NCBI GenBank assembly: GCA_000996895.1 | Contig: LCBB01000005.1 | Coordinates: forward strand, 11,421-75,420 | Source: a candidate division WWE3 bacterium GW2011_GWC2_41_23 | GTDB taxonomy: Bacteria; Patescibacteriota; WWE3; UBA101185; UBA10185 | Direction: 5' to 3' | Length of the DNA stretch: 64,000 nt | Shown: piece by piece, positions 1 to 64,000 of the stretch | Numbering within the stretch: position 1 is the stretch's first letter | How the letters are laid out: every line of letters starts with the position of its first letter | Position numbers and translations under genes: made by a program | Notes under the pieces: model-generated | Told to the model about the DNA's origin: nothing | What the model saw: only the letters and a program-made list of their open reading frames with translations | Databases searched by the model: none

Positions 1-9473: not shown

Positions 9474-10454
9474 ATGTATAATAAAATAATGCAAGAGTCA
9501 ACTTACGATTTAATAATAATAGGTGGCGGACCTTCGGGGCTAACCGCAGCGATATATTCTTCACGTGCAATGTTAAAAACACTTGTTGTTGCGGGAAATC
9601 CTGCAGGCGGTCAACTTGTGATTACTTCCGATGTCGAAAATTTTCCGGGCTTCCCCGGAGGCATCATGGGGCCCGAACTCATTGAGAATATGCGAAAACA
9701 GGCAGAGAGATTCGGAACTTCCTTTAAGGACGCCAATGTTCACTCTATTCAAGGTACTGCCGAAGAGGGCTTTGAACTTAATCTTGATTCAGGTGAGAAA
9801 GTAAACGCCAAAACAATAGTTATAGCAACAGGCGCATCCGCAAGATGGATTGGGCTTGAAAGCGAGACCAGGTTAAGGGGAAAAGGTGTTTCTGCGTGCG
9901 CGACCTGCGACGGCTTTTTCTTTAAAGACAAAGTTGTTGCTGTTGTCGGTGCCGGAGACGCCGCGATGGAAGAAAGCACGTTCTTAACAAAGTTCGCTTC
10001 TAAAGTTTACATATTAGTAAGAAGAAGCGAAGATAAAGTAAAGGCCAGTAAGATAATGTTTCAGCGCGCCAAAGATAATCCCAAAATAGAATTTGTATTT
10101 AACACCGAAGTAAAAGAAGTTTTAGGAGAACACAGTGTGGAAGGTCTTAGTGTCATCAATAATGTAACCGGCGAGGAGAGAAAGATGGAAGATGTTAAGG
10201 GGCTTTTTGTTGCAATCGGGCACGAACCCAACACATCGTTTTTACAGGGATTTATCGACCTTGATGCAAAGGGATATATTGTCGTGAACTCTAATACTAA
10301 GACTTCCAAAGAGGGTGTTTTCGCTGCGGGAGATGTAGCCGATCACCACTACCGACAGGCAATAACCGCATCCGGAGTAGGTTGTATGGCCGCCCTTGAC
10401 GCCGTTAGATTCCTCGCTGACCGCGGTGTCTCGGTTAAATCAGATGCTTACTAA
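9474..10454 (+). CDS. trxB: thioredoxin-disulfide reductase
   Basis: FAD motif IIIGGGPSGLTAAIY, redox-active CATCDG, NADPH motif VVGAGDAAMEE. Confidence 0.9.
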   Translation: MYNKIMQESTYDLIIIGGGPSGLTAAIYSSRAMLKTLVVAGNPAGGQLVITSDVENFPGFPGGIMGPELIENMRKQAERFGTSFKDANVHSIQGTAEEGFELNLDSGEKVNAKTIVIATGASARWIGLESETRLRGKGVSACATCDGFFFKDKVVAVVGAGDAAMEESTFLTKFASKVYILVRRSEDKVKASKIMFQRAKDNPKIEFVFNTEVKEVLGEHSVEGLSVINNVTGEERKMEDVKGLFVAIGHEPNTSFLQGFIDLDAKGYIVVNSNTKTSKEGVFAAGDVADHHYRQAITASGVGCMAALDAVRFLADRGVSVKSDAY

Positions 10455-11880
10455 GTTGGGGGTTTTACTCAAAAAGCTCGGGTTTGAAAAGATTTTTCTT
10501 ATCATATTGTTACTTCTTAGTTTTTTGGTCCGCGTTTCGGGTTTAGGTTATTCCCATTATTACGGCGACGAAATAAAAACTCTTTATTTGGACAAGACGG
10601 TTACGGCATCTAAATTTTTACTGGACCAGCGAAAAGGTCCGGTTCAGTTTATCGCGACCTGGGTAATGGAAAAAATTTTCGGTGGTTACGACGAAGGTTG
10701 GTTACGATTGCCTTTTGCATTGGCATCGGTCATCTCCGTTTTTGTTTTATATTTTGTCGTCAAAAAGCTTTTCGGAAAAAATCCTGCATACTATGCGACG
10801 GTTATTTATGCTTTTTCGGGATTTAGTGTGGCGTTCGGGCGTACGGCTCAATATCAATCGTTCTTAATGTTGTTCGGATTTTTATCTCTCCTGTTTATTT
10901 TATTATCTAAAGAGACAAAAAGAAAAACTTATATTCTCGTGGCGGCTTTGTTTTGGGTTTTTTCAGTTTACAGTCACTACGACGGTGTATTTTTTCTGAT
11001 TCCTGCAGTTCTTTTTTTTATCCAAAATAAGAAGGATTTTTTGGATTTTCTAAAATATTTTTTATTTCCCGCAATGCTACTTTTATTGCCGTTTTATCTT
11101 CCGTATGTAATTAACGGCTATTTGGCTTCCAACACAATAAATTACGTGTCCAGGAGAATGTCGGGAAGCGGATATTTACCGAATAGTTCGGCTTATACAG
11201 TTAGTGTTTACAACCCATTTAATATTTTCTTGCTCTTGGTTTTGCCCGGTCTAATGTCATTTTTCACTAAGGGAAACCGTAAAGTTTACATGGTGCAAAT
11301 TTGGTTTGTAGCAACGCTGGGATTTTACGAGTTAGTAATTAAAAATCCCGGGACTCATATTCAAAATTACCTTCTGCCGTTAATAATATTGAGCGGATAT
11401 GTAATTTCTAGTTCCGGAAGATATATGCGGCTTGCGGTTTCCGTATTATTACCTTTTTACATCGGAATTTCTTTTTATACTTTTGTTCCGTCTTTAAATA
11501 CAGGTTACCCGTGGAAGCCGTCAAACATTTTAGGATTGCACTTGGGGAAGATAGAAAAAAAGTTTCAGCTATTTTTGTATGGTTTTCCCTACAACAGAGG
11601 CTGGGATCAGATTAAGGCGTATTTTGAAGAGAAAAAGGATGTTAACGGTGTTTACACAAACGACAACGATTCCTACGCCGACTATTACTTAAGAGGTTTC
11701 GCGTACACCCGTCCCGGACCTAATTTTTTACCACAATACTACGTTCACATCATAGATAGTCAGGAGATTGATAATCCGAAAGAAGATTTTCTCAGCACAA
11801 ATGCTGCTTTTTACAATCTCGAAGCAGAGTTTTTCGGTGACGCGGGGTCTGTATCCCAGATCTATAAACTTATAAAGTGA
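10444..11880 (+). CDS. GT-C-like polytopic membrane glycosyltransferase candidate (paralogue of 12538-14037)
   Basis: Start moved to the ATG at 10444 to avoid a 59-nt overlap with trxB. Shares LLDQRKGPVQF and YPWKPSNILG...GFPYNRGW blocks with the next gene. Confidence 0.55.
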   Translation: MLTKLGVLLKKLGFEKIFLIILLLLSFLVRVSGLGYSHYYGDEIKTLYLDKTVTASKFLLDQRKGPVQFIATWVMEKIFGGYDEGWLRLPFALASVISVFVLYFVVKKLFGKNPAYYATVIYAFSGFSVAFGRTAQYQSFLMLFGFLSLLFILLSKETKRKTYILVAALFWVFSVYSHYDGVFFLIPAVLFFIQNKKDFLDFLKYFLFPAMLLLLPFYLPYVINGYLASNTINYVSRRMSGSGYLPNSSAYTVSVYNPFNIFLLLVLPGLMSFFTKGNRKVYMVQIWFVATLGFYELVIKNPGTHIQNYLLPLIILSGYVISSSGRYMRLAVSVLLPFYIGISFYTFVPSLNTGYPWKPSNILGLHLGKIEKKFQLFLYGFPYNRGWDQIKAYFEEKKDVNGVYTNDNDSYADYYLRGFAYTRPGPNFLPQYYVHIIDSQEIDNPKEDFLSTNAAFYNLEAEFFGDAGSVSQIYKLIK

Positions 11881-12460
11881 TGTTAGCCCAGTCTACGATG
11901 TTCCACCAGTTTGTGATGTAATCAGCGCGTCTGTTCTGGTATTTAAGGTAATAGGCGTGTTCCCAGACGTCCAGCGCCAGGAGAGGTTTGTAACCTTCTG
12001 AGATGGGAGAAGCCTGATTTTGCGTATTCATGATTTTTACATTGCCTTCTTTGTCTTGTACCAGCCATGTCCAACCGCTACCGAAAAGCCCGAGAGCGCT
12101 TTTGGTAAATTCTTCCTTAAACATGTCGAACGAACCGAATGTACCGTTGATTTTTTCTAAAAGCATTCCGTCGGGTCCTGTGCTTTTAGCAGGTCCTATA
12201 ACACTCCAGAAAAAGTTATGATTAAACACTCCTCCGCCGTTGTTTATTACGGCCGTTCTAATGTTTTCGTCGATAGCCTCGGGTGACATTAAAATATCCT
12301 CCAACTCCATATTTTCCAGCGGTGTTCCGGTAATTGCCATTGTAAGTTTATCCAGGTAAGTTTTGTGATGTTTTGTATAGTGAACTTCCATTGTCTGGGT
12401 ATCAATATAGGGTTCTAAAGCGTCGAACGCGTAATTTAATTTCGGAAGCTCTTTTATCAT
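11870..12460 (-). CDS. Fe/Mn superoxide dismutase
   Basis: HYTKHHKTYLDKL and DVWEHAYYLKYQNRRADYI are canonical Fe/Mn-SOD metal-ligand regions. Confidence 0.9.
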   Translation of the reverse strand: MIKELPKLNYAFDALEPYIDTQTMEVHYTKHHKTYLDKLTMAITGTPLENMELEDILMSPEAIDENIRTAVINNGGGVFNHNFFWSVIGPAKSTGPDGMLLEKINGTFGSFDMFKEEFTKSALGLFGSGWTWLVQDKEGNVKIMNTQNQASPISEGYKPLLALDVWEHAYYLKYQNRRADYITNWWNIVDWANITL

Positions 12461-12537
12461 AAACCGTCCCTTTCAATATATTTACGGATATCTATATAAT
12501 ATCATAAGTTTACTTTTTTGCTAGAATTTAGGTGTAA

Positions 12538-14037
12538 ATGTTTGAGAAGAATATAGCTGTAATAATCAAATACGCAAATTTTATAATGCTGGGAACGATA
12601 TTTCTTTCGTTTGTTCTGTTACGTTTAATTAATCTTGGATACTCGGAGTACATACCTGATGAAACTACTGTAATGACGCCGGTAAAGAACTCTCAGATAG
12701 ATACGGGATTTTTACTCGCGCAAAGAAAAGGTCCGATGCAATTTTTAACTGTTCGGGTTGTAAACATATTCGGTATCAACGTGTTCGACGAATTTTCATA
12801 CCGCTTCCCTTTTTTCCTTGCCTCTGTTTTGGGGTTGTTCTTTTTTTATAAATTTATTAGAAACTTGGAAGGACAGTTTGTGGCTGTCGTAGCAACGTTA
12901 TTTTTGGGTTTGAACGGGCTTTTTATAGCTTTCGGGAGGGTCGTTCAGTACCAGAGCCTTAACTTACTTTTTTCATTTGCGGGTCTGTATTTTCTTTCTT
13001 TGTTGAAAGAAGAACAGCACAAGATAAGAAATTCTTTACTGGGATCTTTATTTTTGTGTCTCTCTTTTATGTCTCACTGGGATATGGTCTTCATTTTGCC
13101 CCCGGCGTTATTTTTAATTTTTAAGTACGTACTGTTCTCCGGCTTGAGGGGTAGACAAAAAAGATCTGTTGTCGGGGCATTACTATTGCCCGTGCTGGTA
13201 ATTTTTCTTCCCTTTTTTGTTAACTACTCAAGTGTTGCTTTGGCAGATGCAGGTAATATTAGTTATTTTAAAACCAGAGTCGGCTACACAGGCATATCCC
13301 TTGAAAGCATAATGTATGACCTTAAAGAGTACGTCGTAAAGGTGGAGTTATATAACCCGTTTGTTTATACGTATGTTTTGGGAGTTCTTGCTTTCGCAGG
13401 ATTAATAGGATCCAAACGGTCATACCCTTACTTTTATTGGTTTTTACTGTCGCTGGCGGTATTTATTTTTCTTGTTATAAAACCGGGCACCCATGTATAC
13501 AACATGTTTTATCCATCGGCAGTACTTGCCGCGCTGGGAGCGCACTATTTTTATCAGCTTTTTAAGGGGTTGCTATCCAAGGCTATCATTGTTGCTCTCG
13601 CAGTTCTTTTTTCGTTTTTTGCTTATCAGGGGTACCTCTTATTCGCGGATACAAAAGCGGATTATCCGTGGTCTCAGGAGGACATTTTAGGTCATAAAAC
13701 CAAGCCATACTCGCATCAAAGCCTTCCCAACAACATTATCGGTTTCCCGATTTACCGGGGTTGGAAGGAAGCGGCAGAATTTCTCGAAGGAGAAAACGCC
13801 AGAAACGGAGCTGATATTCCTTATATTACGAACGAAGAATCCAGCATAGGATGTTTTTACCTTCCATTAAGGTATGGAAAAGAATCGGAATATTACGCAA
13901 TAGGAGTAAAACGCCCGTTGTCTTTTGTAAATGATTACACGTTTCCATCGATAAAAAATAAGAAGACAATCAAGAGGATAGAAGTTTACGGCGAAAATAC
14001 GATGCGTATATATAAGGTGAATGTAAATGAAGAATAA
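12538..14037 (+). CDS. GT-C-like polytopic membrane glycosyltransferase candidate (paralogue of 10444-11880)
   Basis: LLAQRKGPMQFLTVRVV and YPWSQEDILGH...GFPIYRGW align with the preceding paralogue. About 12 TM helices. Confidence 0.55.
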   Translation: MFEKNIAVIIKYANFIMLGTIFLSFVLLRLINLGYSEYIPDETTVMTPVKNSQIDTGFLLAQRKGPMQFLTVRVVNIFGINVFDEFSYRFPFFLASVLGLFFFYKFIRNLEGQFVAVVATLFLGLNGLFIAFGRVVQYQSLNLLFSFAGLYFLSLLKEEQHKIRNSLLGSLFLCLSFMSHWDMVFILPPALFLIFKYVLFSGLRGRQKRSVVGALLLPVLVIFLPFFVNYSSVALADAGNISYFKTRVGYTGISLESIMYDLKEYVVKVELYNPFVYTYVLGVLAFAGLIGSKRSYPYFYWFLLSLAVFIFLVIKPGTHVYNMFYPSAVLAALGAHYFYQLFKGLLSKAIIVALAVLFSFFAYQGYLLFADTKADYPWSQEDILGHKTKPYSHQSLPNNIIGFPIYRGWKEAAEFLEGENARNGADIPYITNEESSIGCFYLPLRYGKESEYYAIGVKRPLSFVNDYTFPSIKNKKTIKRIEVYGENTMRIYKVNVNEE

Positions 14038-15112
14038 ATTTGTAAATATCACCAAAATAACGGTCATTGCGGCTATATTTTTAGTGGCTTGTATGTTGCG
14101 TCTTGATTTTTTCGGGGGCGCCGGAAAAGATATTTATGCTTACGAAAGATCTGTAGAAGATCTTTTGTCCGGGACTAACCCATATAAATGGACGGTTGCG
14201 ACCTACTCTACGCCGGATGACCCCGGCAATCACGGCTACGCATATCTTCCGCTTCTTCTATATCTAAACTCTTTTTTCTATATTATTTCCAAGTTAAGTG
14301 GTGTATCGTTTTATATTTTAAGTAAGATACCCATACTATTAGCGGATGTGGGTGTGGGCATACTACTGGTCAAGTTCTTGTACCGAAAAAATTATTGGGC
14401 TCTTTTAGGAGCTCTCTTGTTCTGGTTTTGGAATCCTTACTTTTTTATGAAAAATAATTATGTCTATACGGACCCATTGCCGGTATTTTTATCACTTTTA
14501 GCTTTTTATTATTTAGAGAAAGACGACGTTCTGGCAGGGGCATTTCTCGCTTTAGCAATAGCGGCCAAGCCATATTCGTTAATCTTTCTTCCACTTTTTT
14601 TATTCAAAGCCCAAAGACCTCTGAGATTGATGCTGTCTACCGTAATTGTAGGGGTATTTCTTAGTATACCTTTTCTCGGATCGTGGAACGATTTTATGAC
14701 TTACCTTAATGGAGCTGTGTTAGTACACGGAGATCGCATTGTTCAGGGGCGCCCTTTCCTGTGGTTTATAAGTTATTACGGAAAAATAGAGCTCATAAGG
14801 ATAATACCCGTAAAGTTTTACGCTTACGCTTCCATATTGTTGGGTTGGGTTTTTATAGTCATTGCCTTTTTGATTTTTAAGATTAAGGAAAAATATTTGC
14901 TGGGTGCAGGCTGTCTGGCGTTGTTTTATTTTTTCACACCCGTCTTAAACCGCACCTACCTGCTTTGGTTAATGCCCTTATTTGTAATTGCCTTGTATAA
15001 CATATTTAGTAAGAAGCAGGTTCTTTATTATTTTTCACTTTTATTCTATTGGGGTTTTTATTATGTGTATTTGTTTTACTGGAAGGATGGGTTTCACATT
15101 TGGCATCCTTAG
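14027..15112 (+). CDS. polytopic membrane protein, GT87/DUF2029-like mannosyltransferase candidate
   Basis: 361 aa, all hydrophobic helices. AFLALAIAAKPYSLIFLPLFLF-type segment. Overlaps the upstream gene by 11 nt, so probably co-transcribed. Confidence 0.45.
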   Translation: MKNKFVNITKITVIAAIFLVACMLRLDFFGGAGKDIYAYERSVEDLLSGTNPYKWTVATYSTPDDPGNHGYAYLPLLLYLNSFFYIISKLSGVSFYILSKIPILLADVGVGILLVKFLYRKNYWALLGALLFWFWNPYFFMKNNYVYTDPLPVFLSLLAFYYLEKDDVLAGAFLALAIAAKPYSLIFLPLFLFKAQRPLRLMLSTVIVGVFLSIPFLGSWNDFMTYLNGAVLVHGDRIVQGRPFLWFISYYGKIELIRIIPVKFYAYASILLGWVFIVIAFLIFKIKEKYLLGAGCLALFYFFTPVLNRTYLLWLMPLFVIALYNIFSKKQVLYYFSLLFYWGFYYVYLFYWKDGFHIWHP

Positions 15113-15222
15113 TTTTATATACAAATTTACATGCGTTTTTTGTTATTTTGATATTAAGTTTTCCGGCGGTATCTTTTAGGTTTCTAACTACCGATTACAA
15201 ACGGTGTGTTGGTAGGTAAAAA

Positions 15223-16797
15223 ATGTTTTTACCGGAGCAGTTAAAGATGAAATCAAAAAAAGAGTTGTTGAGTAAAATTGTAAACGGCAGATATTTCACG
15301 GGTATCGCTGTGTCGTTATTCCTTTTTCTACTACTTCTCCCCCTTTCCCTAAAAATAGATTTTATGCAAAACGACGATTGGGTCTACTACGGGATGGTCG
15401 AGAATTTTATGAAACTGGATTTCAGACTGGATCCCTTGTCCGCACCTACTTTTTATACCCAAGGCATACTCGGAACTTTATTCGCCGGTATTTTCGGATT
15501 ACAGAGTTTGCCAATTCTTACGCTAATTATTTCCGTACTGTGTTTCTTCGTTTTTTACATTATTTTGTTAAGACATTTTAATTTGGGGCGGTTTGAGTCA
15601 GTATTGGTGTCCTTGTTATTGTTTTTTAATCCGCTTTTTATCTACTCTGTGTGGGGATTTATGACGGAAAACTATTTTTTGTTGTTTATGCTTCTTTCAA
15701 TCTTGTTTTATTTGGAAAGTGTAAATGTTCCGAGCAGGAAGAACCTTTTTTTGTACGTTGTTTTTATCTTTTTGGCTCTTAATATAAGGCAGGTTGCCTT
15801 GGTTTTGCCTTTGTCCGGTTTCGTATACTCGTTGTTCAAAAGGAATGTAAGGCCGCTTTTGTTGAATTTGGGGGTTTTGGTGGGGCTGGGTGTCTACTAT
15901 GTTTTTATTTTTCCGTTAACCGCCGAAATGTCGGAAAAAAGCCTCCAATTTCACCACCTTCAAAGCTCGCCTTACGTGTATTCGTTGATTTACGGGTCTT
16001 TTATATTGGCAACTGCCCTACTCCTTCCTTTACTACTGCCGATTTTTAAAGAAAAGAAAAAACTTAAATGGGCGCTGTTTTTGGGTTTAGCGGTAGTCGC
16101 CTATATTTTATTGAACCGATATTTTCAACCGTCAAAAGTTTCGTGGGGAGAATTTCCCTATTTCGAAAACACGCTGGAACGAAAGGGCTTTTACCCGAGA
16201 GGGGTGCTGGGTACAAAATATTATTTTAAGTACATGTTCGATCTTTACCGTCACTGGGATTCGGCTGCAAAGATTGTTTTAAGTCTTTTTGTTGCCTATG
16301 CGGTACTAAAAATAAAGAAAATAAACGGACTCTGGGCAGTATTCACAATTATTTATATGGGGGTAATGACTGTCACCGAAACTTATTACGACAGGTACTT
16401 GTTAATTTTAATCCCGGTTTTAATCTTTATTATTCTGGGAGTAAACGGTTTTGGAAAAGTGAATAAATTTTTGTCGGTGTCTTTTTTAGCTTTTTTGATT
16501 TTTTACAATTACCAGTTTTCAATGGATTTCATTTTGGTTAACAAATACATCTGGAATAAATCCGAGGAGCTGGTTGTGAAGTACGATAAAGAACCCAGAA
16601 GAGTACAGGGTACGAATGCTTGGAAGCTGAAGTATTTAAATGAGAGAAGAAACTATGTGTTCGATTTTACCTACGATAGCTCGGAAATAAACAAGTCCTA
16701 CCGCGATTTGTACACTACCGAAGAGGGTAAAAAGATAGAATTTCCGGGAAGTTTGTGGGTCAAACCGTACATTTATTTGTATCAGAAGATAGACTAG
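15223..16797 (+). CDS. polytopic membrane protein (glycosyltransferase-like)
   Basis: 524 aa with many TM helices. Follows the same-strand series of membrane proteins. Confidence 0.45.
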   Translation: MFLPEQLKMKSKKELLSKIVNGRYFTGIAVSLFLFLLLLPLSLKIDFMQNDDWVYYGMVENFMKLDFRLDPLSAPTFYTQGILGTLFAGIFGLQSLPILTLIISVLCFFVFYIILLRHFNLGRFESVLVSLLLFFNPLFIYSVWGFMTENYFLLFMLLSILFYLESVNVPSRKNLFLYVVFIFLALNIRQVALVLPLSGFVYSLFKRNVRPLLLNLGVLVGLGVYYVFIFPLTAEMSEKSLQFHHLQSSPYVYSLIYGSFILATALLLPLLLPIFKEKKKLKWALFLGLAVVAYILLNRYFQPSKVSWGEFPYFENTLERKGFYPRGVLGTKYYFKYMFDLYRHWDSAAKIVLSLFVAYAVLKIKKINGLWAVFTIIYMGVMTVTETYYDRYLLILIPVLIFIILGVNGFGKVNKFLSVSFLAFLIFYNYQFSMDFILVNKYIWNKSEELVVKYDKEPRRVQGTNAWKLKYLNERRNYVFDFTYDSSEINKSYRDLYTTEEGKKIEFPGSLWVKPYIYLYQKID

Positions 16798-16890
16798 ATA
16801 GATTTATTGTTATATTTGCTGCGTTGGTGCCATGTTTGTTATTCTTAACTCATATATAAAGGCAGCGAAACACACCCTTTAAAGTATAAG

Positions 16891-18390
16891 ATGACAAAAA
16901 TGAGGAACAGACCCGGAGCCGTAATGTTGTTAATAATCTTGCTGTTCTTACTTCCCCGGGTGTTCTTATTAGGCACCGATATATCAAACTCAGACGCGTT
17001 GAGGTGGCACAGAAGATCGGATAATTTTCTTCAAGCACTTAAAAACCAAAACTTTGAAAAAACTTACCAAAGATACCACCCCGGTGTTACTGCGATGTGG
17101 GCGGGGGCAGTGTCCGAACAAATACTTAACGAATATCAAAAACTTAAAGGGGACGAAATTGCTACCTTAGAAAATGCCGAGTTTTACCCGGTACTGCACG
17201 CGTTATCAAAATTAGTTTTGATTGCAATATTAGCTTTTTGTTTTGCGTTGCAAATCTACCTAGTAAGCAAATTATTCGGAAGTAAAACTGCTCTGTTATT
17301 TGGAATTATAATTTCCACGGAGCCATATTTTATAGGTATAAACAGATGGTTTCATCTATCGTCTATGGAAGCAATGTTTTCGTTAAATGTCCTTTTACTT
17401 TTGATGTATTTTATTCAAACCAACAAGTTGCGTTTCATTGTATTATCGGGTTTTTTTGCGGGGTTGGGGTTATTAACTAAAATGACGGTATCTATTACCA
17501 TAGCTTTTTCTTTTTCCTACATCTTATACAGAGTTTTTAGAAATAAGACTAAATTTAACGCAGCGGTATTTTACGTAATTTCTATATGTGTCACTGTATT
17601 AGTTTTGTTTCCTGCCTTGTGGGTAAAACCGATGTTTGTTTTTTGGTCGATGTACTCGGCTATTGTAAACGCCGTTTTTGAGGACATAAGGGGGGAGTTG
17701 CTTACGCTTCCGCAAAAGCTTTTTTATTACCCGATAATTTTATTATTTAAAATGTCGCCCGTGGTGTTGATAATAGGTGTTTACTCCATCATAAACACTT
17801 TTAAAAGGGTAACTAGTAAAGAATTTGTCTTAGGTGTATATCTCGTTTTCTTAGTAACATTTCTAACCATCACAGATCAAAAAATAGACAGATACTCCAT
17901 CGCGTTATTTCCTTTTTGGATACTATTGGTAGCAAACACCCTTTCAAAATTAAAACCTCGTATTTTGACTGTTTTGTTATCTATCCATGTCGCAACATTT
18001 ATATGGGCAACCTCAGTGTACTACCCTGTTTATTCTGCATTTATAAATCCTTTGTTCGGGCATAAATTTGTGTTAAACGCAGGATTTTATGAAAATTCCG
18101 GAGAGTATTTTTCAGAAGCGGCGTTTTATCTAAACATAAAAGGACGCAATATACGTACCCACGTCCCTAATAACATAGAGTCTTTTAAACCTTATTACAA
18201 AGGCAAGTTAACGGGGTTACTAGATGATGCTGACTACGTGGTCTATAGTTTGGATTTTGACCGCAAATCCTTTCCCGCTATTAAAGATTGTAAAATAGAT
18301 AAATATTTTGGAAACCGTTTATATAAACCCGTTGCTGTTTATGCATGTAACAACGTGAGTTTAAAAACAAAAAGCTATTTAGTCAGGTAA
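16891..18390 (+). CDS. polytopic membrane protein (ArnT/PMT-like glycosyltransferase candidate)
   Basis: 499 aa with many TM helices. Confidence 0.45.
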   Translation: MTKMRNRPGAVMLLIILLFLLPRVFLLGTDISNSDALRWHRRSDNFLQALKNQNFEKTYQRYHPGVTAMWAGAVSEQILNEYQKLKGDEIATLENAEFYPVLHALSKLVLIAILAFCFALQIYLVSKLFGSKTALLFGIIISTEPYFIGINRWFHLSSMEAMFSLNVLLLLMYFIQTNKLRFIVLSGFFAGLGLLTKMTVSITIAFSFSYILYRVFRNKTKFNAAVFYVISICVTVLVLFPALWVKPMFVFWSMYSAIVNAVFEDIRGELLTLPQKLFYYPIILLFKMSPVVLIIGVYSIINTFKRVTSKEFVLGVYLVFLVTFLTITDQKIDRYSIALFPFWILLVANTLSKLKPRILTVLLSIHVATFIWATSVYYPVYSAFINPLFGHKFVLNAGFYENSGEYFSEAAFYLNIKGRNIRTHVPNNIESFKPYYKGKLTGLLDDADYVVYSLDFDRKSFPAIKDCKIDKYFGNRLYKPVAVYACNNVSLKTKSYLVR

Positions 18391-18435
18391 ATCTCTTGAC
18401 ACCCGCAATTAAAACTAATAGTCTTTAAACCAAGC

Positions 18436-18966
18436 ATGCATATTAACCCCGCATTAAAAGGAACCCTGCTTACCACAATCTTAGCTGTTGTTTTTTCTGC
18501 ATCTCATGTTTTTTCTGCTTCCCTATCCTTGACTAAAATAGGCGCTTTAGATACAACAGGTAAAACTTATTCTGAATGGTGGTACTCACAGACAAGCGCT
18601 ACATTGGCAGGTACGGCTGCTGACGGAACTCAGGTGTCGGTAAAAGTTGGTGAGGCGGTAAACAACGTGAATGTCACATCAGGAACTTGGTCTTACGCGC
18701 TATCCGGTGAGAGTAAAGATTATCCGATTGAAATTTCCCAAGGTGCTGAAAAAATCTCGTTCACATTGCATCTAGGTCAGGTGCTTCCAAATACAGTAGT
18801 GGCAGGTTCTTCTCCTCAGACAGGCGGAGTGCCGGAAACAGGCTACAACCAAGTTATCGCAATAAGTCTGGGTGTGGGAATAGTACTTTTAGCTTCATAC
18901 TTTTACTTTTGGGGTGATTTAAAAAAGAAAACAGTTTTTGAAGCAAGAATGATCCGCGAAGATTAA
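18436..18966 (+). CDS. secreted surface protein with C-terminal sorting-signal-like anchor
   Basis: Signal peptide MHINPALKGTLLTTILAVVFSASHVFSA. C-terminus GGVPETG, then a hydrophobic helix, then KKK. Confidence 0.5.
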   Translation: MHINPALKGTLLTTILAVVFSASHVFSASLSLTKIGALDTTGKTYSEWWYSQTSATLAGTAADGTQVSVKVGEAVNNVNVTSGTWSYALSGESKDYPIEISQGAEKISFTLHLGQVLPNTVVAGSSPQTGGVPETGYNQVIAISLGVGIVLLASYFYFWGDLKKKTVFEARMIRED

Positions 18967-19595
18967 TCTTCCACAAAAGGCACGAACGCAAATCCGGGAA
19001 AAAATAAAGTGTCGAAATCCGTTTCTGTGTTTCTCACCATTTTGTAAATTCCACTGTCTTTAGGAAAAACCATAACTCCCCCGACCTTCAGTTGCTCTTT
19101 CCACGCTTCAGGTAATTCTCTGACTTCCGCAGCCGCGATTATTCTGTCAAATCCGCCGATTTCTTTAGAAACATTAGGCAGGCCTGTTTTTGCATTTCCC
19201 TCGTGAAGTGAAAGATTATCCGAAATCAAAGGATACTTGCCCACATTTTCTCCGGCATACTCGGAGAGTTTCGGAATAATCTCAACCGTGTAAACGTGGC
19301 CGTCTTCCCCCGACATAAAAGCTAATAAAGACGCCTGCCATCCCGAACCGGTACCGATATCAAGTATTTTATGCCCTTGCTTAATGTCCAGCAGTTCCAG
19401 CATGAACGCTACTGTGAATGGTTGGGAAATAGTCTGGCCGTAACCGATGGAAAGTGCGGCGTCGGTGTAGGAATTTCCCTTGTCTTCGGGTAGAACAAAA
19501 TCCGATCTGTCGATTTCCAGTAAAGCCTGTTCAACGGAAAAAGATTTCAGCACACCGGACGATTTAAGTTTATCTATAAGCTCGTGTTTGGTCAT
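18963..19595 (-). CDS. pcm: protein-L-isoaspartate O-methyltransferase
   Basis: LDIGTGSGWQASLLAFM and VYTVEIIPKL motifs. Start set at MTKHELIDKL (ATG 19593-19595), giving an ATGA overlap with the HIT gene. The longer ORF-track start would overlap HIT by 136 nt. Confidence 0.8.
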   Translation of the reverse strand: MTKHELIDKLKSSGVLKSFSVEQALLEIDRSDFVLPEDKGNSYTDAALSIGYGQTISQPFTVAFMLELLDIKQGHKILDIGTGSGWQASLLAFMSGEDGHVYTVEIIPKLSEYAGENVGKYPLISDNLSLHEGNAKTGLPNVSKEIGGFDRIIAAAEVRELPEAWKEQLKVGGVMVFPKDSGIYKMVRNTETDFDTLFFPGFAFVPFVED

Positions 19596-19960
19596 GACCT
19601 GATTTGTTCCGCTAAAATACTCAACTCTTCTTTTGAAGGTATGCGCGGGTTCGTGTAAAAAGGGTAAAGCTTTATATGAAGGTGGTCTATTTCTAAACCT
19701 TCGATACGGGTAAGTACTCTTTCGCACCCGAGCTTCTTTTTTAATAACTCCGCGGTATTTTTTGCAGTGTTTATCGCTGCATCTATTATTTCTTTGTCAT
19801 TGTTGTAAAAATCGCTATCATAGTGTTCTTTTGTTACTACAACCGTCATTCCTACTGTTGTCGGGTTTATATCTAAAAACGAAATATGGGCGTCGTCTTC
19901 GTAAATAATTTCGGAAGGTATCTCGCGTCTCGCTATCTTACAAAATATGCAGTCTTTCAT
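19592..19960 (-). CDS. HIT-family (histidine triad) nucleotide hydrolase
   Basis: MKDCIFCKIARREIPSE N-terminus and the HxHxHxx motif HLHIKLY. Confidence 0.85.
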   Translation of the reverse strand: MKDCIFCKIARREIPSEIIYEDDAHISFLDINPTTVGMTVVVTKEHYDSDFYNNDKEIIDAAINTAKNTAELLKKKLGCERVLTRIEGLEIDHLHIKLYPFYTNPRIPSKEELSILAEQIRS

Positions 19961-20658
19961 ACCGCTATTGTATCAATTTTACGAAAAATGAAGTAATCGT
20001 TAGAGGAGGAATTTTTACCGTCATCTTCAAAGCTGTCTATCAAAGCAAGTCCGTTTTTCTTCATTAAATCAACAACCGCACTTTTTTCCGTCTGACTGTA
20101 CAGGTGGCAATAGCGTTGAAGACCGGGGTCTTTATCCCACCCGAGTAAAAAATCACCATCTTCCCCAAGTTTTTTTACAGCTTTAGAAATATCGAAATCC
20201 CAGAACGTGATTATAAGGAAGCCCCCATCCGTTACAGTTTTAGCTGCCCCGGTAAAAAACTTTGATTGCAACTCTAAGCCCGGGATATGGTGTGTAACGC
20301 CAAAACTTACCACTAAATCAAATTGAGCCGCAGGGAGTTCTTTAAGCGCATCCATTTTCGTAAAATCGCCGTCAGTGTAATTATGTCGTGCTTCCGCCAA
20401 TAACCCGTCGTTTAAATCAACTCCTGTGTATTTTATTTCAGCCGAAGGGAGACGTTCTTTCAAAAATCCCAGAAATCTTCCGTTGCCACAGCCGGCATCT
20501 AGCACGGTAATGGTAGAATGACCGTTGAAGGATAAAACATCAACCGCCCTACCCCATCCTTTCCAGTAATTCTGGCGGGTTTTTGAGAATGGAACCGAAG
20601 CCTTTTTATAGAACGCTTCGTTAAGTTTTAAAATCTCGTCAATTTGGGCCTGATTCAT
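19957..20658 (-). CDS. class I SAM-dependent methyltransferase
   Basis: Motif I VLDAGCGNGRFLGFL. Confidence 0.75.
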   Translation of the reverse strand: MNQAQIDEILKLNEAFYKKASVPFSKTRQNYWKGWGRAVDVLSFNGHSTITVLDAGCGNGRFLGFLKERLPSAEIKYTGVDLNDGLLAEARHNYTDGDFTKMDALKELPAAQFDLVVSFGVTHHIPGLELQSKFFTGAAKTVTDGGFLIITFWDFDISKAVKKLGEDGDFLLGWDKDPGLQRYCHLYSQTEKSAVVDLMKKNGLALIDSFEDDGKNSSSNDYFIFRKIDTIAV

Positions 20659-20660
20659 AA

Positions 20661-22382
20661 ATGAAAAAACAAATTGTTGATAGTTCTAAGATAATACCAA
20701 TGATACGCGATATTTCCAACGCCGCGGACGAAAAAGAAGTGTTGAAGGTTTTGTTCAGGAATTCCAAGGGATTGGATGATACGTATTCTAAAGCGACGCT
20801 GTTGGAGGAATACCAGACTTTGAAACAAGCCGGAAAGCTGACTTTAACAGATAAGGACGAAAAGCGGTTTTTAGAAAACATCAAAACAAAAAAAATCAGA
20901 ACAATGTCCGGTGTTACCCCTATAACAGTTCTTACCAAGCCGTACCCATGTCCGGGCAAATGTATCTTTTGTCCGAGCGACATACGTATGCCCAAGAGTT
21001 ATTTATCGAGCGAACCCGGAGCACAACGCGCGCACGACAACAAATTTGATCCGTACTACCAAACCTACAACAGACTTGTTGCTTATGAGAAAACAGGACA
21101 CCCCGTGAGCAAAATAGAACTTATTGTTCTGGGCGGGACATGGACATCTTACCCTGAGGCATATCAGCTTTGGTTTATTAAAAGATGTTTTGATGCTTTA
21201 AACGATTTTAAACCCGAAACCAACTCGCCTTATTTGGTTGTAAAAACCCAGTTGCCGTATGACGAAAAAAAACTGGTAAACCTTACCGGCACGTATAATT
21301 CTATCGTCGGATTATCCAGAAACGACAAAATGTTGGCAGGAGAAGATTCTACTTGGGAAGAACTTTTTGCTTCTCATGCCAAAAACGTTAACGCTTTATG
21401 CAAGTGCACGGGATTGGTTATAGAAACACGCCCGGACGAAATAACCAAAGACGAGGTTGTGAGAATTAGACGCCTCGGTGCCACGAAAGTGCAGATAGGT
21501 ATTCAAAGCCTTAATGACAAGGTATTGAAGATAAACAAAAGAGGACACACTGTCGCAAAAACCGCCGAAGCTTTCACTTTATTAAGAGAGACGGGGTTCA
21601 AGATACATGCTCATTGGATGCCGAATCTATACGGTGCCACCCCCGCATCCGATATAAAAGATTTTTCAAAATTATTTGCAGATAAAAAGTTCAGACCGGA
21701 TGAGCTTAAAATCTATCCTTGTTCTTTAGTAGAAGGCACGGAACTTATGGGACTTCATAACTCAGGGGACTGGAAACCTTATACCGAAAAAGAGCTTTTA
21801 CATGTTTTTAAAAATATTCTTCCTACAGTCCCCCGCTACTGCCGCGTAACCCGTGTTGTGCGCGACATTTCAGGTTTGGACATCGTGGCCGGTAACAGAA
21901 AAACCAATTTTAGACAAATAGCCGAAGCAGAGCTGGAAAAAGACAAAACTAAACTTTCGGAAATAAGATCCAGAGAAATTAAGGACAAGAGAGTAAACAG
22001 GGAAGATTTGGTTTATAAAGAAACTACTTATCTTACAGCAGGCACGAAAGAATATTTTTTAGAGTTTGTGACAGACGAAGATAAAATCGCCGCTTTTCTT
22101 AGACTTTCTTTGCCGACAAGGCAGGCAAAAATTTCCGAAATAGAAGATTCAGCGGTGCTTCGGGAAATTCATGTCTATGGGGGAAGTGTTGTTGTAGGCA
22201 AGGGAGAAGTAGGCAGGGCCCAGCACGTTGGTTTGGGCAAAGAACTAATAAAGAAAGCCTCAGATATATCCCGCGCGGCGGGTTTTGAGAGGCTTTCAGT
22301 AATCTCCTCGGTAGGAACCAGGGGTTACTACTCCGGAATTGGTTTCACACAGGGCGCTTTGTACCAACACTTAAAACTTTAA
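20661..22382 (+). CDS. elp3: ELP3-like tRNA wobble-uridine modifying enzyme (radical SAM plus GNAT acetyltransferase)
   Basis: Radical SAM cysteine triad YPCPGKCIFCP. ELP3-type LIVLGGTWTSYPEAYQ block. C-terminal GNAT with EIHVYGGSVVVG...QHVGLGKELIKKA. Length 573 aa, typical for ELP3. Confidence 0.85.
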   Translation: MKKQIVDSSKIIPMIRDISNAADEKEVLKVLFRNSKGLDDTYSKATLLEEYQTLKQAGKLTLTDKDEKRFLENIKTKKIRTMSGVTPITVLTKPYPCPGKCIFCPSDIRMPKSYLSSEPGAQRAHDNKFDPYYQTYNRLVAYEKTGHPVSKIELIVLGGTWTSYPEAYQLWFIKRCFDALNDFKPETNSPYLVVKTQLPYDEKKLVNLTGTYNSIVGLSRNDKMLAGEDSTWEELFASHAKNVNALCKCTGLVIETRPDEITKDEVVRIRRLGATKVQIGIQSLNDKVLKINKRGHTVAKTAEAFTLLRETGFKIHAHWMPNLYGATPASDIKDFSKLFADKKFRPDELKIYPCSLVEGTELMGLHNSGDWKPYTEKELLHVFKNILPTVPRYCRVTRVVRDISGLDIVAGNRKTNFRQIAEAELEKDKTKLSEIRSREIKDKRVNREDLVYKETTYLTAGTKEYFLEFVTDEDKIAAFLRLSLPTRQAKISEIEDSAVLREIHVYGGSVVVGKGEVGRAQHVGLGKELIKKASDISRAAGFERLSVISSVGTRGYYSGIGFTQGALYQHLKL

Positions 22383-22763
22383 GTATTGTTCAGCATATTT
22401 ACCGATTATCGGTAAAGGTTCTTTCTTTTCGGAAGCTGCGTTAAGAATTCCCAGGACCCAAAGGACCACGAGAGCTATCGAACCCAGCATTCCGATTATC
22501 CCAATAACGGGGATGTATGAGATCAATGATATTCCTACTCCTAGTATCAAAATCAGAATTGATTGTTTGACGTGAAACTTAACAAAGTCATTATCTTTGT
22601 ACTCGGTAAGGAGGGGAAGGAAGAATATGAAATAAGCTACTATAGCCATAACCCTTGAATTGTCAGTCGGGCTGGTTTGAGGAGCTGTGGCTTCAGGTTG
22701 CGCGCCAGGAGTCACATCGTTAGTTGTTGGTTCTACTACTTGATTTTCGTCCACAAAAATCAC
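22371..22763 (-). CDS. small membrane protein (DUF4870-like)
   Basis: 130 aa. Three hydrophobic helices after an N-terminal unstructured segment. Confidence 0.45.
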   Translation of the reverse strand: MIFVDENQVVEPTTNDVTPGAQPEATAPQTSPTDNSRVMAIVAYFIFFLPLLTEYKDNDFVKFHVKQSILILILGVGISLISYIPVIGIIGMLGSIALVVLWVLGILNAASEKKEPLPIIGKYAEQYLKF

Positions 22764-22785
22764 CTCCTCAATTATATAAATACTG

Positions 22786-23502
22786 TTACAGGTTCGATTC
22801 TACTATCTCTACACTTAATATCTTAACAGGTTTTACAGGTTTTGAAGCCTCCCCGCTCGGACTTACCGTGATTTCCGCTTCGGCAATTTTATCGACTACT
22901 TCTATGCCTTCGCTGACTTTACCGAATATCACATAATCTTTCGGCAACATGGGGTAATTCTGGTGCATAATAAAAAACTGGCTTCCGTTAGTGTTTGGGC
23001 CTGCGTTTGCCATTGCAATAGTGCCTCTTGTGTATTCCCCCTCGAAAGGTTCGTCGTCAAATTGATATCCCGGTCCGCCTGCCCCGGTACCGTCAGGGTC
23101 TCCGCCTTGTATCATAAAACCCTTTACTACCCTGTGGAAAATTACATTGTTATAGAAATCAGCCTTTGAAAGGCTTACAAAATTATTCACCGTTATTGGG
23201 GTTTTATCCGCGTACAGGTCAATTTTTATAACACCTTCTGTCGTAGTCATCACTGCCGTATATTTTTTGGTTAAGTCTAGGCTCATTTTAAAAGGCTCCT
23301 TATTAATGTTTCCCGTAGGATTAATTTGATAATTATCTTTCTCCGACGGACTTGACTCCGCCGTATCCAGTTTTCGTAAAACGTTAGTTTTCTTTTCCTC
23401 TTGTTTTACACGACCTTCAGGTATTTTGGAACCGAAAACCGCCAGTCCGAATAAAATAAGTGCGGGTAAAAGTATGGCTATGTACACTGCTTTATTTTTC
23501 AT
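22786..23502 (-). CDS. secreted peptidyl-prolyl cis-trans isomerase, cyclophilin type
   Basis: HRVVKGFMIQGGDP and GTIAMANAGPNTNGSQFFI cyclophilin signatures, plus an N-terminal membrane anchor. Confidence 0.9.
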   Translation of the reverse strand: MKNKAVYIAILLPALILFGLAVFGSKIPEGRVKQEEKKTNVLRKLDTAESSPSEKDNYQINPTGNINKEPFKMSLDLTKKYTAVMTTTEGVIKIDLYADKTPITVNNFVSLSKADFYNNVIFHRVVKGFMIQGGDPDGTGAGGPGYQFDDEPFEGEYTRGTIAMANAGPNTNGSQFFIMHQNYPMLPKDYVIFGKVSEGIEVVDKIAEAEITVSPSGEASKPVKPVKILSVEIVESNL

Positions 23503-23532
23503 AATTTTAATTGGGCAGCAGTAGTATAAAAC

Positions 23533-23802
23533 TTATTTCCAAAATCGCCACCTCAAACTTCCTTCAACTTTGTCTTTATATAGAGCAGTAAAAAGGCACG
23601 CCAAAATTATTACGTCTAACAAAAATCTTATTCCGTCTTTCGTTGAGATAATTTTTTCCCAGATTCCATTCGTGCATGCCGACAATATTAGCAGAATAAT
23701 TAAAACAAGTGTAGAAAGCCACCCCTCCCATGAAATAGGTGTAAAACCGTAGCCAAGCCTTTTAGGTCTAAACCAAAACTTACTCATAAAATAAGTATAC
23801 AA
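23533..23802 (-). CDS. small membrane protein, hypothetical
   Basis: 89 aa with two hydrophobic helices. Confidence 0.35.
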   Translation of the reverse strand: MYTYFMSKFWFRPKRLGYGFTPISWEGWLSTLVLIILLILSACTNGIWEKIISTKDGIRFLLDVIILACLFTALYKDKVEGSLRWRFWK

Positions 23803-23832
23803 AATATGTTGAAAATCTAATAAACTTTAAAT

Positions 23833-25173
23833 GTGAGTCCAAAACACATTTTAACCGATCCCTGTACTTTGGTTGTTTTTACCTACGCTCCAGCAGGGCT
23901 GGGGCACCTGCGTGTCACTAATTCCTTATCAGCAGGGCTCCCGAAAGGGGTAAAAACGGTATTACTGGGTTCTTCCGACAAAGGCATTGAGGCAATCCAC
24001 AAATTCATTAGCATACACGTTGTTACCCGTCGGCTGATGGAGTGGTTTCAACGTGGGCGTCCCCAAAAAATATTTACATTTTTCTACAGAAAGTATTTAA
24101 GATCCTACTCCGACGAAATGAAGAGGAAGATTGAAGAAATATTTGAGCAGCAAGTGGATATTCCGAAAAAAGTTGTAATTGTTGCGACTCATTTTGGGTT
24201 GGCTCATAAAATCGCAAAAGTAAAAAAAGAAATAGAAAAAAAGACAGGCGCAAAAATAATACTGGTAGTCCAGGTGACTGATGATACCCCGCAGTATATT
24301 TGGTACGTCCCCGGAGCCGACGTAATATTTGTGCCCAGCAGAAGAACAATGCTGGAATTAAAAGAGTACGCGTTAAAAAGCAATTTAGAAAAAGTGAAAA
24401 TTGAAGTGCTTCCCTACCCCGTGAATCCGCTGCTAAGTAAGAAATTGAGTAGCAAAGATTACGACAAACGTATAAGACAGGTGTCTGAGGGCACCGGCGA
24501 AGTAATAGATTTCTGCATGCCGGTCCCGGGAGCCGCGGTAGGAATGGATTTTTTGCACCACCTTATACCCCAGCTTCAGTCAAAGTATTCAAGATTTAGG
24601 TTCCACATCGTATGCAAAGAGGTACCATTTACACGCCGGTTTTTGGAGGAAGTGAGAACTTTTCCTAATGTACAACTTCATACTTCTAAACATGATCGGG
24701 AGATTGTGGATGTTTACGATAAAATTTACGAAGAAAACGTTATTTCGTTCGAGGTTACAAAACCCAGCGAACAGGCATTTAAAGCTCTTTACGATTTTGA
24801 CATGAGAGGAGGTTCCGTTCTCCTATTCTCTAATCCCGTCGGAAGGCAGGAAAGGGACAATCTGGATTTTCTAAGAAGGCACGGTTTAATTTTTGACCAA
24901 AAAATCACTCAGCGTTTGTGGAGTTACGCGGACGACGGAAAATCTATGAGCGGCGTAATGAAAAAAAGTTTGATGACGGAATGTAACGCACTCAGATGTT
25001 TCCAACTACCGTTTGGTTCCCAGCGTGCCGCCAATTTTATATGGTGGTGCCTGAAAAACAGAGTTTTCGAGTGCATGATAAGTAACTATTCTAACGCCGC
25101 CGCTAATAGTGATTTTGAAACCCGTTCCAACGGAGTCGAACAATTTTGGTCTAAAGTATCTTTGCTAGTATAA
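23833..25173 (+). CDS. hypothetical protein, possibly GT-B-like glycosyltransferase
   Basis: 446 aa. N-terminal YAPAGLGHLR resembles the Gly-rich N-terminal motif of MurG/MGDG-synthase-like enzymes. Weak. Confidence 0.35.
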   Translation: MSPKHILTDPCTLVVFTYAPAGLGHLRVTNSLSAGLPKGVKTVLLGSSDKGIEAIHKFISIHVVTRRLMEWFQRGRPQKIFTFFYRKYLRSYSDEMKRKIEEIFEQQVDIPKKVVIVATHFGLAHKIAKVKKEIEKKTGAKIILVVQVTDDTPQYIWYVPGADVIFVPSRRTMLELKEYALKSNLEKVKIEVLPYPVNPLLSKKLSSKDYDKRIRQVSEGTGEVIDFCMPVPGAAVGMDFLHHLIPQLQSKYSRFRFHIVCKEVPFTRRFLEEVRTFPNVQLHTSKHDREIVDVYDKIYEENVISFEVTKPSEQAFKALYDFDMRGGSVLLFSNPVGRQERDNLDFLRRHGLIFDQKITQRLWSYADDGKSMSGVMKKSLMTECNALRCFQLPFGSQRAANFIWWCLKNRVFECMISNYSNAAANSDFETRSNGVEQFWSKVSLLV

Positions 25174-25180
25174 TAAGTAT

Positions 25181-25723
25181 ATGGAGAAAGCGCCTTCAAA
25201 AAAACTCCCGCTGTTTGGAATCTTAGTAGTTTTTATCATAATAGCGGCGTTTTTAAGCTCTATAATATTCGTTCTAAAAGATGTGGAACTCAAGCCTCTT
25301 CCGGATACTCAGGTTCAACCCGATGTCACCGAGAGAGAAATAGGAACAGATGCAGTAGTGGAAAGACAGACGGGTGTAATAACAGGATCTTTAGGATACC
25401 CTAGTGAGATGATTCCCGTCACAATGGAAATATGTGCAATAGATATTTTGTTCCCCGGTATTTACTGCACCGACGAACATTTGCAGGACAGCTCATTCAC
25501 ATACGGAGTAGGATATCGTCTCGAGGTACCGGCAAGCGATTATTACGTATTCGCTCAAGTACCTAATCAACCCGACGCAACAGGCGAGACTTATAAAGCT
25601 TATTACTCCGAATTTGTAACCTGCGGAATGGATGTAGCATGTTCAAGTCATGAGCCGATAAAAGTTACGATAAAGCAAGGTGAGACTGTAGACAAAGTCG
25701 ACCCTCAGGACTGGTATAAATAA
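25181..25723 (+). CDS. membrane-anchored hypothetical protein
   Basis: 180 aa. N-terminal TM (LPLFGILVVFIIIAAFLSSIIFVL) and a soluble C-terminal domain with several Cys. Confidence 0.45.
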   Translation: MEKAPSKKLPLFGILVVFIIIAAFLSSIIFVLKDVELKPLPDTQVQPDVTEREIGTDAVVERQTGVITGSLGYPSEMIPVTMEICAIDILFPGIYCTDEHLQDSSFTYGVGYRLEVPASDYYVFAQVPNQPDATGETYKAYYSEFVTCGMDVACSSHEPIKVTIKQGETVDKVDPQDWYK

Positions 25724-26539
25724 ATGTATATTGCTGTAGACATGGGTGCTACAAAAACCCGAATAGCCTCCTCCGAAGATTTAAGTTCCCTGTTGAAAGT
25801 AAAGAGGTTTTACACAAATAAGAATCCCGTAACTCAAAAGCAGATAATTTCTTCGGGTATTAACGAACTTACCGCAGGAAAAGAACCTGCTTTCGTTTGT
25901 TTCGGAGTTCCGGGTGCTGTTGATAGACAAATCGGGAATTTTGTCAAAGTTCCCAATTATAAAGAAATAAACGGAAAGCCATTTACGGCACTTTTGGACG
26001 AAAAATACCTGGGCAACGCTTTTGTTGAGAATGACGCGGCATTGGGAGCCGTCGGAGAGGCCATTTTGGGCGCGGGTAAAGACTTTCAACGGGTCGGATA
26101 CCTAACGTTCGGTACGGGCACGGGTGGGGCGCTTGTCGTCAAAAAAGGACATGGGGAATTCGGGTATGAGAGCGGTGAACCAGGGCACACCATAATAGTA
26201 CCGGGAGGGCGTGTCGCTTCTTCGTGCAACCACGCAGGTTGTATGGAAGCATATACGTCCGGTCACTCTTTCGAAGCGTTATTTAATATAAAACCGCAAA
26301 ATTGTTCGGATAAAGGGGTGTGGGCAAAATACGCGGAATACGTAAATCTTGGATTAAGCAGCATTTATATGACATGGAAATGCGATATCTTTATAATTGG
26401 AGGAAGTATGGCTCTTGAGTATGATTTATTTTCCGAGTTTTTGAAAGCTCCCGTACCCGTAGTCAGATCTCTAACTTTGGATGATGCCGGCGTGTACGGA
26501 GGGTTCGTTCTCACTAAGCAGATATTGTCTTCACGGTAG
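25724..26539 (+). CDS. ROK-family sugar kinase (glucokinase-like)
   Basis: N-terminal MYIAVDMGATKTRIA ATPase fold. GE.GH and C.HAGC.E zinc-motif region (GEPGHTIIVPGGRVASSCNHAGCMEAYTSG). Confidence 0.7.
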   Translation: MYIAVDMGATKTRIASSEDLSSLLKVKRFYTNKNPVTQKQIISSGINELTAGKEPAFVCFGVPGAVDRQIGNFVKVPNYKEINGKPFTALLDEKYLGNAFVENDAALGAVGEAILGAGKDFQRVGYLTFGTGTGGALVVKKGHGEFGYESGEPGHTIIVPGGRVASSCNHAGCMEAYTSGHSFEALFNIKPQNCSDKGVWAKYAEYVNLGLSSIYMTWKCDIFIIGGSMALEYDLFSEFLKAPVPVVRSLTLDDAGVYGGFVLTKQILSSR

Positions 26540-26541
26540 AA

Positions 26542-27624
26542 CTAATTGTGGTTAAATAGGGCTTTTGCCATATCCCAATAAGTGGGTGTGTTATTGTTTT
26601 CCTTTTCCCACAACCACCACTCTGCCCCCCAAAAATATAAATCGCGGAAACCGCTTTTTTGAGCGTATGTAATAGTCGATAAAAAGTCGGTGACTGACAT
26701 CGTTTGATTCTTTTCCTCATTTGTAAGCTTGGAATTTATTCTGGGACCCCAGGGCTCGGCTTGTAATTCCGTAACAATTATTCTTTCAATGGGGACGCCC
26801 ATCATATGAGCACGTACCGCGTATGACCAGTGAGATAAAGGGTATTGGAAATAAAAGGCGCTTTTTGTAAGAGTTCCCCAAAAATCATACCAAATCTTTC
26901 TATACATTGATATACCGAGGTAATCGGCCATCTGGTAGCTGGGAAACCAAAAACCGCCTTCTCCGCTATCCTGGATAAGAATGGGTCTTTCGTCTAACGC
27001 GCGGACCAACTGTATTTCATGTTCTACGGTAGATTTTTTTACTGAAATGCATTCACCGAATGGGAAAAAAGGTTCGTTTTCTACCTGCCACATCTTTACG
27101 GAGTTGTAACTCTGTAATTCCATTACAGTTCTTATAATGTATTCATATAGTTCCTTATCTCTTTCATCTTCACTGCTCATTGCTTTCCACCAGCTCGGCT
27201 CAAAACATTCCGGATATCTGGGAACTTTTCTTCCGATTGCCAAAATTACGTTAACGTTCCTTTTGTCCGCTTCTTCGAGCTGCCATTTTATATCTTTGTA
27301 GTTGTAAATTTCAGGAGTAACCTCTATCTCATCCCAATAAGCTATTAATCTTAGATTTCGCGCTCCCAGATCATCGAGTATTTTTATGTAAGCATCTTTC
27401 CAGTTAAGTCCTATCTGGTGTGCATACTTACTGGAAAAGGTAACACCGTATTTATTGTCAGTTCTTGTTTCGGGTTTGAGAAAATAGAAAATTAAAAAGG
27501 GAAATGCGGTCAACATTACGAGTGTTATCAAAACAATGCGGGTTAACGGTAATCCGAAAAGTTTTCCAATGTATTCCCAAGCTTTTGAGGCCTGTTTTTT
27601 AAGGGCAGTTTGTCGGCGGAACAT
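26542..27624 (-). CDS. membrane-anchored glycoside hydrolase, clan GH-A TIM barrel (mannanase/cellulase-like)
   Basis: Acid/base motif MWQVENEPFF (NEP) and candidate nucleophile IVTELQAEPWG. N-terminal TM. Confidence 0.6.
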   Translation of the reverse strand: MFRRQTALKKQASKAWEYIGKLFGLPLTRIVLITLVMLTAFPFLIFYFLKPETRTDNKYGVTFSSKYAHQIGLNWKDAYIKILDDLGARNLRLIAYWDEIEVTPEIYNYKDIKWQLEEADKRNVNVILAIGRKVPRYPECFEPSWWKAMSSEDERDKELYEYIIRTVMELQSYNSVKMWQVENEPFFPFGECISVKKSTVEHEIQLVRALDERPILIQDSGEGGFWFPSYQMADYLGISMYRKIWYDFWGTLTKSAFYFQYPLSHWSYAVRAHMMGVPIERIIVTELQAEPWGPRINSKLTNEEKNQTMSVTDFLSTITYAQKSGFRDLYFWGAEWWLWEKENNNTPTYWDMAKALFNHN

Positions 27625-27628
27625 AGTT

Positions 27629-28819
27629 TTACTTCACAGTTCCATTCTTACATATTTCAGCGTAATCATAAAAGGATTTTCTTGGTGTGCGCTTTAAGCC
27701 GTCATTACGGTCTACCTCTATTAGCCCGAATCTTGGCCAAAAACCATGATGCCACTCGTAGTTATCCAGCAGAGACCAGTAAAAATATCCTTTAACTTTT
27801 ACCCCGCGTGAAAGGGCCGCGTGTACTTGAGTCAGCATTTTTTTAATAAAATCAGTTCTTTGGGTGTCACGGCTGTCTGCCAATCCGTTTTCAGTAATAT
27901 AAATGGGCAGGTTGTACTTTTTCAAACTCATCAGAACTTTGTATAACCCGTCGTAGTTTATCCACCAGCCAAGATCATTAACAGGATTATCAGGGTTGCG
28001 GATTTTAAGTTTTACAACACGGTTAGTAAAGTAATAGTTTAGACCTATGAAATCCAGATTTTTAGAAATAGGTTTCAAAAAGAAATCGCTGTTGAAAAAA
28101 TATAATATTTTTGCGATAAACTTGTCGAGGAACGTGTAGGTCGAGTATTCATACCATGAAATATTTTTAACAATTCCGACGGGCTTTTTATACATCTCTT
28201 TAATTTTTTTATAGGCCAGGTTGTGTCCGCGCATCAGATTTATTTGGGCGATTAAAGACAGAAGCAGGGATTTTTTATTCGGCGGCCACGTCCCCGCTAT
28301 ATAAGACATAGCGGCGTAGACTTGCGGTTCGTTTATGGTTGCGATCGTATCACAGTGTTCTCCTAGAAATTCAGCACTTTTTTTTGCAAAAGAGGCAAAT
28401 AGCGAAGGCGTTTTAAAATTGAGCCATCCTCCCATTTCGGCTAACCAGACAGGGTTTGTAAAGTGATGCAAAGTAACAAAGGTTTTAAGTCCTTTTTCCT
28501 GGGCAGACTTAAGTACCTTTCTATAGTGATCCAGAGCTTTAGTGTCGAATGTGCCTTGTCTGGGTTCAATTCTAGCCCACTCGATACTTAATCGGACAGC
28601 GTTGTTATTCATCTGCCGGCACAATTCAAAATCTTCCGCGTACCTGTTGTACGAATCACAAGCCTCTCCTGAGGACTCTAAAGGCAAATCTCTTTTTCCG
28701 TCTTTCTCCACTTCCCATTTCCACCAGTCACAATTCGTATTATTACCTTCGGTTTGATGAGCTGAAGTGGCGGTGCCCCATATAAAATCTTTCGGAAAGT
28801 CCATGTTTATAGTATACAT
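27629..28819 (-). CDS. GH1 beta-glucosidase
   Basis: GH1 N-terminal signature FIWGTATSAHQTEG. Nucleophile motif YITENG. NEP acid/base (TINEPQ). Confidence 0.9.
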   Translation of the reverse strand: MYTINMDFPKDFIWGTATSAHQTEGNNTNCDWWKWEVEKDGKRDLPLESSGEACDSYNRYAEDFELCRQMNNNAVRLSIEWARIEPRQGTFDTKALDHYRKVLKSAQEKGLKTFVTLHHFTNPVWLAEMGGWLNFKTPSLFASFAKKSAEFLGEHCDTIATINEPQVYAAMSYIAGTWPPNKKSLLLSLIAQINLMRGHNLAYKKIKEMYKKPVGIVKNISWYEYSTYTFLDKFIAKILYFFNSDFFLKPISKNLDFIGLNYYFTNRVVKLKIRNPDNPVNDLGWWINYDGLYKVLMSLKKYNLPIYITENGLADSRDTQRTDFIKKMLTQVHAALSRGVKVKGYFYWSLLDNYEWHHGFWPRFGLIEVDRNDGLKRTPRKSFYDYAEICKNGTVK

Positions 28820-28824
28820 TCGCC

Positions 28825-29214
28825 GTGCAGGTGAAGGAAGAATATGTACTTAAGCGGTTAAGTTTGTATAATAAGCGTATGAAACTACTGCTTAAACTTG
28901 TGATAGCCACGTTGGCGATTTTCGTAGCTTCCCGTCTTATTCCCGGCGTCGTGGTGGAAGATTTGGTTACTGCCTTAATTGTTGCCATAGTTTTGGGCAC
29001 TCTGAACCTGTTTGTGAAACCAATCCTCATACTTTTAACCCTTCCTATTACTCTAATAACCTTCGGTTTATTTACCTTTGTAATAAGCGCTTTTATCGTT
29101 CTATTTACGTCTTCGCTTGTACCGGGATTTCAGGTAGCAAGTATCTGGACAGCCCTTTTATTCAGCGTTGTCGTTTCGATAATAAACTCGTTTCTTAACA
29201 AAGTTGTCGATTAA
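28825..29214 (+). CDS. small 4-TM membrane protein, phage-holin-4-like (PF04020/YvlD-like)
   Basis: LIPGVVVEDLVTALIVAIVLGTLNLFVKPILILLTLPITLITFGLFTFVISAFIVL is a typical PF04020 core. The true start may be the internal Met near 28879. Confidence 0.5.
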   Translation: MQVKEEYVLKRLSLYNKRMKLLLKLVIATLAIFVASRLIPGVVVEDLVTALIVAIVLGTLNLFVKPILILLTLPITLITFGLFTFVISAFIVLFTSSLVPGFQVASIWTALLFSVVVSIINSFLNKVVD

Positions 29215-29223
29215 ACTGCCCGG

Positions 29224-30615
29224 ATGCATTCAGGAAAATTTACAAAAATCATTGCCACTCTCGGTCCTTCTAGTAGTTCCGAGAAGGTTATAAAAGAACT
29301 AATCACATCAGGTGTAAATTTATTTCGTTTTAATACTAAGCACGCGGACACGCAGTGGCATCTGGAACATATTAAAAAAGTCCGCGAAGTAAGCGGAAAG
29401 CTGGGAATCAATACCGGTGTAATTGTCGATCTACAGGGACCCGAATGTGTTTTGATTACTTCTTCAGGAGAGGAAATTACTCTTAAAAAAGACGACTTAC
29501 TAAAAATTAAAACCGATGTTTTACTAAATCCTCCCGAAGTGTACGACCAGCTAAATTCGGGGGATACTGTGGTTGTCGATGACGGGAAAATTGAATTTGA
29601 GGTTTCCGGAACAAAAGGAGAACTTTCTTTAAAAGTTGTGAACGCAGGGTTATTAAAATCAGGTAAGGGCGTCTCTTTTAAAAATAAAAAAATATCAACC
29701 CCGACAATAGGGGAAGATGAGAAAAAGAATATAAAAGAATTTTTGAAAAGCGCCCCCGATTTTTTTGCGTTGTCTTTTGTTAGAAATCACGAAGACGTTA
29801 TTAATCTCTCTAAATTTTTATCTGATAACGGGTCAAACGCCGGTATTATTTCCAAAATTGAAACGCAGGGCGGCATAGACGATTTTGATCTTATTGTCGA
29901 AAAAAGCGACGGAATTATGGTGGCGCGCGGTGACTTAGGAGTTGAAGTGTCACTTGAAAAAATCACTTATTACCAAAAAATGATTATCGAAAAATGTCGG
30001 GCTGCAGCCAAACCCGTGATTGTTGCCACTCAAATGCTGGAGTCCATGACCACAAACCCCTCCCCTACCCGTGCCGAAGTTTCGGACATTTCGAATGCAG
30101 TGCGTGACGGTGCGGACGCTGTGATGTTGTCGGGAGAGACTGCAATAGGGAAATATCCCATCGAATCGGTGAAATTTATGCATAAAATAGTGAGTTTTAA
30201 CGAAAAAGCTTTTCACGTTCCCGACGCCCTGGAATTTTCTAAAGACCGCACTTTTAGCATAGTTAAAGCCGCTGTAGAAATTATTAGATCGGACAACGGG
30301 CGTTCAATTTCAAAAATACTTGTAGCTACCGAAACAGGAAAATCGGCGCGCATATTTTCTTCCTTCCGTCCGGAGATACCTATAATTGCGTTAACTCAAA
30401 ATGAGGACACGTTGAAGAAATTAGGATTATCGTACGGTGTCCTACCCAATAAAATCGAATTTCCCGAACACGGTTTAGTGGACGTTACCGAGATAGCACA
30501 CGAGCTGGAAAAAAGAGGAATTCTATCTAAAGGTGAAAATATAATTGTTGTGCACGGAAAGAGATGGCAGGATCCCGGGAATACTAATTCTTTGTATGTT
30601 TTTAATGTTAGTTAA
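29224..30615 (+). CDS. pyk: pyruvate kinase
   Basis: FTKIIATLGPSS, ISKIETQGGIDDFDLIVEKSDGIMVARGDLGVE, MLSGETAIGKYP. Confidence 0.9.
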   Translation: MHSGKFTKIIATLGPSSSSEKVIKELITSGVNLFRFNTKHADTQWHLEHIKKVREVSGKLGINTGVIVDLQGPECVLITSSGEEITLKKDDLLKIKTDVLLNPPEVYDQLNSGDTVVVDDGKIEFEVSGTKGELSLKVVNAGLLKSGKGVSFKNKKISTPTIGEDEKKNIKEFLKSAPDFFALSFVRNHEDVINLSKFLSDNGSNAGIISKIETQGGIDDFDLIVEKSDGIMVARGDLGVEVSLEKITYYQKMIIEKCRAAAKPVIVATQMLESMTTNPSPTRAEVSDISNAVRDGADAVMLSGETAIGKYPIESVKFMHKIVSFNEKAFHVPDALEFSKDRTFSIVKAAVEIIRSDNGRSISKILVATETGKSARIFSSFRPEIPIIALTQNEDTLKKLGLSYGVLPNKIEFPEHGLVDVTEIAHELEKRGILSKGENIIVVHGKRWQDPGNTNSLYVFNVS

Positions 30616-30619
30616 GACG

Positions 30620-31201
30620 CTACTCGCAAGGCACTCCCCACACACCAAGATTATTTTGTTTAGCAATATTCTGTGCAGAAACGTACAGGTCTTTATATTT
30701 GTAATTTTTATCGTAGGTGTATTCTTTCGCTGCTCCCAGTTCCACCATCTTGCCGTTAACGTTTAATCCGGTTCCGGTGTGAATGTACCGCAAAAGTCTA
30801 TCGTATTTATCTTTATCCCCTTGGGTGGAATCATCTTCCAATAGCACGGTTTGATTTTCCAGAAGTTTTTCAAGCTCCGTCCTGCTCCAGTCTCCCCTGC
30901 AATCGGCCGATTCCGGTGCGTTTATGCCTATTAGGCGGACACTTTGCTCGGTGCCCCCTATAAGTACTTTGATAGTGTCCCCGTCGACAACCTTAGTCAG
31001 AGTAACTTGATTTTGGATGGCTTCGGGCGCTCGAGTAGCTTTAGAGAGGACTCCCGGCAGTTTATTAAGGTTCCTGTATATTCCGTACCCTATCAGCGAT
31101 ACCAGCAGGACGTACGCTAGCAAATACAGAAGCTTTTTTACTTCAAATCTTCTTACTTCTTTCACACTGTTAGTGTAAGCTATATTTTCACGCGAGCACA
31201 A
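30620..31201 (-). CDS. membrane-anchored thermonuclease (SNase-like)
   Basis: VVDGDTIKVLIGGTEQSVRLIGINAPE, the SNase Ca-binding/catalytic region. N-terminal TM. Confidence 0.8.
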   Translation of the reverse strand: MCSRENIAYTNSVKEVRRFEVKKLLYLLAYVLLVSLIGYGIYRNLNKLPGVLSKATRAPEAIQNQVTLTKVVDGDTIKVLIGGTEQSVRLIGINAPESADCRGDWSRTELEKLLENQTVLLEDDSTQGDKDKYDRLLRYIHTGTGLNVNGKMVELGAAKEYTYDKNYKYKDLYVSAQNIAKQNNLGVWGVPCE

Positions 31202-31210
31202 TTTTATTTC

Positions 31211-31681
31211 TTACTCTACAGTAAGTGTGCCGACCATTCCCATTTTTCTGTGTTCGCCGACCGAGCAGTAGAATTCAAACGTTCCTGCTTTGTCTGCTAT
31301 GAACTCAACCGTATCGGTTTCGCCCGTCTTAATTACTTTTGTAGCTGCGTTGAATTCGTCGATTTGGAAGTCGTGAAATCCGTCTATATTCTTAAATTCG
31401 ACAATGACCTTATCCCCAACTTTAACAGTTATTACGTTAGGTACAAATTTAAAACTGCTTCCTTCGATTGTTACTTTTACTTCGTTAGGCACTGTTTCCT
31501 CCTCTGTAGCGGTAGGTTCGGCTTCTTCCTCTACGTTAATTACATTGTTAGCTACGGTGTTTGTTACCGGAGGAGTTTTTGGCGCCGGTTTATTAAAAAG
31601 AAAATATATACCCACAACCACTAAAATTAATACTAAAGCTAAATAAGGGAAGTTTTGTTTTTTTGTTGCTTCTGGTTCCAT
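31211..31681 (-). CDS. membrane-anchored cupredoxin (plastocyanin/halocyanin-like blue copper protein)
   Basis: Type-1 copper ligand spacing: H in GFHDFQ, then YCSVGEHRKMGM (Cys, His, Met). Confidence 0.75.
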   Translation of the reverse strand: MEPEATKKQNFPYLALVLILVVVGIYFLFNKPAPKTPPVTNTVANNVINVEEEAEPTATEEETVPNEVKVTIEGSSFKFVPNVITVKVGDKVIVEFKNIDGFHDFQIDEFNAATKVIKTGETDTVEFIADKAGTFEFYCSVGEHRKMGMVGTLTVE

Positions 31682-31766
31682 AAACGTCTTTAATAAATAT
31701 TAAACAAATAGATACTTGTCAATATATTACACTAAATCAAGCCGGCTGCAAGACCCCTCCCACTGT

Positions 31767-31795
31767 TTGACTATCAAGGACTCATAGTGTAATAT
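31767..31795 (+). promoter_or_regulatory. sigma70-like promoter for 31900-32532
   Basis: -35 TTGACT, 17-nt spacer, -10 TAATAT. About 100 nt of 5' UTR contains an imperfect hairpin (ggaaagggctt...aagccttccc). Confidence 0.5.
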
Positions 31796-31899
31796 CTAGT
31801 GTTTCGACGATTCCTGCCGGAAAGGGCTTAGATAAAGCCTTCCCTACCTTACCAACTACTTGCTGCGAGATGTAGCAACTTAAAAAGTGTAAGAAGGGG

Positions 31900-32532
31900 G
31901 TGAGTAACATGAAGAAAGCCATAATATACATGGCTGTAGTATTAGTAGCTGTTGGATTACTGTTCACAGTAAAAACCAAAGCTGCTGCATTTACAGGTAA
32001 TGGGGCTCCCAGCGGTGCTCACTATAACCTAAACATTATAGGAGTATTTAAAGACAAAACCGCACTTATGGATTCCAACAGCGGACACAGGATTTTCGTT
32101 CCGTTGACAGGAAAAATTAAGATCAACCTTTTACCCGGAACCGGTTTCGCAGTTTTAGATGCGAATGGTACCGACGGTAATGGAGCTACATTCAGTTTGC
32201 CTAATCCGGATCCCGATAATGACGGTGTAACTACTTACACTGTTTGGGCAAGAGCTTTAGGTAAACCGGGTGGTACATCCACCACAACTCCGTGTGCATA
32301 CCTGGATGGCGTTGAGTACTGCTCAACATCAAACGTTGTGTTAGTCAGAGAAAAGGGCAAGAGCTCTTTTACTAACGTAACTTCACAACTCCTGTATGTA
32401 TATGTTGACCTTGATGGCGATGGGGTTGAAGAAAGATATCCGTTATTTGATCCCGCACTTCAGGATTATTTCTGGAGCTACGACAACAACGGATTGAAGT
32501 TAGCTCAGTTTAGGTTCTACATGAGTGAATAA
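31900..32532 (+). CDS. secreted hypothetical protein
   Basis: Signal peptide MKKAIIYMAVVLVAVGLLFTVKTKA. Thr/Gly-rich. Confidence 0.5.
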   Translation: MSNMKKAIIYMAVVLVAVGLLFTVKTKAAAFTGNGAPSGAHYNLNIIGVFKDKTALMDSNSGHRIFVPLTGKIKINLLPGTGFAVLDANGTDGNGATFSLPNPDPDNDGVTTYTVWARALGKPGGTSTTTPCAYLDGVEYCSTSNVVLVREKGKSSFTNVTSQLLYVYVDLDGDGVEERYPLFDPALQDYFWSYDNNGLKLAQFRFYMSE

Positions 32533-32614
32533 CAGTGCAGAACTAAAGCGGTTTGTTGTAAGTTTGGAAGGAGGCCTCAGGTAAAACGTTTGTCCAATTT
32601 ACCTGTTCACAAAA

Positions 32615-32652
32615 GCAGCCCGTTTTCTCTACGGGCTGCTTTCCCTTTTTTT
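32615..32652 (+). terminator. rho-independent terminator
   Basis: agcagcccgttttctctacgggctgct followed by ttcccttttttt. Confidence 0.65.
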
Positions 32653-32716
32653 ATCCCCTATTAGTGCGACTTTTTGCCCCTTGAGTTAGTCCGTCCTTTC
32701 AATATACAATTTATGT

Positions 32717-33583
32717 ATGCCTAATAATTTTAAAAAGAAATCTTACGTCCTTTATTCTCTCCATTTACCAATTTTAATAGCAATTTTTGCCGTTGTAGCC
32801 GGTGGCTCGTATTTGGTGACCAACAAGGTTGCGAATACGCGTAATTTGCCTCAGGTACAGGGTAAGAAGACAGAAAAGACTACCGGAAGCACCAAATCCT
32901 TGAAAAATACCGACATAGAGGCGGGTACGACTGCAGAAGAGCACAAAAGGGTCGTAGAAAAGGTTGCAAAAGAGCTCAAGAACGTTGCCGAGGTGGAAGA
33001 AGCCGAAGGTAACGAAGTAGTCAGCGAGGAGCTTACCTTTATAGCTGAAGAGCAGGAAGAAACTGCCGAAGATACCGCAGAAACCCTCGAAGATATTGAT
33101 AGCGCTCCAAAGTGGAAGACTTTCCTTCTAGGTACCGACTATAAAAATCTCGGTCAGCTGAGAAGTACGGTTGCACATAACACTAATGCGATTAGACAGC
33201 TGACACGGACCGCTGAAAGAGTGACTACTGAGGGTGGGGACACGGCTATACAGGAGAACATAGCACTACTAACGCAGGAAAGGGATAGACTGGTTGCCGT
33301 AATACAGGCAGGGGAAAGTCAGTTTAGCTTATTAGGTTGGATTTCAAGGCTTATTACAGGATATGTACCTACTCCTATAGAAGATGAAACTTCTGATGAG
33401 TTAGAAGGTGTTGGGGATACACCCCCGGCCGGTGAATTAGAGGGAGTTGGTGAAACGCCTCCTGCGTCAGCAGATGATACGGAAGGTACGGGAACTACAG
33501 AGCCGGGCTTGGATGCCGGAGATACGGAGCCGGTTGAGTCCAGTCCCGATACTCAAACAGAGAATCCTGTGACGACTGAATAG
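32717..33583 (+). CDS. membrane-anchored acidic repeat protein, hypothetical
   Basis: N-terminal TM, then a Glu/Asp/Thr-rich low-complexity region with a short internal repeat (ELEGVGDTPPA / ELEGVGETPPA). Confidence 0.45.
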   Translation: MPNNFKKKSYVLYSLHLPILIAIFAVVAGGSYLVTNKVANTRNLPQVQGKKTEKTTGSTKSLKNTDIEAGTTAEEHKRVVEKVAKELKNVAEVEEAEGNEVVSEELTFIAEEQEETAEDTAETLEDIDSAPKWKTFLLGTDYKNLGQLRSTVAHNTNAIRQLTRTAERVTTEGGDTAIQENIALLTQERDRLVAVIQAGESQFSLLGWISRLITGYVPTPIEDETSDELEGVGDTPPAGELEGVGETPPASADDTEGTGTTEPGLDAGDTEPVESSPDTQTENPVTTE

Positions 33584-33594
33584 ATAGACGGGAA

Positions 33595-35214
33595 TTAATA
33601 GTTAAATTGTCCGTATAATCTCTGTGATACACGTATTACGTGTATAGGTGTGTTTTCGCGCTTTATTTCATAGACTATTGGGAAAGTATTTTGGTAGGCA
33701 GCATCATCTGTTTGTTTCCTCAATTGTTCATTGAATGTATCACAGATTATCACGTCGGCATCGCGCGATCTTCCGACAAGTTCATACTGGAACTGAGAGT
33801 AATAAACTACAGAGAACTGATTATCGCAAGCGTAGACCTTGAGGTTGTTAATTCCCGTTCCTTGAACGTTTTTTAGCACTCTCTGTGCTGATTCTTTATA
33901 AGCAGCCCCCCAATAATCTAACTCAAAATTTTTGTTTGCTCCCCTAAGTCCTCCTATGAGTTCGTTGTAGTAAATGTACTCATAAGGATGCAGGAAAATC
34001 ATTCTTACTAACGTAAATAGTAAATATATCGATACGGAGCTTAGCAAAACAAATTTCTGTTTTGTTTTTGCTTTATTGTATAGATCAACCAGAAAAAACG
34101 AAGCAAGCAAAACCAGACAGACCGCGAGATACAGAAAATGTCTAATTCCGTTATAGACAACGGGGTGCAGAACTATGTATATAATAAAGTTGATAAGGAT
34201 GGTCACCGAGATGATAGAAACCGGGTGAGAAACGTTATAGCGAAGTTTTTTTCTAATTATTAAAAATAATCCTGAACCCAAAGATAGCAAAACCGATAGT
34301 GGTAGTTGTAATGACAATAATACGGGTAAGTAGTGCCATGGGCGTCTCTCTTTTGAAAGAAACTCACCCATGTAAAGAATTTTATGATTCCATGTTTGAA
34401 ATTCGGTCGATTCGGTAACTATATATATAAGATTGGCAAAAAAGTTTGTTCCTAAAAAAGGTACGCTTAACACCCAAATAAATAGTGAAATCATTAGGAT
34501 AAGTGTCGAGTTTAGCAGGGTTTTTGCCCAGCTTTCTTTACCGGTTACTAATCGAAAAATACTAAATAGAACATATACTACAAAAAGTGTTGCTCCTACA
34601 ATCCGCATGCTTTGGGCAATTCCGAAAACCACACCTAACGCGAGAATTTCCACAGATTTGTTTTTTGGGTATTTCATAAAATATGTAATAAGTAGGATTC
34701 CTAGAAGAAAAATTGTCGCGAAAGGTATATCTTTCGGATTTGCCGGTATGTGGCCGCTCACAGCTGGCGTGAGTAACAAAAGTGCGGGTCCGACAATTGC
34801 CCTCGAGCCGTCGTCATACACTAAATAAAGTATCGCGTAAGAAAAAAGAAATAAAAAAAGTCCCAAAATAAGGTTTTGAAGATGAAACCACTCGAAGTAA
34901 TAAGAGGGGTTTAAGATGTTTAATAAGGCGGGGTAAACTCTTGAGTAGGTGCTAAATAAGGGCAGTTGGTGAGAATATTTGATGTTGTCAGACTTATCGT
35001 TCACAAGCTTAGTTGTGTACTCTAAAGTTGTGGGAGTTACTAGATAGGCTGAAAGGTATTTCCCAGCATCGTACTCGACTTTTTCGTCGTATGTAACCCC
35101 GAAGTCTTTATAAAGTAGTAATGACGCTGCAAGGTAGATTGCCGAAAAAGCAACAATATAAACGTGCTTATTTATGAGCCGTTTTAGTGCGTGTACAAAT
35201 CTTTTGCTATTCAC
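33595..35214 (-). CDS. polytopic membrane protein (GT-C-like glycosyltransferase candidate)
   Basis: 539 aa with many TM helices. Similar architecture to the 0.9-18 kb membrane protein family. Confidence 0.45.
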   Translation of the reverse strand: MNSKRFVHALKRLINKHVYIVAFSAIYLAASLLLYKDFGVTYDEKVEYDAGKYLSAYLVTPTTLEYTTKLVNDKSDNIKYSHQLPLFSTYSRVYPALLNILNPSYYFEWFHLQNLILGLFLFLFSYAILYLVYDDGSRAIVGPALLLLTPAVSGHIPANPKDIPFATIFLLGILLITYFMKYPKNKSVEILALGVVFGIAQSMRIVGATLFVVYVLFSIFRLVTGKESWAKTLLNSTLILMISLFIWVLSVPFLGTNFFANLIYIVTESTEFQTWNHKILYMGEFLSKERRPWHYLPVLLSLQLPLSVLLSLGSGLFLIIRKKLRYNVSHPVSIISVTILINFIIYIVLHPVVYNGIRHFLYLAVCLVLLASFFLVDLYNKAKTKQKFVLLSSVSIYLLFTLVRMIFLHPYEYIYYNELIGGLRGANKNFELDYWGAAYKESAQRVLKNVQGTGINNLKVYACDNQFSVVYYSQFQYELVGRSRDADVIICDTFNEQLRKQTDDAAYQNTFPIVYEIKRENTPIHVIRVSQRLYGQFNY

Positions 35215-35218
35215 AGGA

Positions 35219-35887
35219 CTATTCGCAATTCATACTTTTCAAACACTGCGCTTTCTGCTCCTCTGTTTCCATCAGGTCACAAAGTGCGCAGGTGTTGCCT
35301 GTTTCTCCGGGTGTTTCAACTGTCTTTGTGAGTTCAGATAAATCAACAAACTCAACGTCCGTTGGTAGCTCGAATAACGACTGGTCGGGAATCCAGGGAA
35401 GACACTTATAATCAAAACTTTCCTGCAAAGCTTTTGCCTGTTCCGGAATGTTACCGGGTTCTTCAGTATCCAAGGATTCTTCATCCACTACAATTTTATA
35501 TCCTTGAGGCATTAAAGGACTCCATGTATACATTGCATTGTCCATTGAAATAAAATGGCTTTCTACGCTCGTGTTATTGGACATTGTAATGGTGCTGTCC
35601 CCCCTCATTTTGGTTCCTGAGACATATATGGTTCCCGTTCCTGTAGTTCCCTCTTGCTCCGGCGTAGCGTAGGTACATTTAACTGATTTTCCTAAAGTTA
35701 TTAAATCTGTGATTTTTCCTGAGAAAGAGCTTTCACTTTCTTGTCCCTCTCCTTTAATTTGGTTCGTTAGGCTGTCCGAATTGTCTATACCTGTAGATGT
35801 TTTTTTCAGAGTTTTGTAGCCGAAATAACCGCCTGTCAAAAGTAAAATTAATAAAAGAACTATGCCTATAATTTTTACGTTTTTCAT
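35219..35887 (-). CDS. secreted protein with Cys-rich C-terminus, hypothetical
   Basis: N-terminal anchor MKNVKIIGIVLLLILLLTGGYFGY. C-terminus CALCDLMETEEQKAQCLKSMNCE. Confidence 0.45.
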   Translation of the reverse strand: MKNVKIIGIVLLLILLLTGGYFGYKTLKKTSTGIDNSDSLTNQIKGEGQESESSFSGKITDLITLGKSVKCTYATPEQEGTTGTGTIYVSGTKMRGDSTITMSNNTSVESHFISMDNAMYTWSPLMPQGYKIVVDEESLDTEEPGNIPEQAKALQESFDYKCLPWIPDQSLFELPTDVEFVDLSELTKTVETPGETGNTCALCDLMETEEQKAQCLKSMNCE

Positions 35888-36036
35888 AACCTAATTATAC
35901 ATCACACACCCAGCGTTTCCCGTATATATCCTATAGTACGAAATAGGAAAAAGTATTGCCCAAAAACCTTTATTGATATACTATAAGCCAAATTAGAATT
36001 CTCAAATAAGAGAAATTACCGAACGGGGAGGGAGAT

Positions 36037-36744
36037 ATGAAGAGAATGTTTTTAGTGGCATTACTGGTATTTGTTATGTTCGGGTTGTTAAACAACAGCG
36101 CAGCAGCGCAATTCGACAACGGCGAACAGGCACAAATTTACCCGGTTGTCCGTACTCCGTATCCTGAGCTTATTTACACACCGGAGGCTTGTCAGGAGGG
36201 GTCGGACAAGATTTGTTTCGGCGATTACTACAAGGTTTTGCCAAAGACTTCGTACGTGAACAAGGTAATTGTCCCCGACACAATCGTTATTCACACTGAC
36301 GACCAGTCCGGAAAGACGCCTGAAAAGTGGTTCTCTACTACAACGTGGAATGGTCTGGCAGGAAGAGACAGCGGAGGGCGCAGCGTGCATTTTGGTGTCG
36401 GCCTTGATGGAATCGGACAATTTCTCACGATGTACGAGGGTGGTGTAATACAATGCCGTGGCGCGGGCCGTAATCTTGACAGCCATTCTGTACAAATTGA
36501 GATGGGCGGCCGTTCGTATAACACTATGTTGAACGGTAAAGCCTCTCCAGCCATGGTGCGCTCTATTGAAATTATTACAGCGCAGACTGTCGACCTGGTA
36601 CTCGTTCTTATGGAAACTTATGATATTCCCATCGAGAACGTTATCGGCCACTACGAAGTGGAAGGTTCAGGTAAAACTGACCCGGGCGATATCTACCTTG
36701 AGCAGTATTTTTTGCCTTTGTTGAAAAAGAAATTAGGTAATTAA
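36037..36744 (+). CDS. secreted N-acetylmuramoyl-L-alanine amidase (Amidase_2/PGRP-like)
   Basis: VHFGVGLDG..., NLDSHSVQIEMGG and IGHYEVEGSGKTDPGD match Amidase_2 zinc-ligand regions. Signal peptide present. Confidence 0.55.
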   Translation: MKRMFLVALLVFVMFGLLNNSAAAQFDNGEQAQIYPVVRTPYPELIYTPEACQEGSDKICFGDYYKVLPKTSYVNKVIVPDTIVIHTDDQSGKTPEKWFSTTTWNGLAGRDSGGRSVHFGVGLDGIGQFLTMYEGGVIQCRGAGRNLDSHSVQIEMGGRSYNTMLNGKASPAMVRSIEIITAQTVDLVLVLMETYDIPIENVIGHYEVEGSGKTDPGDIYLEQYFLPLLKKKLGN

Positions 36745-36764
36745 CTCTGCAAAGGCGCACTTTA

Positions 36765-36806
36765 AGCTCCGGTATTTTTTGTCAACTACCGGAGCTTTTT
36801 CTTTTA
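36765..36806 (+). terminator. rho-independent terminator
   Basis: 10-bp stem agctccggta/taccggagct followed by tttttctttt. Confidence 0.65.
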
Positions 36807-36839
36807 TAATAAATTATGCTAGTATGTTTGTTCTGAGAT

Positions 36840-37901
36840 ATGAAAAAGTTTATTGCCCTTATCTTTTTAATTTCCGTTTCAATCGTAGCTCTGTACTTAA
36901 TGCGTACGGATAGAACCTCGGCAGTCACTACAAATATAACTTCACCATTTACAAAAGCGGAGCAAGAAGTTTACGTTTCCCCTATAAGCATTGATTACTT
37001 AAGGTCTCAGCAAATTGACTCCCCCGCCCCCATTATTGAGGAAGAGCTTTCTGATGGCTCAAATTATAAAAAGTACGTAGCCAGTTATATTAGCGAGTGG
37101 AATAAGATTTACGGATATTTGACTGTTCCTAAGGAAGCACCCCCCGAAGGCGGTTATCCCGCAATTATATTCAACCACGGCTATATTCCCCCGGCTCAAT
37201 ATGTAACTACCCAAAGTTATGTTTCTTACATAGACAGCCTGGCCAGAAACGGCTTTGTAGTCTTTAAAATCGACCTTAGAGGGCACGGCAACTCAGAGGG
37301 TTCTTCAACAGGCTCTTATTTTTCGTCAGCATACACGATCGATGCTATCAGCGCGGTCAAGAGTCTTCAAAAGTATGAAAATGTAAATCCGGGAAAAATA
37401 GGAATGTGGGGCCATAGTATGGGTGGTAACCTGGTGCTTAGAGCAATGTTGGTGTCGGGTGAAATAAAGGCGGGAGTAATTTGGGCGGGAGCAGTTTATA
37501 GTTATGAAGATTTTGCTAAGTACAGAATAAGTGACAATAGTTATGTGCACAGGCCGGATCTGACGTCAGAGCAAAGTGAAGACGTACATCGCGAAAATTC
37601 TATGGAGATCCAGAAATTACGCGATGGTTCCGAATACATAGATTACAATAATGATTTCTGGTCCTCCATATCTCTTACGAAGAATATCAATTATTTAACG
37701 GGGGCATTACAACTTCACCACTCGGTAAATGATGACGTTGTTAATATTGGGTACACGAGAGATCTTGTTGAGGTATTAGACAGTGCGGGAAAAGATTACT
37801 CCGTGTATGAGTACGAAGCAGGGGGACACAATATTGTATCTCCCTACTACGAAACGGCGATGCAAAGAACCGTGGAGTTTTTCAAAGAAAAATTACTTTA
37901 A
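36840..37901 (+). CDS. membrane-anchored alpha/beta-hydrolase (dienelactone hydrolase / S9 peptidase-like)
   Basis: Nucleophile elbow GMWGHSMGG (GxSxG). HGYIPP, and LHHSVNDDVV near the C-terminal His region. Confidence 0.7.
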   Translation: MKKFIALIFLISVSIVALYLMRTDRTSAVTTNITSPFTKAEQEVYVSPISIDYLRSQQIDSPAPIIEEELSDGSNYKKYVASYISEWNKIYGYLTVPKEAPPEGGYPAIIFNHGYIPPAQYVTTQSYVSYIDSLARNGFVVFKIDLRGHGNSEGSSTGSYFSSAYTIDAISAVKSLQKYENVNPGKIGMWGHSMGGNLVLRAMLVSGEIKAGVIWAGAVYSYEDFAKYRISDNSYVHRPDLTSEQSEDVHRENSMEIQKLRDGSEYIDYNNDFWSSISLTKNINYLTGALQLHHSVNDDVVNIGYTRDLVEVLDSAGKDYSVYEYEAGGHNIVSPYYETAMQRTVEFFKEKLL

Positions 37902-38324
37902 GCCGGTTGAACCAATCCCTCCCCTATCCGTATTTCCGAGCGTTTCTACTTCTTCCAGCTCCATTTTTTCATAGTTTATTACGGAAATTTGGGCTACTCT
38001 TGTGCCCTTTTCTACCGTAACGGCGGCGTTTGTAACGTTGTAAACAATTAGCTTATATTCGTCGTTGTCCCCACTAAAATCCGAATCCCCTATACCGATT
38101 CCGTTGGCAGGAATAAGCCCGAGTTTGTGTGTCGAACTACGCGCGGCTAAAAGAACCCAACAACCTTGTGGAATTTCAAGAGCCACGTTCAGAGGAATGT
38201 ATCCTAATCCTTGAGGTTGAATTGTTGTGGTTTCGCGGGCAGACAAATCCATGCAGGCGGCGCCTTTAGTTTTATATTCAGGTAAAGGAATACTTTTATC
38301 AAATCTTTTTATTTTTATTTTCAT
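37893..38324 (-). CDS. dut: dUTP diphosphatase
   Basis: dUTPase motifs AARSSTH, GIGDSDFSG, RGGIGSTG. Confidence 0.85.
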   Translation of the reverse strand: MKIKIKRFDKSIPLPEYKTKGAACMDLSARETTTIQPQGLGYIPLNVALEIPQGCWVLLAARSSTHKLGLIPANGIGIGDSDFSGDNDEYKLIVYNVTNAAVTVEKGTRVAQISVINYEKMELEEVETLGNTDRGGIGSTGLK

Positions 38325-38441
38325 TCCAGAAGTTTAGCACATAGCTAAATCGCACTGCTTAGTCCGTAATTATTTTATCCTCACTTTTTAAACAGTCTTA
38401 AGTTTCTAAGAAAGGATATTTAATGTAATATCCGATAACAA

Positions 38442-39563
38442 GTGAGAAGTGTACTTGCATTTGTAAAATTATTATTTCTTCCGATTTTAGCCGCAGTTGT
38501 GCTGTTGGTTGTATATCCTATTAACAAACCACAGGAAGAAATAAAGAATCCTATTGCTGAAACGGTCCCTGAGGAACCCGAAACATCTGCGTTTGAAGAA
38601 GAAATTGAGCCCATACCCGACCGGTTACCAACGTCAAAGACTTTGGTAAACGACTACCACATCTACCAAACCTTTAATAACTGCGGTCCTGCGTCTTTAT
38701 CAATGGCTCTTTCGTACTACGGTATCAATGTTTCCCAAAAGACACTCGGTGACCAGCTAAGACCTTTCCAAAACCCGCAGGGGGACAACGATGATAAAGC
38801 TGTAAATCCCGAAGAGCTGGGGAAAAAAGCAGAAGAATACGGGCTTCTCTACTATCTCCGCCCGATGGGAACCCCCGAGCTTATAAAAGAATTTATTTAC
38901 AACGACATTCCCGTGATTGCCATAACCTGGCTTAAAGATGAAGAGTATATCGGGCATTTCCGCATTATAAAGGGATACGACGACAGCAAGGGCGTCTTCA
39001 TACAAGATGACTCTTATCAAGGAAAAAATCTGGAGTATACGTATAAGGATCTCAATAAACTGTGGAGTGCTTTTAACTACCAATACATAGTTTTGGTGAG
39101 ACCTGCACAAAAAGAGACAGCAGAAAAAATATTAGGTGAGAATGTTGACGAAAAAAATGCCTGGCAAAGCGCGAAAAAAGAATCGGAAAAAATGTTGGAA
39201 TCTAACCCGGAAAGTATTTATGACCGGTTTAATCTTTCGGTAGCCGATTATTATTTAGAAGATTATGAGGGGGCGGTTGAATCTTATGAAATGGTTACCG
39301 GCCGTTTACCTTTTAGAATGCTTTGGTATCAGATTGAACCGATTTTGGCGTACGAAAAGCTGGGCGACGACGAAAAGGTTATGGAAATGACGGCTGAAGT
39401 TTTGGATAACGAGAACAGGGCTTTTTCCGAACTATACCAGATTAGGGGGCGTATTTTAATGAAACAGGGGTATTTAAGTTCCGCGAAAGAAGAGTTTAAG
39501 AAAGCCCTCTATTACAACGAAAACTACCAGCTGACAGATGAGGAACTCGCGTTGTTGGACTGA
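38442..39563 (+). CDS. peptidase C39-like domain protein with C-terminal TPR-like region
   Basis: NNCGPASLSMALSYYG (C39_2-type catalytic Cys context). N-terminal TM. Confidence 0.6.
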   Translation: MRSVLAFVKLLFLPILAAVVLLVVYPINKPQEEIKNPIAETVPEEPETSAFEEEIEPIPDRLPTSKTLVNDYHIYQTFNNCGPASLSMALSYYGINVSQKTLGDQLRPFQNPQGDNDDKAVNPEELGKKAEEYGLLYYLRPMGTPELIKEFIYNDIPVIAITWLKDEEYIGHFRIIKGYDDSKGVFIQDDSYQGKNLEYTYKDLNKLWSAFNYQYIVLVRPAQKETAEKILGENVDEKNAWQSAKKESEKMLESNPESIYDRFNLSVADYYLEDYEGAVESYEMVTGRLPFRMLWYQIEPILAYEKLGDDEKVMEMTAEVLDNENRAFSELYQIRGRILMKQGYLSSAKEEFKKALYYNENYQLTDEELALLD

Positions 39564-40150
39564 GGATAGTCTATTTTTTTAGAGAACAAAAACTGTGTGT
39601 GTGCTCCGAGTTTTTCTTCAAATTTATTTTGCAGTTCTTTGTCTATTTTTCCGGTGTCGAAAACTACCTTGCTGTACCCATCGCCTGTGGATTTCCACAT
39701 AACCAATGCTGAAGATAAAGCCGCTATCTCTTCCAACCTATCATTTCCTTTTACTTGGACAAAAAGTTTAGGTAAATATCCGTGTCTTATGTAAAAATTC
39801 TCAGCGTCTCCGAGCGCTCCCAGTAAAACTTCTTTTTTACCGTGTTTCCGGGCAACTTCTTCCATCGCTAAAAGTAGCTTTGACCCAATTCCCTTTCCTC
39901 TCGCCGTTTCTGAAACCGCAAGCTCTCCTATTAAAAGTGTTTCGGTGTCTTGATCCGAAGAAAATATCACCCCTTCGAGTATTCCAGCAGGTTTAAACAC
40001 CAAAACATATTCAGGATTTTTTGCGTAAACGTTTTTATAGAATTGTAGGTTTCTGGGATGTGTGGCGTCGAAGTTAAGTATGTTATCGGCGAAGGTATAA
40101 GCGGTTTCGAGTTCAGTAGTGTCTTTTGGTGGTATAAGTGCGGGTTCCAT
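39524..40150 (-). CDS. GNAT family N-acetyltransferase
   Basis: Acetyl-CoA motif ARGKGIGSKLL. Confidence 0.7.
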   Translation of the reverse strand: MEPALIPPKDTTELETAYTFADNILNFDATHPRNLQFYKNVYAKNPEYVLVFKPAGILEGVIFSSDQDTETLLIGELAVSETARGKGIGSKLLLAMEEVARKHGKKEVLLGALGDAENFYIRHGYLPKLFVQVKGNDRLEEIAALSSALVMWKSTGDGYSKVVFDTGKIDKELQNKFEEKLGAHTQFLFSKKIDYPQSNNASSSSVSW

Positions 40151-40230
40151 AATTTAATTATACTTCACTATCGCATAGGAAGTTAGACCATAAGAGACCA
40201 CGCCTTTAAGCTAGTTGGTATAATACACAC

Positions 40231-40734
40231 ATGGAAAAAAATAAAAATGTAGAAATTTTGACCGTAACCCCCGAGCATTGGGAGCTATATAAAGACATTA
40301 GACTGGACGCCTTGCAATGTGAACCACAGGCGTTCGGAAGCAGCTATTCCGGAGAAAAAACATTTACAAAAGAACAGTGGTTGGAAAGAATCGCAAACCG
40401 TTACAACGCAATTGCAGTTGAAGACGGGAAAGCCGTCGGTACTATGGGTGCTTACATAAGTAATGATGAGGTAGGAGAGATAGCAAACATTGTTGGTGTT
40501 TTCGTTACAAGTAAGGCACGCGGCCAAGGTTTAGGCTCAAAATTATTTGACTTTGTTTTAGCTAAAGTAAAAGAAGACCATAAATTATCAAAAATAACGT
40601 TAACTGTGAATAATGAGCAATTATACGCTGTGGGATTATACGAAAAGCTGGGTTTTAAGACCGTAGGCGAAGAAACTACATTAATGGGAGACGGAAAAGA
40701 ACATATAGAGCTTTTAATGGAACGCCGCGTATAA
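40231..40734 (+). CDS. GNAT family N-acetyltransferase
   Basis: Acetyl-CoA motif ARGQGLGSKLF. Confidence 0.75.
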   Translation: MEKNKNVEILTVTPEHWELYKDIRLDALQCEPQAFGSSYSGEKTFTKEQWLERIANRYNAIAVEDGKAVGTMGAYISNDEVGEIANIVGVFVTSKARGQGLGSKLFDFVLAKVKEDHKLSKITLTVNNEQLYAVGLYEKLGFKTVGEETTLMGDGKEHIELLMERRV

Positions 40735-40794
40735 AATTCTTCCGGCTGTTACCGCAAAGTAATAAGAAATTTATAAATTTTCTCACACGTACCC

Positions 40795-40822
40795 TTGACA
40801 AATATTTTAAAAAAGGTAATAT
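40795..40822 (+). promoter_or_regulatory. near-consensus sigma70-like promoter at the start of an ORF-free region
   Basis: -35 TTGACA (40795-40800), 16-nt spacer, -10 TAATAT (40817-40822). Confidence 0.5.
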
Positions 40823-40941
40823 CACTTCCACGTCTTTCAAGGAACTTTAAAAACAGAAAAGTAGCGAGGTAATGCAAATTACACTCCCGGAAAACTAACG
40901 ACGACGCGAGTCATCATTAGCAAACCCCGGAACAGGACACC

Positions 40942-41078
40942 AAGGTAAAGGAAAAATGGAACCGCAAATCACTACCATCCCCTTAAAAGGAAAAATAGAG
41001 ATACAAGGTCCCGTCATCCCTACTAGTAGCGAAAGCCACTACCCCCTTAAGACCGGTTGTTACACCCGAAGGATAGTT
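40942..41078 (+). repeat. copy A of a ~135-nt imperfect direct repeat inside the candidate ncRNA
   Basis: Conserved blocks caagg.aaaggaaaaa, actaccatccccttaaaaggaa, ccactagt.gcgaaagc.acta and acccgaaggata are shared with 41293-41432. Intervening segments differ. Confidence 0.7.
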
Positions 41079-41292
41079 TGGAAGTCATGGAGCAGATTGG
41101 TGAAAACTAATTACTTCACGTAAACTTGCTAAAGATAACCGGAAGGGAATCGATAGAAGTATAACGTACCCGGACAAAGCGCAAGCCCAAATCCCCGTGT
41201 GACGCCCTGTATAAGGATATCAAACAAATTTCGTAAAGAGCCCAGAGGTAACACTCAAAGCTATTTCCAGCACCACACCCTGGAACTAAGAC

Positions 41293-41432
41293 TCAAGGCA
41301 AAGGAAAAACCGAGCTTCTGACAAATACTACCATCCCCTTAAAAGGAAGATAGAACTCCAAAGCTTAGTAATTCCCCACTAGTCGCGAAAGCAACTAAAC
41401 CCTTGCACTTAGTTACGAAGACCCGAAGGATA
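41293..41432 (+). repeat. copy B of the ~135-nt imperfect direct repeat
   Basis: See copy A. Confidence 0.7.
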
Positions 41433-41845
41433 AAAAATAAAGAACCGAGAAAGTCACACGAGCCAGGATCAGTGAATGTATGGAATATAGGGAACCCAGT
41501 CTGAAAGCGAAAGCTATCATACTCCCCTAAATACCAATACAAACATGAAGTCCTGGCTCTACCCTTTTTTAATAAGTATTTTCGAGTACTCAAATAGTGG
41601 AGACAATTTCAAAAAAAACGGAGGAATCTGATTTGTGTTTTTAGCACCTGAGGATGTCAAAGAAATAATTTTCCTTTAACCTGAACGCCTTTTTGGGAGA
41701 AACAAAAAACCGCTTGGTAGCGGTTAGATTAATTAGTTTCGTCCGGTCTATTAATTTTAAGACATTTGCAAAAGGGCATTTACTTCCTTAAGTATTTACT
41801 TTTGTAAAATGCGAGTCAATGATTTTCGGATTTAAAAAACTTTTT

Positions 41846-41886
41846 ACGCACAAACAAAAAATAACGGGCAGTGAATTCACCGCCCG
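41846..41886 (-). terminator. rho-independent terminator of 41909-42502
   Basis: Minus strand: hairpin cgggcggtgaattcactgcccg followed by ttattttttgtttg. Confidence 0.6.
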
Positions 41887-41908
41887 CTAATTTTATTTTC
41901 AGCTCAAG

Positions 41909-42502
41909 TTAGTTGCTGAGTGTGTTTTGAGAAGGCATTCCTCTAAAACCTTGACCATCTCCGAAGCCACCACGTCCTCCGGGACCTCCGCGTCCTCCAA
42001 AGACGTCATATCCTAGTATTCCGTCCAAATCTACTCCCAGTGAGTCTACCCAAGCCTCTAAATCGGCTCTGCGTTGTTCCATAGAGTTTCTCATCTCATC
42101 CATTTTGGTCTGGCGCTCTTCTGCACTTAGATCAAACCAGCCGGCTGTGTCCCCTGCTCTATTTTGTACAGGTTCCATCTCAGCAAGTTTGGCTAAGATC
42201 TGAGTTTTCTGATCTTCTGTTAATTTACCGTCTTGAACTGCCTGGGTAAGTTTTGCCTCAATTTCTGCGTGACGGGTTGCCTGCATTTCCTGCATGCGCG
42301 TACCTCGCTCGGCCTGAACTTCTTCCATGACTTTGTCCACTTCGGTTGTGTTTAGACCAAATTTATCTACAAGTTTCTGAACTATTGGGGGATACTTACC
42401 CTGATATTGAGCAAGCACCTTGCTGTTGGTGAGGAAGATGGCACCTCCTAAGGCTATTGCCACAGCAACACCACCTAAAATTAATGTATTTCTTTTTTTC
42501 AT
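41909..42502 (-). CDS. periplasmic Spy/CpxP-like (LTXXQ-motif) protein with Gly/Arg-rich tail
   Basis: Start set at MKKRNTLILGGVAVAIALGG (signal/anchor). LTXXQ-like repeats (KLTQAVQ, KLTEDQKTQI). C-terminal GGRGGPGGRGGFGDGQGFRG. Confidence 0.5.
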   Translation of the reverse strand: MKKRNTLILGGVAVAIALGGAIFLTNSKVLAQYQGKYPPIVQKLVDKFGLNTTEVDKVMEEVQAERGTRMQEMQATRHAEIEAKLTQAVQDGKLTEDQKTQILAKLAEMEPVQNRAGDTAGWFDLSAEERQTKMDEMRNSMEQRRADLEAWVDSLGVDLDGILGYDVFGGRGGPGGRGGFGDGQGFRGMPSQNTLSN

Positions 42503-42587
42503 TCTTTTTTCTCCGAAATTAATTACTAAATGGAAATTTAACAGTTGTTGCTGAGGGTTTGCTGAGACTTGCGCGTATAATAAAAGT

Positions 42588-42914
42588 ATGGAACCCGCTA
42601 CACCCCAAAAAACAATATCAGAATCAGCCTCCAAAGTAACAGTATTCCTCCTTCTAATGTTCTACCCGGTAGGGCTTATCGTTATGTGGTTTTGGCCGAA
42701 GTGGAAATTATGGATAAAGATAGGTTTAACTTTAATACCTGTAATTTTTATCGGAGCGGGGTTAATCGTACTTGCTTCCCTGGATTCCACACTTGATGAT
42801 AAGTTAAGACCTCTAAGAAATTGTATTGATGCCTGCAAGTCAGATACAGAAAATAAACTGTGTGTCCGCACTTGTGAAGAAAAGTTTATTGAAGATAACA
42901 CTTTAGGCTACTAA
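42588..42914 (+). CDS. small membrane protein with Cys-rich C-terminus, hypothetical
   Basis: Two TM helices, then CIDACKSDTENKLCVRTCEEKF. Confidence 0.4.
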   Translation: MEPATPQKTISESASKVTVFLLLMFYPVGLIVMWFWPKWKLWIKIGLTLIPVIFIGAGLIVLASLDSTLDDKLRPLRNCIDACKSDTENKLCVRTCEEKFIEDNTLGY

Positions 42915-42931
42915 ATTAATTGTAAGGGGCG

Positions 42932-43312
42932 TCAAACTGTTTCCGCAATCCCCAGCGTTTCTTTTACAATATCAACGATTTGTTTCGGAGTAGATTCGCT
43001 TTTGATTAGATATTTCACTGCTCCCATATATAAACAGGACTGAGCATCTTTTACATCGGCAAGACTGGTAAGGACAACTACGGGAATGTATGAAGTTTTA
43101 GCGTCTGCCTTTAAGCGTAGAAGAACCTGGAAGCCGTCCAGTACCGGCATCATGATGTCCAAAAGGATAAGAGAAGGTCTTTCTTCATGCACTTTCTTCA
43201 AGCCCTCTTCTCCGTCCAGCGCTGAAATTACTTCAAATTTTTCAATTTCAAATGCCGTTCTATAAAGATTCTGAATTTCATGATCGTCTTCAATAATTAA
43301 TATTTTGGTCAT
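42932..43312 (-). CDS. stand-alone response regulator receiver (CheY-like REC) protein
   Basis: ILIIEDD...LILLDIMMPVLDGFQVLLRLK with the phospho-acceptor Asp context, and conserved Lys (AVKYLIKSE). 126 aa with no output domain. Confidence 0.85.
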   Translation of the reverse strand: MTKILIIEDDHEIQNLYRTAFEIEKFEVISALDGEEGLKKVHEERPSLILLDIMMPVLDGFQVLLRLKADAKTSYIPVVVLTSLADVKDAQSCLYMGAVKYLIKSESTPKQIVDIVKETLGIAETV

Positions 43313-43360
43313 GTATTTATTATTACACGGGAATCTTTACGATGTATATATGTGGTTAAG

Positions 43361-43405
43361 TATAAAAAATAAACCACCTTTTTTGTTTATAAAAGGTGGT
43401 TTTTC
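43361..43405 (-). terminator. bidirectional rho-independent terminator
   Basis: aaccaccttttttgtttataaaaggtggtt palindromic hairpin flanked by A/T runs. Confidence 0.6.
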
Positions 43406-43408
43406 GTG

Positions 43409-43711
43409 CTATGTGCTGTAAACCGGCTCATTAGCAACAGTACCCTCACTTTCTACTGGTCCCAAAAAATCGCTGACGAGGACTGATTTGGCGGACAGTT
43501 CTTTCAACTTTTGCGAATACGCAGAGAAAACTGTGCTGAAATCACGACCCGTCACTTCTAAACACTCCTCGCCCCTATCCCCGCACCCTTTTACGTAAAC
43601 AACGCGCCATTGCAACGTAATCATATCCTCTCCTTTCACCATTAGTTTAATTGTAGGCTTGTTGCGGGTTGTTGTCTCGGGGTTTATGTCTACTATTCTA
43701 GCGTTACCCAA
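43409..43711 (-). CDS. hypothetical protein
   Basis: 100 aa. No recognisable motif. Confidence 0.4.
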   Translation of the reverse strand: MGNARIVDINPETTTRNKPTIKLMVKGEDMITLQWRVVYVKGCGDRGEECLEVTGRDFSTVFSAYSQKLKELSAKSVLVSDFLGPVESEGTVANEPVYST

Positions 43712-43791
43712 CTCAACGATATTGTGGTATATTTATCCCCTGCTTGGTCGTATAAATCTGATACACCAGAATCGAGAAAGGGAGAAAATAA

Positions 43792-44424
43792 ATGAAAGCG
43801 AAGAGTCTGTTTTCACTAATGCTTGCAGTCGTTTTGATTGGTATGGTAGTGTCGCCAGTTTTGGCGGACAAGCCTGTCGGATTTGATCCTGTCACCGGTG
43901 AAGAAACCGCCTGGTCGAACAGCACTTGCGCCAAAATACAGAGTGGCACCATTCTTGACTCAGCAGGTAATCCTATCGAGGTAGGTTTTGATGAATTCGG
44001 TTATAACTATCAGGCTCACCTTTTTGAAGGGACCTACGATTCCGTGGACCGCAAAATTGATGGTTTGTACGGTAGTCAGAGCGGGGATTTTGTCGACGAC
44101 GCTTTATCTATGAAATGGTCCGATGATTGGCTATCAAACGTTGATTGTAATAACGACCAAAAACTGGATCGCGGCCTGGTAAATGGAGTCCCCTCGAGTA
44201 TTAGTAGTGGTTGGTTAACAAACCACGTGAATGGGGATTATATTGACGCGAACGGTGTCGAACAGCACTATACCTCTTTCGTTAAGATAGGCTATTTCGG
44301 ACCCGGCAATCCTCTTTGGGGATCTTACGCCATACTGGAAGAAGTTTACAACGATCCTGCGGGAGACTATCACGGGGTAACTATTTACTCGGATCCAGGT
44401 CTGGGGCATTTTATCACCAACTAG
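43792..44424 (+). CDS. secreted hypothetical protein
   Basis: Signal peptide MKAKSLFSLMLAVVLIGMVVSPVLA. Confidence 0.5.
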   Translation: MKAKSLFSLMLAVVLIGMVVSPVLADKPVGFDPVTGEETAWSNSTCAKIQSGTILDSAGNPIEVGFDEFGYNYQAHLFEGTYDSVDRKIDGLYGSQSGDFVDDALSMKWSDDWLSNVDCNNDQKLDRGLVNGVPSSISSGWLTNHVNGDYIDANGVEQHYTSFVKIGYFGPGNPLWGSYAILEEVYNDPAGDYHGVTIYSDPGLGHFITN

Positions 44425-44463
44425 ACACAACAATCTAGACGGTTGACCAAGCTTTAAACTCTG

Positions 44464-44501
44464 AGGAGACGCGGCCAAAAACCAACTCTCCTCATTTTTT
44501 T
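44464..44501 (+). terminator. rho-independent terminator
   Basis: gaggagacgcggccaaaaaccaactctcctc followed by attttttt. Confidence 0.6.
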
Positions 44502-44531
44502 CATTTTATTTTCACTTTCGTGTGATAAAAT
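44499..44531 (+). promoter_or_regulatory. promoter-like motif (TTTCATTTTnTTTTCAC ... TGnTAAAAT), copy 1
   Basis: tttcattttattttcactttcgtgtgataaaat, 35 nt upstream of the 44566 start. Extended -10 TGaTAAAAT. Confidence 0.4.
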
Positions 44532-44565
44532 GCCGCACCTAAGCCGATAGTGATAGAATATAAGT

Positions 44566-45165
44566 ATGAAAAACAAATTAATAATGCTCCCGATCTTAGT
44601 ACTCCTTATTTTATTAGGAGTTTATTTTTATCAGTCGACAAATAAACCGGTGACGGAAAACCAAGCTCCCGCTCCCATCGTTAACGAACAACCAATAGCC
44701 GATGATACAAATAAAGCCGGCATGAGTAACCCGGCCTCAGATAACTGCATTACGAAAGGCGGCACTCTTGAGATAATTACGGAATCTGACGGGAGTCAGT
44801 TCGGGTTGTGCAAATTTAAAGATTATGCTTGTGAGGAATGGACACTTTTTAGAAATGAGTGTGATATAGAGGGAGATGCCTTAAAAATTAGGGAAGCACT
44901 GATTGCCAAAGGATTGGATTTAAGTAAAAGCGAAATAGTAATAAAAAATCACCTGGGCAAGTACATATCGGGATCGGTTAATCCTATTGATGAGATGGTG
45001 GGAGGCGGATACTTCTTCGCTGTTAAAGAAGGAGACATAGTTAAAGTTCTGGCTGACGGGAATGGCTCAATTTTGTGTAGTTCCTTTAAAGATTACCCGG
45101 ACTACTCAAGTTACCTAATACCGGAGTGCTATGACGAGGTAGCGGGTAAGAATATTACCAGGTAG
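44566..45165 (+). CDS. secreted DUF333 (putative hemolysin-like) domain protein
   Basis: MSNPASDNCITKGGTLEIITESDGSQFGLCKFKDYACEEWTLFRNEC matches the DUF333 Cys pattern. N-terminal TM/signal. Confidence 0.6.
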   Translation: MKNKLIMLPILVLLILLGVYFYQSTNKPVTENQAPAPIVNEQPIADDTNKAGMSNPASDNCITKGGTLEIITESDGSQFGLCKFKDYACEEWTLFRNECDIEGDALKIREALIAKGLDLSKSEIVIKNHLGKYISGSVNPIDEMVGGGYFFAVKEGDIVKVLADGNGSILCSSFKDYPDYSSYLIPECYDEVAGKNITR

Positions 45166-45234
45166 TAAACGTCCGAGCATCTCCAACACGCTTCTGCCGT
45201 TTTAAAACGAGCTTTCCAAGTTCGGTGGAGGTTT

Positions 45235-45316
45235 TTCACTTTATTTTCATTTTCGTATGTTAAAATATCAGGCTTTATAAATATTTCATTTAATCTTCAT
45301 TTTCGAGTGGTAAAAT
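45235..45316 (+). promoter_or_regulatory. two further copies of the promoter-like motif, pointing into a minus-strand gene
   Basis: ttcactttattttcattttcgtatgttaaaat (45235-45266) and cttcattttcgagtggtaaaat (45296-45316). No + strand ORF downstream. Confidence 0.3.
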
Positions 45317-45355
45317 CCCAAATTTTGAAAAAAGATTTGTTGAATGGAAGTGCCT

Positions 45356-45391
45356 AAAAACAAACAACCCACCTGTTCCTGGTGGGTTGTT
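45356..45391 (-). terminator. rho-independent terminator of 45416-46123
   Basis: Minus strand: aacaacccaccaggaacaggtgggttgtttgttttt. Confidence 0.55.
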
Positions 45392-45415
45392 ATCTAACGT
45401 AAGTCGAATTTTATA

Positions 45416-46123
45416 CTATCTATCCTTCTTTTTGCTTTGTTCAGGCATACCAGCTCTGGACTGAGCCACGTCATGTCTGACTTCTTTTTCTGCTGTGCTT
45501 ACATACCACCCGTGATTATCTTCAGGTCTTCCTATTTCATCTTCTGAATCTTCATCCTCATCTTCATCTTCATCCGGAATTGTGGTTTCTTCAATCTTCA
45601 CATTATCTAGTGCCGGTCCGAAGGAGCCAGCTGTTGTGCTAGTGAAGGTTAGTATCGTGTCCGTCGCAGTGGCCGTGAACGTGTATTTTTTTGGTAACCA
45701 CCCCATAGCAGCAAGTGTGCTATCTGTTGAATCAAATGTGTAATCTTCTTCTAAACCACCTGTGGCCATGACAGTCATGGTTTTATCTACCGGTCCACCA
45801 TCAGGGTTTCCAGCCATATCGAAAGTTACTTCATAAGTAGTTCCGATTACTGTAGTAAATGTCTGGCTGATCGAACCTGCTGCGGTACCGCTCATGTCGA
45901 TACTTCTACTGCCTTCGAATGCGGGCCAATATGTACCGATGTAGTCAATGGATCCTGAAACAATGGTCCAGTTGTCAATATTGCCAGCACCAGAACTAAG
46001 TTCTGTGTAGGCACCTGGGTCTGTACCCGTTTCGAAGCTTCCGTTTTCACCTAGTGCGAAAACCGGAGTAACAAATAGGGATAGCATCAAAACTGTAACG
46101 AAAAGGGGAATAAATTTTTTCAT
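45416..46123 (-). CDS. secreted DUF642 (choice-of-anchor C) domain protein with acidic C-terminal tail
   Basis: ENGSFE...WTIVSGSIDYIG...EGSRSIDMSG...GPALDNV pattern typical of DUF642. Signal peptide. DEDEDEDEDSEDE tract. Confidence 0.6.
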   Translation of the reverse strand: MKKFIPLFVTVLMLSLFVTPVFALGENGSFETGTDPGAYTELSSGAGNIDNWTIVSGSIDYIGTYWPAFEGSRSIDMSGTAAGSISQTFTTVIGTTYEVTFDMAGNPDGGPVDKTMTVMATGGLEEDYTFDSTDSTLAAMGWLPKKYTFTATATDTILTFTSTTAGSFGPALDNVKIEETTIPDEDEDEDEDSEDEIGRPEDNHGWYVSTAEKEVRHDVAQSRAGMPEQSKKKDR

Positions 46124-46418
46124 AATATTTTCACCGCCGTTCTTGAAAAATTGATACGAGTCCTAATATATGATGAGTGCGGAAACAAAATCTAATGTCT
46201 AGCGATGTGTTTATTTAACGAAGCTTCTTAACCTTACCCTATGAGATGTATCTAGTCAAAGTCACCAGACGACGGATTACCCTGTTGTTACGCACAATGC
46301 TACCCGTCGGTTAATTGCTGTAGTGATGGGGATTACAGCCTCTGTATCTTATAGTACGGATTTAAAATTTTTTAATCACTTCGTGAGTTTTAGTTGGGAT
46401 TTATTTAGTGACGTGTAG

Positions 46419-46465
46419 AAAACAAACAACCCACCTGTTCCTCGGTGGGTTGTCCTGTTGTTTAA
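46419..46465 (-). terminator. rho-independent terminator of 46476-47531 (near-identical to the one at 45356)
   Basis: aaacaaacaacccacctgttcctcggtgggttgt shares 30+ nt with the 45356-45391 terminator. Confidence 0.55.
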
Positions 46466-46475
46466 TGTCACTGTT

Positions 46476-47531
46476 TCATTCGATGTTTCCAACACTACCT
46501 TCTTCAGCATTTATCCATGTTCCGTGAGAGCCTCCGTGATATATCCAACCCCACCAGTTATAAGAAAAAATGCTGGTTTCTTCAAAATACTGGTCTACCC
46601 AAGAAACATAAGTACATACTGTGGTAACGATATTACATTCATAATCAATCGTTTCCACGTTTCCTTTTGTTTCCCACAAGGGGGTTTCTAGTAAATTACC
46701 TGTTATCGTTGCTCTATATCCTCCTTGAAAGGTGCCATCTTCATCGCCATCGAGAGTAGATATATCGCCTGCACCTGGGCTATTCATGTCTTTTTGGGCG
46801 TCAAACTGACCTTCGTACCTGGCTATAGCGCAGTATGTATTTTCACCATCGGTTGTTTTCCAAACCTGTATCTGTCTATTGTTATTGTCGTATGCCCAGT
46901 AACCGTGAAACCCAGAATCAATGTCATTCTTTATTTTCATTGTAATATTAATTACTGGTTTCCCGATTTTGTTAGTACACGCCGAGGCATTTACTTCTGA
47001 GCCCCAATCTAATGTGTACTCCCCTATTGCTACAAATGAGTAAGTTCGATCTGTAGCAGAGCTTCCAAAACCATCTTCAGGGTCAATAACATCTCCCACT
47101 TCTGGTAGTCCGAAGTTGTTTGGTGTCCAGTAACTAGCTGAACCGTCATAAACATAGGGGACGGTGCCTGTAGATGCGAAATAGAGGCCTATATTCCAAT
47201 CTTTTTCGACGTGAACTGGAGTTAGGGGCTCGAATGTGTTTACTCCTATATACTCAGGTGTTATTTCGTCGCTTACCCAGATTACAGAGGATACATCATC
47301 CACAACTACGAAACGAAACGCGTTAACATTAGACGCCCAGTAACTAAAGGATACCAAGTCTCCCGAAAAGTCTGCTGGATTATTAGTGTCAATAATGGTG
47401 AAGTTACTATACGTGTCTATGTTAGGTCTTGCGTTGGAGTCATTTCCAACTGTTAAATCTGCCGCAAAAACCGGCATCACAAAAGCAAAAAACAATGCTA
47501 GGGAAAAAATGCTCTTTAATATCTTGTTCAT
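46476..47531 (-). CDS. secreted hypothetical protein
   Basis: Start set at MNKILKSIFSLALFFAFVMPVFA (signal peptide). Asp/Gly/Trp/Tyr-rich, probably a beta-rich fold. Confidence 0.5.
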   Translation of the reverse strand: MNKILKSIFSLALFFAFVMPVFAADLTVGNDSNARPNIDTYSNFTIIDTNNPADFSGDLVSFSYWASNVNAFRFVVVDDVSSVIWVSDEITPEYIGVNTFEPLTPVHVEKDWNIGLYFASTGTVPYVYDGSASYWTPNNFGLPEVGDVIDPEDGFGSSATDRTYSFVAIGEYTLDWGSEVNASACTNKIGKPVINITMKIKNDIDSGFHGYWAYDNNNRQIQVWKTTDGENTYCAIARYEGQFDAQKDMNSPGAGDISTLDGDEDGTFQGGYRATITGNLLETPLWETKGNVETIDYECNIVTTVCTYVSWVDQYFEETSIFSYNWWGWIYHGGSHGTWINAEEGSVGNIE

Positions 47532-47714
47532 TCTTTTCACCTCCCAATCCAAGAAATAAATAAAAAAAATCCGCATAAAAGCGGAATTGTCACAACTGAC
47601 TAAACTTCATGATTATTTTTAATCACTAATGTTATAGTATTTTAAAAATTTATTAAAGTAAAGCAACGGGGATTGAACAATTAAAGTAACCCCAATGCAC
47701 TTTGACTAGCCTGA

Positions 47715-48164
47715 TTAATGAAACCTTACTTTAATCTCAATACTGTCATGCAAACCCTCTAAATCCGAAGGATTATCCCTTTGAAGAGACAGCAAACCGT
47801 CATTTGTAGGGGGCACCGAAAAGTTTATAACTGCCTCAAATTCTACGTAATCTTCCGTCATCCACTCACCCTTTGCCGTAGCGTACCCGTCAACAAAATC
47901 CTCCCCGACGCCGTAATATAAAGTAAGCGGGAAAGTCCCCTCAAAGAACCAGGATCCCCTTGCCCTGCCCTTCACTATTAAAGGACTACTGACCACATCA
48001 TTAGGTTTTGGATAATCTACGATCATTTCGGGGGTTTCTACGGGAGTTTGAACGATGCGGTTAGGTATATTTACCGGCGGATTTTTAATTTTAAAAGTCA
48101 CTATCAACCCGGCAGACGTTACTATTGTAAGTATTATTAGGAGGGCAAACGGTCTTTTATTCAT
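47715..48164 (-). CDS. secreted Gmad2-like immunoglobulin-fold domain protein
   Basis: VVSSPLIVKGRARGSWFFEGTFPLTLYY resembles the Gmad2 (PF10648) core. N-terminal anchor. Confidence 0.45.
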   Translation of the reverse strand: MNKRPFALLIILTIVTSAGLIVTFKIKNPPVNIPNRIVQTPVETPEMIVDYPKPNDVVSSPLIVKGRARGSWFFEGTFPLTLYYGVGEDFVDGYATAKGEWMTEDYVEFEAVINFSVPPTNDGLLSLQRDNPSDLEGLHDSIEIKVRFH

Positions 48165-48239
48165 AATAAAATTGTAGCACTAGGAAAGAAAGATGGTAGC
48201 CGGTGATTTGCAAATTAACCCCACACTATTGCCTTTTGT

Positions 48240-49190
48240 TTAATATATCCAGGGCGCGTCCTCGGATTTAGGAAAGAAATCGTCGTGCAACTTTTTTGGC
48301 TCGACTGCGAAAAGCATTTTGTAAGTAGCTAATGCAGTTTCAAGCTGTTGCCAGTAGTCTTCGTAGGGTTGTTCCCAAAAAACTGCTCCCTGCTCTTTTT
48401 TCTTTTCCATCCACCTGCACGCCCAAGCCGACGCAACTTTTTCTGATTCGATAATAGCGGGAGCATACTTATCTATCATGTCAGATAAAGGTTTTAAAAA
48501 CCCCATGGAATTTTCACGTATGTTTTTTTCTAAATCGCTTCTTTTGATATGGAGCAGGGAAACTAAATTTGTCGCTACTCTGGCATTGATATCAAAACGT
48601 TCCGGTTCGGTAGCAAGATGTTTGAGGTGTCCTATCTCATGTAAAACGAGAGGCACGTCCAGTCTCTCACGCGAGTACGTTCTATCGGCATACTTTACAA
48701 AGTCAGGGACGTAGATATTTTTTGTTTTTGCCGAAAGCCCAAGAGTAGTAAAACGGGGATGAGCACACAGCAAGATTTTCGACCCCGATTCTAATTCTTC
48801 AGTTAAATCCACGGTAACACCGCCCTCCCCCATCACGTACATGTGTTTAACTTGATAAAAATCGTAAAAACCTAATTCAGTAGTTTCTGTGTCACACTCG
48901 TAAATAATTTTATTTGATGCAAAATCCAGCGAGATAAATAGTGATGTTTCCTCGCGGCCTTTTTCATCGTTGAATGTTCCGATTGAATATTTAGCGTTTG
49001 TAAACCCATTTTTCGATATCTTTTCCTGAAGATCGGGAATACTTTTAAGTCCGTCTCCATACATAAACGCTCTATACTTCTCCATTCCCATAGCTGACAT
49101 TAAATTCGGGTGGTTTTCGGACAATATCTCCATTTTGTCCAGCACGTCGGTTTTATCCAGTCCTTGTTCAAAAGAGCTTTCCATCATCAT
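48240..49190 (-). CDS. putative zinc metallopeptidase (HExxH)
   Basis: LVLHEIGHLKHL HExxH motif. 316 aa with no other recognisable domain. Confidence 0.45.
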   Translation of the reverse strand: MMMESSFEQGLDKTDVLDKMEILSENHPNLMSAMGMEKYRAFMYGDGLKSIPDLQEKISKNGFTNAKYSIGTFNDEKGREETSLFISLDFASNKIIYECDTETTELGFYDFYQVKHMYVMGEGGVTVDLTEELESGSKILLCAHPRFTTLGLSAKTKNIYVPDFVKYADRTYSRERLDVPLVLHEIGHLKHLATEPERFDINARVATNLVSLLHIKRSDLEKNIRENSMGFLKPLSDMIDKYAPAIIESEKVASAWACRWMEKKKEQGAVFWEQPYEDYWQQLETALATYKMLFAVEPKKLHDDFFPKSEDAPWIY

Positions 49191-49434
49191 ATAAAATTAT
49201 GACAGCGTATTGTTAGATTATCAATATTTGGGATATTACTTATAAGTATGTTGGTTCCATGTTCATTGAACCGATTTCCAAAACTTTACCTGACGGTAAA
49301 AGTACGTAATATTACTTTATTTCGGTTGTCCGGAATGTTGATTCTTCGTAATCGCGGTGAGATTATACCCATTCCTCAGTCTTTGCGTAGTAAAACTCTA
49401 TCGTCTGCTTCTCTTTACCACTGTCAGACATAAG

Positions 49435-49644
49435 CTAAACTTTTTTTCGGTTCTTAATATTTTCTATTACTAAGTATATTAACGGTAAAATTCCAACGGA
49501 ATTCACCACTAAAAGCGCTACAAACCAGTATTTTTGGCTATTACGGGAGCTTTTCCATAACGCGAGTCCTCTCAGAACCAAGTCCCACAAAATAAGCGGG
49601 TAAAATATGTAAGGATTTTGAGTGATTGCTTCTAATGGTTGCAT
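49435..49644 (-). CDS. small membrane protein, hypothetical
   Basis: 69 aa with two hydrophobic helices. Confidence 0.3.
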   Translation of the reverse strand: MQPLEAITQNPYIFYPLILWDLVLRGLALWKSSRNSQKYWFVALLVVNSVGILPLIYLVIENIKNRKKV

Positions 49645-49651
49645 AGTTAAG

Positions 49652-49969
49652 TTAGCTTAAAAATAAAGTAAAAATAAATAATGCGAAATAGATTAATCCC
49701 CACGCCACGGTCCACCCGATAAGAGTAAACGCCTCTTTATATTTTTTATCCCAAAACAAGACACCTGCACGTCCCAATATCATGACCGCAGAAATAACGG
49801 CGGATATTACAAAAAGGAGGAGCATTACGATGGGAGCATAAAATTCCGACACGGGCTTACTAAAAGTGGGAGTTACAAAGTTAAAAAAGAACGAAATTAA
49901 AATTAAATACACTACAAATCCGGAAGCCTGCAAAAAAGCCAAAAATGGAATGGAAAACTTTCTAATCAT
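49652..49969 (-). CDS. small membrane protein, hypothetical
   Basis: 105 aa with three or four hydrophobic helices. Confidence 0.35.
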   Translation of the reverse strand: MIRKFSIPFLAFLQASGFVVYLILISFFFNFVTPTFSKPVSEFYAPIVMLLLFVISAVISAVMILGRAGVLFWDKKYKEAFTLIGWTVAWGLIYFALFIFTLFLS

Positions 49970-50067
49970 AAGTTTATTATACTCTTTCCGGCAGTTTTCA
50001 TTGTAAAATCCGTTAATTTATACGTTACGAATGTGTAATTCTTGTCTACAGGCTATAGGTAAAATTT

Positions 50068-50574
50068 TTATCTGCCCGCGGGTAAACTTTCGCACGCTTC
50101 TCCGTCCTTATCACCGTCTAATCTGTTGACGTCATTTCCCAGGCCGCCGACTTTTATATAAAAGTTTTGCGCCTCAGATTTAGTAGTAAAATCGTCGCAG
50201 TTGTAGTCGTTCGAAGCTTTACCTTTTGTAGAGTCGGTTGTTGTGTTACCGAAAACATCGAATAGAACGTTTCCTGATTCATCTCTTGTAACCTCGGACT
50301 GTTCAAAGGATTTTGTTTGGATTAATTTTTGCAAATCCCAATCGTTGTTTGAAACTTCCATACCAAGAGCTGCTAACAGTGCCACAAAAGCGACTGCTAA
50401 TGCAATTCTGGCCTTTTCCCATACTATAAAAAGTACAGCGACCACGGCCAATAAAAATATTATTACACCGAGCCTTACTTTTTTATTCCCGCGGATATTT
50501 TTTTTGGGTTTTTCAATTTTCGCCGCACTGACCGTATCTTCCGTAGCTGTGTTTGAAATATTATTTTCTTCCAT
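50068..50574 (-). CDS. membrane-anchored Excalibur (extracellular calcium-binding) domain protein
   Basis: C-terminal CDDF...[12 protein letters not shown] matches the Excalibur DxDxDGxxCE motif. N-terminal TM. Confidence 0.65.
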
Positions 50575-50657
50575 GTCTTGAGTATACTATTATTTGTATA
50601 GCGCTCAAGTTATATTCTCGGTGTCCTCACACATATTTGGCTTCCCTAATTTTAGAT

Positions 50658-50685
50658 TTGACACCCCAACCTACGTGGGTATAAT
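50658..50685 (+). promoter_or_regulatory. consensus sigma70-like promoter for 50749-51075
   Basis: -35 TTGACA, 16-nt spacer, -10 TATAAT. Confidence 0.55.
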
Positions 50686-50748
50686 GGGTACAATTTCCCA
50701 AATGCATTCAAATCTAAGTGCATACCTAAAGCCAAAAATGGAGGCGAT

Positions 50749-51075
50749 ATGAGCGGTTATTTTCTCTACGTCACGTGGTTAATTTTCACCGGTTTGGTGC
50801 TGGAGTTACTACTTTTGAGCAGTGTTATGTTGCCGAGTGTGGCCGCATCTGCAGCCTTTTTTCTTTCAGAACACCTAAAATCCGCACCTCTTGTTCCGGA
50901 ATTGACTGACGAGGAGTGGGAGTATTTGTTGTGGGAATATGAGAAAGAAAAATTCCCGTCCGGGAAAAAAAGTACCTCTATGGATAAGCCGGAGCGCGGG
51001 AAACCGCCGGAAGAAAAACGTAAAGAAAAAGAGTTCGAACCGATCGATACAGATTCGTTGTCTTTTTTACATTAA
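50749..51075 (+). CDS. small membrane-anchored hypothetical protein
   Basis: 108 aa. N-terminal TM, charged C-terminus. Has its own strong promoter and terminator. Confidence 0.45.
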   Translation: MSGYFLYVTWLIFTGLVLELLLLSSVMLPSVAASAAFFLSEHLKSAPLVPELTDEEWEYLLWEYEKEKFPSGKKSTSMDKPERGKPPEEKRKEKEFEPIDTDSLSFLH

Positions 51076-51095
51076 AAAGGACGGTTCGGAAATAC

Positions 51096-51139
51096 AAACC
51101 GGAGAATTTTTGCAAAAATTTTCTTCGGTTTACTTTTTG
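51096..51139 (+). terminator. rho-independent terminator
   Basis: aaaccggagaa...ttcttcggttt stem followed by actttttgg. Confidence 0.6.
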
Positions 51140-51156
51140 GAGGAATGTGAAAATAT

Positions 51157-51188
51157 TTCATTTTGTTTTCACATTACTGTGCTAAATA
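51157..51188 (+). promoter_or_regulatory. promoter-like motif, copy 4
   Basis: tttcattttgttttcacattactgtgctaaatac, about 70 nt upstream of the 51260 start. Confidence 0.35.
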
Positions 51189-51259
51189 CCGAGCTTTACT
51201 AATCTTTGTACCTATAGTATTATCCTGGCAATCAGGATAGCCAATAAAAAGGAGACGAA

Positions 51260-51799
51260 ATGGACTTTCGAGATAGACTGATAGCTTTGACGGACGTCGA
51301 GACAACAGGTCTGGACGCAAGCGTTTACGAAATAATCGAAGTCGGACTTGTGGTATTCGACCAGAGAACCTTCGAAATAAAGAATACGCTTGATATTAAA
51401 GTGATGCCACAACATCCGGAGGTTTTTTCTCCGATGGCCATGGAAATAAACGGCTACACCAAGAAAGCCTGGAAAAAATCGTTTCCGCTGGATTACGTGA
51501 TGCGGCTTTACAGCGAAAAGACTGTAGACGCGATGTTCTGCTCCCATAACGTCACATTTGACTGGTCTTTCATTGAAGCAGCCTTTAAAAAGACCGAAGT
51601 GGTAAATTATATGGATTACCACCGTATCGATCTTCTTACGCTAGCCTGGAGCAAACTGCGGAACACAGGACTGGAAAGACTGAAGATGGCTGCAGTAGCC
51701 TTGCATCTGGGAATACCCGAAGAACCCCAACCCCACCGCGCTTTTACCGGGGTCATGACCGAGTACGAGATTTTCAAGAAACTGTTAACAGATTATTAA
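51260..51799 (+). CDS. DEDDh-family 3'-5' exonuclease (DnaQ/oligoribonuclease-like)
   Basis: Exo I LTDVETTGLD. Exo II HNVTFDWSFI. Exo III H in PHRAFTGVM. Confidence 0.8.
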   Translation: MDFRDRLIALTDVETTGLDASVYEIIEVGLVVFDQRTFEIKNTLDIKVMPQHPEVFSPMAMEINGYTKKAWKKSFPLDYVMRLYSEKTVDAMFCSHNVTFDWSFIEAAFKKTEVVNYMDYHRIDLLTLAWSKLRNTGLERLKMAAVALHLGIPEEPQPHRAFTGVMTEYEIFKKLLTDY

Positions 51800-51900
51800 C
51801 AGCACTAAAACTCCGATTTTTAACAAAAAGTCGGAGTTTCTCTTTTAAGCTATATCACGCTAACCTTGATATTACTTTCCAAAGATAATATTATTTATTA

Positions 51901-53070
51901 ATGTTTAAGTCCCGCCGTGCCGGCACTTTTTTCTCACTTCTTTTTCTTTTAATAATAATCATTTTAATAACCGTCGATTTAACAAAACCTTTTTTGTGTT
52001 TTAATGAAAAAAAGCAGAACCCACAAGAAACGTTCGAGAAAAACCTGGAAAGATCTCTAATACTATATGGAAATTGGTTTATAAAAAATCAAACCGACGC
52101 CGGAGATTTTAATTATGAGCTAAATGTAGATACCGGAGAAAAGATACCCAATTACAACATCGTAAGACAGGCCGGCAGTTTTTATTCCCTAACCCATGCG
52201 TATAAATACACTAAAAACGACAACTACAAGAAAGGCATTGAAAAAGGAATAATTTTTTTTGAAAATCTTATTGAAGAAGTAGAGGGGAACGTTCCTATGT
52301 CACGAATTAAACACGAAGGAACCATTCAATCTAATACGGTAGCTGTATACCTTTTAGCTCTTATTGAATATATAGAGACGGATAATACTGATAAAGATAA
52401 ATATTTGGAAACATCAACCAAGTTGGCAAACTATCTTTTATACACCCAACGGAATGATGGAAGTTTTTTGCAAAGACTAGATCCCGCGGAAGAGTCTGAC
52501 TACAATAATGGCGAATCTTTTTACGCTCTTATTAGAATGTACAAATTGAGCGGCGATAAAAGATACCTGACGGGTGCTACAAAGGCTGCTGATTACATAA
52601 TATTAAAGTACTCCGCCGAACCTTTTAACTACTCTGTATTCGCGTGGGCGATGCAAGGGATGGCGCATCTTTATAGCGTTGAACATGACAGTAAATATTG
52701 GGATTTTATGAAGTCTTACACAGACTCTTATTTTAAACGCGGTGGAAATACGGCAAATTTGTATTTTAGAGGTTACAAAGTTCCTCCTCCGAAAGGTAAC
52801 TTGGGTGTGTACTTAGAAGGTTTGGCTCATGTTGCTTGGACCGCAAAAGAAACCGACCCCTATTACTATTCAGAAGTGTCACTTTTTATCAAAAAATCCT
52901 TGGAATATTTAATGTCGCTCCAGATTAACGGTCCAGCTTCTGAAAGAAAATCAGCAATACCTTGGATTTCGGGAGGAATCTGCTATGACTATCGGTGCAA
53001 AACGCAGCGTATCGATATTACTCACCATAATTTGTCGGCAATCTATTTTTATTTAACATACGTAAAATGA
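51901..53070 (+). CDS. membrane-anchored hypothetical protein, possibly alpha/alpha-toroid (prenyltransferase/terpene-cyclase-like repeats)
   Basis: N-terminal TM. YTQRNDGSF resembles the Q..DG(G/S)F repeats of alpha/alpha-toroid proteins. Weak. Confidence 0.35.
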   Translation: MFKSRRAGTFFSLLFLLIIIILITVDLTKPFLCFNEKKQNPQETFEKNLERSLILYGNWFIKNQTDAGDFNYELNVDTGEKIPNYNIVRQAGSFYSLTHAYKYTKNDNYKKGIEKGIIFFENLIEEVEGNVPMSRIKHEGTIQSNTVAVYLLALIEYIETDNTDKDKYLETSTKLANYLLYTQRNDGSFLQRLDPAEESDYNNGESFYALIRMYKLSGDKRYLTGATKAADYIILKYSAEPFNYSVFAWAMQGMAHLYSVEHDSKYWDFMKSYTDSYFKRGGNTANLYFRGYKVPPPKGNLGVYLEGLAHVAWTAKETDPYYYSEVSLFIKKSLEYLMSLQINGPASERKSAIPWISGGICYDYRCKTQRIDITHHNLSAIYFYLTYVK

Positions 53071-53185
53071 AAATCTTTTGCCAACGAAACTTAATAAACT
53101 TTCCATGTCATAAAATGTAAAGGTAAGTTCGCGTAAAATATTAGTAAGAGCCAAAAATTAATAAGATAAATAGCCGCGGAACAAC

Positions 53186-53686
53186 TTAAAGGTTAGCCAG
53201 TTTTTCAGTATTCTTTTCCTGGATTTGTATCATATTTTTCATGCTTTGGATTTTTTGTTGGATTTGGTCCAAAAGCGTTTGCTTTATTGCCGCAAACTCT
53301 TCGCGGTTGATTAATCTAACTCTTCTCACCTTACTGTCGTAGTTTATTTCGCTGTGCTCAAAAATAATGTAGTGTTCGGGGTCGAGTTTTAATAAAGAGG
53401 CCTCGGCGGGCAGGTGACGTACAAGTCTGTCGTATTCCGCGTCTCCGCTTAAATTTTCTTCTAGACTAAATATCTTATCGATAAATTTTTTGACACTTGT
53501 CATGGCTCCTTCGTTTTCGCCGGGCGTTAGGTTTTCGTAATAGTACCCCGCTTCCCAAACCCTTTTGTGGGTAATTACCTCCACTGCAAGAAGTCCTTGT
53601 AAGATAAAGTCTTTATTTTCCAGTGTTATGTTTCCTATAGTTTCCAAACTGTAGGTTTTTTCAAACATACTTTCCAGTGATTCCAC
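53186..53686 (-). CDS. hypothetical protein
   Basis: 166 aa, soluble. No motif recognised. Confidence 0.4.
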   Translation of the reverse strand: MESLESMFEKTYSLETIGNITLENKDFILQGLLAVEVITHKRVWEAGYYYENLTPGENEGAMTSVKKFIDKIFSLEENLSGDAEYDRLVRHLPAEASLLKLDPEHYIIFEHSEINYDSKVRRVRLINREEFAAIKQTLLDQIQQKIQSMKNMIQIQEKNTEKLANL

Positions 53687-53775
53687 CTATTTATAGTATG
53701 GGGTTGGATTTTTACTGTCAATGCAAATTCTGCAGATTTTTTAAAAATCCATAAGCACGTTGGGTACGGGTGATA

Positions 53776-56265
53776 TTATTTTGCGGGATTTATATGACTT
53801 GCAGTTTGTCCGTAAGGAATATTAATTGGTTTAGAGCGGTTCACAACTTTTTTAAAAAGCTCGATTGAGAAAAATACCGAAATTGAAAAGCCAAACGCTA
53901 CCAACCAATAATTAACAGTTAACGCACTGAGGACGAAAAACTGTCTTGAAGCGGCTGTAGAAAAGGGTAGAAATTGAAGCGCTAACCCGGCAAAGACAGC
54001 CATTATCAAGTATTTATTATTAAATAAGTGGTTTTTCCAAAAGGGTTTTTTCGGGTCTTTTACCGCAAAGACATAGACTAGGGAGTTTAATCCGATGGTG
54101 ATAAATGTGACCGAACGGGCCAGAATTACATCTCCCGTGGAGTTATAGATATATATGAATGAAGATAAGGCGATAAGTCCTACAAGAAAGCTTACAAAAG
54201 CAATCAAAAATACCATTTTCTTGTTAACAAGAAGTTCCTTGGAAGAACGGGGAGCTTCATACATAATATCTTTTCTTTTAGGATCTACTGTTAGGGCAAG
54301 ATTTGGAAACCCGTCTGATACTAGGTTAATCCAAAGTATTTGAACGGCAGTCAGAGGCAAAGGAAGTCCCAAAATTATCCCGCCCAGAACTACGATAATT
54401 TCTCCGAAAGCGTCGCACAAAAGATAAAGTGTTACCTTTCTAATATTTTCAAACATCACCCTGCCCTCCTCTATCGCACCGATAATCGTGGAAAAATTTG
54501 AGTCGAGTAAAACCAAATCGGCAGATTCCTTCGCAACGTCAGAAGATTCTCCTACTACTACCCCGATGTCAGATTTATGTAAAGCCGGGGCGTCGTTTAC
54601 CCCGTCTCCTATCATGGCTACAACCTCGCCGTTATTTTTCAGCGCTTCTACGATTAAAAGTTTTTGATCGGGGGTTGTTCTGGCAAAAAGACGTATATTT
54701 TTTACATGGCGGGTGAGTTCTTCGGCGGAAAGTACGGCAAGCTGATCCCCGGTCATTATCTCATCTTTAGAAACCGAGATTTCCAGTTCCGAAAGTACAA
54801 ACTCGGAAGTATTGGCATAATCTCCCGTTATAACAACTACCCTGATACCTGCAATTCTGGCTTGCTCCAGGACGTCTTTTACTCCCATTCTCACCGGATC
54901 CGAAAAAACCAAAAGACCTACCCAGGTTAAATCACTTTTGGCATCGTCGTTATCTAAAACCTGTTTATCAATGTTTACTTCTTTTCTAGCAAAACCTACT
55001 ACCCTTTTTCCCTGCTTTGTCAGTTTATCTATGGATGAATGGATTTCTGATTTTTCATCTTTCGTCAAAGTTGTTCCTTGGAGAAGTATTTCAGGGGCGC
55101 CGTTCACAAAAATCATATTTTTGTCGTCAGTCCACTTACTTAGACATATGAAAAAGCGTTCTTTGGATGAAAAAGGAATGCTGTCAATTCTCGGAAGGCC
55201 CGGTGACGGATCCCCCATTATTTGTTTACCCCACTCATAGGCCGAAATAACAATAGGATCGTCCAGGTCGTTTGCAAGTAGTGTCTGAACAGCTAATTCT
55301 TTTTCGTTTCCGATAAAATCGACTACTTCCATTTGTCCCTGTGTTAATGTTCCTGTTTTATCAACGCATATTACGGTTACTCCGCCTAAAGTTTCGGCAG
55401 CCGCCAGTTTTCTCACAAGCCCTTTACGTTTCAAGATCTTTTGCATCCCTACTGCAAGAACAACTGTCAAAGAAACCAAAAGACCTTCGGGAATACTTGA
55501 GACAGCTAAAGCAACCGAAGTGGTAAATATTTCAACTAAACTGAATTTGTGTATAAGACCTACGACAAATACAACTGTAACTAACACTCCTATTACAATC
55601 AGCAGTTGTTTACTGAATGACTTCAATTGTCTTTGAAGAGGGGTTACTTCCTTTTCCTCCTGAATTTCCTGCGCGATCTTTCCCATCTTTGTTGTTGTAC
55701 CTGTAGCCTCAACCTGCATAACTGCCTGTCCTGAAACGACCGTGGTTCCCATATAAAGCTCGTCGTCTTTAACTTTTTCCACCGCGGCACTTTCGCCGGT
55801 TAATATAGATTCATTAAGGTGTAAACGGTTCGAGGATAATATTTTGCCGTCGGCGGGTATTTTGTCTCCCTGGCCAAGTATTACGATGTCGCCCGGTACT
55901 ATCTGACTGGTATCAATTAAAACCCTATTACCGTCTCTTATAACCGTTGCTTCATCCGAAATGAATTTTTTTAAAGCGGCCAAAGCATTGGATGTTCGGT
56001 ACTCCTGTATAAACCCGAGCGTTGTATTGATTGCCACGGCCAGAAGTATTATAAAAGCGTTTGCGTATTCTCCGATAAAAAAAGTTACGACTGCGGATGC
56101 GAGCAAAACGTATACCAGCGGGCTTTTTAATTGTGAAGAGAATAAATAAAATTTGCTGGGCGGCGCTTTTTCAGGAAGTATGTTAAGGCCGTATTGTTCT
56201 TGCCGCTCAACTATTTCGGTGCTTGTTAGTCCTTTTTCTTCTGTTAAAAACGGATATTTGACCAT
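53776..56265 (-). CDS. cation-transporting P-type ATPase (Ca2+/Mg2+ type II-like)
   Basis: Phosphorylation site ICVDKTGTLT. Hinge MIGDGVNDAPAL. TGES-type actuator (TGESAAVEK). Ten TM segments. Confidence 0.9.
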   Translation of the reverse strand: MVKYPFLTEEKGLTSTEIVERQEQYGLNILPEKAPPSKFYLFSSQLKSPLVYVLLASAVVTFFIGEYANAFIILLAVAINTTLGFIQEYRTSNALAALKKFISDEATVIRDGNRVLIDTSQIVPGDIVILGQGDKIPADGKILSSNRLHLNESILTGESAAVEKVKDDELYMGTTVVSGQAVMQVEATGTTTKMGKIAQEIQEEKEVTPLQRQLKSFSKQLLIVIGVLVTVVFVVGLIHKFSLVEIFTTSVALAVSSIPEGLLVSLTVVLAVGMQKILKRKGLVRKLAAAETLGGVTVICVDKTGTLTQGQMEVVDFIGNEKELAVQTLLANDLDDPIVISAYEWGKQIMGDPSPGLPRIDSIPFSSKERFFICLSKWTDDKNMIFVNGAPEILLQGTTLTKDEKSEIHSSIDKLTKQGKRVVGFARKEVNIDKQVLDNDDAKSDLTWVGLLVFSDPVRMGVKDVLEQARIAGIRVVVITGDYANTSEFVLSELEISVSKDEIMTGDQLAVLSAEELTRHVKNIRLFARTTPDQKLLIVEALKNNGEVVAMIGDGVNDAPALHKSDIGVVVGESSDVAKESADLVLLDSNFSTIIGAIEEGRVMFENIRKVTLYLLCDAFGEIIVVLGGIILGLPLPLTAVQILWINLVSDGFPNLALTVDPKRKDIMYEAPRSSKELLVNKKMVFLIAFVSFLVGLIALSSFIYIYNSTGDVILARSVTFITIGLNSLVYVFAVKDPKKPFWKNHLFNNKYLIMAVFAGLALQFLPFSTAASRQFFVLSALTVNYWLVAFGFSISVFFSIELFKKVVNRSKPINIPYGQTASHINPAK

Positions 56266-56355
56266 AGTTTCGTACTTTTAAAGTATATCAATTATTTAAA
56301 TAGCGGGGAATAAATTCAAGGCTCGCGTAGAGGTGGGTCTAAAATTATGCGGTAT

Positions 56356-56697
56356 CTAGAAAATATTTTTAATAGCGTCCAATTTTTTTTCAAGAAACCC
56401 CCTCGTATCGCCGGTTTTATAGGAATGACCAAAACAAATACTGTTACACCTGAGAAAACACTTCATAGTAGATTTGCACTGAAAGTCTGCTGAAATACCT
56501 AGACAGCCCTCAACGACACCACCCTCCGGTAACGTACAGTTCAAATCCTGAAGACCGCCTTGTAATCCTGAACTTTGTTCGGATTCACAATAATCCTTAC
56601 AGGTTTTGTTAAATTTGGTATTAGTATATTTTTCAGGAAACAATACAACAGCTATCACTACCAATAATGTTATAAGTATTATCTTCTTTGTGCTCAT
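56356..56697 (-). CDS. secreted Cys-rich small protein, hypothetical
   Basis: N-terminal anchor. About 10 Cys in 113 aa. Confidence 0.4.
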   Translation of the reverse strand: MSTKKIILITLLVVIAVVLFPEKYTNTKFNKTCKDYCESEQSSGLQGGLQDLNCTLPEGGVVEGCLGISADFQCKSTMKCFLRCNSICFGHSYKTGDTRGFLEKKLDAIKNIF

Positions 56698-56909
56698 ACG
56701 TTAATACTAGCAGATTTCCACGCTTTCCACGACACCTCAGCCTCTTTTTTAGTTACAACCCTAATGGCAATTCCCATCTGTATCATCACGTAATCTCCGA
56801 CCTTTAACATCATTCCGCCAGCCAGAGCCTGTCTTGTTTCAGTAGGATACTCAACAATTAGTTTTTCACCTTGGATCTTTTTTACTATGCCCGGTATTGC
56901 TAAACACAT
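56694..56909 (-). CDS. hypC: [NiFe]-hydrogenase maturation factor HypC/HybG family
   Basis: Canonical N-terminus MCLAIPGIV. About 70 aa. Confidence 0.8.
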   Translation of the reverse strand: MCLAIPGIVKKIQGEKLIVEYPTETRQALAGGMMLKVGDYVMIQMGIAIRVVTKKEAEVSWKAWKSASINV

Positions 56910-56930
56910 CTATCTGATATTATACATAAT

Positions 56931-57455
56931 ATGGATGCTGCCAATACTACTGCTCAATCTCCTGAAAAAAAGAAACTTGTTGTGGGTTGGTTTTCTTTTA
57001 CATGCAGTGAAGACAGTACAATATTATTTACCGAGCTTTTGAACGATCACTTCAACGAATGGAAAACTCTTGTTGAGTTTAGACACTTAAAAGCTTTAAA
57101 AACGAACAATTCCATTAACGATCTCGATGTTGCATTTATCGAGGGGGCGATTTCTTCCGAAAAACAGGCAGCGGAAGTTACCAAAATCCGCAATAACTCA
57201 AAGTATGTGGTGGCAATCGGCGCGTGCGCCTGCAACGGACTCCCTTCCGCAAGTAGAAATATGTTCGTTCCCGAGAATGTAAGTTTTAAAACCAAATGGT
57301 ATTTGGAAAACTTTGATTACGCGGCGAAAGTTAAAAAACTCGAAGATGTGATTAAGGTAGATGATAAAGTAGAAGGCTGCCCGATGAATGCCGAGGCCTT
57401 CAAAACCGCGCTTTGGAAATATTTAAAATTATTTAGGATAGTCGAAAATGCATAG
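56931..57455 (+). CDS. [NiFe]-hydrogenase small subunit, minimal NuoB-like (proximal cluster only)
   Basis: Only four Cys: FTCSE, GACACNG and EGCP, the NuoB/hydrogenase small-subunit proximal [4Fe-4S] ligand pattern. 174 aa. Overlaps the large-subunit start by 8 nt. Confidence 0.7.
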   Translation: MDAANTTAQSPEKKKLVVGWFSFTCSEDSTILFTELLNDHFNEWKTLVEFRHLKALKTNNSINDLDVAFIEGAISSEKQAAEVTKIRNNSKYVVAIGACACNGLPSASRNMFVPENVSFKTKWYLENFDYAAKVKKLEDVIKVDDKVEGCPMNAEAFKTALWKYLKLFRIVENA

Positions 57456-58749
57456 TGGAAATATAACAATTGAAAATATAACAAAAGTTGAAGGGACAGC
57501 CGGAATTGACGTTACCATTGAGAACGACAGAGTAACCTCTCTTAAATTTATTATTAAAGACTACCGTAGATTTTATACTGAGGCTGTGCTCGGAAAGCCG
57601 TTTATCGCGTCCCCGTCCTTTTTGTCGAGAATTTGTGGTACCTGTTCGGTCGCCCATCTATTTGCGTCCCTCGAAGCTATTGAAAAGTCGCAGGATATTA
57701 AACTGACCGAGCAAACGCGGTTGTTACGAAGACTGGCTTACGACGGGCTGATGATACGCGACCATGCTTTGCACCTTTACTTTTTTGTTTTGCCCGATGT
57801 TTTGGGCATTGATTCGATTTTGGATATCCCCGACACTCACGATGACCCCGGGCACATACTGCTTCACGACTCGTTTGATATAAAAAAGCTCGGGACCGAC
57901 ATAACCGACGTAATAATAGGAGCTGCAATTCACGCTCCGTATCCGACGGTCGGAGGTTTTCTAAGAACCCCCGATCCGGCTAAATTTCCGGCGTTAATAG
58001 AACGTCTGGAAAAAATTAGGCCTCAGGTTTTAAGAGGAATTAAAACTTTTTATGATTACAAACAGGAACTTTTAAGCGATTCGGACTTTTTATGTCTAAG
58101 AAACGGTGTGAGTTTTGATTTCATTGAAGGAGAAATTACAAACTCCGACGGTAAGGCTATTTCCGAAAACAATTTTCATGACTTCCTTAAATCCGTCGTC
58201 GTTCCCTACTCTCAATCGGAAGGATACGTATTCTCCGACGAACACGACAACTACCTGGTAGGTTCTCTGGCGAGAATTAATTTTAATAAAGACTTGCTTA
58301 ATCCGAGAACCAAACAGGATTGTGCAGAATACTTAAATGTTTTCCCGTCTAAAAATGTTCATCATAATAATTTGGCTCAGGCAATAGAAATTCTTCAATG
58401 TGTGGACGACGCGCTTGATATTTTAAAAAGCATAAAAATAGTTGAGGAAAAGCCCGTCAAGATGCCAAAAAAGGCAGGTGTGGGGGTGGGAGTTGTAGAG
58501 GCTCCGAGAGGAACTTTGTACCACATGGCTAGAGTAAATGAAAAAGGAATGATTGAGGACTACGATGTTATTGTTCCAACTTCCCAGAACCAGATCAATA
58601 TAGAAAAAGATTTGAAAAAATACTTTGCCGCAAATCTGGATAAGCCGGAAGATGTTTTAAGAGTAGAGGCTGAGAAAATAATCCGCGCTTACGATCCCTG
58701 CATGTCCTGCGCAACCAACTTTTTAAAAATTAACTGGATACGCAAGTAG
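57448..58749 (+). CDS. [NiFe]-hydrogenase large subunit (group 3-like)
   Basis: L1 motif RICGTCSVAH (RxCGxCxxxH). L2 motif DPCMSCAT (DPCxxC). 433 aa. Confidence 0.85.
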   Translation: MHSGNITIENITKVEGTAGIDVTIENDRVTSLKFIIKDYRRFYTEAVLGKPFIASPSFLSRICGTCSVAHLFASLEAIEKSQDIKLTEQTRLLRRLAYDGLMIRDHALHLYFFVLPDVLGIDSILDIPDTHDDPGHILLHDSFDIKKLGTDITDVIIGAAIHAPYPTVGGFLRTPDPAKFPALIERLEKIRPQVLRGIKTFYDYKQELLSDSDFLCLRNGVSFDFIEGEITNSDGKAISENNFHDFLKSVVVPYSQSEGYVFSDEHDNYLVGSLARINFNKDLLNPRTKQDCAEYLNVFPSKNVHHNNLAQAIEILQCVDDALDILKSIKIVEEKPVKMPKKAGVGVGVVEAPRGTLYHMARVNEKGMIEDYDVIVPTSQNQINIEKDLKKYFAANLDKPEDVLRVEAEKIIRAYDPCMSCATNFLKINWIRK

Positions 58750-59090
58750 TCTAATTTCTTCTCCATCGGAAGTCCTATTATCGTAACATTCCCGAGCTTT
58801 CCGAGTTTCTTTAGGTATTTTAGTTGAAATCCCAAATCAAAATCGTGAACGGAAACCGAACCGGTATTTATAAGTTTGTCGAGGTCAGTGTCTTCGATTA
58901 GAGTAGGCTCGTCTATCCCTTCGACAGCGTCCATTATGTAAACGTGCTCTTCGGGTTCAAACGGGAGATCGGCGTTAGGAGCAACCTCTGCAAACTCAAT
59001 TTGCGGGAATATAGCACTCAACTTTTTTTGCGCGGTAAAAGCTTTGTTGTCTAACCCCAAATCTTTATTTCCGAATACATAAACTTTCAT
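58689..59090 (-). CDS. hydrogenase maturation endopeptidase (HycI/HybD family)
   Basis: VYVFGNKDLGLDNKAF, IMDAV and SVHDFDLG correspond to the HybD metal-ligand regions. Convergent with the large subunit, overlapping its 3' end by about 60 nt. Confidence 0.65.
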   Translation of the reverse strand: MKVYVFGNKDLGLDNKAFTAQKKLSAIFPQIEFAEVAPNADLPFEPEEHVYIMDAVEGIDEPTLIEDTDLDKLINTGSVSVHDFDLGFQLKYLKKLGKLGNVTIIGLPMEKKLDYLRIQLIFKKLVAQDMQGS

Positions 59091-59393
59091 AGGCAACCTT
59101 TATTTTACAACACGTTTAAGGCGCTCCAACTAAATTCAAGATTTACACTCCCCCCGAATTCATTAGGTTATTGCGGCAAGGATTCTGCCCCCGAAAAGTT
59201 TAAAGACTGCGTTATTAAAGGCAAGTGTGCCGGGGTTGAAGAGGAGTTTAAGCATTTTATTGTTTTACACCCGTATTTAAGGACTCTGTCTAAAATCACC
59301 GGTCTTCCGAAATTTTCTTATAAGGTTGTCGAGAGTTATTGGCTGGGAAACGACAAACTCCTTAAAGCAAAGAATAAAGACTACCCTACTTTA

Positions 59394-59816
59394 TTGAACT
59401 TTTTTGTAAAACAAGGGGTTCCTGAATGGTTTGTGGCCGAGCTTAAAAAAAGTAAGCCGAATAAATTTATTCCCACCCACCTATTTCAGGTTTTACACGT
59501 AGGCGTCGGAAGGGCAAGCGGCTCGGTCCCGTATAATCTGGAATCTATTAATAACTGCATGATCCGTTGGGGGAAAGTTGAAAAAGTTAATAGGAAAACG
59601 GCTGTAGTAAATTTGAATTCGTTGAAAAAAGTTAGGGGCGGTTACAAGCGCACACTTATTACCGAAACTTTTCCGTTTGTTGAAGGATTTGTTCCCGATC
59701 TAAAAGTAGGGGACACCGTGACGGTTCACTGGAAACAGATTGTAAAAATACTAAGTGAGGAAGAGATTGAAAAAATAACATTTTGGACGGATAAAGTACT
59801 GGAAAGTATCGGTTGA
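59394..59816 (+). CDS. hypothetical protein (TTG start; upstream in-frame open region lacks any start codon)
   Basis: 140 aa from the TTG at 59394. The frame is open for a further ~113 codons upstream to 59055 (contains CGKDSAPEKFKDCVIKGKC) with no in-frame ATG/GTG/TTG. Confidence 0.4.
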   Translation: MNFFVKQGVPEWFVAELKKSKPNKFIPTHLFQVLHVGVGRASGSVPYNLESINNCMIRWGKVEKVNRKTAVVNLNSLKKVRGGYKRTLITETFPFVEGFVPDLKVGDTVTVHWKQIVKILSEEEIEKITFWTDKVLESIG

Positions 59817-59819
59817 AAA

Positions 59820-59856
59820 AGAAAAACCGGACTTTTTTGTAAAATCCGGTTTTGGG
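59820..59856. terminator. bidirectional terminator between convergent genes
   Basis: aaaaccggacttttttgtaaaatccggtttt. Confidence 0.55.
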
Positions 59857-59858
59857 TA

Positions 59859-60197
59859 CTACCTCACTTTGATAACAACGGGTTTTCCTACAGCACTCTC
59901 GAGTGTAAATAAAATATCAGATTCGAGTTCTTTCCAGGTAAATGCTGAATTCTTCTCAACATATAAGCAAAAAGGTTTCAGCGCTACCTGCTCGATCCCA
60001 TCTATATCGTTAAGCTTCAAAATCAGGTTATGACCGATATAACCTACATTACTATCTTGAAGTAAGAATGGGTTCAGAGGAAATTCAAAAATTTCCATAC
60101 CCGAGTCGGAAATACGTTCGTGGACGTTATACTGTCTGAAATTACGTCCGCCCACCCGTCTGTCGATCTTCACAACCAAAGTTTCGTGGGTACACAT
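59859..60197 (-). CDS. hypothetical protein
   Basis: 112 aa, soluble. No motif recognised. Confidence 0.4.
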   Translation of the reverse strand: MCTHETLVVKIDRRVGGRNFRQYNVHERISDSGMEIFEFPLNPFLLQDSNVGYIGHNLILKLNDIDGIEQVALKPFCLYVEKNSAFTWKELESDILFTLESAVGKPVVIKVR

Positions 60198-60286
60198 TTC
60201 TTCCCTCCTTATTTCATGGTATCGACGGTTGATTTATCGCCGTTATTTTTGAATAGTGGTAATTATAAACCGATTGAAAATAGTGT

Positions 60287-61204
60287 CTATAGGATAGTAG
60301 AAGTATCGAGTTTTGCTGTAGGTACGGAGTTTCGTGAGAATAGAGCCAGCCCCGCGACTATCAAAACAGTTTGTGCCGTCAGAGTAACATTCCAGCCATG
60401 GGTGATGAATATGGCGGAAAGTATATTAGTAATAAGAGTCGAAGAAACCAGAACTGAAGTTACTACAACCGCCGGAGCGTGCTTTAAAGCCCGGTACCAG
60501 GTTGTGGTGTAAGCCAGCAAAAAAAGCACGGTTAATCCGATTAAAAAATATTGTTGTCCGTTTAAATTTAAACTTTTTTGCATCACCTGAGGCACTGTAA
60601 TTAATGTTGCGGACATAAGGACAACCGAACCTAATCCCATCCTGAAAGCCGTAACAATGTTTGAAGAAACAGTCGCTAAAACTTTTTTCGCGATAATATT
60701 TTCGACTGCCCATAAAACCGTTGCAACTAAAAGCATTAATTCTCCCTGAGAAAATTTAAAACCTTTAAAACCTCCGACAATAGTATTTCCCGCGAACAAC
60801 ATTAACACTCCCACAAACTGCCATTTAGAAACCTTCTCTTTTAATAACGGGATTGCCATCAGCATAACCCAAAACACTAAAGTTTTGTGAATAAGCGCGG
60901 CATTAATTGCGGGAGTTTGAGAAAGTCCGGTGAAATACAGATAGAAAGGGAGTGAACCTCCGACCAAACCGATTAGCACCAAATATCCTAGTTCTTTTTT
61001 TGTAAGGCGGACAATTTTCCTCCACTCTCCCGTAGCCAAAACTATGGAGATAATCAAAAAGGCAACTGCCAGATTTTTAACGGAGGTAAAATAAAGTGCG
61101 GGTTTAATGGCGTCAACGGCAAATTTGTTTACAAAAATGGAAATACCTGAAATTACAGCCGTAAGTAAGGCCAAATATATTCCTTGCATACTTTTTTTTG
61201 ACAT
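60287..61204 (-). CDS. EamA/DMT-superfamily transporter
   Basis: 305 aa with ten TM helices arranged as two EamA-like halves. Confidence 0.75.
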   Translation of the reverse strand: MSKKSMQGIYLALLTAVISGISIFVNKFAVDAIKPALYFTSVKNLAVAFLIISIVLATGEWRKIVRLTKKELGYLVLIGLVGGSLPFYLYFTGLSQTPAINAALIHKTLVFWVMLMAIPLLKEKVSKWQFVGVLMLFAGNTIVGGFKGFKFSQGELMLLVATVLWAVENIIAKKVLATVSSNIVTAFRMGLGSVVLMSATLITVPQVMQKSLNLNGQQYFLIGLTVLFLLAYTTTWYRALKHAPAVVVTSVLVSSTLITNILSAIFITHGWNVTLTAQTVLIVAGLALFSRNSVPTAKLDTSTIL

Positions 61205-61214
61205 AAATCTATAA

Positions 61215-61460
61215 CTAGTCAGGCCAAACCTGCTTACCGGTTTCGGTATCGGTTACGACAATTGCCTTTGTAGGGCATGACTGCGCGGCCATCAGTATGT
61301 TTTCGGCCTCGTCGGTTCCCTCTTCGATTACTACGGCTTTGCTCTTGTCGTCCAATTTAAACACAGAGGGAGATACAGCAACGCAGGATGCCGCACTTAT
61401 GCAGGCTTCTCTCAGGACCTTTATTTTATATTTTCCGATTTGAATTTCTTTATTTTCCAT
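61215..61460 (-). CDS. single-cluster ferredoxin (3-Cys, C-x2-A-x2-C ... CP pattern)
   Basis: EACISAASCVAV ... AQSCPTKAI. The central ligand is replaced by Ala, as in [3Fe-4S]/Pfu-type ferredoxins. Confidence 0.65.
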   Translation of the reverse strand: MENKEIQIGKYKIKVLREACISAASCVAVSPSVFKLDDKSKAVVIEEGTDEAENILMAAQSCPTKAIVVTDTETGKQVWPD

Positions 61461-61498
61461 TAGGTTATGTTAAAGAATTATTTAAACTTAGGCAACCT

Positions 61499-62356
61499 TC
61501 AGGTGTATTTTTTAAACAGCTCCCCGGCTGTGGCTCTGTCGACCGGTATTTCAATCAACGGTTTTTCTTTAATCTGCGAAATATTTTCTTCGTAAGAAGG
61601 TCTGTCCGACTTGTAAAAAATTCCCAAGGGTATTTTCTTTTCGCCGAACTCCGACGCTCTTTCCAGTGCCTTTTGTTTGTCCGACGGATTGTAACCTTCT
61701 TCAAGATAATAAATATTTTCGCGGTAAAAAGCGTGCGTGCAGACTTTATTAAATGTTACACAGGGTTGAAGAATATCTATCACCGACAAACCTTTGTGCT
61801 TGTTTGCCTCGACAATAATTTCTGTAAGCTTTGCCATATCTCCCGCGTATGCCCTGGCAACAAATGTAGCTCCTGAAATTATGGCTAATGCTAATGGATT
61901 AAACGGTTCATCGGGATTGCCCTGAGGAGTAGATTTAGTTTTGAAACCGTGCGCCGTCAACGGTGACGTCTGTCCCGTGGTTAATGAGTATAAGGAGTTG
62001 TCGTGAATAAGAACCGTCAGATCGTGATTTCTTCTGCAGGTGTGGATGAAGTGATTTCCGCCTTCTCCGAAACAATCTCCGTCTCCCGTGAATACAAAAA
62101 CGTTCAATCTGTTATTTACCATCTTAATGCCGGTAGCAACAGGCAAAGCTCTTCCGTGAAGTCCTTCAAAAGAGTTTATTTTCACAAAGTTGACTATGTG
62201 GCCGTGACAGCCTATTCCGGCAATAATTGCGGTATTTGAACTGTCCCAACCTTCCTGAACGGCAGCATTTTTAAAGGAACTCCAGATATTTAAATCACCG
62301 CAGCCCGGGCACCAGTTTGGAGAGTGCGGTGTTTGTAAATCAGTCATCTTTGTCAT
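61499..62356 (-). CDS. 2-oxoacid (pyruvate):ferredoxin oxidoreductase beta subunit (TPP-binding)
   Basis: PNWCPGCGD, GIGCHG, and the TPP/Mg site GDGDCFGEGGNHFIH. Confidence 0.9.
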   Translation of the reverse strand: MTKMTDLQTPHSPNWCPGCGDLNIWSSFKNAAVQEGWDSSNTAIIAGIGCHGHIVNFVKINSFEGLHGRALPVATGIKMVNNRLNVFVFTGDGDCFGEGGNHFIHTCRRNHDLTVLIHDNSLYSLTTGQTSPLTAHGFKTKSTPQGNPDEPFNPLALAIISGATFVARAYAGDMAKLTEIIVEANKHKGLSVIDILQPCVTFNKVCTHAFYRENIYYLEEGYNPSDKQKALERASEFGEKKIPLGIFYKSDRPSYEENISQIKEKPLIEIPVDRATAGELFKKYT

Positions 62357-64000
62357 TTCTTGCTCCTTATGTTATTAACCTTATCGATTATTTCTTCGGG
62401 GTAAATCTGGCGGCCGTCGTATTTAAGAAAACTTTCATTAATATTTATTTTTGTATTTTCTCTGATTAGTCTTTCCATCTGTCCGGTGTAGTTGCATTCA
62501 ACGTTAAGAATGTATTTTGATTTAGACAACATTTCGGTTAGTGCTTCCGCGGGAAATGGGCTCATCCAGTTTATGTGTACGTAATTTACGTTTTCTAAAC
62601 TTTTTAGAGCCTGAGTTATTGTTCCTTTGTTGCTTCCCCAGGAAACTATAGTTATTTCTGCGCTCTCCGGACCGAATAGTTGTGGTTTTTCCATATCCTG
62701 CTCTTTGCAGGTTTTGAGTTTGGTCATTCTTTTTTCCATCATTCTGTTTCTGTTATCGCTTTCTTCATTTGAGTAACCTTCTTCGTCGTGTTCATCGGAA
62801 TTTGCGATAAAAAAGTTTCCTACCCCCGGTATTGTTCGTTGAGAAATTCCTTCAGGGTCTGACGCGTATCTTTTATAACCTTCTATTTTTTGCATGTTAA
62901 GTTTTCCGCGGTCTATCTTATATTCCGGGTATTCATAGAGAGGAAAACTTTGCGCGTTTTCACAAATATTCTTGTCGATTATTAAAACGACGGGTGTCTG
63001 ATATTTATCGGCCAGGTTAAATGCTTTCATTGTAAGCTCAAAAACCTCTTTTGCGTCTCCTGCAGCTAAAACTATCCGTGGGAAATCACCCTGATGGGCG
63101 TTTAGTATCATTTGAAGGTCGCCCTGGTCGCTCCAGGTCGGTAAGCAGGTTGCAGGACCGGGACGCATTCCCTCTATAATTACCAACGGTGTTTCGGTCA
63201 TCCCCGCGAGCCCGTAGCCCTCGGTCATCAGGCAGAAACCTCCGCCTGAAGTGGATGTCATAGCTCTTGCCCCGGCGTAAGATGCTCCGATTGCCATATT
63301 TATTGCAGAAAGTTCGTCCTCGGGTTGCTTATATATGTATCCGTACTTTTCCTGGTTTTCGGCGAGAACTGCGAGAATATTTGAAATAGGGGACATCGGA
63401 TAAATTGCCGCGTATTGCAGTCCTGCAGAGATAGCTCCGAGGGCTACGCTTTCGTTTCCGTCAATTGCCATGTAGGGAACAAAATTACTTAGTGATTCTA
63501 AAGGACTTAAGGAATTCTTTAAATGCTGTTTGTAATTTTCCGTAACAAATTTAAAACCATTTTCAGCGGCTGTAACATTAACTTTTACTACCTCGTCTCC
63601 TTTGCTTCCGAACTCTTCCGAGATTAGGCCGTTTAGAATTATGAGGTTGCCGCCGAGAACTGCGGTAACGGCACCCAAAGCGACGGTGTTTATTAACAAA
63701 TCAGAGTTTCCGGCTTCTTTAGCAATTTTGGATAACGGCACCCCGATTAAAGCTACAGTAGAAGGAACTTTGGATGTGTCGATTTTGGCTTCAGAGTCAT
63801 ATATTAGACCTGCTTCTCCTGCAAATTCAGTGACATGTTTGTTAATTGTGTCCTGGTTTAATGCGATAAGAATATCGTTAACTTTTCTCGGCGCCGTAAC
63901 TTCTTCTTTGGAAATATTTACCTGTAAAACGTTATGACCGCCTTTAATTAAAGAAGGATATTCAATGTGGTTATATATGTGGTAGCCCGATCTAATAGCG
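62353..64000 (-). CDS. 2-oxoacid (pyruvate):ferredoxin oxidoreductase alpha subunit with fused N-terminal gamma domain (partial, N-terminus beyond window end)
   Basis: Alpha-domain motifs NGNESVALGAISAGLQYAAIYPMSPIS and GYGLAGMTETPLVI. The frame stays open upstream of the ORF-track GTG through 64000 (gamma-like region ...KGGHNVLQV...). ATGA overlap with the beta subunit. Confidence 0.85.
   Translation of the reverse strand, partial: AIRSGYHIYNHIEYPSLIKGGHNVLQVNISKEEVTAPRKVNDILIALNQDTINKHVTEFAGEAGLIYDSEAKIDTSKVPSTVALIGVPLSKIAKEAGNSDLLINTVALGAVTAVLGGNLIILNGLISEEFGSKGDEVVKVNVTAAENGFKFVTENYKQHLKNSLSPLESLSNFVPYMAIDGNESVALGAISAGLQYAAIYPMSPISNILAVLAENQEKYGYIYKQPEDELSAINMAIGASYAGARAMTSTSGGGFCLMTEGYGLAGMTETPLVIIEGMRPGPATCLPTWSDQGDLQMILNAHQGDFPRIVLAAGDAKEVFELTMKAFNLADKYQTPVVLIIDKNICENAQSFPLYEYPEYKIDRGKLNMQKIEGYKRYASDPEGISQRTIPGVGNFFIANSDEHDEEGYSNEESDNRNRMMEKRMTKLKTCKEQDMEKPQLFGPESAEITIVSWGSNKGTITQALKSLENVNYVHINWMSPFPAEALTEMLSKSKYILNVECNYTGQMERLIRENTKININESFLKYDGRQIYPEEIIDKVNNIRSKK

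Follow-up and report, generated by a model that had tools for sequence, protein, structure and literature searches.

Wobble modification of the mcm5U type is textbook knowledge for eukaryotes and archaea; bacteria are taught to use MnmE/MnmG. The locus described here, from a candidate division WWE3 bacterium, raises the question of whether a bacterial Elp3 and a neighbouring methyltransferase could together form mcm5U34. The window, i.e., the whole stretch of DNA that was analysed, comprises 64,000 nucleotides of contig LCBB01000005.1. Bacterial Elp3 has been presented in the literature as a curiosity of Dehalococcoides, with a product for which evidence is lacking; for xcm5U34 in bacteria, the same 2020 review reports that direct evidence is absent (PMC7663514). 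Bacterial homologues of the methyltransferases that partner with Trm112 were described as undetectable in a review from 2017 (PMC5372719).

Elp3 gene and protein architecture

The following features were assigned to the Elp3 gene (DmcElp3 is the Elp3 of D. mccartyi):

20661..22382, plus strand: Elp3 coding sequence, radical SAM then KAT/GNAT domain; ATG-started ORF, 573 aa plus stop
20661..20888, plus strand: N-terminal extension, aa 1-76; the DmcElp3 alignment begins at query aa 77, equal to chain residue 3
20949..20972, plus strand: radical SAM [4Fe-4S] cysteine motif C97-x3-C101-x2-C104, aligned to DmcElp3 C23/C27/C30
21207..21377, plus strand: clade-specific insertion within the radical SAM domain, aa 183-239 (about 57 aa), located by phmmer against DmcElp3
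21954..21971, plus strand: linker site of the D. mccartyi/archaeal zinc-binding Cys triad; L432/E434/S437 here, triad absent
21978..22379, plus strand: KAT (GNAT) domain with acetyl-CoA pocket E502, H504, QHVGLG (aa 521-526), K527 and Y556, from the DmcElp3 alignment and Pfam

By sequence and predicted structure, ORF 20661-22382 is confirmed as a genuine bacterial Elp3 of candidate division WWE3 (Patescibacteria), as the first-pass annotation had proposed from its radical SAM and GNAT halves. Family profile, Pfam, phmmer against the PDB, residue alignment and AF2/Foldseek agree on this assignment. Against the NCBIfam Elp3 model TIGR01211, whose curated cutoff is 350 bits, the protein reaches 450.7 bits, with aa 59-568 covering model positions 39-517 of 522. 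Pfam reports Radical_SAM and Radical_SAM_C, and a sub-threshold match to Acetyltransf_1 (GNAT) at aa 458-562 (E 0.0013, 19.4 vs 20.7 bits). The protein carries YPCPGKCIFCP at aa 95-105, IELIVLGGTWTS at aa 152-163 and QHVGLG as an acetyl-CoA-type C-terminal motif. In phmmer against the PDB the best match is DmcElp3 (5l7j, 2e-90), followed by MinElp3 (6iad, 3e-89) and human ELP3 (8ptx, 6e-76), with 303-307 bits for DmcElp3 and MinElp3 versus 247-260 bits for eukaryotic Elp3. In the AF2 model (pLDDT 84.8, pTM 0.81) the rSAM domain packs against the KAT domain in the two-domain fold of Elp3. When this model is compared with the PDB by Foldseek, the first 11 entries are Elp3 structures without exception (TM normalised by target 0.79-0.91), and HydG/HemN comes next at a TM of about 0.3.

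A radical SAM protein outside the Elp3 family, HemN/HemW/HemZ- or MnmL/YtqA-like and with an unrelated C-terminal domain, is refuted as an identity for this ORF. Weak matches of that kind do occur: MnmL/YtqA (TIGR01212), the next-best NCBIfam model, reaches 53.6 bits and HemZ 46.1 bits, both partial and confined to aa ~230-415. Models of the HemN/HemZ type have cutoffs above 200 bits and reach 15-46 bits here, and all models of the HemN- and MnmL-like types stay far below their cutoffs (180-1100 bits), whereas the Elp3 model lies 100 bits above its own. The predicted structure gives a TM of only 0.28-0.36 with HemN (1olt). The outcome that the earlier reading had named as contrary to it, a HemN-like best match and no GNAT fold, is absent.

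The window protein is an ordinary family member, and the name Elp3 is already in the databases. The public collection has the identical protein in 83 blocks, NCBI assembly GCA_001773275.1 among them, and the closest named relatives, at 86% identity, are from candidate division WWE3 bacteria. Among the matches listed, the best-matching homologues with source names are from Patescibacteria, Chloroflexota or Bacteroidota. The view that Elp3 is sporadic in bacteria needs correction: at least 8000 homologue candidates each were obtained for the long form and for the form typical of Dehalococcoides.

The catalytic residues of DmcElp3 are retained. The iron-sulfur cysteines C97, C101 and C104 are invariant in an alignment of 38 homologues (A2) and in all complete Elp3 sequences compared. 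Of the acetyl-CoA pocket residues whose roles were described for DmcElp3 (PMC6367351), E386, H388, R411 and Y441 align to window E502, H504, K527 and Y556; two lysines of the pocket, K77 and K193, have K151 and K314 of the rSAM domain as their counterparts. K151, K314, E502, H504 and Y556 are invariant in A2, whose listing does not include position 527. A flexible loop at aa 506-522 is the counterpart of the 'acetyl-CoA blocking loop', and pLDDT falls below 50 at aa 509-518. By family membership, tRNA-dependent acetyl-CoA hydrolysis and cm5U34 formation are predicted for the window protein.

Three traits set the protein apart from DmcElp3. The N-terminal extension (15 K+R, 13 D+E) is modelled as four helices, 8-19, 24-33, 44-56 and 64-74, with block pLDDT of 68-89; in archaeal and eukaryotic Elp3 the N-terminus aids tRNA binding (PMC6367351). 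The insertion is apparent from phmmer, which splits the DmcElp3 alignment into blocks 77-182 and 240-568, separated by only 8 Dmc residues, and no counterpart of aa 183-239 is present in any solved Elp3. Its conserved positions in A2 include F183, P199, Y212, N213, E228, W232 and L235, and AF2 blocks spanning 181-240 (pLDDT 74-97) contain short helices. At the zinc site, Dmc C310/C312/C315 align to L432/E434/S437. Among the 59 loci in which Elp3 is paired with the methyltransferase described below, 34 carry an insertion segment of 54-140 aa and all 34 of these Elp3s are without the Cys triad; the triad is present in all sequences without the insertion, i.e., 22 archaeal-like and one Dmc-type. 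The zinc Cys triad is a marker of an Elp3 sub-type, not of the family; the window Elp3 falls into the sub-type that has the N-terminal extension and the conserved insertion and is without the triad. Core identity between the insertion-bearing (window) type and the Dmc type is about 40% on average.

The divergent methyltransferase and the gene neighbourhood

The genes around Elp3 and the arrangement of their starts are as follows:

19957..20658, minus strand: predicted Trm9-like class I SAM-dependent methyltransferase, 233 aa, from Pfam, profile, fold and residues
20605..20719, no strand assigned: back-to-back starts, methyltransferase ATG 20658-20656 (minus) and Elp3 ATG 20661 (plus), with a 2-nt gap
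20605-20634, plus strand: promoter-like site TTTATA-18-TAAAAT, consensus match only
20719-20691, minus strand: promoter-like site TTGGAA-17-TATTAT with upstream TG, consensus match only
19592-19960, minus strand: HIT, flank gene
18963-19727, minus strand: pcm, flank gene
4199-4948, plus strand: second class I methyltransferase, window ORF

All neighbours listed in the first-pass annotation are present. The window also has tRNA-Arg(UCU), tRNA-Gly(UCC) and tRNA-Leu(UAA) of its own. The annotation had suggested that one of the two methyltransferases could act like Trm9, and this is supported for the gene at 19957-20658, by profile, fold, active-site residues and synteny, and not for the gene at 4199-4948. 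The latter scores 41.7 bits on the family profile, through the generic SAM-binding core only, and is without the FSxTR, HH, W and RY.H motifs; it was rejected as a Trm9 analogue. The proposed tRNA/protein-repair neighbourhood stands as far as HIT and pcm are present, in an operon-like methyltransferase-HIT-pcm arrangement with 4-nt stop/start overlaps. No wider signal accompanies them: a window-type HIT occurs at 4/85 and pcm at 3/85 related loci, so that a functional tie of the Elp3 pair to HIT and pcm was rejected and both are treated as lineage-local neighbours. Pfam-level HIT genes are found elsewhere in two Patescibacteria loci, at other positions. Translation of pcm probably begins at the ATG at 19595; its length would then be 210 aa, as the gene callers have it.

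The divergent pairing of Elp3 and methyltransferase is conserved. Elp3 is found at 53 of 67 methyltransferase-family loci (Patescibacteria, Chloroflexota, Acidobacteriota, Myxococcota) that were assessable, i.e., on contigs from one genome per species with at least 2.5 kb upstream. Elp3 was hit 59 times across all 80 loci; 58 of these hits share the window arrangement, upstream and in opposite orientation, and 45 of the 58 directly adjoin the methyltransferase gene. In the reverse direction, the same divergent methyltransferase was found at 4/4 sampled Patescibacteria Elp3 loci, and in D. mccartyi a methyltransferase of the same family lies divergently 44 nt upstream of Elp3. The promoter-like hexamers of each window gene sit within the coding sequence of its partner. 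Neighbourhood clustering of the 80 loci within 6 kb identified the methyltransferase and Elp3 as the only conserved gene families around the pair; no Trm112, Kti12-like, thiolation enzyme or other third conserved gene was detected within this distance. Other recurrent clusters consisted of shadow ORFs lying antisense to Elp3 and to the methyltransferase. No bacterial Elp3-Trm9 pair or CPR wobble modification was found in the literature searched; Glatt et al. 2016 may mention the D. mccartyi neighbour.

Sequence and model support a Trm9-like identity for the 19957-20658 product, with a predicted role as cm5U34 to mcm5U34 carboxyl methyltransferase. Pfam places it in Methyltransf_11/25/23. The family profile (A1) finds Trm9 (5cm2_Z) first in the PDB with E 2.5e-20 and 76 bits, and the runner-up follows at 4.4e-12, a gap of 8 logs. 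The AF2 model (pLDDT 92.5) also retrieves 5cm2_Z first in Foldseek (PDB), with E 2.7e-13 and a small margin, generic methyltransferases lying within 1-2 logs. Identity to YlTrm9 is 22%. The family comprises 2241 representatives (50% identity) at E <= 1e-30. Current names for the protein are 'hypothetical' or 'class I SAM-dependent methyltransferase', and some homologues carry the JGI name TRM9.

Mutagenesis of yeast Trm9 identified R29, D72, H116, W145, W168, R241, Y243 and N271 as essential (PMC4678810). The first six correspond to R28, D81, H124, W153, W174 and R182 of the window methyltransferase, and among 86 family members they are kept in 84 (R29), 85 (D72), 86 (H116), 86 (W145), 77 (W168, with Phe in the other 9) and 85 (R241). 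Y18 and H115 (yeast Trm9 numbering) are each kept in 84/86. The counterpart of Y243 is C184 (RYCH vs RYYH in YlTrm9), and over the 86 members this position holds C in 59, V in 16 and Y in 4; the yeast Y243A mutant has about 10% activity left (PMC4678810). A near-invariant Asn before the last strand, N220 (78/86), was matched to N271 by motif position; phmmer pairs D213 of the window methyltransferase with chain position 186, and the printed alignments stop short of N271. Conservation of seven of the eight essential residues holds on these alignments, N271 by the less certain one. In the Trm9 model, the residues at the cm5U carboxylate and uracil ring are R29, H115/H116, W145, R241 and N271 (PMC4678810).

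Proposed pathway and its alternatives

Both proteins belong to their families in sequence and fold, their catalytic residues are conserved, and the pair recurs across phyla. From the sequences we infer the enzyme activities, the tRNA substrates and the final nucleoside of the pair: the two genes probably constitute a divergent tRNA wobble-uridine modification module with mcm5U34 as its end product. By family membership, Elp3 would bind U34 tRNA and its KAT domain would hydrolyse acetyl-CoA. The [4Fe-4S] cluster on C97/C101/C104 would cleave SAM reductively to a 5'-deoxyadenosyl radical, which would activate the acetyl methyl group for addition to C5 of U34, giving cm5U34. This step would proceed without any other Elongator subunit; prokaryotic Elp3 acts alone (PMC7663514). 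The Trm9-like methyltransferase, to judge from its similarity and synteny, would then use SAM to methyl-esterify the carboxyl group, converting cm5U34 to mcm5U34. Among archaea, the Elp3 and Trm9 genes are clustered in Sulfolobus, and in Haloferax volcanii Trm9-Trm112 has been proven to make mcm5U (PMC6144793).

An alternative that is unlikely, yet deserves some weight, is that Elp3 is active and produces cm5U34 (or some other derivative, for instance of the ncm5U type) while the methyltransferase acts on another substrate. This could be a protein, a small molecule or a different carboxylated nucleoside, in the way that CmoM acts on cmo5U, and the pathway would then end in something other than mcm5U. 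In sequence space the class I methyltransferases are a promiscuous group, many generic ones score E 1e-12 to 1e-8 against the profile, and in Foldseek generic enzymes come within 1-2 logs of Trm9. The Cys at the Y243 site (C184), a position that the family does not conserve, and the lack of a Trm112-like gene within 6 kb of the pair count against the mcm5U reading, as does the result for the D. mccartyi methyltransferase, which as a lone query against the PDB retrieves Trm9 in 7th place (E 1.8e-10). Against a different substrate stand the equivalents of R29, H115/H116, W145, R241 and, by motif position, N271, which are nearly invariant, and the pairing itself: its conservation over three Elp3 architectures and no fewer than four phyla argues for a shared pathway and is otherwise hard to explain. 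Far less probable is that the window protein is mainly a protein lysine acetyltransferase, in line with the historical 'histone acetyltransferase' view, and not a tRNA enzyme. Its C-terminal domain is of GNAT type and archaeal Elp3 entries in the PDB are titled 'Histone acetyltransferase, ELP3 family', but the radical SAM half retains fully conserved Fe-S cysteines, and the gene conserved beside it looks like that of a tRNA methyltransferase.

The probable mcm5U34 module may be extended beyond the window. With a likelihood judged slightly better than even, a self-sufficient Elp3 plus Trm9-like module for mcm5U34 would exist in several phyla, i.e., Patescibacteria/CPR including WWE3, Chloroflexota including Dehalococcoides, Acidobacteriota and Myxococcota. 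It may operate without Trm112 and may replace MnmE/MnmG, and the window Elp3 would stand for a structural subtype, as yet uncharacterised, in which the conserved insertion of ~57 aa goes together with a lost zinc site.

The advance lies in predicting mcm5U34 for bacteria in a form that can be tested. With a large Trm9-like family paired divergently with Elp3 across distant bacterial phyla, the question of mcm5U in bacteria becomes a two-gene expression problem. If true, the reading would overturn the published confinement of bacterial Elp3 to Dehalococcoides, the published absence of bacterial homologues of Trm112-partner methyltransferases, and the published strict conservation of the zinc Cys triad in prokaryotic Elp3. 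Mechanistic studies would gain bacterial Elp3 variants that are monomeric and full-length, carry the N-terminal extension and lack the zinc site. The prediction also bears on split codon box decoding in ultra-small CPR genomes, and in annotation the methyltransferase could receive a specific name.

Comparison with known systems

DmcElp3 (PDB 5L7J, 5L7L, 6IA6) is the only structurally characterised bacterial Elp3. Like the window protein it is a stand-alone radical SAM plus KAT enzyme; the two have the Fe-S cysteines and acetyl-CoA pocket residues in common, and each is accompanied by a divergent class I methyltransferase of one family. DmcElp3 differs in its length of 459 aa (573 aa in the window) without the N-terminal extension of aa 1-76, in having 8-10 residues where the window protein has the 57-aa insertion, and in its C310/C312/C315 zinc site, which is missing in the window. 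Archaeal Elp3 from Methanocaldococcus infernus (PDB 6IA8, 6IAD, 6IAZ) is monomeric and stand-alone, with an N-terminus extended by about 75 aa as in the window, and it performs cm5U synthesis in vitro, the reaction proposed for the window Elp3. Unlike the window protein, archaeal Elp3 keeps the linker Cys triad and has no 183-239 insertion. Eukaryotic Elp3 (yeast 6QK7/8ASV, human 8PTX, mouse 8AVG) has the same two-domain fold and gave the best Foldseek E-values, 1.5e-38 to 2e-38. It resembles the window protein in the absence of the zinc Cys triad (PMC6367351) and the presence of an N-terminal extension. It works only within Elp1-6, whereas the neighbourhoods contain no further conserved gene beside the bacterial pair.

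Trm9-Trm112 (Yarrowia lipolytica 5CM2; S. cerevisiae Trm9; human ALKBH8; Haloferax volcanii Trm9) is the top profile and fold match of the adjacent methyltransferase family. Shared with Trm9 are the arginine of FSxTR, the two histidines of HH, both tryptophans and the R of RY(Y/C)H, and probably also the C-terminal Asn; the bacterial family differs at the Y243 position, mostly Cys or Val. Eukaryotic and archaeal Trm9 need Trm112, whereas no Trm112 gene is linked to the bacterial pair within 6 kb. MnmE/MnmG, the canonical bacterial xm5U34 route, acts on the same atom (C5 of U34) in the same tRNA classes and is a functional analogue (PMC7663514). Its proteins and chemistry are unrelated to those of the Elp3 pair, with a GTPase plus FAD/folate leading to cmnm5U or nm5U.

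Identity and architecture of the Elp3 protein

The first-pass annotation had proposed a bacterial ELP3 homologue in the following reading frame:

20661-22382, +, Elp3 CDS (ATG start, 573 aa)

The frame lies where it had been placed and contains both strings quoted for it, YPCPGKCIFCP and LIVLGGTWTS, with a QHVGLG motif in the C-terminal part. Two findings back its start: full-length 573-aa homologues are 86-88% identical to the window protein, and M1 is invariant across a 38-sequence alignment. The NCBIfam model TIGR01211 matches aa 59-568 with 450.7 bits (curated cutoff 350), and all other radical SAM models stay far under their own cutoffs (MnmL/YtqA 53.6 bits; HemZ/HemN/HemW at most 46). 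Pfam matches are Radical_SAM, Radical_SAM_C and, marginally below threshold, GNAT. The best PDB sequence matches are Elp3 of Dehalococcoides mccartyi (5l7j, 2e-90) and M. infernus (6iad, 3e-89); human, mouse and yeast Elp3 match at 6e-76 to 4e-72. Many contigs in public databases, NCBI assembly GCA_001773275.1 among them, encode an identical protein, and the nearest named relatives among the matches listed are candidate division WWE3 bacteria (Patescibacteria/CPR lineage), 86% identical. An AF2 model (38 homologues, mean pLDDT 84.8) was compared with the PDB using Foldseek. The 11 best structures are all Elp3 (target-normalised TM 0.79-0.91), and the first non-Elp3 structures, HydG and HemN, reach a TM of about 0.3. 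The fold matches, with the sub-cutoff HemN scores, therefore exclude the HemN-like, non-Elp3 protein that had been named as the alternative, and the identification as Elp3 is close to certain.

Residues of D. mccartyi Elp3 were transferred via the PDB sequence alignment with 5l7j. The Fe-S cysteines C23/C27/C30 align with C97/C101/C104 of the window protein, and the acetyl-CoA pocket residues K77, K193, E386 and Y441, conserved and needed for function according to Lin et al. (PMC6367351), with K151, K314, E502 and Y556; the counterparts of H388 and R411 are H504 and K527. Unlike D. mccartyi Elp3, the window protein has a 76-aa N-terminal extension, predicted to form four helices. It also carries a 57-aa insertion (aa 183-239) where D. 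mccartyi has 8-10 residues, and L432/E434/S437 in place of the zinc-binding triad C310/C312/C315. The insertion holds clade-conserved positions and was modelled with pLDDT 74-97. Among 121 Elp3 sequences compared, the 59 complete ones from methyltransferase-carrying loci, window included, were typed; two are intermediate.

Types of Elp3 in methyltransferase-carrying loci
Type A (n=34): N-extension, 54-140-aa insertion, no Cys triad; window, most Patescibacteria, Acidobacteriota, Myxococcota, some Chloroflexota
Type B (n=22): N-extension, no insertion, Cys triad; Caldilineaceae, Anaerolineales, Saccharibacteria
Type C (n=1): Dehalococcoides type, no extension, Cys triad; D. mccartyi

The Fe-S cysteines are kept in all types, and the K-K-E-H-Y pocket in all sequences except one. 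Presence of the insertion and loss of the triad coincide in every case among the bacterial Elp3s sampled (related loci L004-L088), which suggests that an insertion of the aa 183-239 type may make up structurally for the missing zinc site.

The divergent methyltransferase and the gene neighbourhood

All neighbours listed for the Elp3 gene in the first-pass annotation are present in the window (ORF list, Pfam). The nearest are:

19957-20658, -, methyltransferase (MTase), 233 aa, back-to-back with Elp3, start codons 2 nt apart
19592-19960, -, HIT
18963-19727, -, pcm

Pfam assigns the MTase to generic class I methyltransferases and to nothing more specific. A family profile from an alignment of 35 homologues, run against the PDB, retrieved Yarrowia Trm9 first (5cm2_Z, E 2.5e-20, 76 bits, near-whole chain) and a generic methyltransferase second (E 4.4e-12). 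The same Trm9 chain is the best Foldseek match of the AF2 model (pLDDT 92.5; E 2.7e-13), by a small margin over other class I MTases. Identity to Trm9 is low, at 22%. The family comprises 2241 representatives at 50% identity (E <= 1e-30), and a few members already bear the label 'TRM9' at JGI. Residue conservation was counted over 86 members (85 related loci plus the window).

Conservation of the eight essential residues (e) of yeast Trm9 and of two placed in the cm5U pocket (p) (Létoquart et al., PMC4678810)
Y18 (p): kept 84/86
R29 (e): kept 84/86
D72 (e): kept 85/86
H115 (p): kept 84/86
H116 (e): kept 86/86
W145 (e): kept 86/86
W168 (e): kept 77/86, Phe in the other 9
R241 (e): kept 85/86
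Y243 (e): Tyr 4/86; Cys 59, Val 16
N271 (e): Asn 78/86, mapped by motif position only

Compared with yeast Trm9, Y243 is the single clear exception. The suggestion of a Trm9-like neighbour is supported by profile, fold, residues and synteny for 19957-20658. It fails for the second candidate, 4199-4948 (+), a generic class I MTase whose profile match (41.7 bits) covers the SAM-binding core only and in which the signature motifs are absent. The latter adjoins an RluA-type pseudouridine synthase with S4 domain (3383-4078, -); 3383-4948 is possibly another RNA-modification pair, unrelated to Trm9.

Scanning of one-genome-per-species contigs with the MTase profile yielded 80 loci from Patescibacteria (WWE3, Dojkabacteria, Saccharibacteria, Paceibacterota, Woesebacteria), Chloroflexota (Anaerolineae, Caldilineaceae, Aggregatilineales), Acidobacteriota and Myxococcota; some MAG taxon labels, e.g. 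'Pseudomonadales', may be wrong. Elp3 was found within 6 kb of the MTase in 59 of the 80 (tblastn, window Elp3 as query) and in 53 of the 67 loci whose upstream sequence spans 2.5 kb or more. In 58 of the 59 it is upstream of the MTase and on the opposite strand, as in the window, and in 45 of these 58 it is directly adjacent (distance proxy). In ORF clustering over the loci, MTase and Elp3 alone form conserved families; other recurrent clusters are antisense ORFs, which recur because they shadow conserved coding sequence. A 118-aa ORF wholly antisense to the Elp3 5' end (20639-20995, -) is thus probably not a gene.

Reverse sampling of four Patescibacteria Elp3 loci, picked solely for long contigs, gave an upstream divergent family MTase in all four (profile 221-244 bits), adjacent in three and with a single intervening gene in one. 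The crystallised D. mccartyi Elp3 (CP019867.1) likewise has a divergent 224-aa class I MTase (5283-5957, -, of locus L084) 44 nt upstream, with a family profile score of 63 bits and the HH, W, W and RYY motifs. As a single-sequence PDB query this MTase did not single out Trm9, and no mention of it as a neighbour of Elp3 was found in the literature examined. Promoter-like hexamers of Elp3 and MTase (consensus match only) each lie within the first 60 nt of the other gene, which is compatible with coupled divergent transcription.

Stop/start overlaps of 4 nt between MTase and HIT (19957-19960) and between HIT and pcm (near 19592-19595, if pcm starts at its 210-aa ATG) suggest that MTase, HIT and pcm (18963-20658, -) probably form one operon in the window genome. 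The HIT/pcm neighbourhood, although present beside the MTase as annotated, is confined to the closest relatives of the window (HIT 4/85, pcm 3/85 loci).

A run of large membrane proteins occupies 10396-18390 (+), and two oxidative-stress genes of this CPR genome, the flavoprotein and the dismutase below, occur alongside an oxygen-sensitive radical SAM enzyme.

9474-10454, +, thioredoxin-reductase-like flavoprotein
10396-11880, 12538-14037 and 16891-18390 (weak match), +, PMT_2/GT39-like glycosyltransferase paralogues
11870-12460, -, Fe/Mn superoxide dismutase
14027-15112, +, GT87-like protein
15223-16797, +, membrane protein, 524 aa, no Pfam match

Five large ORFs (337-666 aa) gave no Pfam match, 924-2306, 2315-3328, 4980-6980 and 33595-35214 at E <= 0.001 and 23833-25173 at E <= 0.01.

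Predicted wobble-uridine pathway

In established Elp3 biochemistry, tRNA binding sets off acetyl-CoA hydrolysis in the KAT domain; an acetyl or acetate moiety then passes to the radical SAM site, is activated by the 5'-deoxyadenosyl radical and joins C5 of U34, giving cm5U (PMC6367351, PMC7663514). From family membership, residues, predicted folds and linkage we infer that the module would carry out both steps, cm5U and then mcm5U. Elp3 would take U34 through these reactions to cm5U. In the Trm9 model the Arg/His pair orients the carboxylate so that SAM can donate a methyl group (PMC4678810); the corresponding residues of the MTase would act in this way on cm5U and yield mcm5U.

Elp3 and MTase probably constitute one pathway acting on U34, and mcm5U is its somewhat favoured product. 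The Cys for Tyr at the Y243 position and the 22% identity to Trm9 leave room for a different MTase substrate; the profile, fold and residue matches to Trm9 and the synteny point to the Trm9-like role.

A tRNA cluster at 7371-8705 (-), 12 kb from the Elp3 module, encodes Leu(UAA), Arg(UCU) and Gly(UCC), all with U34. These tRNA classes bear xm5U-type wobble modifications elsewhere, so the trio are natural test substrates for the module.

Relation to known systems

Stand-alone prokaryotic Elp3 is already known, a 2026 paper speaking of 'numerous bacteria', and the NCBI pipeline already names close relatives of the window protein 'Elp3'. The window gene itself is therefore a new but ordinary member of a known family. 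A 2020 Elongator review limits bacterial Elp3 to Dehalococcoides and states that evidence for xcm5U in bacteria is lacking (PMC7663514). According to a 2017 Trm112 review, bacterial genes similar to Trm112-partner MTases are undetectable and archaeal Trm9 orthologues are limited to Sulfolobales and Halobacteriales (PMC5372719). Full-text searching of the literature turned up no account of an Elp3-Trm9 pair in bacteria. The conserved bacterial Elp3/Trm9-like module and the zinc-less, insertion-bearing Elp3 subtype are a well-supported corollary, apparently unreported, and together make bacterial mcm5U directly testable. Elp3-Trm9 gene clustering is on record for Sulfolobus only (PMC6144793).

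Follow-up and report, generated by a model that had tools for sequence, protein, structure and literature searches.

A stand-alone structured RNA gene with a duplicated domain in a candidate division WWE3 genome

The question raised by this locus is what is encoded between a 167-aa GNAT gene (40231–40734, + strand) and a 241-aa gene (41909–42634, − strand) in a WWE3 (Katanobacteria, CPR) genome. The intervening gap of 1174 nt (40735–41908) lies within the 64-kb stretch of DNA that was analysed as a whole, hereafter the window. A first-pass annotation had described about 1.15 kb without a credible ORF, and the gap indeed holds only short, non-conserved ORFs and no credible gene. Comparison with homologous loci showed positions 40795–41570 of the + strand to be a predicted gene in its own right, whose product is a structured noncoding RNA (ncRNA) of ~740 nt, and it is very probable that this ncRNA gene is real and lies on the + strand. 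Taken as a whole, the locus is best read as encoding a large structured RNA, new and of narrow distribution, that is transcribed independently and would act in trans as a compact two-domain scaffold, a reading to which we assign a probability of about 0.5.

Gene boundaries, homologues and selection

A sigma-70-type promoter, already recognised in the first pass, is present at 40795–40822 (+ strand) and comprises a −35 hexamer TTGACA (40795–40800), a 16-nt spacer and a −10 hexamer TAATAT (40817–40822), with 10 of 12 positions matching the consensus. Across the homologues, the −35 hexamer is invariant and the −10 hexamer reads TAATAT, TAGTAT or TATATT, constantly 4 nt ahead of an invariant TCCACG; the spacer and the upstream sequence diverge. 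The predicted transcript of ~740 nt extends on the + strand from about 40830 to 41568, its start being placed from the promoter and its end from the drop in conservation at the U run. The homologues span TCCACGTCTTTC to CTGGCTCTACCCTTTT and are 706–745 nt long, and the L006 locus is 100% identical to the window through 41564 and about 85% identical past there. The conservation of both promoter and 3′ hairpin, together with the loss of conservation at the U run, supports these positions as the probable boundaries of the RNA.

The 3′ domain (41460–41570, + strand) consists of a long irregular hairpin (41460–41559) with a GNRA cap, followed by UACCC and a U run (41565–41570). Its base stem, in which GAGCCAGGAU (41460–41469) pairs with GUCCUGGCUC (41550–41559), corresponds to the long-range stem proposed earlier, with the T run following after UACCC; all 10 pairs are invariant and the stem is G+C-rich. 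The cap AGC-GAAA-GCU (41506–41515) varies among homologues, with an A-U pair replaced by U-A and the GAAA loop by GCAA. Ahead of the hairpin, AGAAGGG (41448–41454) is able to pair with CCCUUUU. The RNA 3′ end departs in several respects from a canonical intrinsic terminator: the hairpin has a length of ~100 nt, the gap from stem to U run is 5 nt, the U run counts six residues in the window and only four in L008, L048 and L050, and the hairpin was absent from the list returned by a terminator scan.

Four further distinct homologues, 70–94% identical, were found, all of them in related candidate division WWE3 contigs, and the known set thus amounts to only five sequence variants from one WWE3 sub-clade in groundwater metagenomes. 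Each contig carries a single copy, and a covariance model detected no second one anywhere in the 64-kb window. The RNA locus is syntenic in all homologues, downstream of C39 peptidase, SHOCT and GNAT or UMP-kinase genes. Neighbours within reach encode a dUTPase, the C39 peptidase, SHOCT, GNATs, UMP kinase, a response regulator and small proteins without a Pfam hit; among them there is no gene for TnpB, IscB, an IS110 recombinase, a reverse transcriptase or Tas, so that neither these neighbours nor the copy number mark the RNA as part of a mobile element or RNA-guided system (omega RNA/HEARO, bridge RNA, retron, TIGR array or group II intron). At the syntenic position of the nearest relative sampled from outside the clade the RNA is missing, and it is therefore accessory and not essential to WWE3. 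Likewise, no RNA was found at GNAT homologues of 54% identity (L010, L011), at C39 homologues of 66% identity (L051–L056) or beside UMP-kinase neighbours (L061–L063).

Pattern scans extended the search. In a metagenome collection that evidently does not contain these WWE3 contigs, the pattern TCCCCTTAAAAGG N27–47 GCGAAAGC gave a single match (L007), which is an unrelated high-GC contig and was discarded as chance. In the genome collection, CAAGGNAAAGGAAAAA N12–30 CATCCC returned 34 loci, 32 of which are chance matches to the A-rich pattern, and only two WWE3 loci (L017 and L045) proved real by nhmmer. Scans of viral contigs yielded nothing or chance matches only, and blastn against phage and plasmid collections yielded no match to the RNA.

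Among homologues, the RNA is 70–94% identical, whereas third codon positions in the adjacent C39 peptidase gene are 48–65% identical. Substitutions in the RNA follow no 3-nt periodicity (p = 0.10–0.95, versus p < 1e-16 in the C39 gene), and indels are mostly of 1–2 nt. With conservation above that of the neighbour's synonymous sites, no codon periodicity and mostly 1–2-nt indels, the region is neither coding nor a pseudogene. The sole plausible ORF (40956–41123), which would encode 55 aa and has a Shine-Dalgarno-like AAAGGA, is discounted as a gene, its ATG start codon being ATA in both L045 and L048. These substitution patterns indicate that purifying selection acts on the region at the level of RNA and not of protein, in keeping with the noncoding character first proposed. 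The two contrary outcomes named at that stage, namely relatives encoding a protein or an absence of conservation, did not occur among the four homologues. The A+C bias of the + strand is likewise real, although "extreme" overstates a composition of A 37.7%, C 24.5%, G 19.1% and T 18.6%, with an AT skew of 0.23–0.41.

The Rfam 15 family database was searched both at gathering score and at E ≤ 10. At gathering score, the whole window yielded three tRNAs only, all outside the RNA, and the four homologous loci yielded no match. At E ≤ 10, positions 40600–41950 gave chance-level matches only, all far under gathering: RF00184 at 41525–41586 (13.8 bits versus 42) and RF00180 at 41541–41554 (12.7 bits versus 41), both in the 3′ hairpin and putative terminator, with the remainder downstream at 41730 and beyond. 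The corresponding search of L008 5900–7200 gave nothing within the RNA, and ARAGORN found neither tRNA nor tmRNA over 40000–42500. Families without a match include RNase P, tmRNA, SRP, 6S, group I/II introns, HEARO, raiA, riboswitches and CsrB/Rsm, so the earlier impression that no known RNA family was recognisable holds for every homologue. No description of a large ncRNA from WWE3 or Patescibacteria was found in the literature. Because neither Rfam nor the literature provided a match, the RNA is considered new as a family; newness is claimed for the family, not for the mechanism.

Consensus fold and duplicated domain

The consensus fold of the whole RNA contains 174 pairs, with 95.0% of cells paired compared with 32–45% when the partners were slid. 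Compensatory changes affect 17 of the 174 pairs versus 0–3 in the slid controls, and shuffling gave a mean of 6.1, with none of 500 shuffles reaching 17, the consensus structure having been derived from the same five sequences on which it was tested. Independent compensatory events are few because these five sequences, between which recombination and gene conversion have taken place, represent only three or four lineages. For the repeat-unit fold, evaluated over 10 units, 87.8% of cells are paired versus 30–45% slid, and seven pairs (20 cells) are compensatory versus one to three pairs (two to seven cells) slid. Base-pair covariation thus supports a conserved predicted fold across the whole RNA and both repeat copies. 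The alignment of homologues that the first-pass annotation had suggested as a check therefore upholds its proposal of a ~750-nt ncRNA with a duplicated structured domain. Six to seven of 11 + strand hairpin loops are GNRA, up to eight hairpins of the RNA carry GNRA tetraloops, and four GNRA sites vary yet stay GNRA (GCGA/GAGA, GCAA/GAAA twice, and GAAA/GCAA).

Four blocks are common to both repeats at a spacing of 353–357 nt, namely 16 nt at 40941/41294, 22 of 22 nt at 40971/41327, 32 nt (84%) at 41017/41373 and 12 of 12 nt at 41064/41421. Aligned with each other by BLAST, the repeats are 74.6% identical over 134 nt (E = 1e-13). Within the 64 kb there are exactly two copies of the 22-mer and two of the hairpin block, against 0.00 and 0.06 expected from shuffles, and covariance model R1 recovers exactly two units per RNA, which are domains 1 and 2. 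The direct repeats and conserved blocks of the first pass therefore stand; as judged from the predicted fold, the structural repeat unit is a multi-helix domain of ~205–215 nt rather than ~135 nt, at 40861–41075 and 41230–41432. In the predicted architecture that the comparison shows, the invariant 5′ segment is followed in turn by domain 1 (~215 nt), the central domain (~150 nt), domain 2 (~205 nt) and the 100-nt 3′ hairpin, with domain 2 shown to be an ancient duplicate of domain 1 in which helix order is unchanged.

The invariant 5′ segment TCCACGUCUUUC (40827–40838, + strand) is identical in all five sequences. Its GUCUUUC is complementary to three purine-rich candidate partners near the 3′ end and may form a long-range closing helix. 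Pairing with 41449–41455, immediately before the 3′ hairpin, involves seven of seven positions in four homologues and six of seven in the window and is kept through A/G and U/C changes; the other candidates are 41425–41431 and, in L008 and L050, a segment after helix H2′ of domain 2.

Domain 1 (repeat unit 1; 40861–41075, + strand) is closed by helix H2, formed by GUAGCGAGG (40861–40869) and GGUUGUUAC (41055–41063), which varies on one side only, with GUAGCGA, GUAACGA or GUAACAA facing an invariant UUGUUAC. Within it follow hairpin Ha1 with a GCAA loop (40868–40885), which covaries as GUAAU/AUUAC, GUAAC/GUUAC and UGAC/GUCA; Hb1, whose CCGG strands (40887–40890/40927–40930) enclose a GCGA hairpin (40895–40920); and the further helices Px, Py, Pz and Pw. 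Compensatory changes include GG/CC to AA/UU in Pz1 and U-A to G-C in Pw1. In the unit model, the two AAGG motifs of block B1 (CAAGGUAAAGGAAAAA, 40941–40956) form Px and Py with CCUU (41045–41048) and UCC (41018–41020), RNAalifold proposing an alternative register of AGG (40949–40951) with CCU (41019–41021). Block B2 (ACUACCAUCCCCUUAAAAGGAA, 40971–40992) makes up the top of Pw and its apical loop. Block B3 (41017–41041) is the hairpin UAGUAGC-GAAA-GCCACUA with a conserved A.C mismatch, in which U-A, C-G and U-G are seen at pair 108/120 of alignment A6. The GGAU (41071–41074) of block B4 (ACCCGAAGGAUA, 41064–41075) is complementary to the apical AUCC (40976–40979), a candidate pseudoknot that is paired in 39 of 40 cells and whose bases are almost invariant, so that covariation is mute on it either way.

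The central domain (41076–41225, + strand), closed by GUUUG (41076–41080) and CAAAC (41221–41225), contains the almost invariant hairpin GAUAACC-GGAA-GGGAAUC (41134–41151), altered only by one C-to-U change in L050, a GNRA hairpin GC-GCAA-GC (41179–41186) and a variable arm (41097–41130) whose length and sequence both differ in L045 and L048. Its helices, numbered 13–18, are 85–100% paired, and four of them carry compensatory changes.

Domain 2 (repeat unit 2; 41230–41432, + strand) is closed by H2′, in which UUCGUA (41230–41235) faces UACGAA (41414–41419) with two compensatory pairs (G-C to A-U and U-A to C-G). It comprises Ha2 (41239–41262), Hb2 (UCCAG 41266–41270/CUGGA 41280–41284, with A-U changed to G-C), Pz2 (GAGCUU/AAGCUU) and its own copies of B1 (41294–41309), B2 (41327–41348), B3 (41373–41397) and B4 (41421–41432). 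The B3 hairpin of this copy is deleted in L048 and rebuilt with a different sequence in L045; like the central arm, it appears to behave as a dispensable element, by analogy with peripheral arms of folded RNAs.

Two candidate interactions were rejected. An 11-nt GAAA-tetraloop receptor formed by UAUGG (41479) and CCUAAA (41527) fails in that L008 and L050 have UAUAGG and in that the consensus fold places both segments in ordinary helices. For a pairing of CCCAG (41242) with CUGG (41281), covariation favours the local hairpin UCCAG/CUGGA (41266–41284) instead.

Proposed role and alternative explanations

The RNA would be made in quantity, fold to a compact pseudo-twofold body and act in trans. 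Its fold would be held by the long-range 5′/3′ helix, by docking of GNRA loops and perhaps by one AUCC/GGAU pseudoknot per domain; these tertiary contacts, the pseudoknot included, rest on invariant bases. The two homologous domains would most likely offer a pair of equivalent surfaces on which a protein or other ligand binds, and the RNA would thereby serve as a ribonucleoprotein scaffold like large orphan bacterial RNAs, rather than as a regulator of a neighbouring gene. Counted in favour of action in trans is the gene 3′ of the RNA, which lies in convergent orientation in the window as well as in L048 and L049 and is a different one in each of the five lineages. Comparison of the homologous loci revealed no conserved neighbouring gene that points to a protein partner. 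We place this scaffold mechanism just short of even odds. More tentatively, the RNA may represent the first example of a new class of RNAs, large, ornate and self-folding, that is specific to CPR/Patescibacteria: a single-chain pseudo-dimer arisen by ancient internal duplication, whose compact, GNRA-stitched body would have a biochemical job of its own (catalysis, or RNA-only or RNA-protein assembly) and no part in gene regulation.

A ribozyme or self-processing RNA, in which the ornate conserved fold would build an active site, is unlikely. In its GNRA-rich architecture and invariant junction nucleotides the WWE3 RNA resembles group I/II introns and RNase P, and its size, its many GNRA loops, the long invariant stretches in junctions and loops and the invariant central hairpin described above would suit such a role. 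However, ribozyme, intron and RNase P models of Rfam are unmatched even at E ≤ 10, the RNA neither interrupts a host gene nor shows flanking exons or target-site features, and its sequence holds no pointer to a specific reaction.

It is also rather improbable that the RNA is a CsrB/RsmZ-type sponge that sequesters a small RNA-binding regulator through GGA or AAGG motifs. GGA occurs 18–21 times per RNA versus ~12 expected (21 versus 12.2 in the window), and AAGG 11–12 times versus ~5–6. CsrB-type RNAs carry their GGA motifs in hairpin loops. In the consensus fold, however, only three of the 21 GGA motifs of the window RNA are fully unpaired and only one lies in a hairpin loop, and AAGG is paired with internal CCUU and UCCC segments in Px and Py. 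Moreover, the long conserved blocks are unrelated to GGA, and the CsrB and RsmX/Y/Z models are unmatched.

A cis-acting element, be it a giant riboswitch-like leader or attenuator or an antisense regulator of the adjacent gene, is very unlikely. In L008 and L050, the next downstream gene is co-oriented and begins 350–420 nt past the RNA. Against this stand the convergent arrangement in the other three loci named above and the changing identity of the downstream gene, the RNA's own promoter together with its 3′ hairpin and U run, the absence of any overlapped gene to which it could be antisense, and the lack of a match to riboswitch and leader families.

There is scant likelihood that the locus is a decayed pseudogene or mobile-element remnant without function of its own, an alternative raised in the first pass. 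The patchy presence among related WWE3 genomes, the recombination mosaics around and within the locus and the internal direct repeat are compatible with it, but it is largely refuted by conservation above the neighbour's synonymous sites without codon periodicity, by compensatory base changes and GNRA-preserving loop changes, by its constant occurrence as one copy in one syntenic position, close to which neither a transposase or integrase gene nor terminal repeats were found, and by the lack of a counterpart in the phage, plasmid and viral collections.

Hardly credible, finally, is a functional RNA on the G+U-rich − strand: folding of both strands, as earlier suggested, gave the − strand the lower alignment energy (−171.6 versus −116.8 kcal/mol), more pairs (208 versus 174), more compensatory ones (21 versus 18 in this comparison) and the lower single-sequence z-score (−4.3 versus −3.9), but its energy derives from 194 G.U cells, as expected of any G+U-rich strand, which always folds lower and makes energy unsuitable as a strand criterion, and none of its 11 hairpin loops is GNRA or UNCG, compared with the six to seven GNRA loops on the + strand; furthermore, its right-hand side diverges and lacks a conserved promoter, in contrast to the + strand promoter at fixed distance from the invariant 5′ segment.

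Significance and comparison with known RNAs

Few bacterial ncRNAs exceed 500 nt and have an elaborate conserved fold, and each class so far discovered—ribosomal RNAs, RNase P, group I/II introns, OLE, GOLLD, ROOL and HEARO—has opened its own line of research. In CPR bacteria, which are largely uncultured and whose genomes measure ~1 Mb, most of the biology is deduced from protein genes; a structured RNA of 740 nt with its own promoter amounts to close to 0.1% of such a genome. The two diverged copies of a 210-nt domain represent an unusually clear natural case of RNA domain duplication, and they double as an internal comparison for solving the fold.

With CsrB/RsmZ, the WWE3 RNA shares a stand-alone character and GGA and AAGG motifs above expectation, but it is two to six times longer, has extensive conserved structure with the motifs mostly paired and not displayed in hairpin loops, and lacks the Rfam match.

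The glycine riboswitch, with its tandem aptamers, likewise has two homologous folded domains placed serially in one transcript with their conserved cores kept, which, by analogy, suggests two equivalent binding sites in the WWE3 RNA. The units of the latter, however, are four-to-five-helix domains of ~210 nt with a 150-nt central domain between them; an expression platform and a conserved co-oriented downstream gene are absent, and riboswitch models do not match.

A close likeness of kind is to the large orphan ncRNAs OLE (RF01071), GOLLD (RF01998) and ROOL (RF03087), which also exceed 500 nt, are multi-domain with many covarying helices and long invariant stretches, are encoded by stand-alone genes untied to neighbour-gene regulation, and are narrow or patchy in distribution and orphan in biochemical role. 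The WWE3 RNA differs in having no sequence or structure match to them in Rfam 15, in its CPR host lineage and in being known from five sequence variants only; it is also without associated protein genes, where OLE has oapA/B/C, and without the prophage context of GOLLD. To our knowledge, none of the three contains an internal duplication of a ~210-nt domain. Cryo-EM has revealed that OLE, GOLLD and ROOL build ordered homo-oligomers (PMC12286853), and the two-domain duplication of the WWE3 RNA could, by analogy, serve the same purpose within one chain.

Extent and surroundings of the RNA gene

A real, structured noncoding RNA gene on the + strand is our reading of the element (probability about 0.9). 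The intergenic gap that contains it (window 40735–41908, 1174 nt) is flanked by a GNAT gene (167 aa, 40231–40734, + strand) and a convergent 241-aa gene without a Pfam match (41909–42634, − strand), and holds short ORFs only, in line with the first-pass annotation, which had found no credible ORF there. The near-consensus promoter that it had proposed, TTGACA-16-TAATAT (40795–40822, + strand), was the region's best site in the promoter scan (10 of 12 positions), and its long-range 3' stem GAGCCAGGAU/GUCCUGGCUC (41460–41469/41550–41559, + strand), followed by UACCCUUUUUU, was recovered from sequence and folding. The extreme A+C bias reduced to a clear strand asymmetry (A 37.7, C 24.5, G 19.1 and T 18.6%). 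In homologues, both promoter hexamers were conserved at constant distance from an invariant TCCACGUCUUUC, with a diverged spacer, and contig L006 was 100% identical to the window through 41564 and ~85% identical directly past the U run. Judged from sequence, the conserved segment is sharply bounded.

Recombination mosaics were observed at the 3' edge of the gene (from window 41565, L006 11338 and L049 6571 onward): in L006, an RNA 100% identical to the window's runs into the downstream flank seen in contig L050, and in contig L049, a divergent RNA body (~74% identical) runs into the downstream flank seen in the window. Between window and L050, the similarities of the RNA (93.5%) and the C39 peptidase gene (72%) disagree. 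A second conserved element, without a match in Rfam, lies just 3' of the RNA (window 41610–41690; L008 6790–6880; L048 12256–12385). On the − strand, it reads as a long hairpin, GGAGGAAUUUGAU...AUCAGAUUCCUCC, then eight U, and looks like a convergent terminator that would shield the RNA gene. It is separate from the RNA, since L048 places it ~900 nt away, beyond a 284-aa gene. At 41649/41650, the window lacks 39 nt (CGTTATCAAATTCCTCCTACGAAAGAGGGGGAACCCAGC; L003 ~11419–11457) that are present in five otherwise identical assemblies (L001–L005; NCBI, JGI, ENA), a deletion that costs a long hairpin one of its arms. On the − strand, MPFCKCLKINRPDETN (41729–41779) is a candidate micro-ORF of 16 aa, below the ORF lister's length, with a Shine-Dalgarno AAGGAAG, a promoter-like site (41819–41791) and a clean terminator (41725–41708); L006 and L050 carry a variant of it, MPCCKCLKINRPARN.

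Distribution and noncoding character

A pattern of the bases common to both internal copies of the RNA matched 34 loci in the genome-collection scan, two of which were confirmed by nhmmer, both from WWE3 (RIFOXYD1_FULL_43_17 and RIFOXYB1_FULL_43_24); the metagenome pattern scan returned a single chance match. The GNAT protein was found on many near-identical contigs, including NCBI MEWI01000011.1 (GCA_001773275.1), and a 100% identical partial GNAT is annotated in candidate division WWE3 bacterium. Further loci were reached by synteny, via homologues of GNAT and the upstream C39 peptidase. The suggested search of CPR and metagenomic genomes thus ended with five distinct RNA sequences from WWE3: the window (40827–41568, + strand, 742 nt), L008 (744 nt; the same sequence in L017 and L047), L045 (726 nt; the same sequence in L049), L048 (706 nt) and L050 (745 nt).

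All five are preceded by the same cluster of dUTPase, C39 peptidase and SHOCT genes, then GNATs and/or UMP kinase; downstream content differs in each lineage. The next WWE3 relative out (L051–L056, C39 66% identical) was without an RNA copy at the syntenic place: C39 and SHOCT synteny is kept, and a 400-nt gap between SHOCT and a 77-aa gene (e.g. L051 7967–8368) bears no trace of the RNA. The RNA is accessory, then, unless it sits at another place in that genome. The RNA was not found in more distant GNAT or UMP-kinase neighbourhoods, and nothing resembling it appeared in phage, plasmid and viral collections. Its distribution is narrow and patchy.

Conservation, the lack of which would have told against the first-pass annotation, was evident: the element is 70–94% identical between homologues, against 48–65% at third codon positions of C39 in the same genome pairs. 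This speaks against a decayed pseudogene or mobile-element remnant, and debris is a very improbable reading. Substitutions in the element were even over the three phases (p = 0.10–0.95; p < 1e-16 for the C39 gene), and indels were for the most part of 1–2 nt. The sole ORF with a Shine-Dalgarno-like start (40956–41123) was rejected as a protein gene because its ATG is ATA in L045 and L048. By these sequence criteria, the element is an RNA, as claimed, and neither a protein gene nor debris.

Repeated domains, fold and strand

The repeat finder located four shared blocks on the + strand, CAAGGYAAAGGAAAAA (40941/41294), ACTACCATCCCCTTAAAAGGAA (40971/41327, 22/22), a 32-nt block around ACTAGTNGCGAAAGCNACTA (41017/41373, 84%) and ACCCGAAGGATA (41064/41421, 12/12), with 353–357 nt between copies. 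The two longest occur exactly twice each in 64 kb (expected 0.00 and 0.06). The reported duplication is thus real, and its structural unit is not 135 nt but a multi-helix domain of ~205–215 nt (40861–41075 and 41230–41432), each copy with its own closing helix and then a ACCCGAAGGAUA block; the unit covariance model found exactly two copies per RNA and none elsewhere. In L045 (183–336/531–684, − strand; L049 identical), the first halves of the copies are identical at 76 of 79 positions, compared with ~65% in the other genomes, which indicates probable gene conversion between the internal domains in that lineage.

RNAalifold on the five sequences gave 174 pairs with 95.0% of cells paired, against 32–45% with partners slid by 1–3 columns. 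Seventeen pairs showed compensatory changes (0–3 when slid; shuffle mean 6.1, 0/500 shuffles at 17), a count that does not amount to R-scape-type significance and reflects few independent events, given a sample of five sequences that spans three or four lineages, probable gene conversion in L045 and a consensus structure derived from the same data. When both copies from all genomes were aligned together (10 units), a manually drawn fold for the core of the unit paired 87.8% of cells (slid, 30–45%), with 7 compensatory pairs and 20 cells (slid, 1–3 and 2–7), which supports the duplicated structured domain originally suggested. Among the clearest cases, helix Pz takes three markedly different forms (UGGAAC/GUCCCG, UAAGAC/GUUUUA, GAGCUU/AAGCUU), Pw has two adjacent changed pairs (U-A/G-C and C-G/U-A), the domain 2 closing helix changes from UUCGUA/UACGAA to UUCAUA/UAUGAA and UUUGCA/UGUGAA, and hairpin Ha1 varies as GUAAU/AUUAC, GUAAC/GUUAC and UGAC/GUCA. 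The copy-2 GAAA hairpin has another sequence in L045, with an A.C mismatch kept. This 21-nt hairpin (window 41378–41398) is missing from L048 (11082–11218), so the arm is dispensable. A suspected 11-nt tetraloop receptor in the 3' hairpin was discarded as not conserved.

Folding of both strands, as had been advised, gave the lower energy for the − strand; this does not settle the strand, since the − strand is G+U-rich. Of 11 hairpin loops, 6–7 on the + strand are GNRA tetraloops (up to eight in 740 nt with Ha1 and the copy-2 hairpin counted), against 0/11 in a stable tetraloop class on the − strand, and four sites changed loop while remaining GNRA (GCGA/GAGA, GCAA/GAAA at two sites, GAAA/GCAA). 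Taken with the U run and the conservation of the promoter, these loops place the RNA on the + strand; a functional − strand RNA is highly improbable.

Possible workings and known RNAs

The comparisons show a conserved, independently promoted structured RNA. It is built from two homologous domains, a central domain that carries an invariant GGAA hairpin, and a long hairpin at the 3' end. Tentatively, and at somewhat under even odds, we regard it as a trans-acting two-domain scaffold or RNP component. An invariant 5' GUCUUUC would pair with a purine-rich 3' segment, for which there are three candidates (34/35 cells in the best, through A/G and U/C changes), GNRA loops would dock into helices, and each domain may form an AUCC/GGAU pseudoknot (39/40 cells paired, bases invariant). 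The resulting compact fold would present two equivalent surfaces to a partner bound in trans.

A ribozyme is unlikely. A CsrB-like protein sponge, slightly less likely still, would fit the 1.6–1.7-fold over-representation of GGA motifs but is not favoured, because most are paired in the fold (3/21 unpaired, just one in a hairpin loop). A cis-regulatory element is scarcely credible, as the next gene downstream either converges on the RNA or varies between lineages.

The view that no known RNA family is involved held in Rfam 15, which gave no gathering-score match for the RNA in the window or four homologous loci, and at E ≤ 10 nothing above chance within the element, with two short matches, far under the gathering score, touching the 3' hairpin. 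These negatives cover RNase P, tmRNA, 6S, SRP, group I/II introns, OLE, GOLLD, ROOL, HEARO, raiA, riboswitches and Csr/Rsm RNAs; ARAGORN had no match at the locus. The only gathering-score matches in the 64-kb window were three tRNA genes (7374–7456, 8126–8198 and 8634–8705, − strand). Genes for a transposase, a reverse transcriptase or an RNA-guided nuclease are absent from the vicinity of the RNA gene, and full-text literature searches turned up no report of an RNA of this kind from WWE3 or Patescibacteria. The family is new; it is like the large orphan RNAs OLE, GOLLD and ROOL (PMC12286853) in kind but belongs to none of them.

Follow-up and report, generated by a model that had tools for sequence, protein, structure and literature searches.

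The 64-kb stretch of DNA analysed here (the window) comes from the genome of a WWE3 bacterium (Patescibacteria), an ultra-small member of the "candidate phyla radiation" (CPR), and carries a two-subunit [NiFe] hydrogenase gene cluster that is real and strongly conserved. The hydrogenase type is not new. It is the CPR-specific, group-3b-related clade "hyd2" of Jaffe et al. 2020 (BMC Biol 18:69, PMC7304191), described there with a truncated small subunit, a hypC neighbour, no beta/gamma subunits and "function uncertain", and the suggestion in a preliminary description that the arrangement is untypical of described enzymes therefore falls away. What we add is a conserved module of protease, DUF6390, EamA, ferredoxin, 2-oxoacid:ferredoxin oxidoreductase (OFOR) and ACD-FNR genes, as well as archaeal group 3b operons that contain DUF6390 and EamA. 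Gene content, motifs, folds, selection and conserved synteny are established, and we lean, at somewhat better than even weight, toward a soluble H2-evolving hydrogenase that would reoxidise the ferredoxin reduced in pyruvate fermentation, a reading in which we infer the partner, the activity and the direction of catalysis.

Gene content and conservation of the locus

The hypC gene, a 174-aa small subunit, a large subunit and a protease all lie where the preliminary description had placed them, and are listed here with the other features of the locus.

56694–56909, minus strand: hypC (HypC/HupF chaperone), 71 aa, N-terminal MCLAIPG; PF01455 at 54.2 bits (cut-off 28.5)
56931–57455, plus strand: truncated [NiFe] hydrogenase small subunit, 174 aa; PF01058, proximal [4Fe-4S] domain only
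57448–58749, plus strand: [NiFe] hydrogenase large subunit, 433 aa, CPR hyd2 clade, 3b-related; PF00374 at 92.7 bits
58689–59096, minus strand: HycI/HybD-like maturation endopeptidase, 135 aa; PF01750 (HycI) at 23.8 bits (cut-off 23)
59115–59816, plus strand: DUF6390 protein, with a new helical N-terminal domain and a HypC-fold C-terminal domain
59823–59853, no strand: terminator-like hairpin (13-bp stem) separating the convergent DUF6390 and o112 genes
59859–60197, minus strand: o112, small ORF of 112 aa at the end of the minus-strand operon
60287–61204, minus strand: EamA/DMT-family membrane transporter, 305 aa, hydrogenase-associated accessory gene; PF00892
61215–61460, minus strand: single-cluster 3-Cys ferredoxin, 81 aa, candidate redox partner; PF13370/PF13459
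61499–62356, minus strand: OFOR beta subunit, 285 aa; TIGR02177 at 327.6 bits (cut-off 261.9), PF02775, PF12367
62353–64000, minus strand: OFOR alpha subunit, fused gamma-alpha type, exceeding the window; TIGR03710 at 512.8 bits (cut-off 482.75)

The hypC gene diverges from the small-subunit gene across a 21-nt spacer, the small-subunit gene overlaps the start of the large-subunit gene by 8 nt, and the endopeptidase gene is convergent with the large-subunit gene, their 3' ends overlapping by 61 nt on opposite strands, as had been noticed earlier. The DUF6390 frame is open from 59061, and its first canonical start codon is a TTG at 59394. The OFOR alpha frame is open through base 64000 (relatives are about 580 aa), and the next gene upstream of OFOR alpha in relatives, just past the window end, encodes an ACD-FNR fusion (ADP-forming acetyl-CoA synthetase plus an FNR-like domain).

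Gene content was compared over these 64 kb of WWE3 genome and about 20 kb at each of 33 related loci. Across the 33 loci, hypC, the two subunits, the protease and DUF6390 form a fixed module, usually continued by an operon of the EamA transporter, the 3-Cys ferredoxin and the OFOR. For the synteny counts, the denominator was the 22 related loci whose downstream sequence reaches 6 kb or more, and these are not independent samples: the protease is present in 22/22, a hypC homologue in 21/22 and EamA in 17/22. The hosts of the syntenic loci are WWE3, Daviesbacteria, Woesebacteria, Shapirobacteria, Collierbacteria and Uhrbacteria. Purifying selection is strong on all module genes, with dN/dS values against WWE3 relatives of 0.02–0.08 for the large subunit (0.02–0.035 on its own), the small subunit, the protease and DUF6390. 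Because the L1 and L2 motifs are kept in 120 homologues and dN/dS is low, the ORFs are not chance. The small ORF o112 has homologues in four loci by BLASTP and five by clustering, all of them WWE3 (L001–L004), and only a weak Nfu_N match (E 0.002, below cut-off); its membership of the hydrogenase system is uncertain.

Catalytic core and maturation genes

The large subunit contains RICGTCSVAH (L1) and, at the C-terminus, DPCMSCATN (L2) followed by a 9-residue tail, FLKINWIRK; the canonical Ni-Fe ligand motifs previously noted are intact. Among the 120 nearest large-subunit homologues, L1 (RxCGxCxxxH) is intact in all, exactly as RICGTCSVAH in 114, the other six each differing by one conservative change at a non-ligand residue, and the L2 core DPCMSC and the next-residue Asn are present in 120/120. 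The top NCBIfam matches, ShyA/HydA, score 219/215 bits, far under their cut-offs of 700/880, and the top PDB sequence matches are T. kodakarensis HyhL and P. furiosus SHI alpha. The AF2 model (pLDDT 83) matches 9nf0_H and 9e15_L at TM 0.80, the fold resembling that of P. furiosus SHI alpha (TM 0.80), with about 28–29% identity in the structure-based alignment, while BLASTP gives 37% identity to a Woesearchaeota 3b large subunit. Since L1 and L2 are conserved, dN/dS falls at 0.02–0.05 with dS saturated and the fold matches P. furiosus SHI alpha, we infer that the large subunit, which retains all four Ni-Fe cysteine ligands, would be catalytically competent.

The preliminary description had singled out the C-terminus for its short tail and for an Asn in place of the usual His or Arg. 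The 9-residue tail and the Asn are both present, but the short tail is not unusual, as group 3b tails are normally short: the 3b large subunits of P. furiosus and T. kodakarensis have about 4 residues past the His, and a FLELxW-type tail is common to the window (N-FLKINW) and the archaeal 3b relatives (H-FLELNW). Only the His-to-Asn change is clade-specific. C-terminal processing is an assumption, since the cleavage-site residue is Asn, not His/Arg.

The small subunit has exactly four Cys (C25, C99, C101 and C150). C25, E27, D28, C99 and C150 are invariant, and C101 is kept in 29/30. It aligns to residues 2–150 of a 253-aa archaeal 3b small subunit, its best PDB match, P. furiosus SHI delta (HydD), is confined to residues 6–160 of 266, and the C-terminal medial/distal cluster domain is absent. 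This alignment to 3b small subunits, over the proximal-cluster domain only, supports the two-subunit cytoplasmic [NiFe] core proposed previously. The earlier count of four Cys for one proximal [4Fe-4S] cluster is correct, but the ligand set is not canonical, as CxxC is replaced by C[C/S]EDS; the extra Cys lies in GxCAC. Nor is a single-cluster small subunit unusual, with HoxY (189 aa, 5xf9_C) and HydS (179 aa, 7t2r_E) as precedents.

In the protease, D16, D56 and H84 are invariant and sit at the HycI metal-triad positions; the protein shares 31% identity with its counterpart in a Woesearchaeota 3b operon, and a PDB sequence search gave no match. Maturation would rely on the adjacent HypC and on the HycI-type endopeptidase, which would cut at the short Asn-FLKIxW tail. 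DUF6390 is a candidate further helper, probably a hydrogenase maturation factor in view of its HypC-fold domain and its place with EamA in archaeal 3b operons, and the EamA transporter may perhaps be another. Genes for hypA, hypB, hypD, hypE and hypF were not found in the window or the locus flanks.

Relation to group 3b and other hydrogenases

In a phmmer search of all six-frame ORFs with archaeal 3b subunits, the 64-kb window yielded neither a beta nor a gamma subunit, and neither HypA nor the C-terminal cluster domain of the small subunit; no membrane subunit is encoded there either, in agreement with the preliminary description. Beta subunits, stand-alone cluster domains and HypA were not found in the 33 hyd2 loci either, and their gamma-like matches are on the ACD-FNR fusion only. 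Likewise, Jaffe et al. reported zero beta-type HMM matches near hyd2, and gamma-type ones on other strands only (PMC7304191). In DPANN and Thermoplasmata archaea, DUF6390 and EamA also occur within 3b operons that have all four subunits. A Woesearchaeota operon of this kind contains HycI, HypC, EamA and DUF6390, each 31–42% identical to its window homologue, and a Thermoplasmata operon gives BLAST matches for EamA (35%) and DUF6390 (30%) only; the window EamA is 35–39% identical to the EamA genes adjoining DUF6390 in archaeal 3b operons. Because the accessory genes and the tail motif are common to archaeal 3b operons, the hyd2 lineage appears to have arisen from group 3b enzymes by reduction.

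The core in the window does not differ from that of the hyd2 clade, with a CPR host, a hypC-like neighbour and no proximal beta/gamma; the small subunit is 174 aa against a clade mean of 164 aa (PMC7304191). Two leaves of the Jaffe et al. hydrogenase tree (RIFOXYB1_FULL_WWE3_43_24 scaffold_296 and RIFOXYD1_FULL_WWE3_43_17 scaffold_2365) have large subunits 94% identical to that of the window. Group 3b (P. furiosus SHI HydABGD; T. kodakarensis Hyh) offers the closest large subunit by sequence and fold, and is likewise cytoplasmic, with a short C-terminal extension and maturation by HypC and a HycI-type protease, but in the window beta and gamma are missing, the small subunit consists of the proximal-cluster domain only, Asn replaces His at the processing site and the CxxC ligand pair is replaced. 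HoxYH (group 3d, NAD-reducing) and HydSL (bifurcating NiFe-HydABCSL) have small subunits of 180–190 aa with the proximal cluster only, as in hyd2; however, these modules stay permanently bound to the flavin and FeS subunits of the same operon (HoxFU, HydABC), none of which is in the window, and their large subunits match less closely (E 1e-28 and 3e-39, versus 4e-56 for 3b). The role proposed for hyd2, H2 release from pyruvate-reduced ferredoxin, is that of group 4 Ech/Mbh [NiFe] and group A1 [FeFe] hydrogenases, but group 4 enzymes sit in the membrane, translocate ions and have NuoD-like large subunits, and [FeFe] hydrogenases are unrelated to hyd2. To our knowledge, no soluble ferredoxin-linked [NiFe] heterodimer has been characterised.

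A functional precedent is the engineered alpha-delta dimer of P. furiosus SHI (structure PDB 9e15), a two-subunit 3b core without diaphorase, which is active with viologen, has lost NADPH as a substrate, and evolves H2 when POR is the direct donor, while ferredoxin is not accepted (Hopkins et al. 2011, PMC3200332). That dimer is man-made and its delta subunit still has three clusters, whereas hyd2 is natural and further reduced, with a predicted activity.

Ferredoxin neighbourhood and candidate electron partner

The ferredoxin and two-subunit OFOR genes lie 2.1–2.4 kb from the hydrogenase genes, confirming their reported presence within 3 kb, and this is more than coincidence, as neighbours in the same order include ferredoxin in 18, OFOR in 16 and ACD-FNR in 18 of the 22 loci. 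Two loci (L025, L028) keep ferredoxin and ACD-FNR without OFOR. The ferredoxin gene precedes EamA by 10 nt on the same strand, in one operon; EamA, which in archaea belongs to the hydrogenase operon, here directly follows ferredoxin within the OFOR operon. Part of this conserved synteny may stem from inheritance or transfer of the whole block and not from a functional link. In locus L039, an additional stand-alone FNR-like protein adjoins the ferredoxin.

In the ferredoxin, C20, C26 and C62 are invariant in a CxxAxxC...CP pattern, which we take to be typical of [3Fe-4S] ferredoxins, and its cluster is probably [3Fe-4S]. The potential of clusters of this kind often lies well above that of the H+/H2 couple. 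This probable cluster type counts against the ferredoxin as partner, as do the 4/22 loci in which ferredoxin, OFOR and ACD-FNR genes are all absent nearby.

We propose a catalytically competent, cytoplasmic heterodimer of the hyd2 lineage that would keep one proximal [4Fe-4S] cluster on a rearranged Cys set and would have lost the diaphorase (beta, gamma). The two-subunit OFOR would reduce the 3-Cys ferredoxin, the presumed partner, which would pass electrons to or from the proximal cluster and may also equilibrate with NAD(P)H via the FNR-like domain of the ACD-FNR fusion; the net effect would be to turn fermentative reducing equivalents into H2 while acetyl-CoA is converted to acetate and ATP. 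A complete, related WWE3 genome has been described as that of a fermenter that has PFOR and an ADP-forming acetyl-CoA synthetase (PMC3812714). Of the ferredoxin exchange suggested in the preliminary description, the gene link is conserved, but direct exchange between hydrogenase and ferredoxin is a supposition, given that ferredoxin, unlike POR, did not supply electrons to the P. furiosus alpha-delta dimer (PMC3200332).

Electrons could instead come from NAD(P)H, oxidised by the FNR domain and passed through the small ferredoxin to the proximal cluster in place of 3b gamma and beta, a possibility we regard as real but rather unlikely. ACD-FNR is found in 18/22 loci and adjoins the ferredoxin in L025 and L028 without a nearby OFOR, the extra FNR-like protein in L039 also sits beside the ferredoxin, and a moderate-potential [3Fe-4S]-type ferredoxin would suit an NAD(P)H donor better than pyruvate. 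The FNR domain is closest in the PDB to NADH:[2Fe-2S]/ferredoxin reductase modules (NqrF, benzoate dioxygenase reductase, MMO reductase); it does not derive from hydrogenase gamma (E 1.9e-7 for P. furiosus SHI gamma versus 1e-23 for NqrF) and lacks the [2Fe-2S] binding extension (PF10418) of gamma subunits. Moreover, its fusion to acetyl-CoA synthetase has no explained logic, and thermodynamics disfavour H2 production from NAD(P)H except at very low H2. We consider it improbable that OFOR reduces the hydrogenase directly, leaving ferredoxin to other reactions, as in the engineered system in which the alpha-delta dimer accepts POR electrons and refuses ferredoxin (Hopkins et al. 2011). OFOR genes are adjacent in 16/22 loci, but the CPR OFOR has two subunits (Pfam matches POR, POR_N, PFOR_II, TPP_enzyme_C and PFO_beta_C only) and lacks delta, the two-cluster ferredoxin-like exit wire of P. 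furiosus POR. In addition, ferredoxin is kept slightly more often than OFOR (18 versus 16 loci), and its gene sits between the OFOR and hydrogenase-associated EamA genes.

An ordinary 3b tetramer with beta and gamma encoded elsewhere in the genome would fit the proximity of the large subunit to 3b enzymes and a view limited to 64 kb of genome and about 20 kb per related locus, but we hold it very unlikely. Because the small subunit has lost the medial/distal cluster domain, through which delta is wired to beta in 3b, there would be no place for a canonical beta-gamma module to dock; furthermore, beta homologues number zero in the 33 loci, the survey of Jaffe et al. agrees, and Kantor et al. 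list no beta/gamma-type subunits for the complete RAAC2 WWE3 genome (PMC3812714). It is similarly doubtful, to about the same degree as direct transfer from OFOR, that the protein is not a working hydrogenase, but an H2 sensor or an unmaturable relic, or that it is an uptake enzyme feeding ferredoxin for reductive carboxylation. The missing hypA, hypB, hypD, hypE and hypF near any locus, the non-canonical proximal-cluster ligands and the general reversibility of [NiFe] enzymes point that way. Against it stand the very strong purifying selection on both subunits, the protease and DUF6390, the metal-ligand motifs conserved throughout the homologues, a dedicated protease and HypC kept in nearly all loci, and a neighbourhood that encodes no signalling partner. 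The host organisms, moreover, are fermenters with PFOR and ACD, which favours H2 evolution.

Hydrogenase genes and assignment to hyd2

The window holds four hydrogenase genes at exactly the coordinates that a preliminary description had given for them, and further downstream lie a ferredoxin gene and the genes of a 2-oxoacid:ferredoxin oxidoreductase (OFOR).

56694-56909, minus strand: hypC, 71 aa, N-terminus MCLAIPG; Pfam HupF_HypC (PF01455), 54.2 bits against a cut-off of 28.5
56931-57455, plus strand: hydrogenase small subunit (SSU), 174 aa; Pfam Oxidored_q6
57448-58749, plus strand: hydrogenase large subunit (LSU), 433 aa; Pfam NiFeSe_Hases; start overlaps the SSU stop by 8 nt
58689-59096, minus strand: protease ORF, 135 aa; Pfam HycI, marginal
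61215-61460, minus strand: ferredoxin, 81 aa, three Cys; followed by a two-subunit OFOR that runs past the window end

The hypC product has the features of the HypC/HupF family, namely a length of ~70-90 aa, an N-terminal Met-Cys and the PF01455 domain. When the six-frame ORFs of the window were queried with the archaeal group 3b diaphorase subunits beta and gamma, the SSU C-terminal domains and HypA, no match was found, and the earlier remark that the locus lacks beta and gamma therefore stands. Jaffe et al. (2020) divided the ‘3b-related’ hydrogenases of CPR bacteria into hyd1, with beta and gamma, and hyd2, with an SSU of 164 aa on average, a hypC-family neighbor and no proximal same-strand beta or gamma (PMC7304191). 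The window locus combines a CPR genome, a truncated SSU (174 aa), an adjacent hypC and no detectable beta or gamma, as in hyd2. Its LSU is 94% identical to those of three WWE3 MAGs, 91% identical to that of the complete genome RAAC2_WWE3_1, for which only a ‘type 3B-like’ hydrogenase was mentioned (Kantor et al. 2013, PMC3812714), and 100% identical to a protein from ENA metagenome assemblies. Two WWE3 scaffolds whose LSU is 94% identical to that of the window are leaves in a short-branch clade of the Jaffe et al. tree; this match was read from the Newick file, and the hyd1/hyd2 labels are given in the figure only.

The two-subunit locus is thus real and well conserved, yet it is a rediscovery, because the arrangement, which the preliminary description had called ‘not typical of described’ enzymes, was published in 2020 as CPR hyd2, missing diaphorase and tiny SSU included, with the comment that ‘its function remains uncertain’ (PMC7304191). 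Our literature searches for follow-ups on hyd2, for DUF6390 and for hypD/E/F in CPR found no publication. The main value of the present analysis is the added genomic context and not the arrangement itself, and the new leads are an invariant DUF6390 partner with a HypC fold and its archaeal 3b context, a link to EamA, a fusion of ADP-forming acetyl-CoA synthetase with an FNR-like domain (ACD-FNR), and rearranged ligands of the proximal cluster. Against WWE3 relatives, where dS is saturated (1.1-2.2), dN/dS was 0.02-0.035 for the LSU, 0.03-0.05 for the SSU, 0.05-0.08 for the protease and 0.014-0.06 for DUF6390, and from these low values all four are working genes.

Subunits, proximal cluster and protease

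The LSU scores 92.7 bits with PF00374 (gathering cut-off 25.8). Among thousands of scored homologues, the closest 120 (73-100% identical, nearly all of 433 aa) belong to Patescibacteria wherever the source names an organism. The L1 and L2 Ni-Fe ligand motifs reported for the window LSU, RICGTCSVAH and DPCMSCAT, are both present and kept across this set: L1 is intact in 120/120, with the exact RICGTCSVAH in 114, and the DPCMSC core of L2 is followed in all 120 by the Asn that had been noticed in place of His or Arg, the first tail residues being nearly as constant. The best NCBIfam models are two sulfhydrogenase alpha equivalogs, NF040828 (219 against a cut-off of 700) and NF040832 (215 against 880), so the LSU falls short of the group 3b HydA/ShyA equivalog score though both are its top models. 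Its top PDB sequence matches are T. kodakarensis HyhL and the alpha subunit of P. furiosus SHI, the group 3b HydABGD enzyme (E ~1e-55), and its AF2 model (pLDDT 83) superimposes on P. furiosus SHI alpha with a TM score of 0.80, the matched entries including the engineered alpha-delta dimer 9e15. A non-catalytic, Ehr-like group 4 protein, the possibility that the preliminary description had left for checking, is ruled out by the four retained Ni-Fe Cys ligands, by best matches to group 3 and not to NuoD/HycE, and by the absence of membrane partners.

The 9-residue tail of the LSU, which ends in DPCMSCATN followed by FLKINWIRK, had been regarded as anomalously short. However, the 3b LSUs of P. 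furiosus and T. kodakarensis extend only ~four residues past the His, so a short tail is usual for the group, and the archaeal relatives end in H-FLELNWT or H-FLELDLVRD where the window LSU has N-FLKINWIRK; the sole clade-specific trait of the tail is the His-to-Asn change. In the AF2 model the conserved LKINWI (LSU 427-432, window 58726-58746) forms a beta-strand with moderate confidence, and residues 420-424 near the L2 Cys have low confidence. The strand may resemble the tail pairing reported for T. kodakarensis HyhL in its immature state.

The SSU aligns solely to the N-terminal half of 3b SSUs, which binds the proximal cluster, and matches residues 6-160 of the 266-aa P. furiosus HydD and residues 2-150 of the 253-aa Woesearchaeota SSU. 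A group 3b delta subunit is ~250-265 aa long and binds three clusters, proximal, medial and distal; at 174 aa, the SSU is missing the Cys-rich C-terminal domain for the last two. As first described, it contains exactly four Cys, C25, C99, C101 and C150. A tiny single-cluster SSU is less anomalous than had been supposed, since HoxY (group 3d) and the SSU of bifurcating HydABCSL also have a single cluster, but these are docked to co-encoded flavin/FeS subunits and none such is found at hyd2. Residues 25-29 (window 57003-57017) read C[C/S]EDS in place of the canonical CxxC, with an invariant C25 one position ahead of the usual first Cys and a Ser at the position of the second, and residues 99-101 (window 57225-57233) carry an extra Cys after the third ligand (GxCAC). 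C101 is missing in one of 30 family members, and because this sole exception has a tandem CC, every one of the 30 keeps at least four Cys. The tandem CC form resembles the CC motif of NuoB-type subunits. The candidate ligand sets are C25/C99/C101/C150 and variants using C26. We also considered Asp28 as a stand-in for the second CxxC ligand, on the model of Asp60 in FrhG (PMC3591093), and rejected it because in both the HMMER and the MAFFT alignment it is residue 26 (S/C) and Ser29 that line up with the canonical Cys. A PDB search with the N-terminal fragment of the SSU returned nothing useful.

The protease ORF matches PF01750 marginally (23.8 bits, cut-off 23) and shares 31% identity with the protease encoded in an archaeal 3b operon; all NCBIfam models stayed under their cut-offs, and among PDB sequences the protease profile retrieved chance SMC matches only. 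D16, D56 and H84 are invariant among 22 family members, and we take these to be the positions of the HycI metal triad (reference triad Asp/Glu16, Asp62 and His90/93). The PF01750 match and this putative triad suggest a HycI/HybD endopeptidase. Enzymes of this family cut the LSU behind the His/Arg next to DPCxxCxx, a position occupied by Asn in all 120 homologues. The LSU and protease genes run towards each other and in every locus share their last 61 nt (58689-58749 in the window). Read on the complementary strand, the codons of the L2 motif DPCMSCATNF specify the protease C-terminus KLVAQDMQGS, so the two sequences constrain each other.

Conserved neighborhood

We compared 32 species-representative loci and one additional locus (L039) by clustering and six-frame phmmer. 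The genes follow a fixed order, hypC(-), SSU(+), LSU(+), protease(-), DUF6390(+), EamA(-), ferredoxin(-), OFOR-beta(-), OFOR-alpha(-) and ACD-FNR(-).

Presence of neighboring genes in the 22 loci with at least 6 kb downstream; the loci are non-independent samples
protease: 22/22
DUF6390: 22/22
hypC: 21/22
ferredoxin: 18/22
ACD-FNR: 18/22
EamA: 17/22
OFOR: 16/22

The redox operon is not nearby in 4 of the 22 loci. In the window, only 10 nt separate the ferredoxin stop from the EamA start and the OFOR genes share 4 nt, implying one minus-strand operon, and a hairpin with a 13-bp stem (59823-59853) lies between this operon and the convergent DUF6390 gene.

DUF6390 (PF19927, cut-off 25) is recognized in the window as a fragment of 48.6 bits and in a full-length relative at 106.6 bits; it consists of a new helical domain and a C-terminal HypC-fold domain, and clustering at 50% identity leaves 543 representatives of the family. 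Its genes also occur in other archaeal and bacterial contexts (L034:8001-8717, L035:8001-8747, L037:2731-3477 and L038:1346-2455). In one Woesearchaeota and one Thermoplasmata genome, DUF6390 and EamA lie inside complete four-subunit 3b operons, which encode a Fer4_22 beta, an NAD_binding_1+DHODB_Fe-S gamma, an SSU of 253-264 aa, LSU, HycI, HypA and HypC. Another archaeon has the trio EamA-DUF6390-HypC on its own. One bacterial genome encodes DUF6390 as a fusion with a PadR domain beside an Opp/Nik-type ABC transporter, a hint that DUF6390 might take part in the handling of metal, perhaps nickel. The protease, HypC, EamA and DUF6390 of the window are 31-42% identical to the Woesearchaeota proteins; the Thermoplasmata operon gave BLAST matches from EamA (35%) and DUF6390 (30%) only. 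From these contexts and the 31-42% identities, we regard DUF6390, possibly with EamA, as a candidate hydrogenase accessory or maturation factor, and we derive hyd2 from a DUF6390-linked 3b cluster that would have lost beta and gamma along with the distal half of the SSU. We rejected DUF6390 as the missing electron-transfer subunit, at least as the main reading, because it also occurs beside complete four-subunit operons and has a C-terminal HypC fold.

The DUF6390 frame of the window is open over 59061-59816 on the plus strand, yet its first ATG, GTG or TTG is at 59394. Compared with the loci L002 and L003, a 26-bp deletion takes out their DUF6390 ATG; locus L001 has ATC at this place and L004 a 1-bp deletion. 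The 90 codons upstream of 59394 have a dN/dS of 0.014. The lack of an early start codon is likely to reflect initiation at a non-canonical codon, such as the in-frame ATA near 59079, a lesion of very recent origin or a fault in the assembly.

ACD-FNR is a protein of ~950 aa in which the alpha and beta domains of ADP-forming acetyl-CoA synthetase are joined to a C-terminal FAD_binding_6/NAD_binding_1 region. In L004 its gene lies upstream of the OFOR genes (16658-19525, minus strand), and in the window genome it would fall just past base 64000. This fusion, which lacks PF10418, is the sole gamma-like match in any locus and is probably the ‘NAD-binding hit not on the same strand’ of Jaffe et al. 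Its FNR domain is far closer to NqrF and to BenC-type NADH:ferredoxin reductases than to P. furiosus SHI gamma; with these as its best PDB relatives, a weak match to SHI gamma and no PF10418, we do not regard it as a displaced hydrogenase gamma. No beta homologue was found in the window or in 33 loci, and the pair that defines group 3b, a multi-FeS beta and a gamma with FAD/NAD(P) and 2Fe-2S sites, is absent from all of them. A regex scan of 647 kb of loci for HypD, HypE, HypF, HypB and HypA gave nothing convincing, although this is a weak test, its HypA pattern having missed the Pfam-annotated HypA of L034 and L035.

Two further ORFs lie near hypC. A P-type cation ATPase (829 aa, PEGL/DKTGT type; 53776-56265, minus strand) adjoins hypC in the window, and its homologue occurs in 8 of 32 related loci, directly beside hypC or the SSU gene in the WWE3 loci and L013 and several genes downstream in L025 and L028. 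The start of a 113-aa ORF (56356-56697, minus strand) overlaps the stop codon of hypC. This ORF encodes nine Cys and a membrane anchor at its N-terminus; neither the 32 related loci nor Pfam and NCBIfam gave a match to it, and it may be lineage-specific or spurious.

Candidate electron partners of hyd2

On balance, we consider it somewhat more probable than not that hyd2 is a ferredoxin/OFOR-coupled, H2-evolving hydrogenase. Because it would have only the proximal cluster and no docking subunits, hyd2 should require an external iron-sulfur partner, and the co-inherited ferredoxin would be the simplest candidate; OFOR would reduce this ferredoxin, with a possible tie to NAD(P)H via the FNR domain. 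The model fits the fermentative metabolism of WWE3, with PFOR and ADP-forming acetyl-CoA synthetase (PMC3812714). The preliminary description had already proposed electron exchange with ferredoxin, and the conserved ferredoxin/OFOR synteny speaks for this idea. The engineered alpha-delta dimer of P. furiosus SHI, a two-subunit core without diaphorase, sets an experimental precedent, in that the dimer is active, ignores NADPH and produces H2 with POR as its direct donor, although ferredoxin does not serve it as a donor (PMC3200332). The three-Cys ferredoxin (CxxAxxC...CP) may have too positive a potential for the role.

The behavior of the engineered dimer would suit a hyd2 to which OFOR passes electrons directly, but the ferredoxin gene is kept in slightly more loci than OFOR (18 and 16 of the 22), and we think such direct transfer improbable. 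An NAD(P)H-linked enzyme working through the FNR domain and ferredoxin is a minor but reasonable candidate, given the frequent ACD-FNR neighbor and the resemblance of its FNR domain to NADH:ferredoxin reductases. We give little credence to a non-catalytic, sensor or uptake-only protein, the catalytic ligands being invariant, and almost none to beta and gamma subunits encoded elsewhere in the genome. More speculatively, we can picture a natural minimal soluble [NiFe] hydrogenase fed by free ferredoxin or directly by OFOR, whose assembly would rely on DUF6390 and EamA as an unrecognized maturation pair common to DPANN/Thermoplasmata 3b enzymes, perhaps in tiny genomes without part of the Hyp machinery.

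If the ferredoxin- or OFOR-coupled heterodimer is true, hyd2 would be the natural [NiFe] hydrogenase with the smallest architecture, a counterpart in nature of the ‘minimal hydrogenase’ engineered from P. furiosus SHI, and a soluble [NiFe] path from ferredoxin to H2, otherwise the task of [FeFe] or membrane-bound group 4 complexes. The DUF6390/EamA pair is a concrete lead on hydrogenase maturation in very small genomes. Genes such as hyd2 are the basis of whatever CPR bacteria, abundant in groundwater and sediments, contribute to hydrogen turnover. Seven contigs with a CPR-type hyd2 cluster (L026, L019, L022, L025, L005, L007 and L010) carry public labels among Candidatus Methanoperedens, Gammaproteobacteria and Saccharibacteria. 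Their gene content and 68-85% identity to WWE3/Microgenomates proteins suggest mis-binning or mislabelling, and such contigs may lead to overcounting of ‘3b hydrogenases’ in those taxa.
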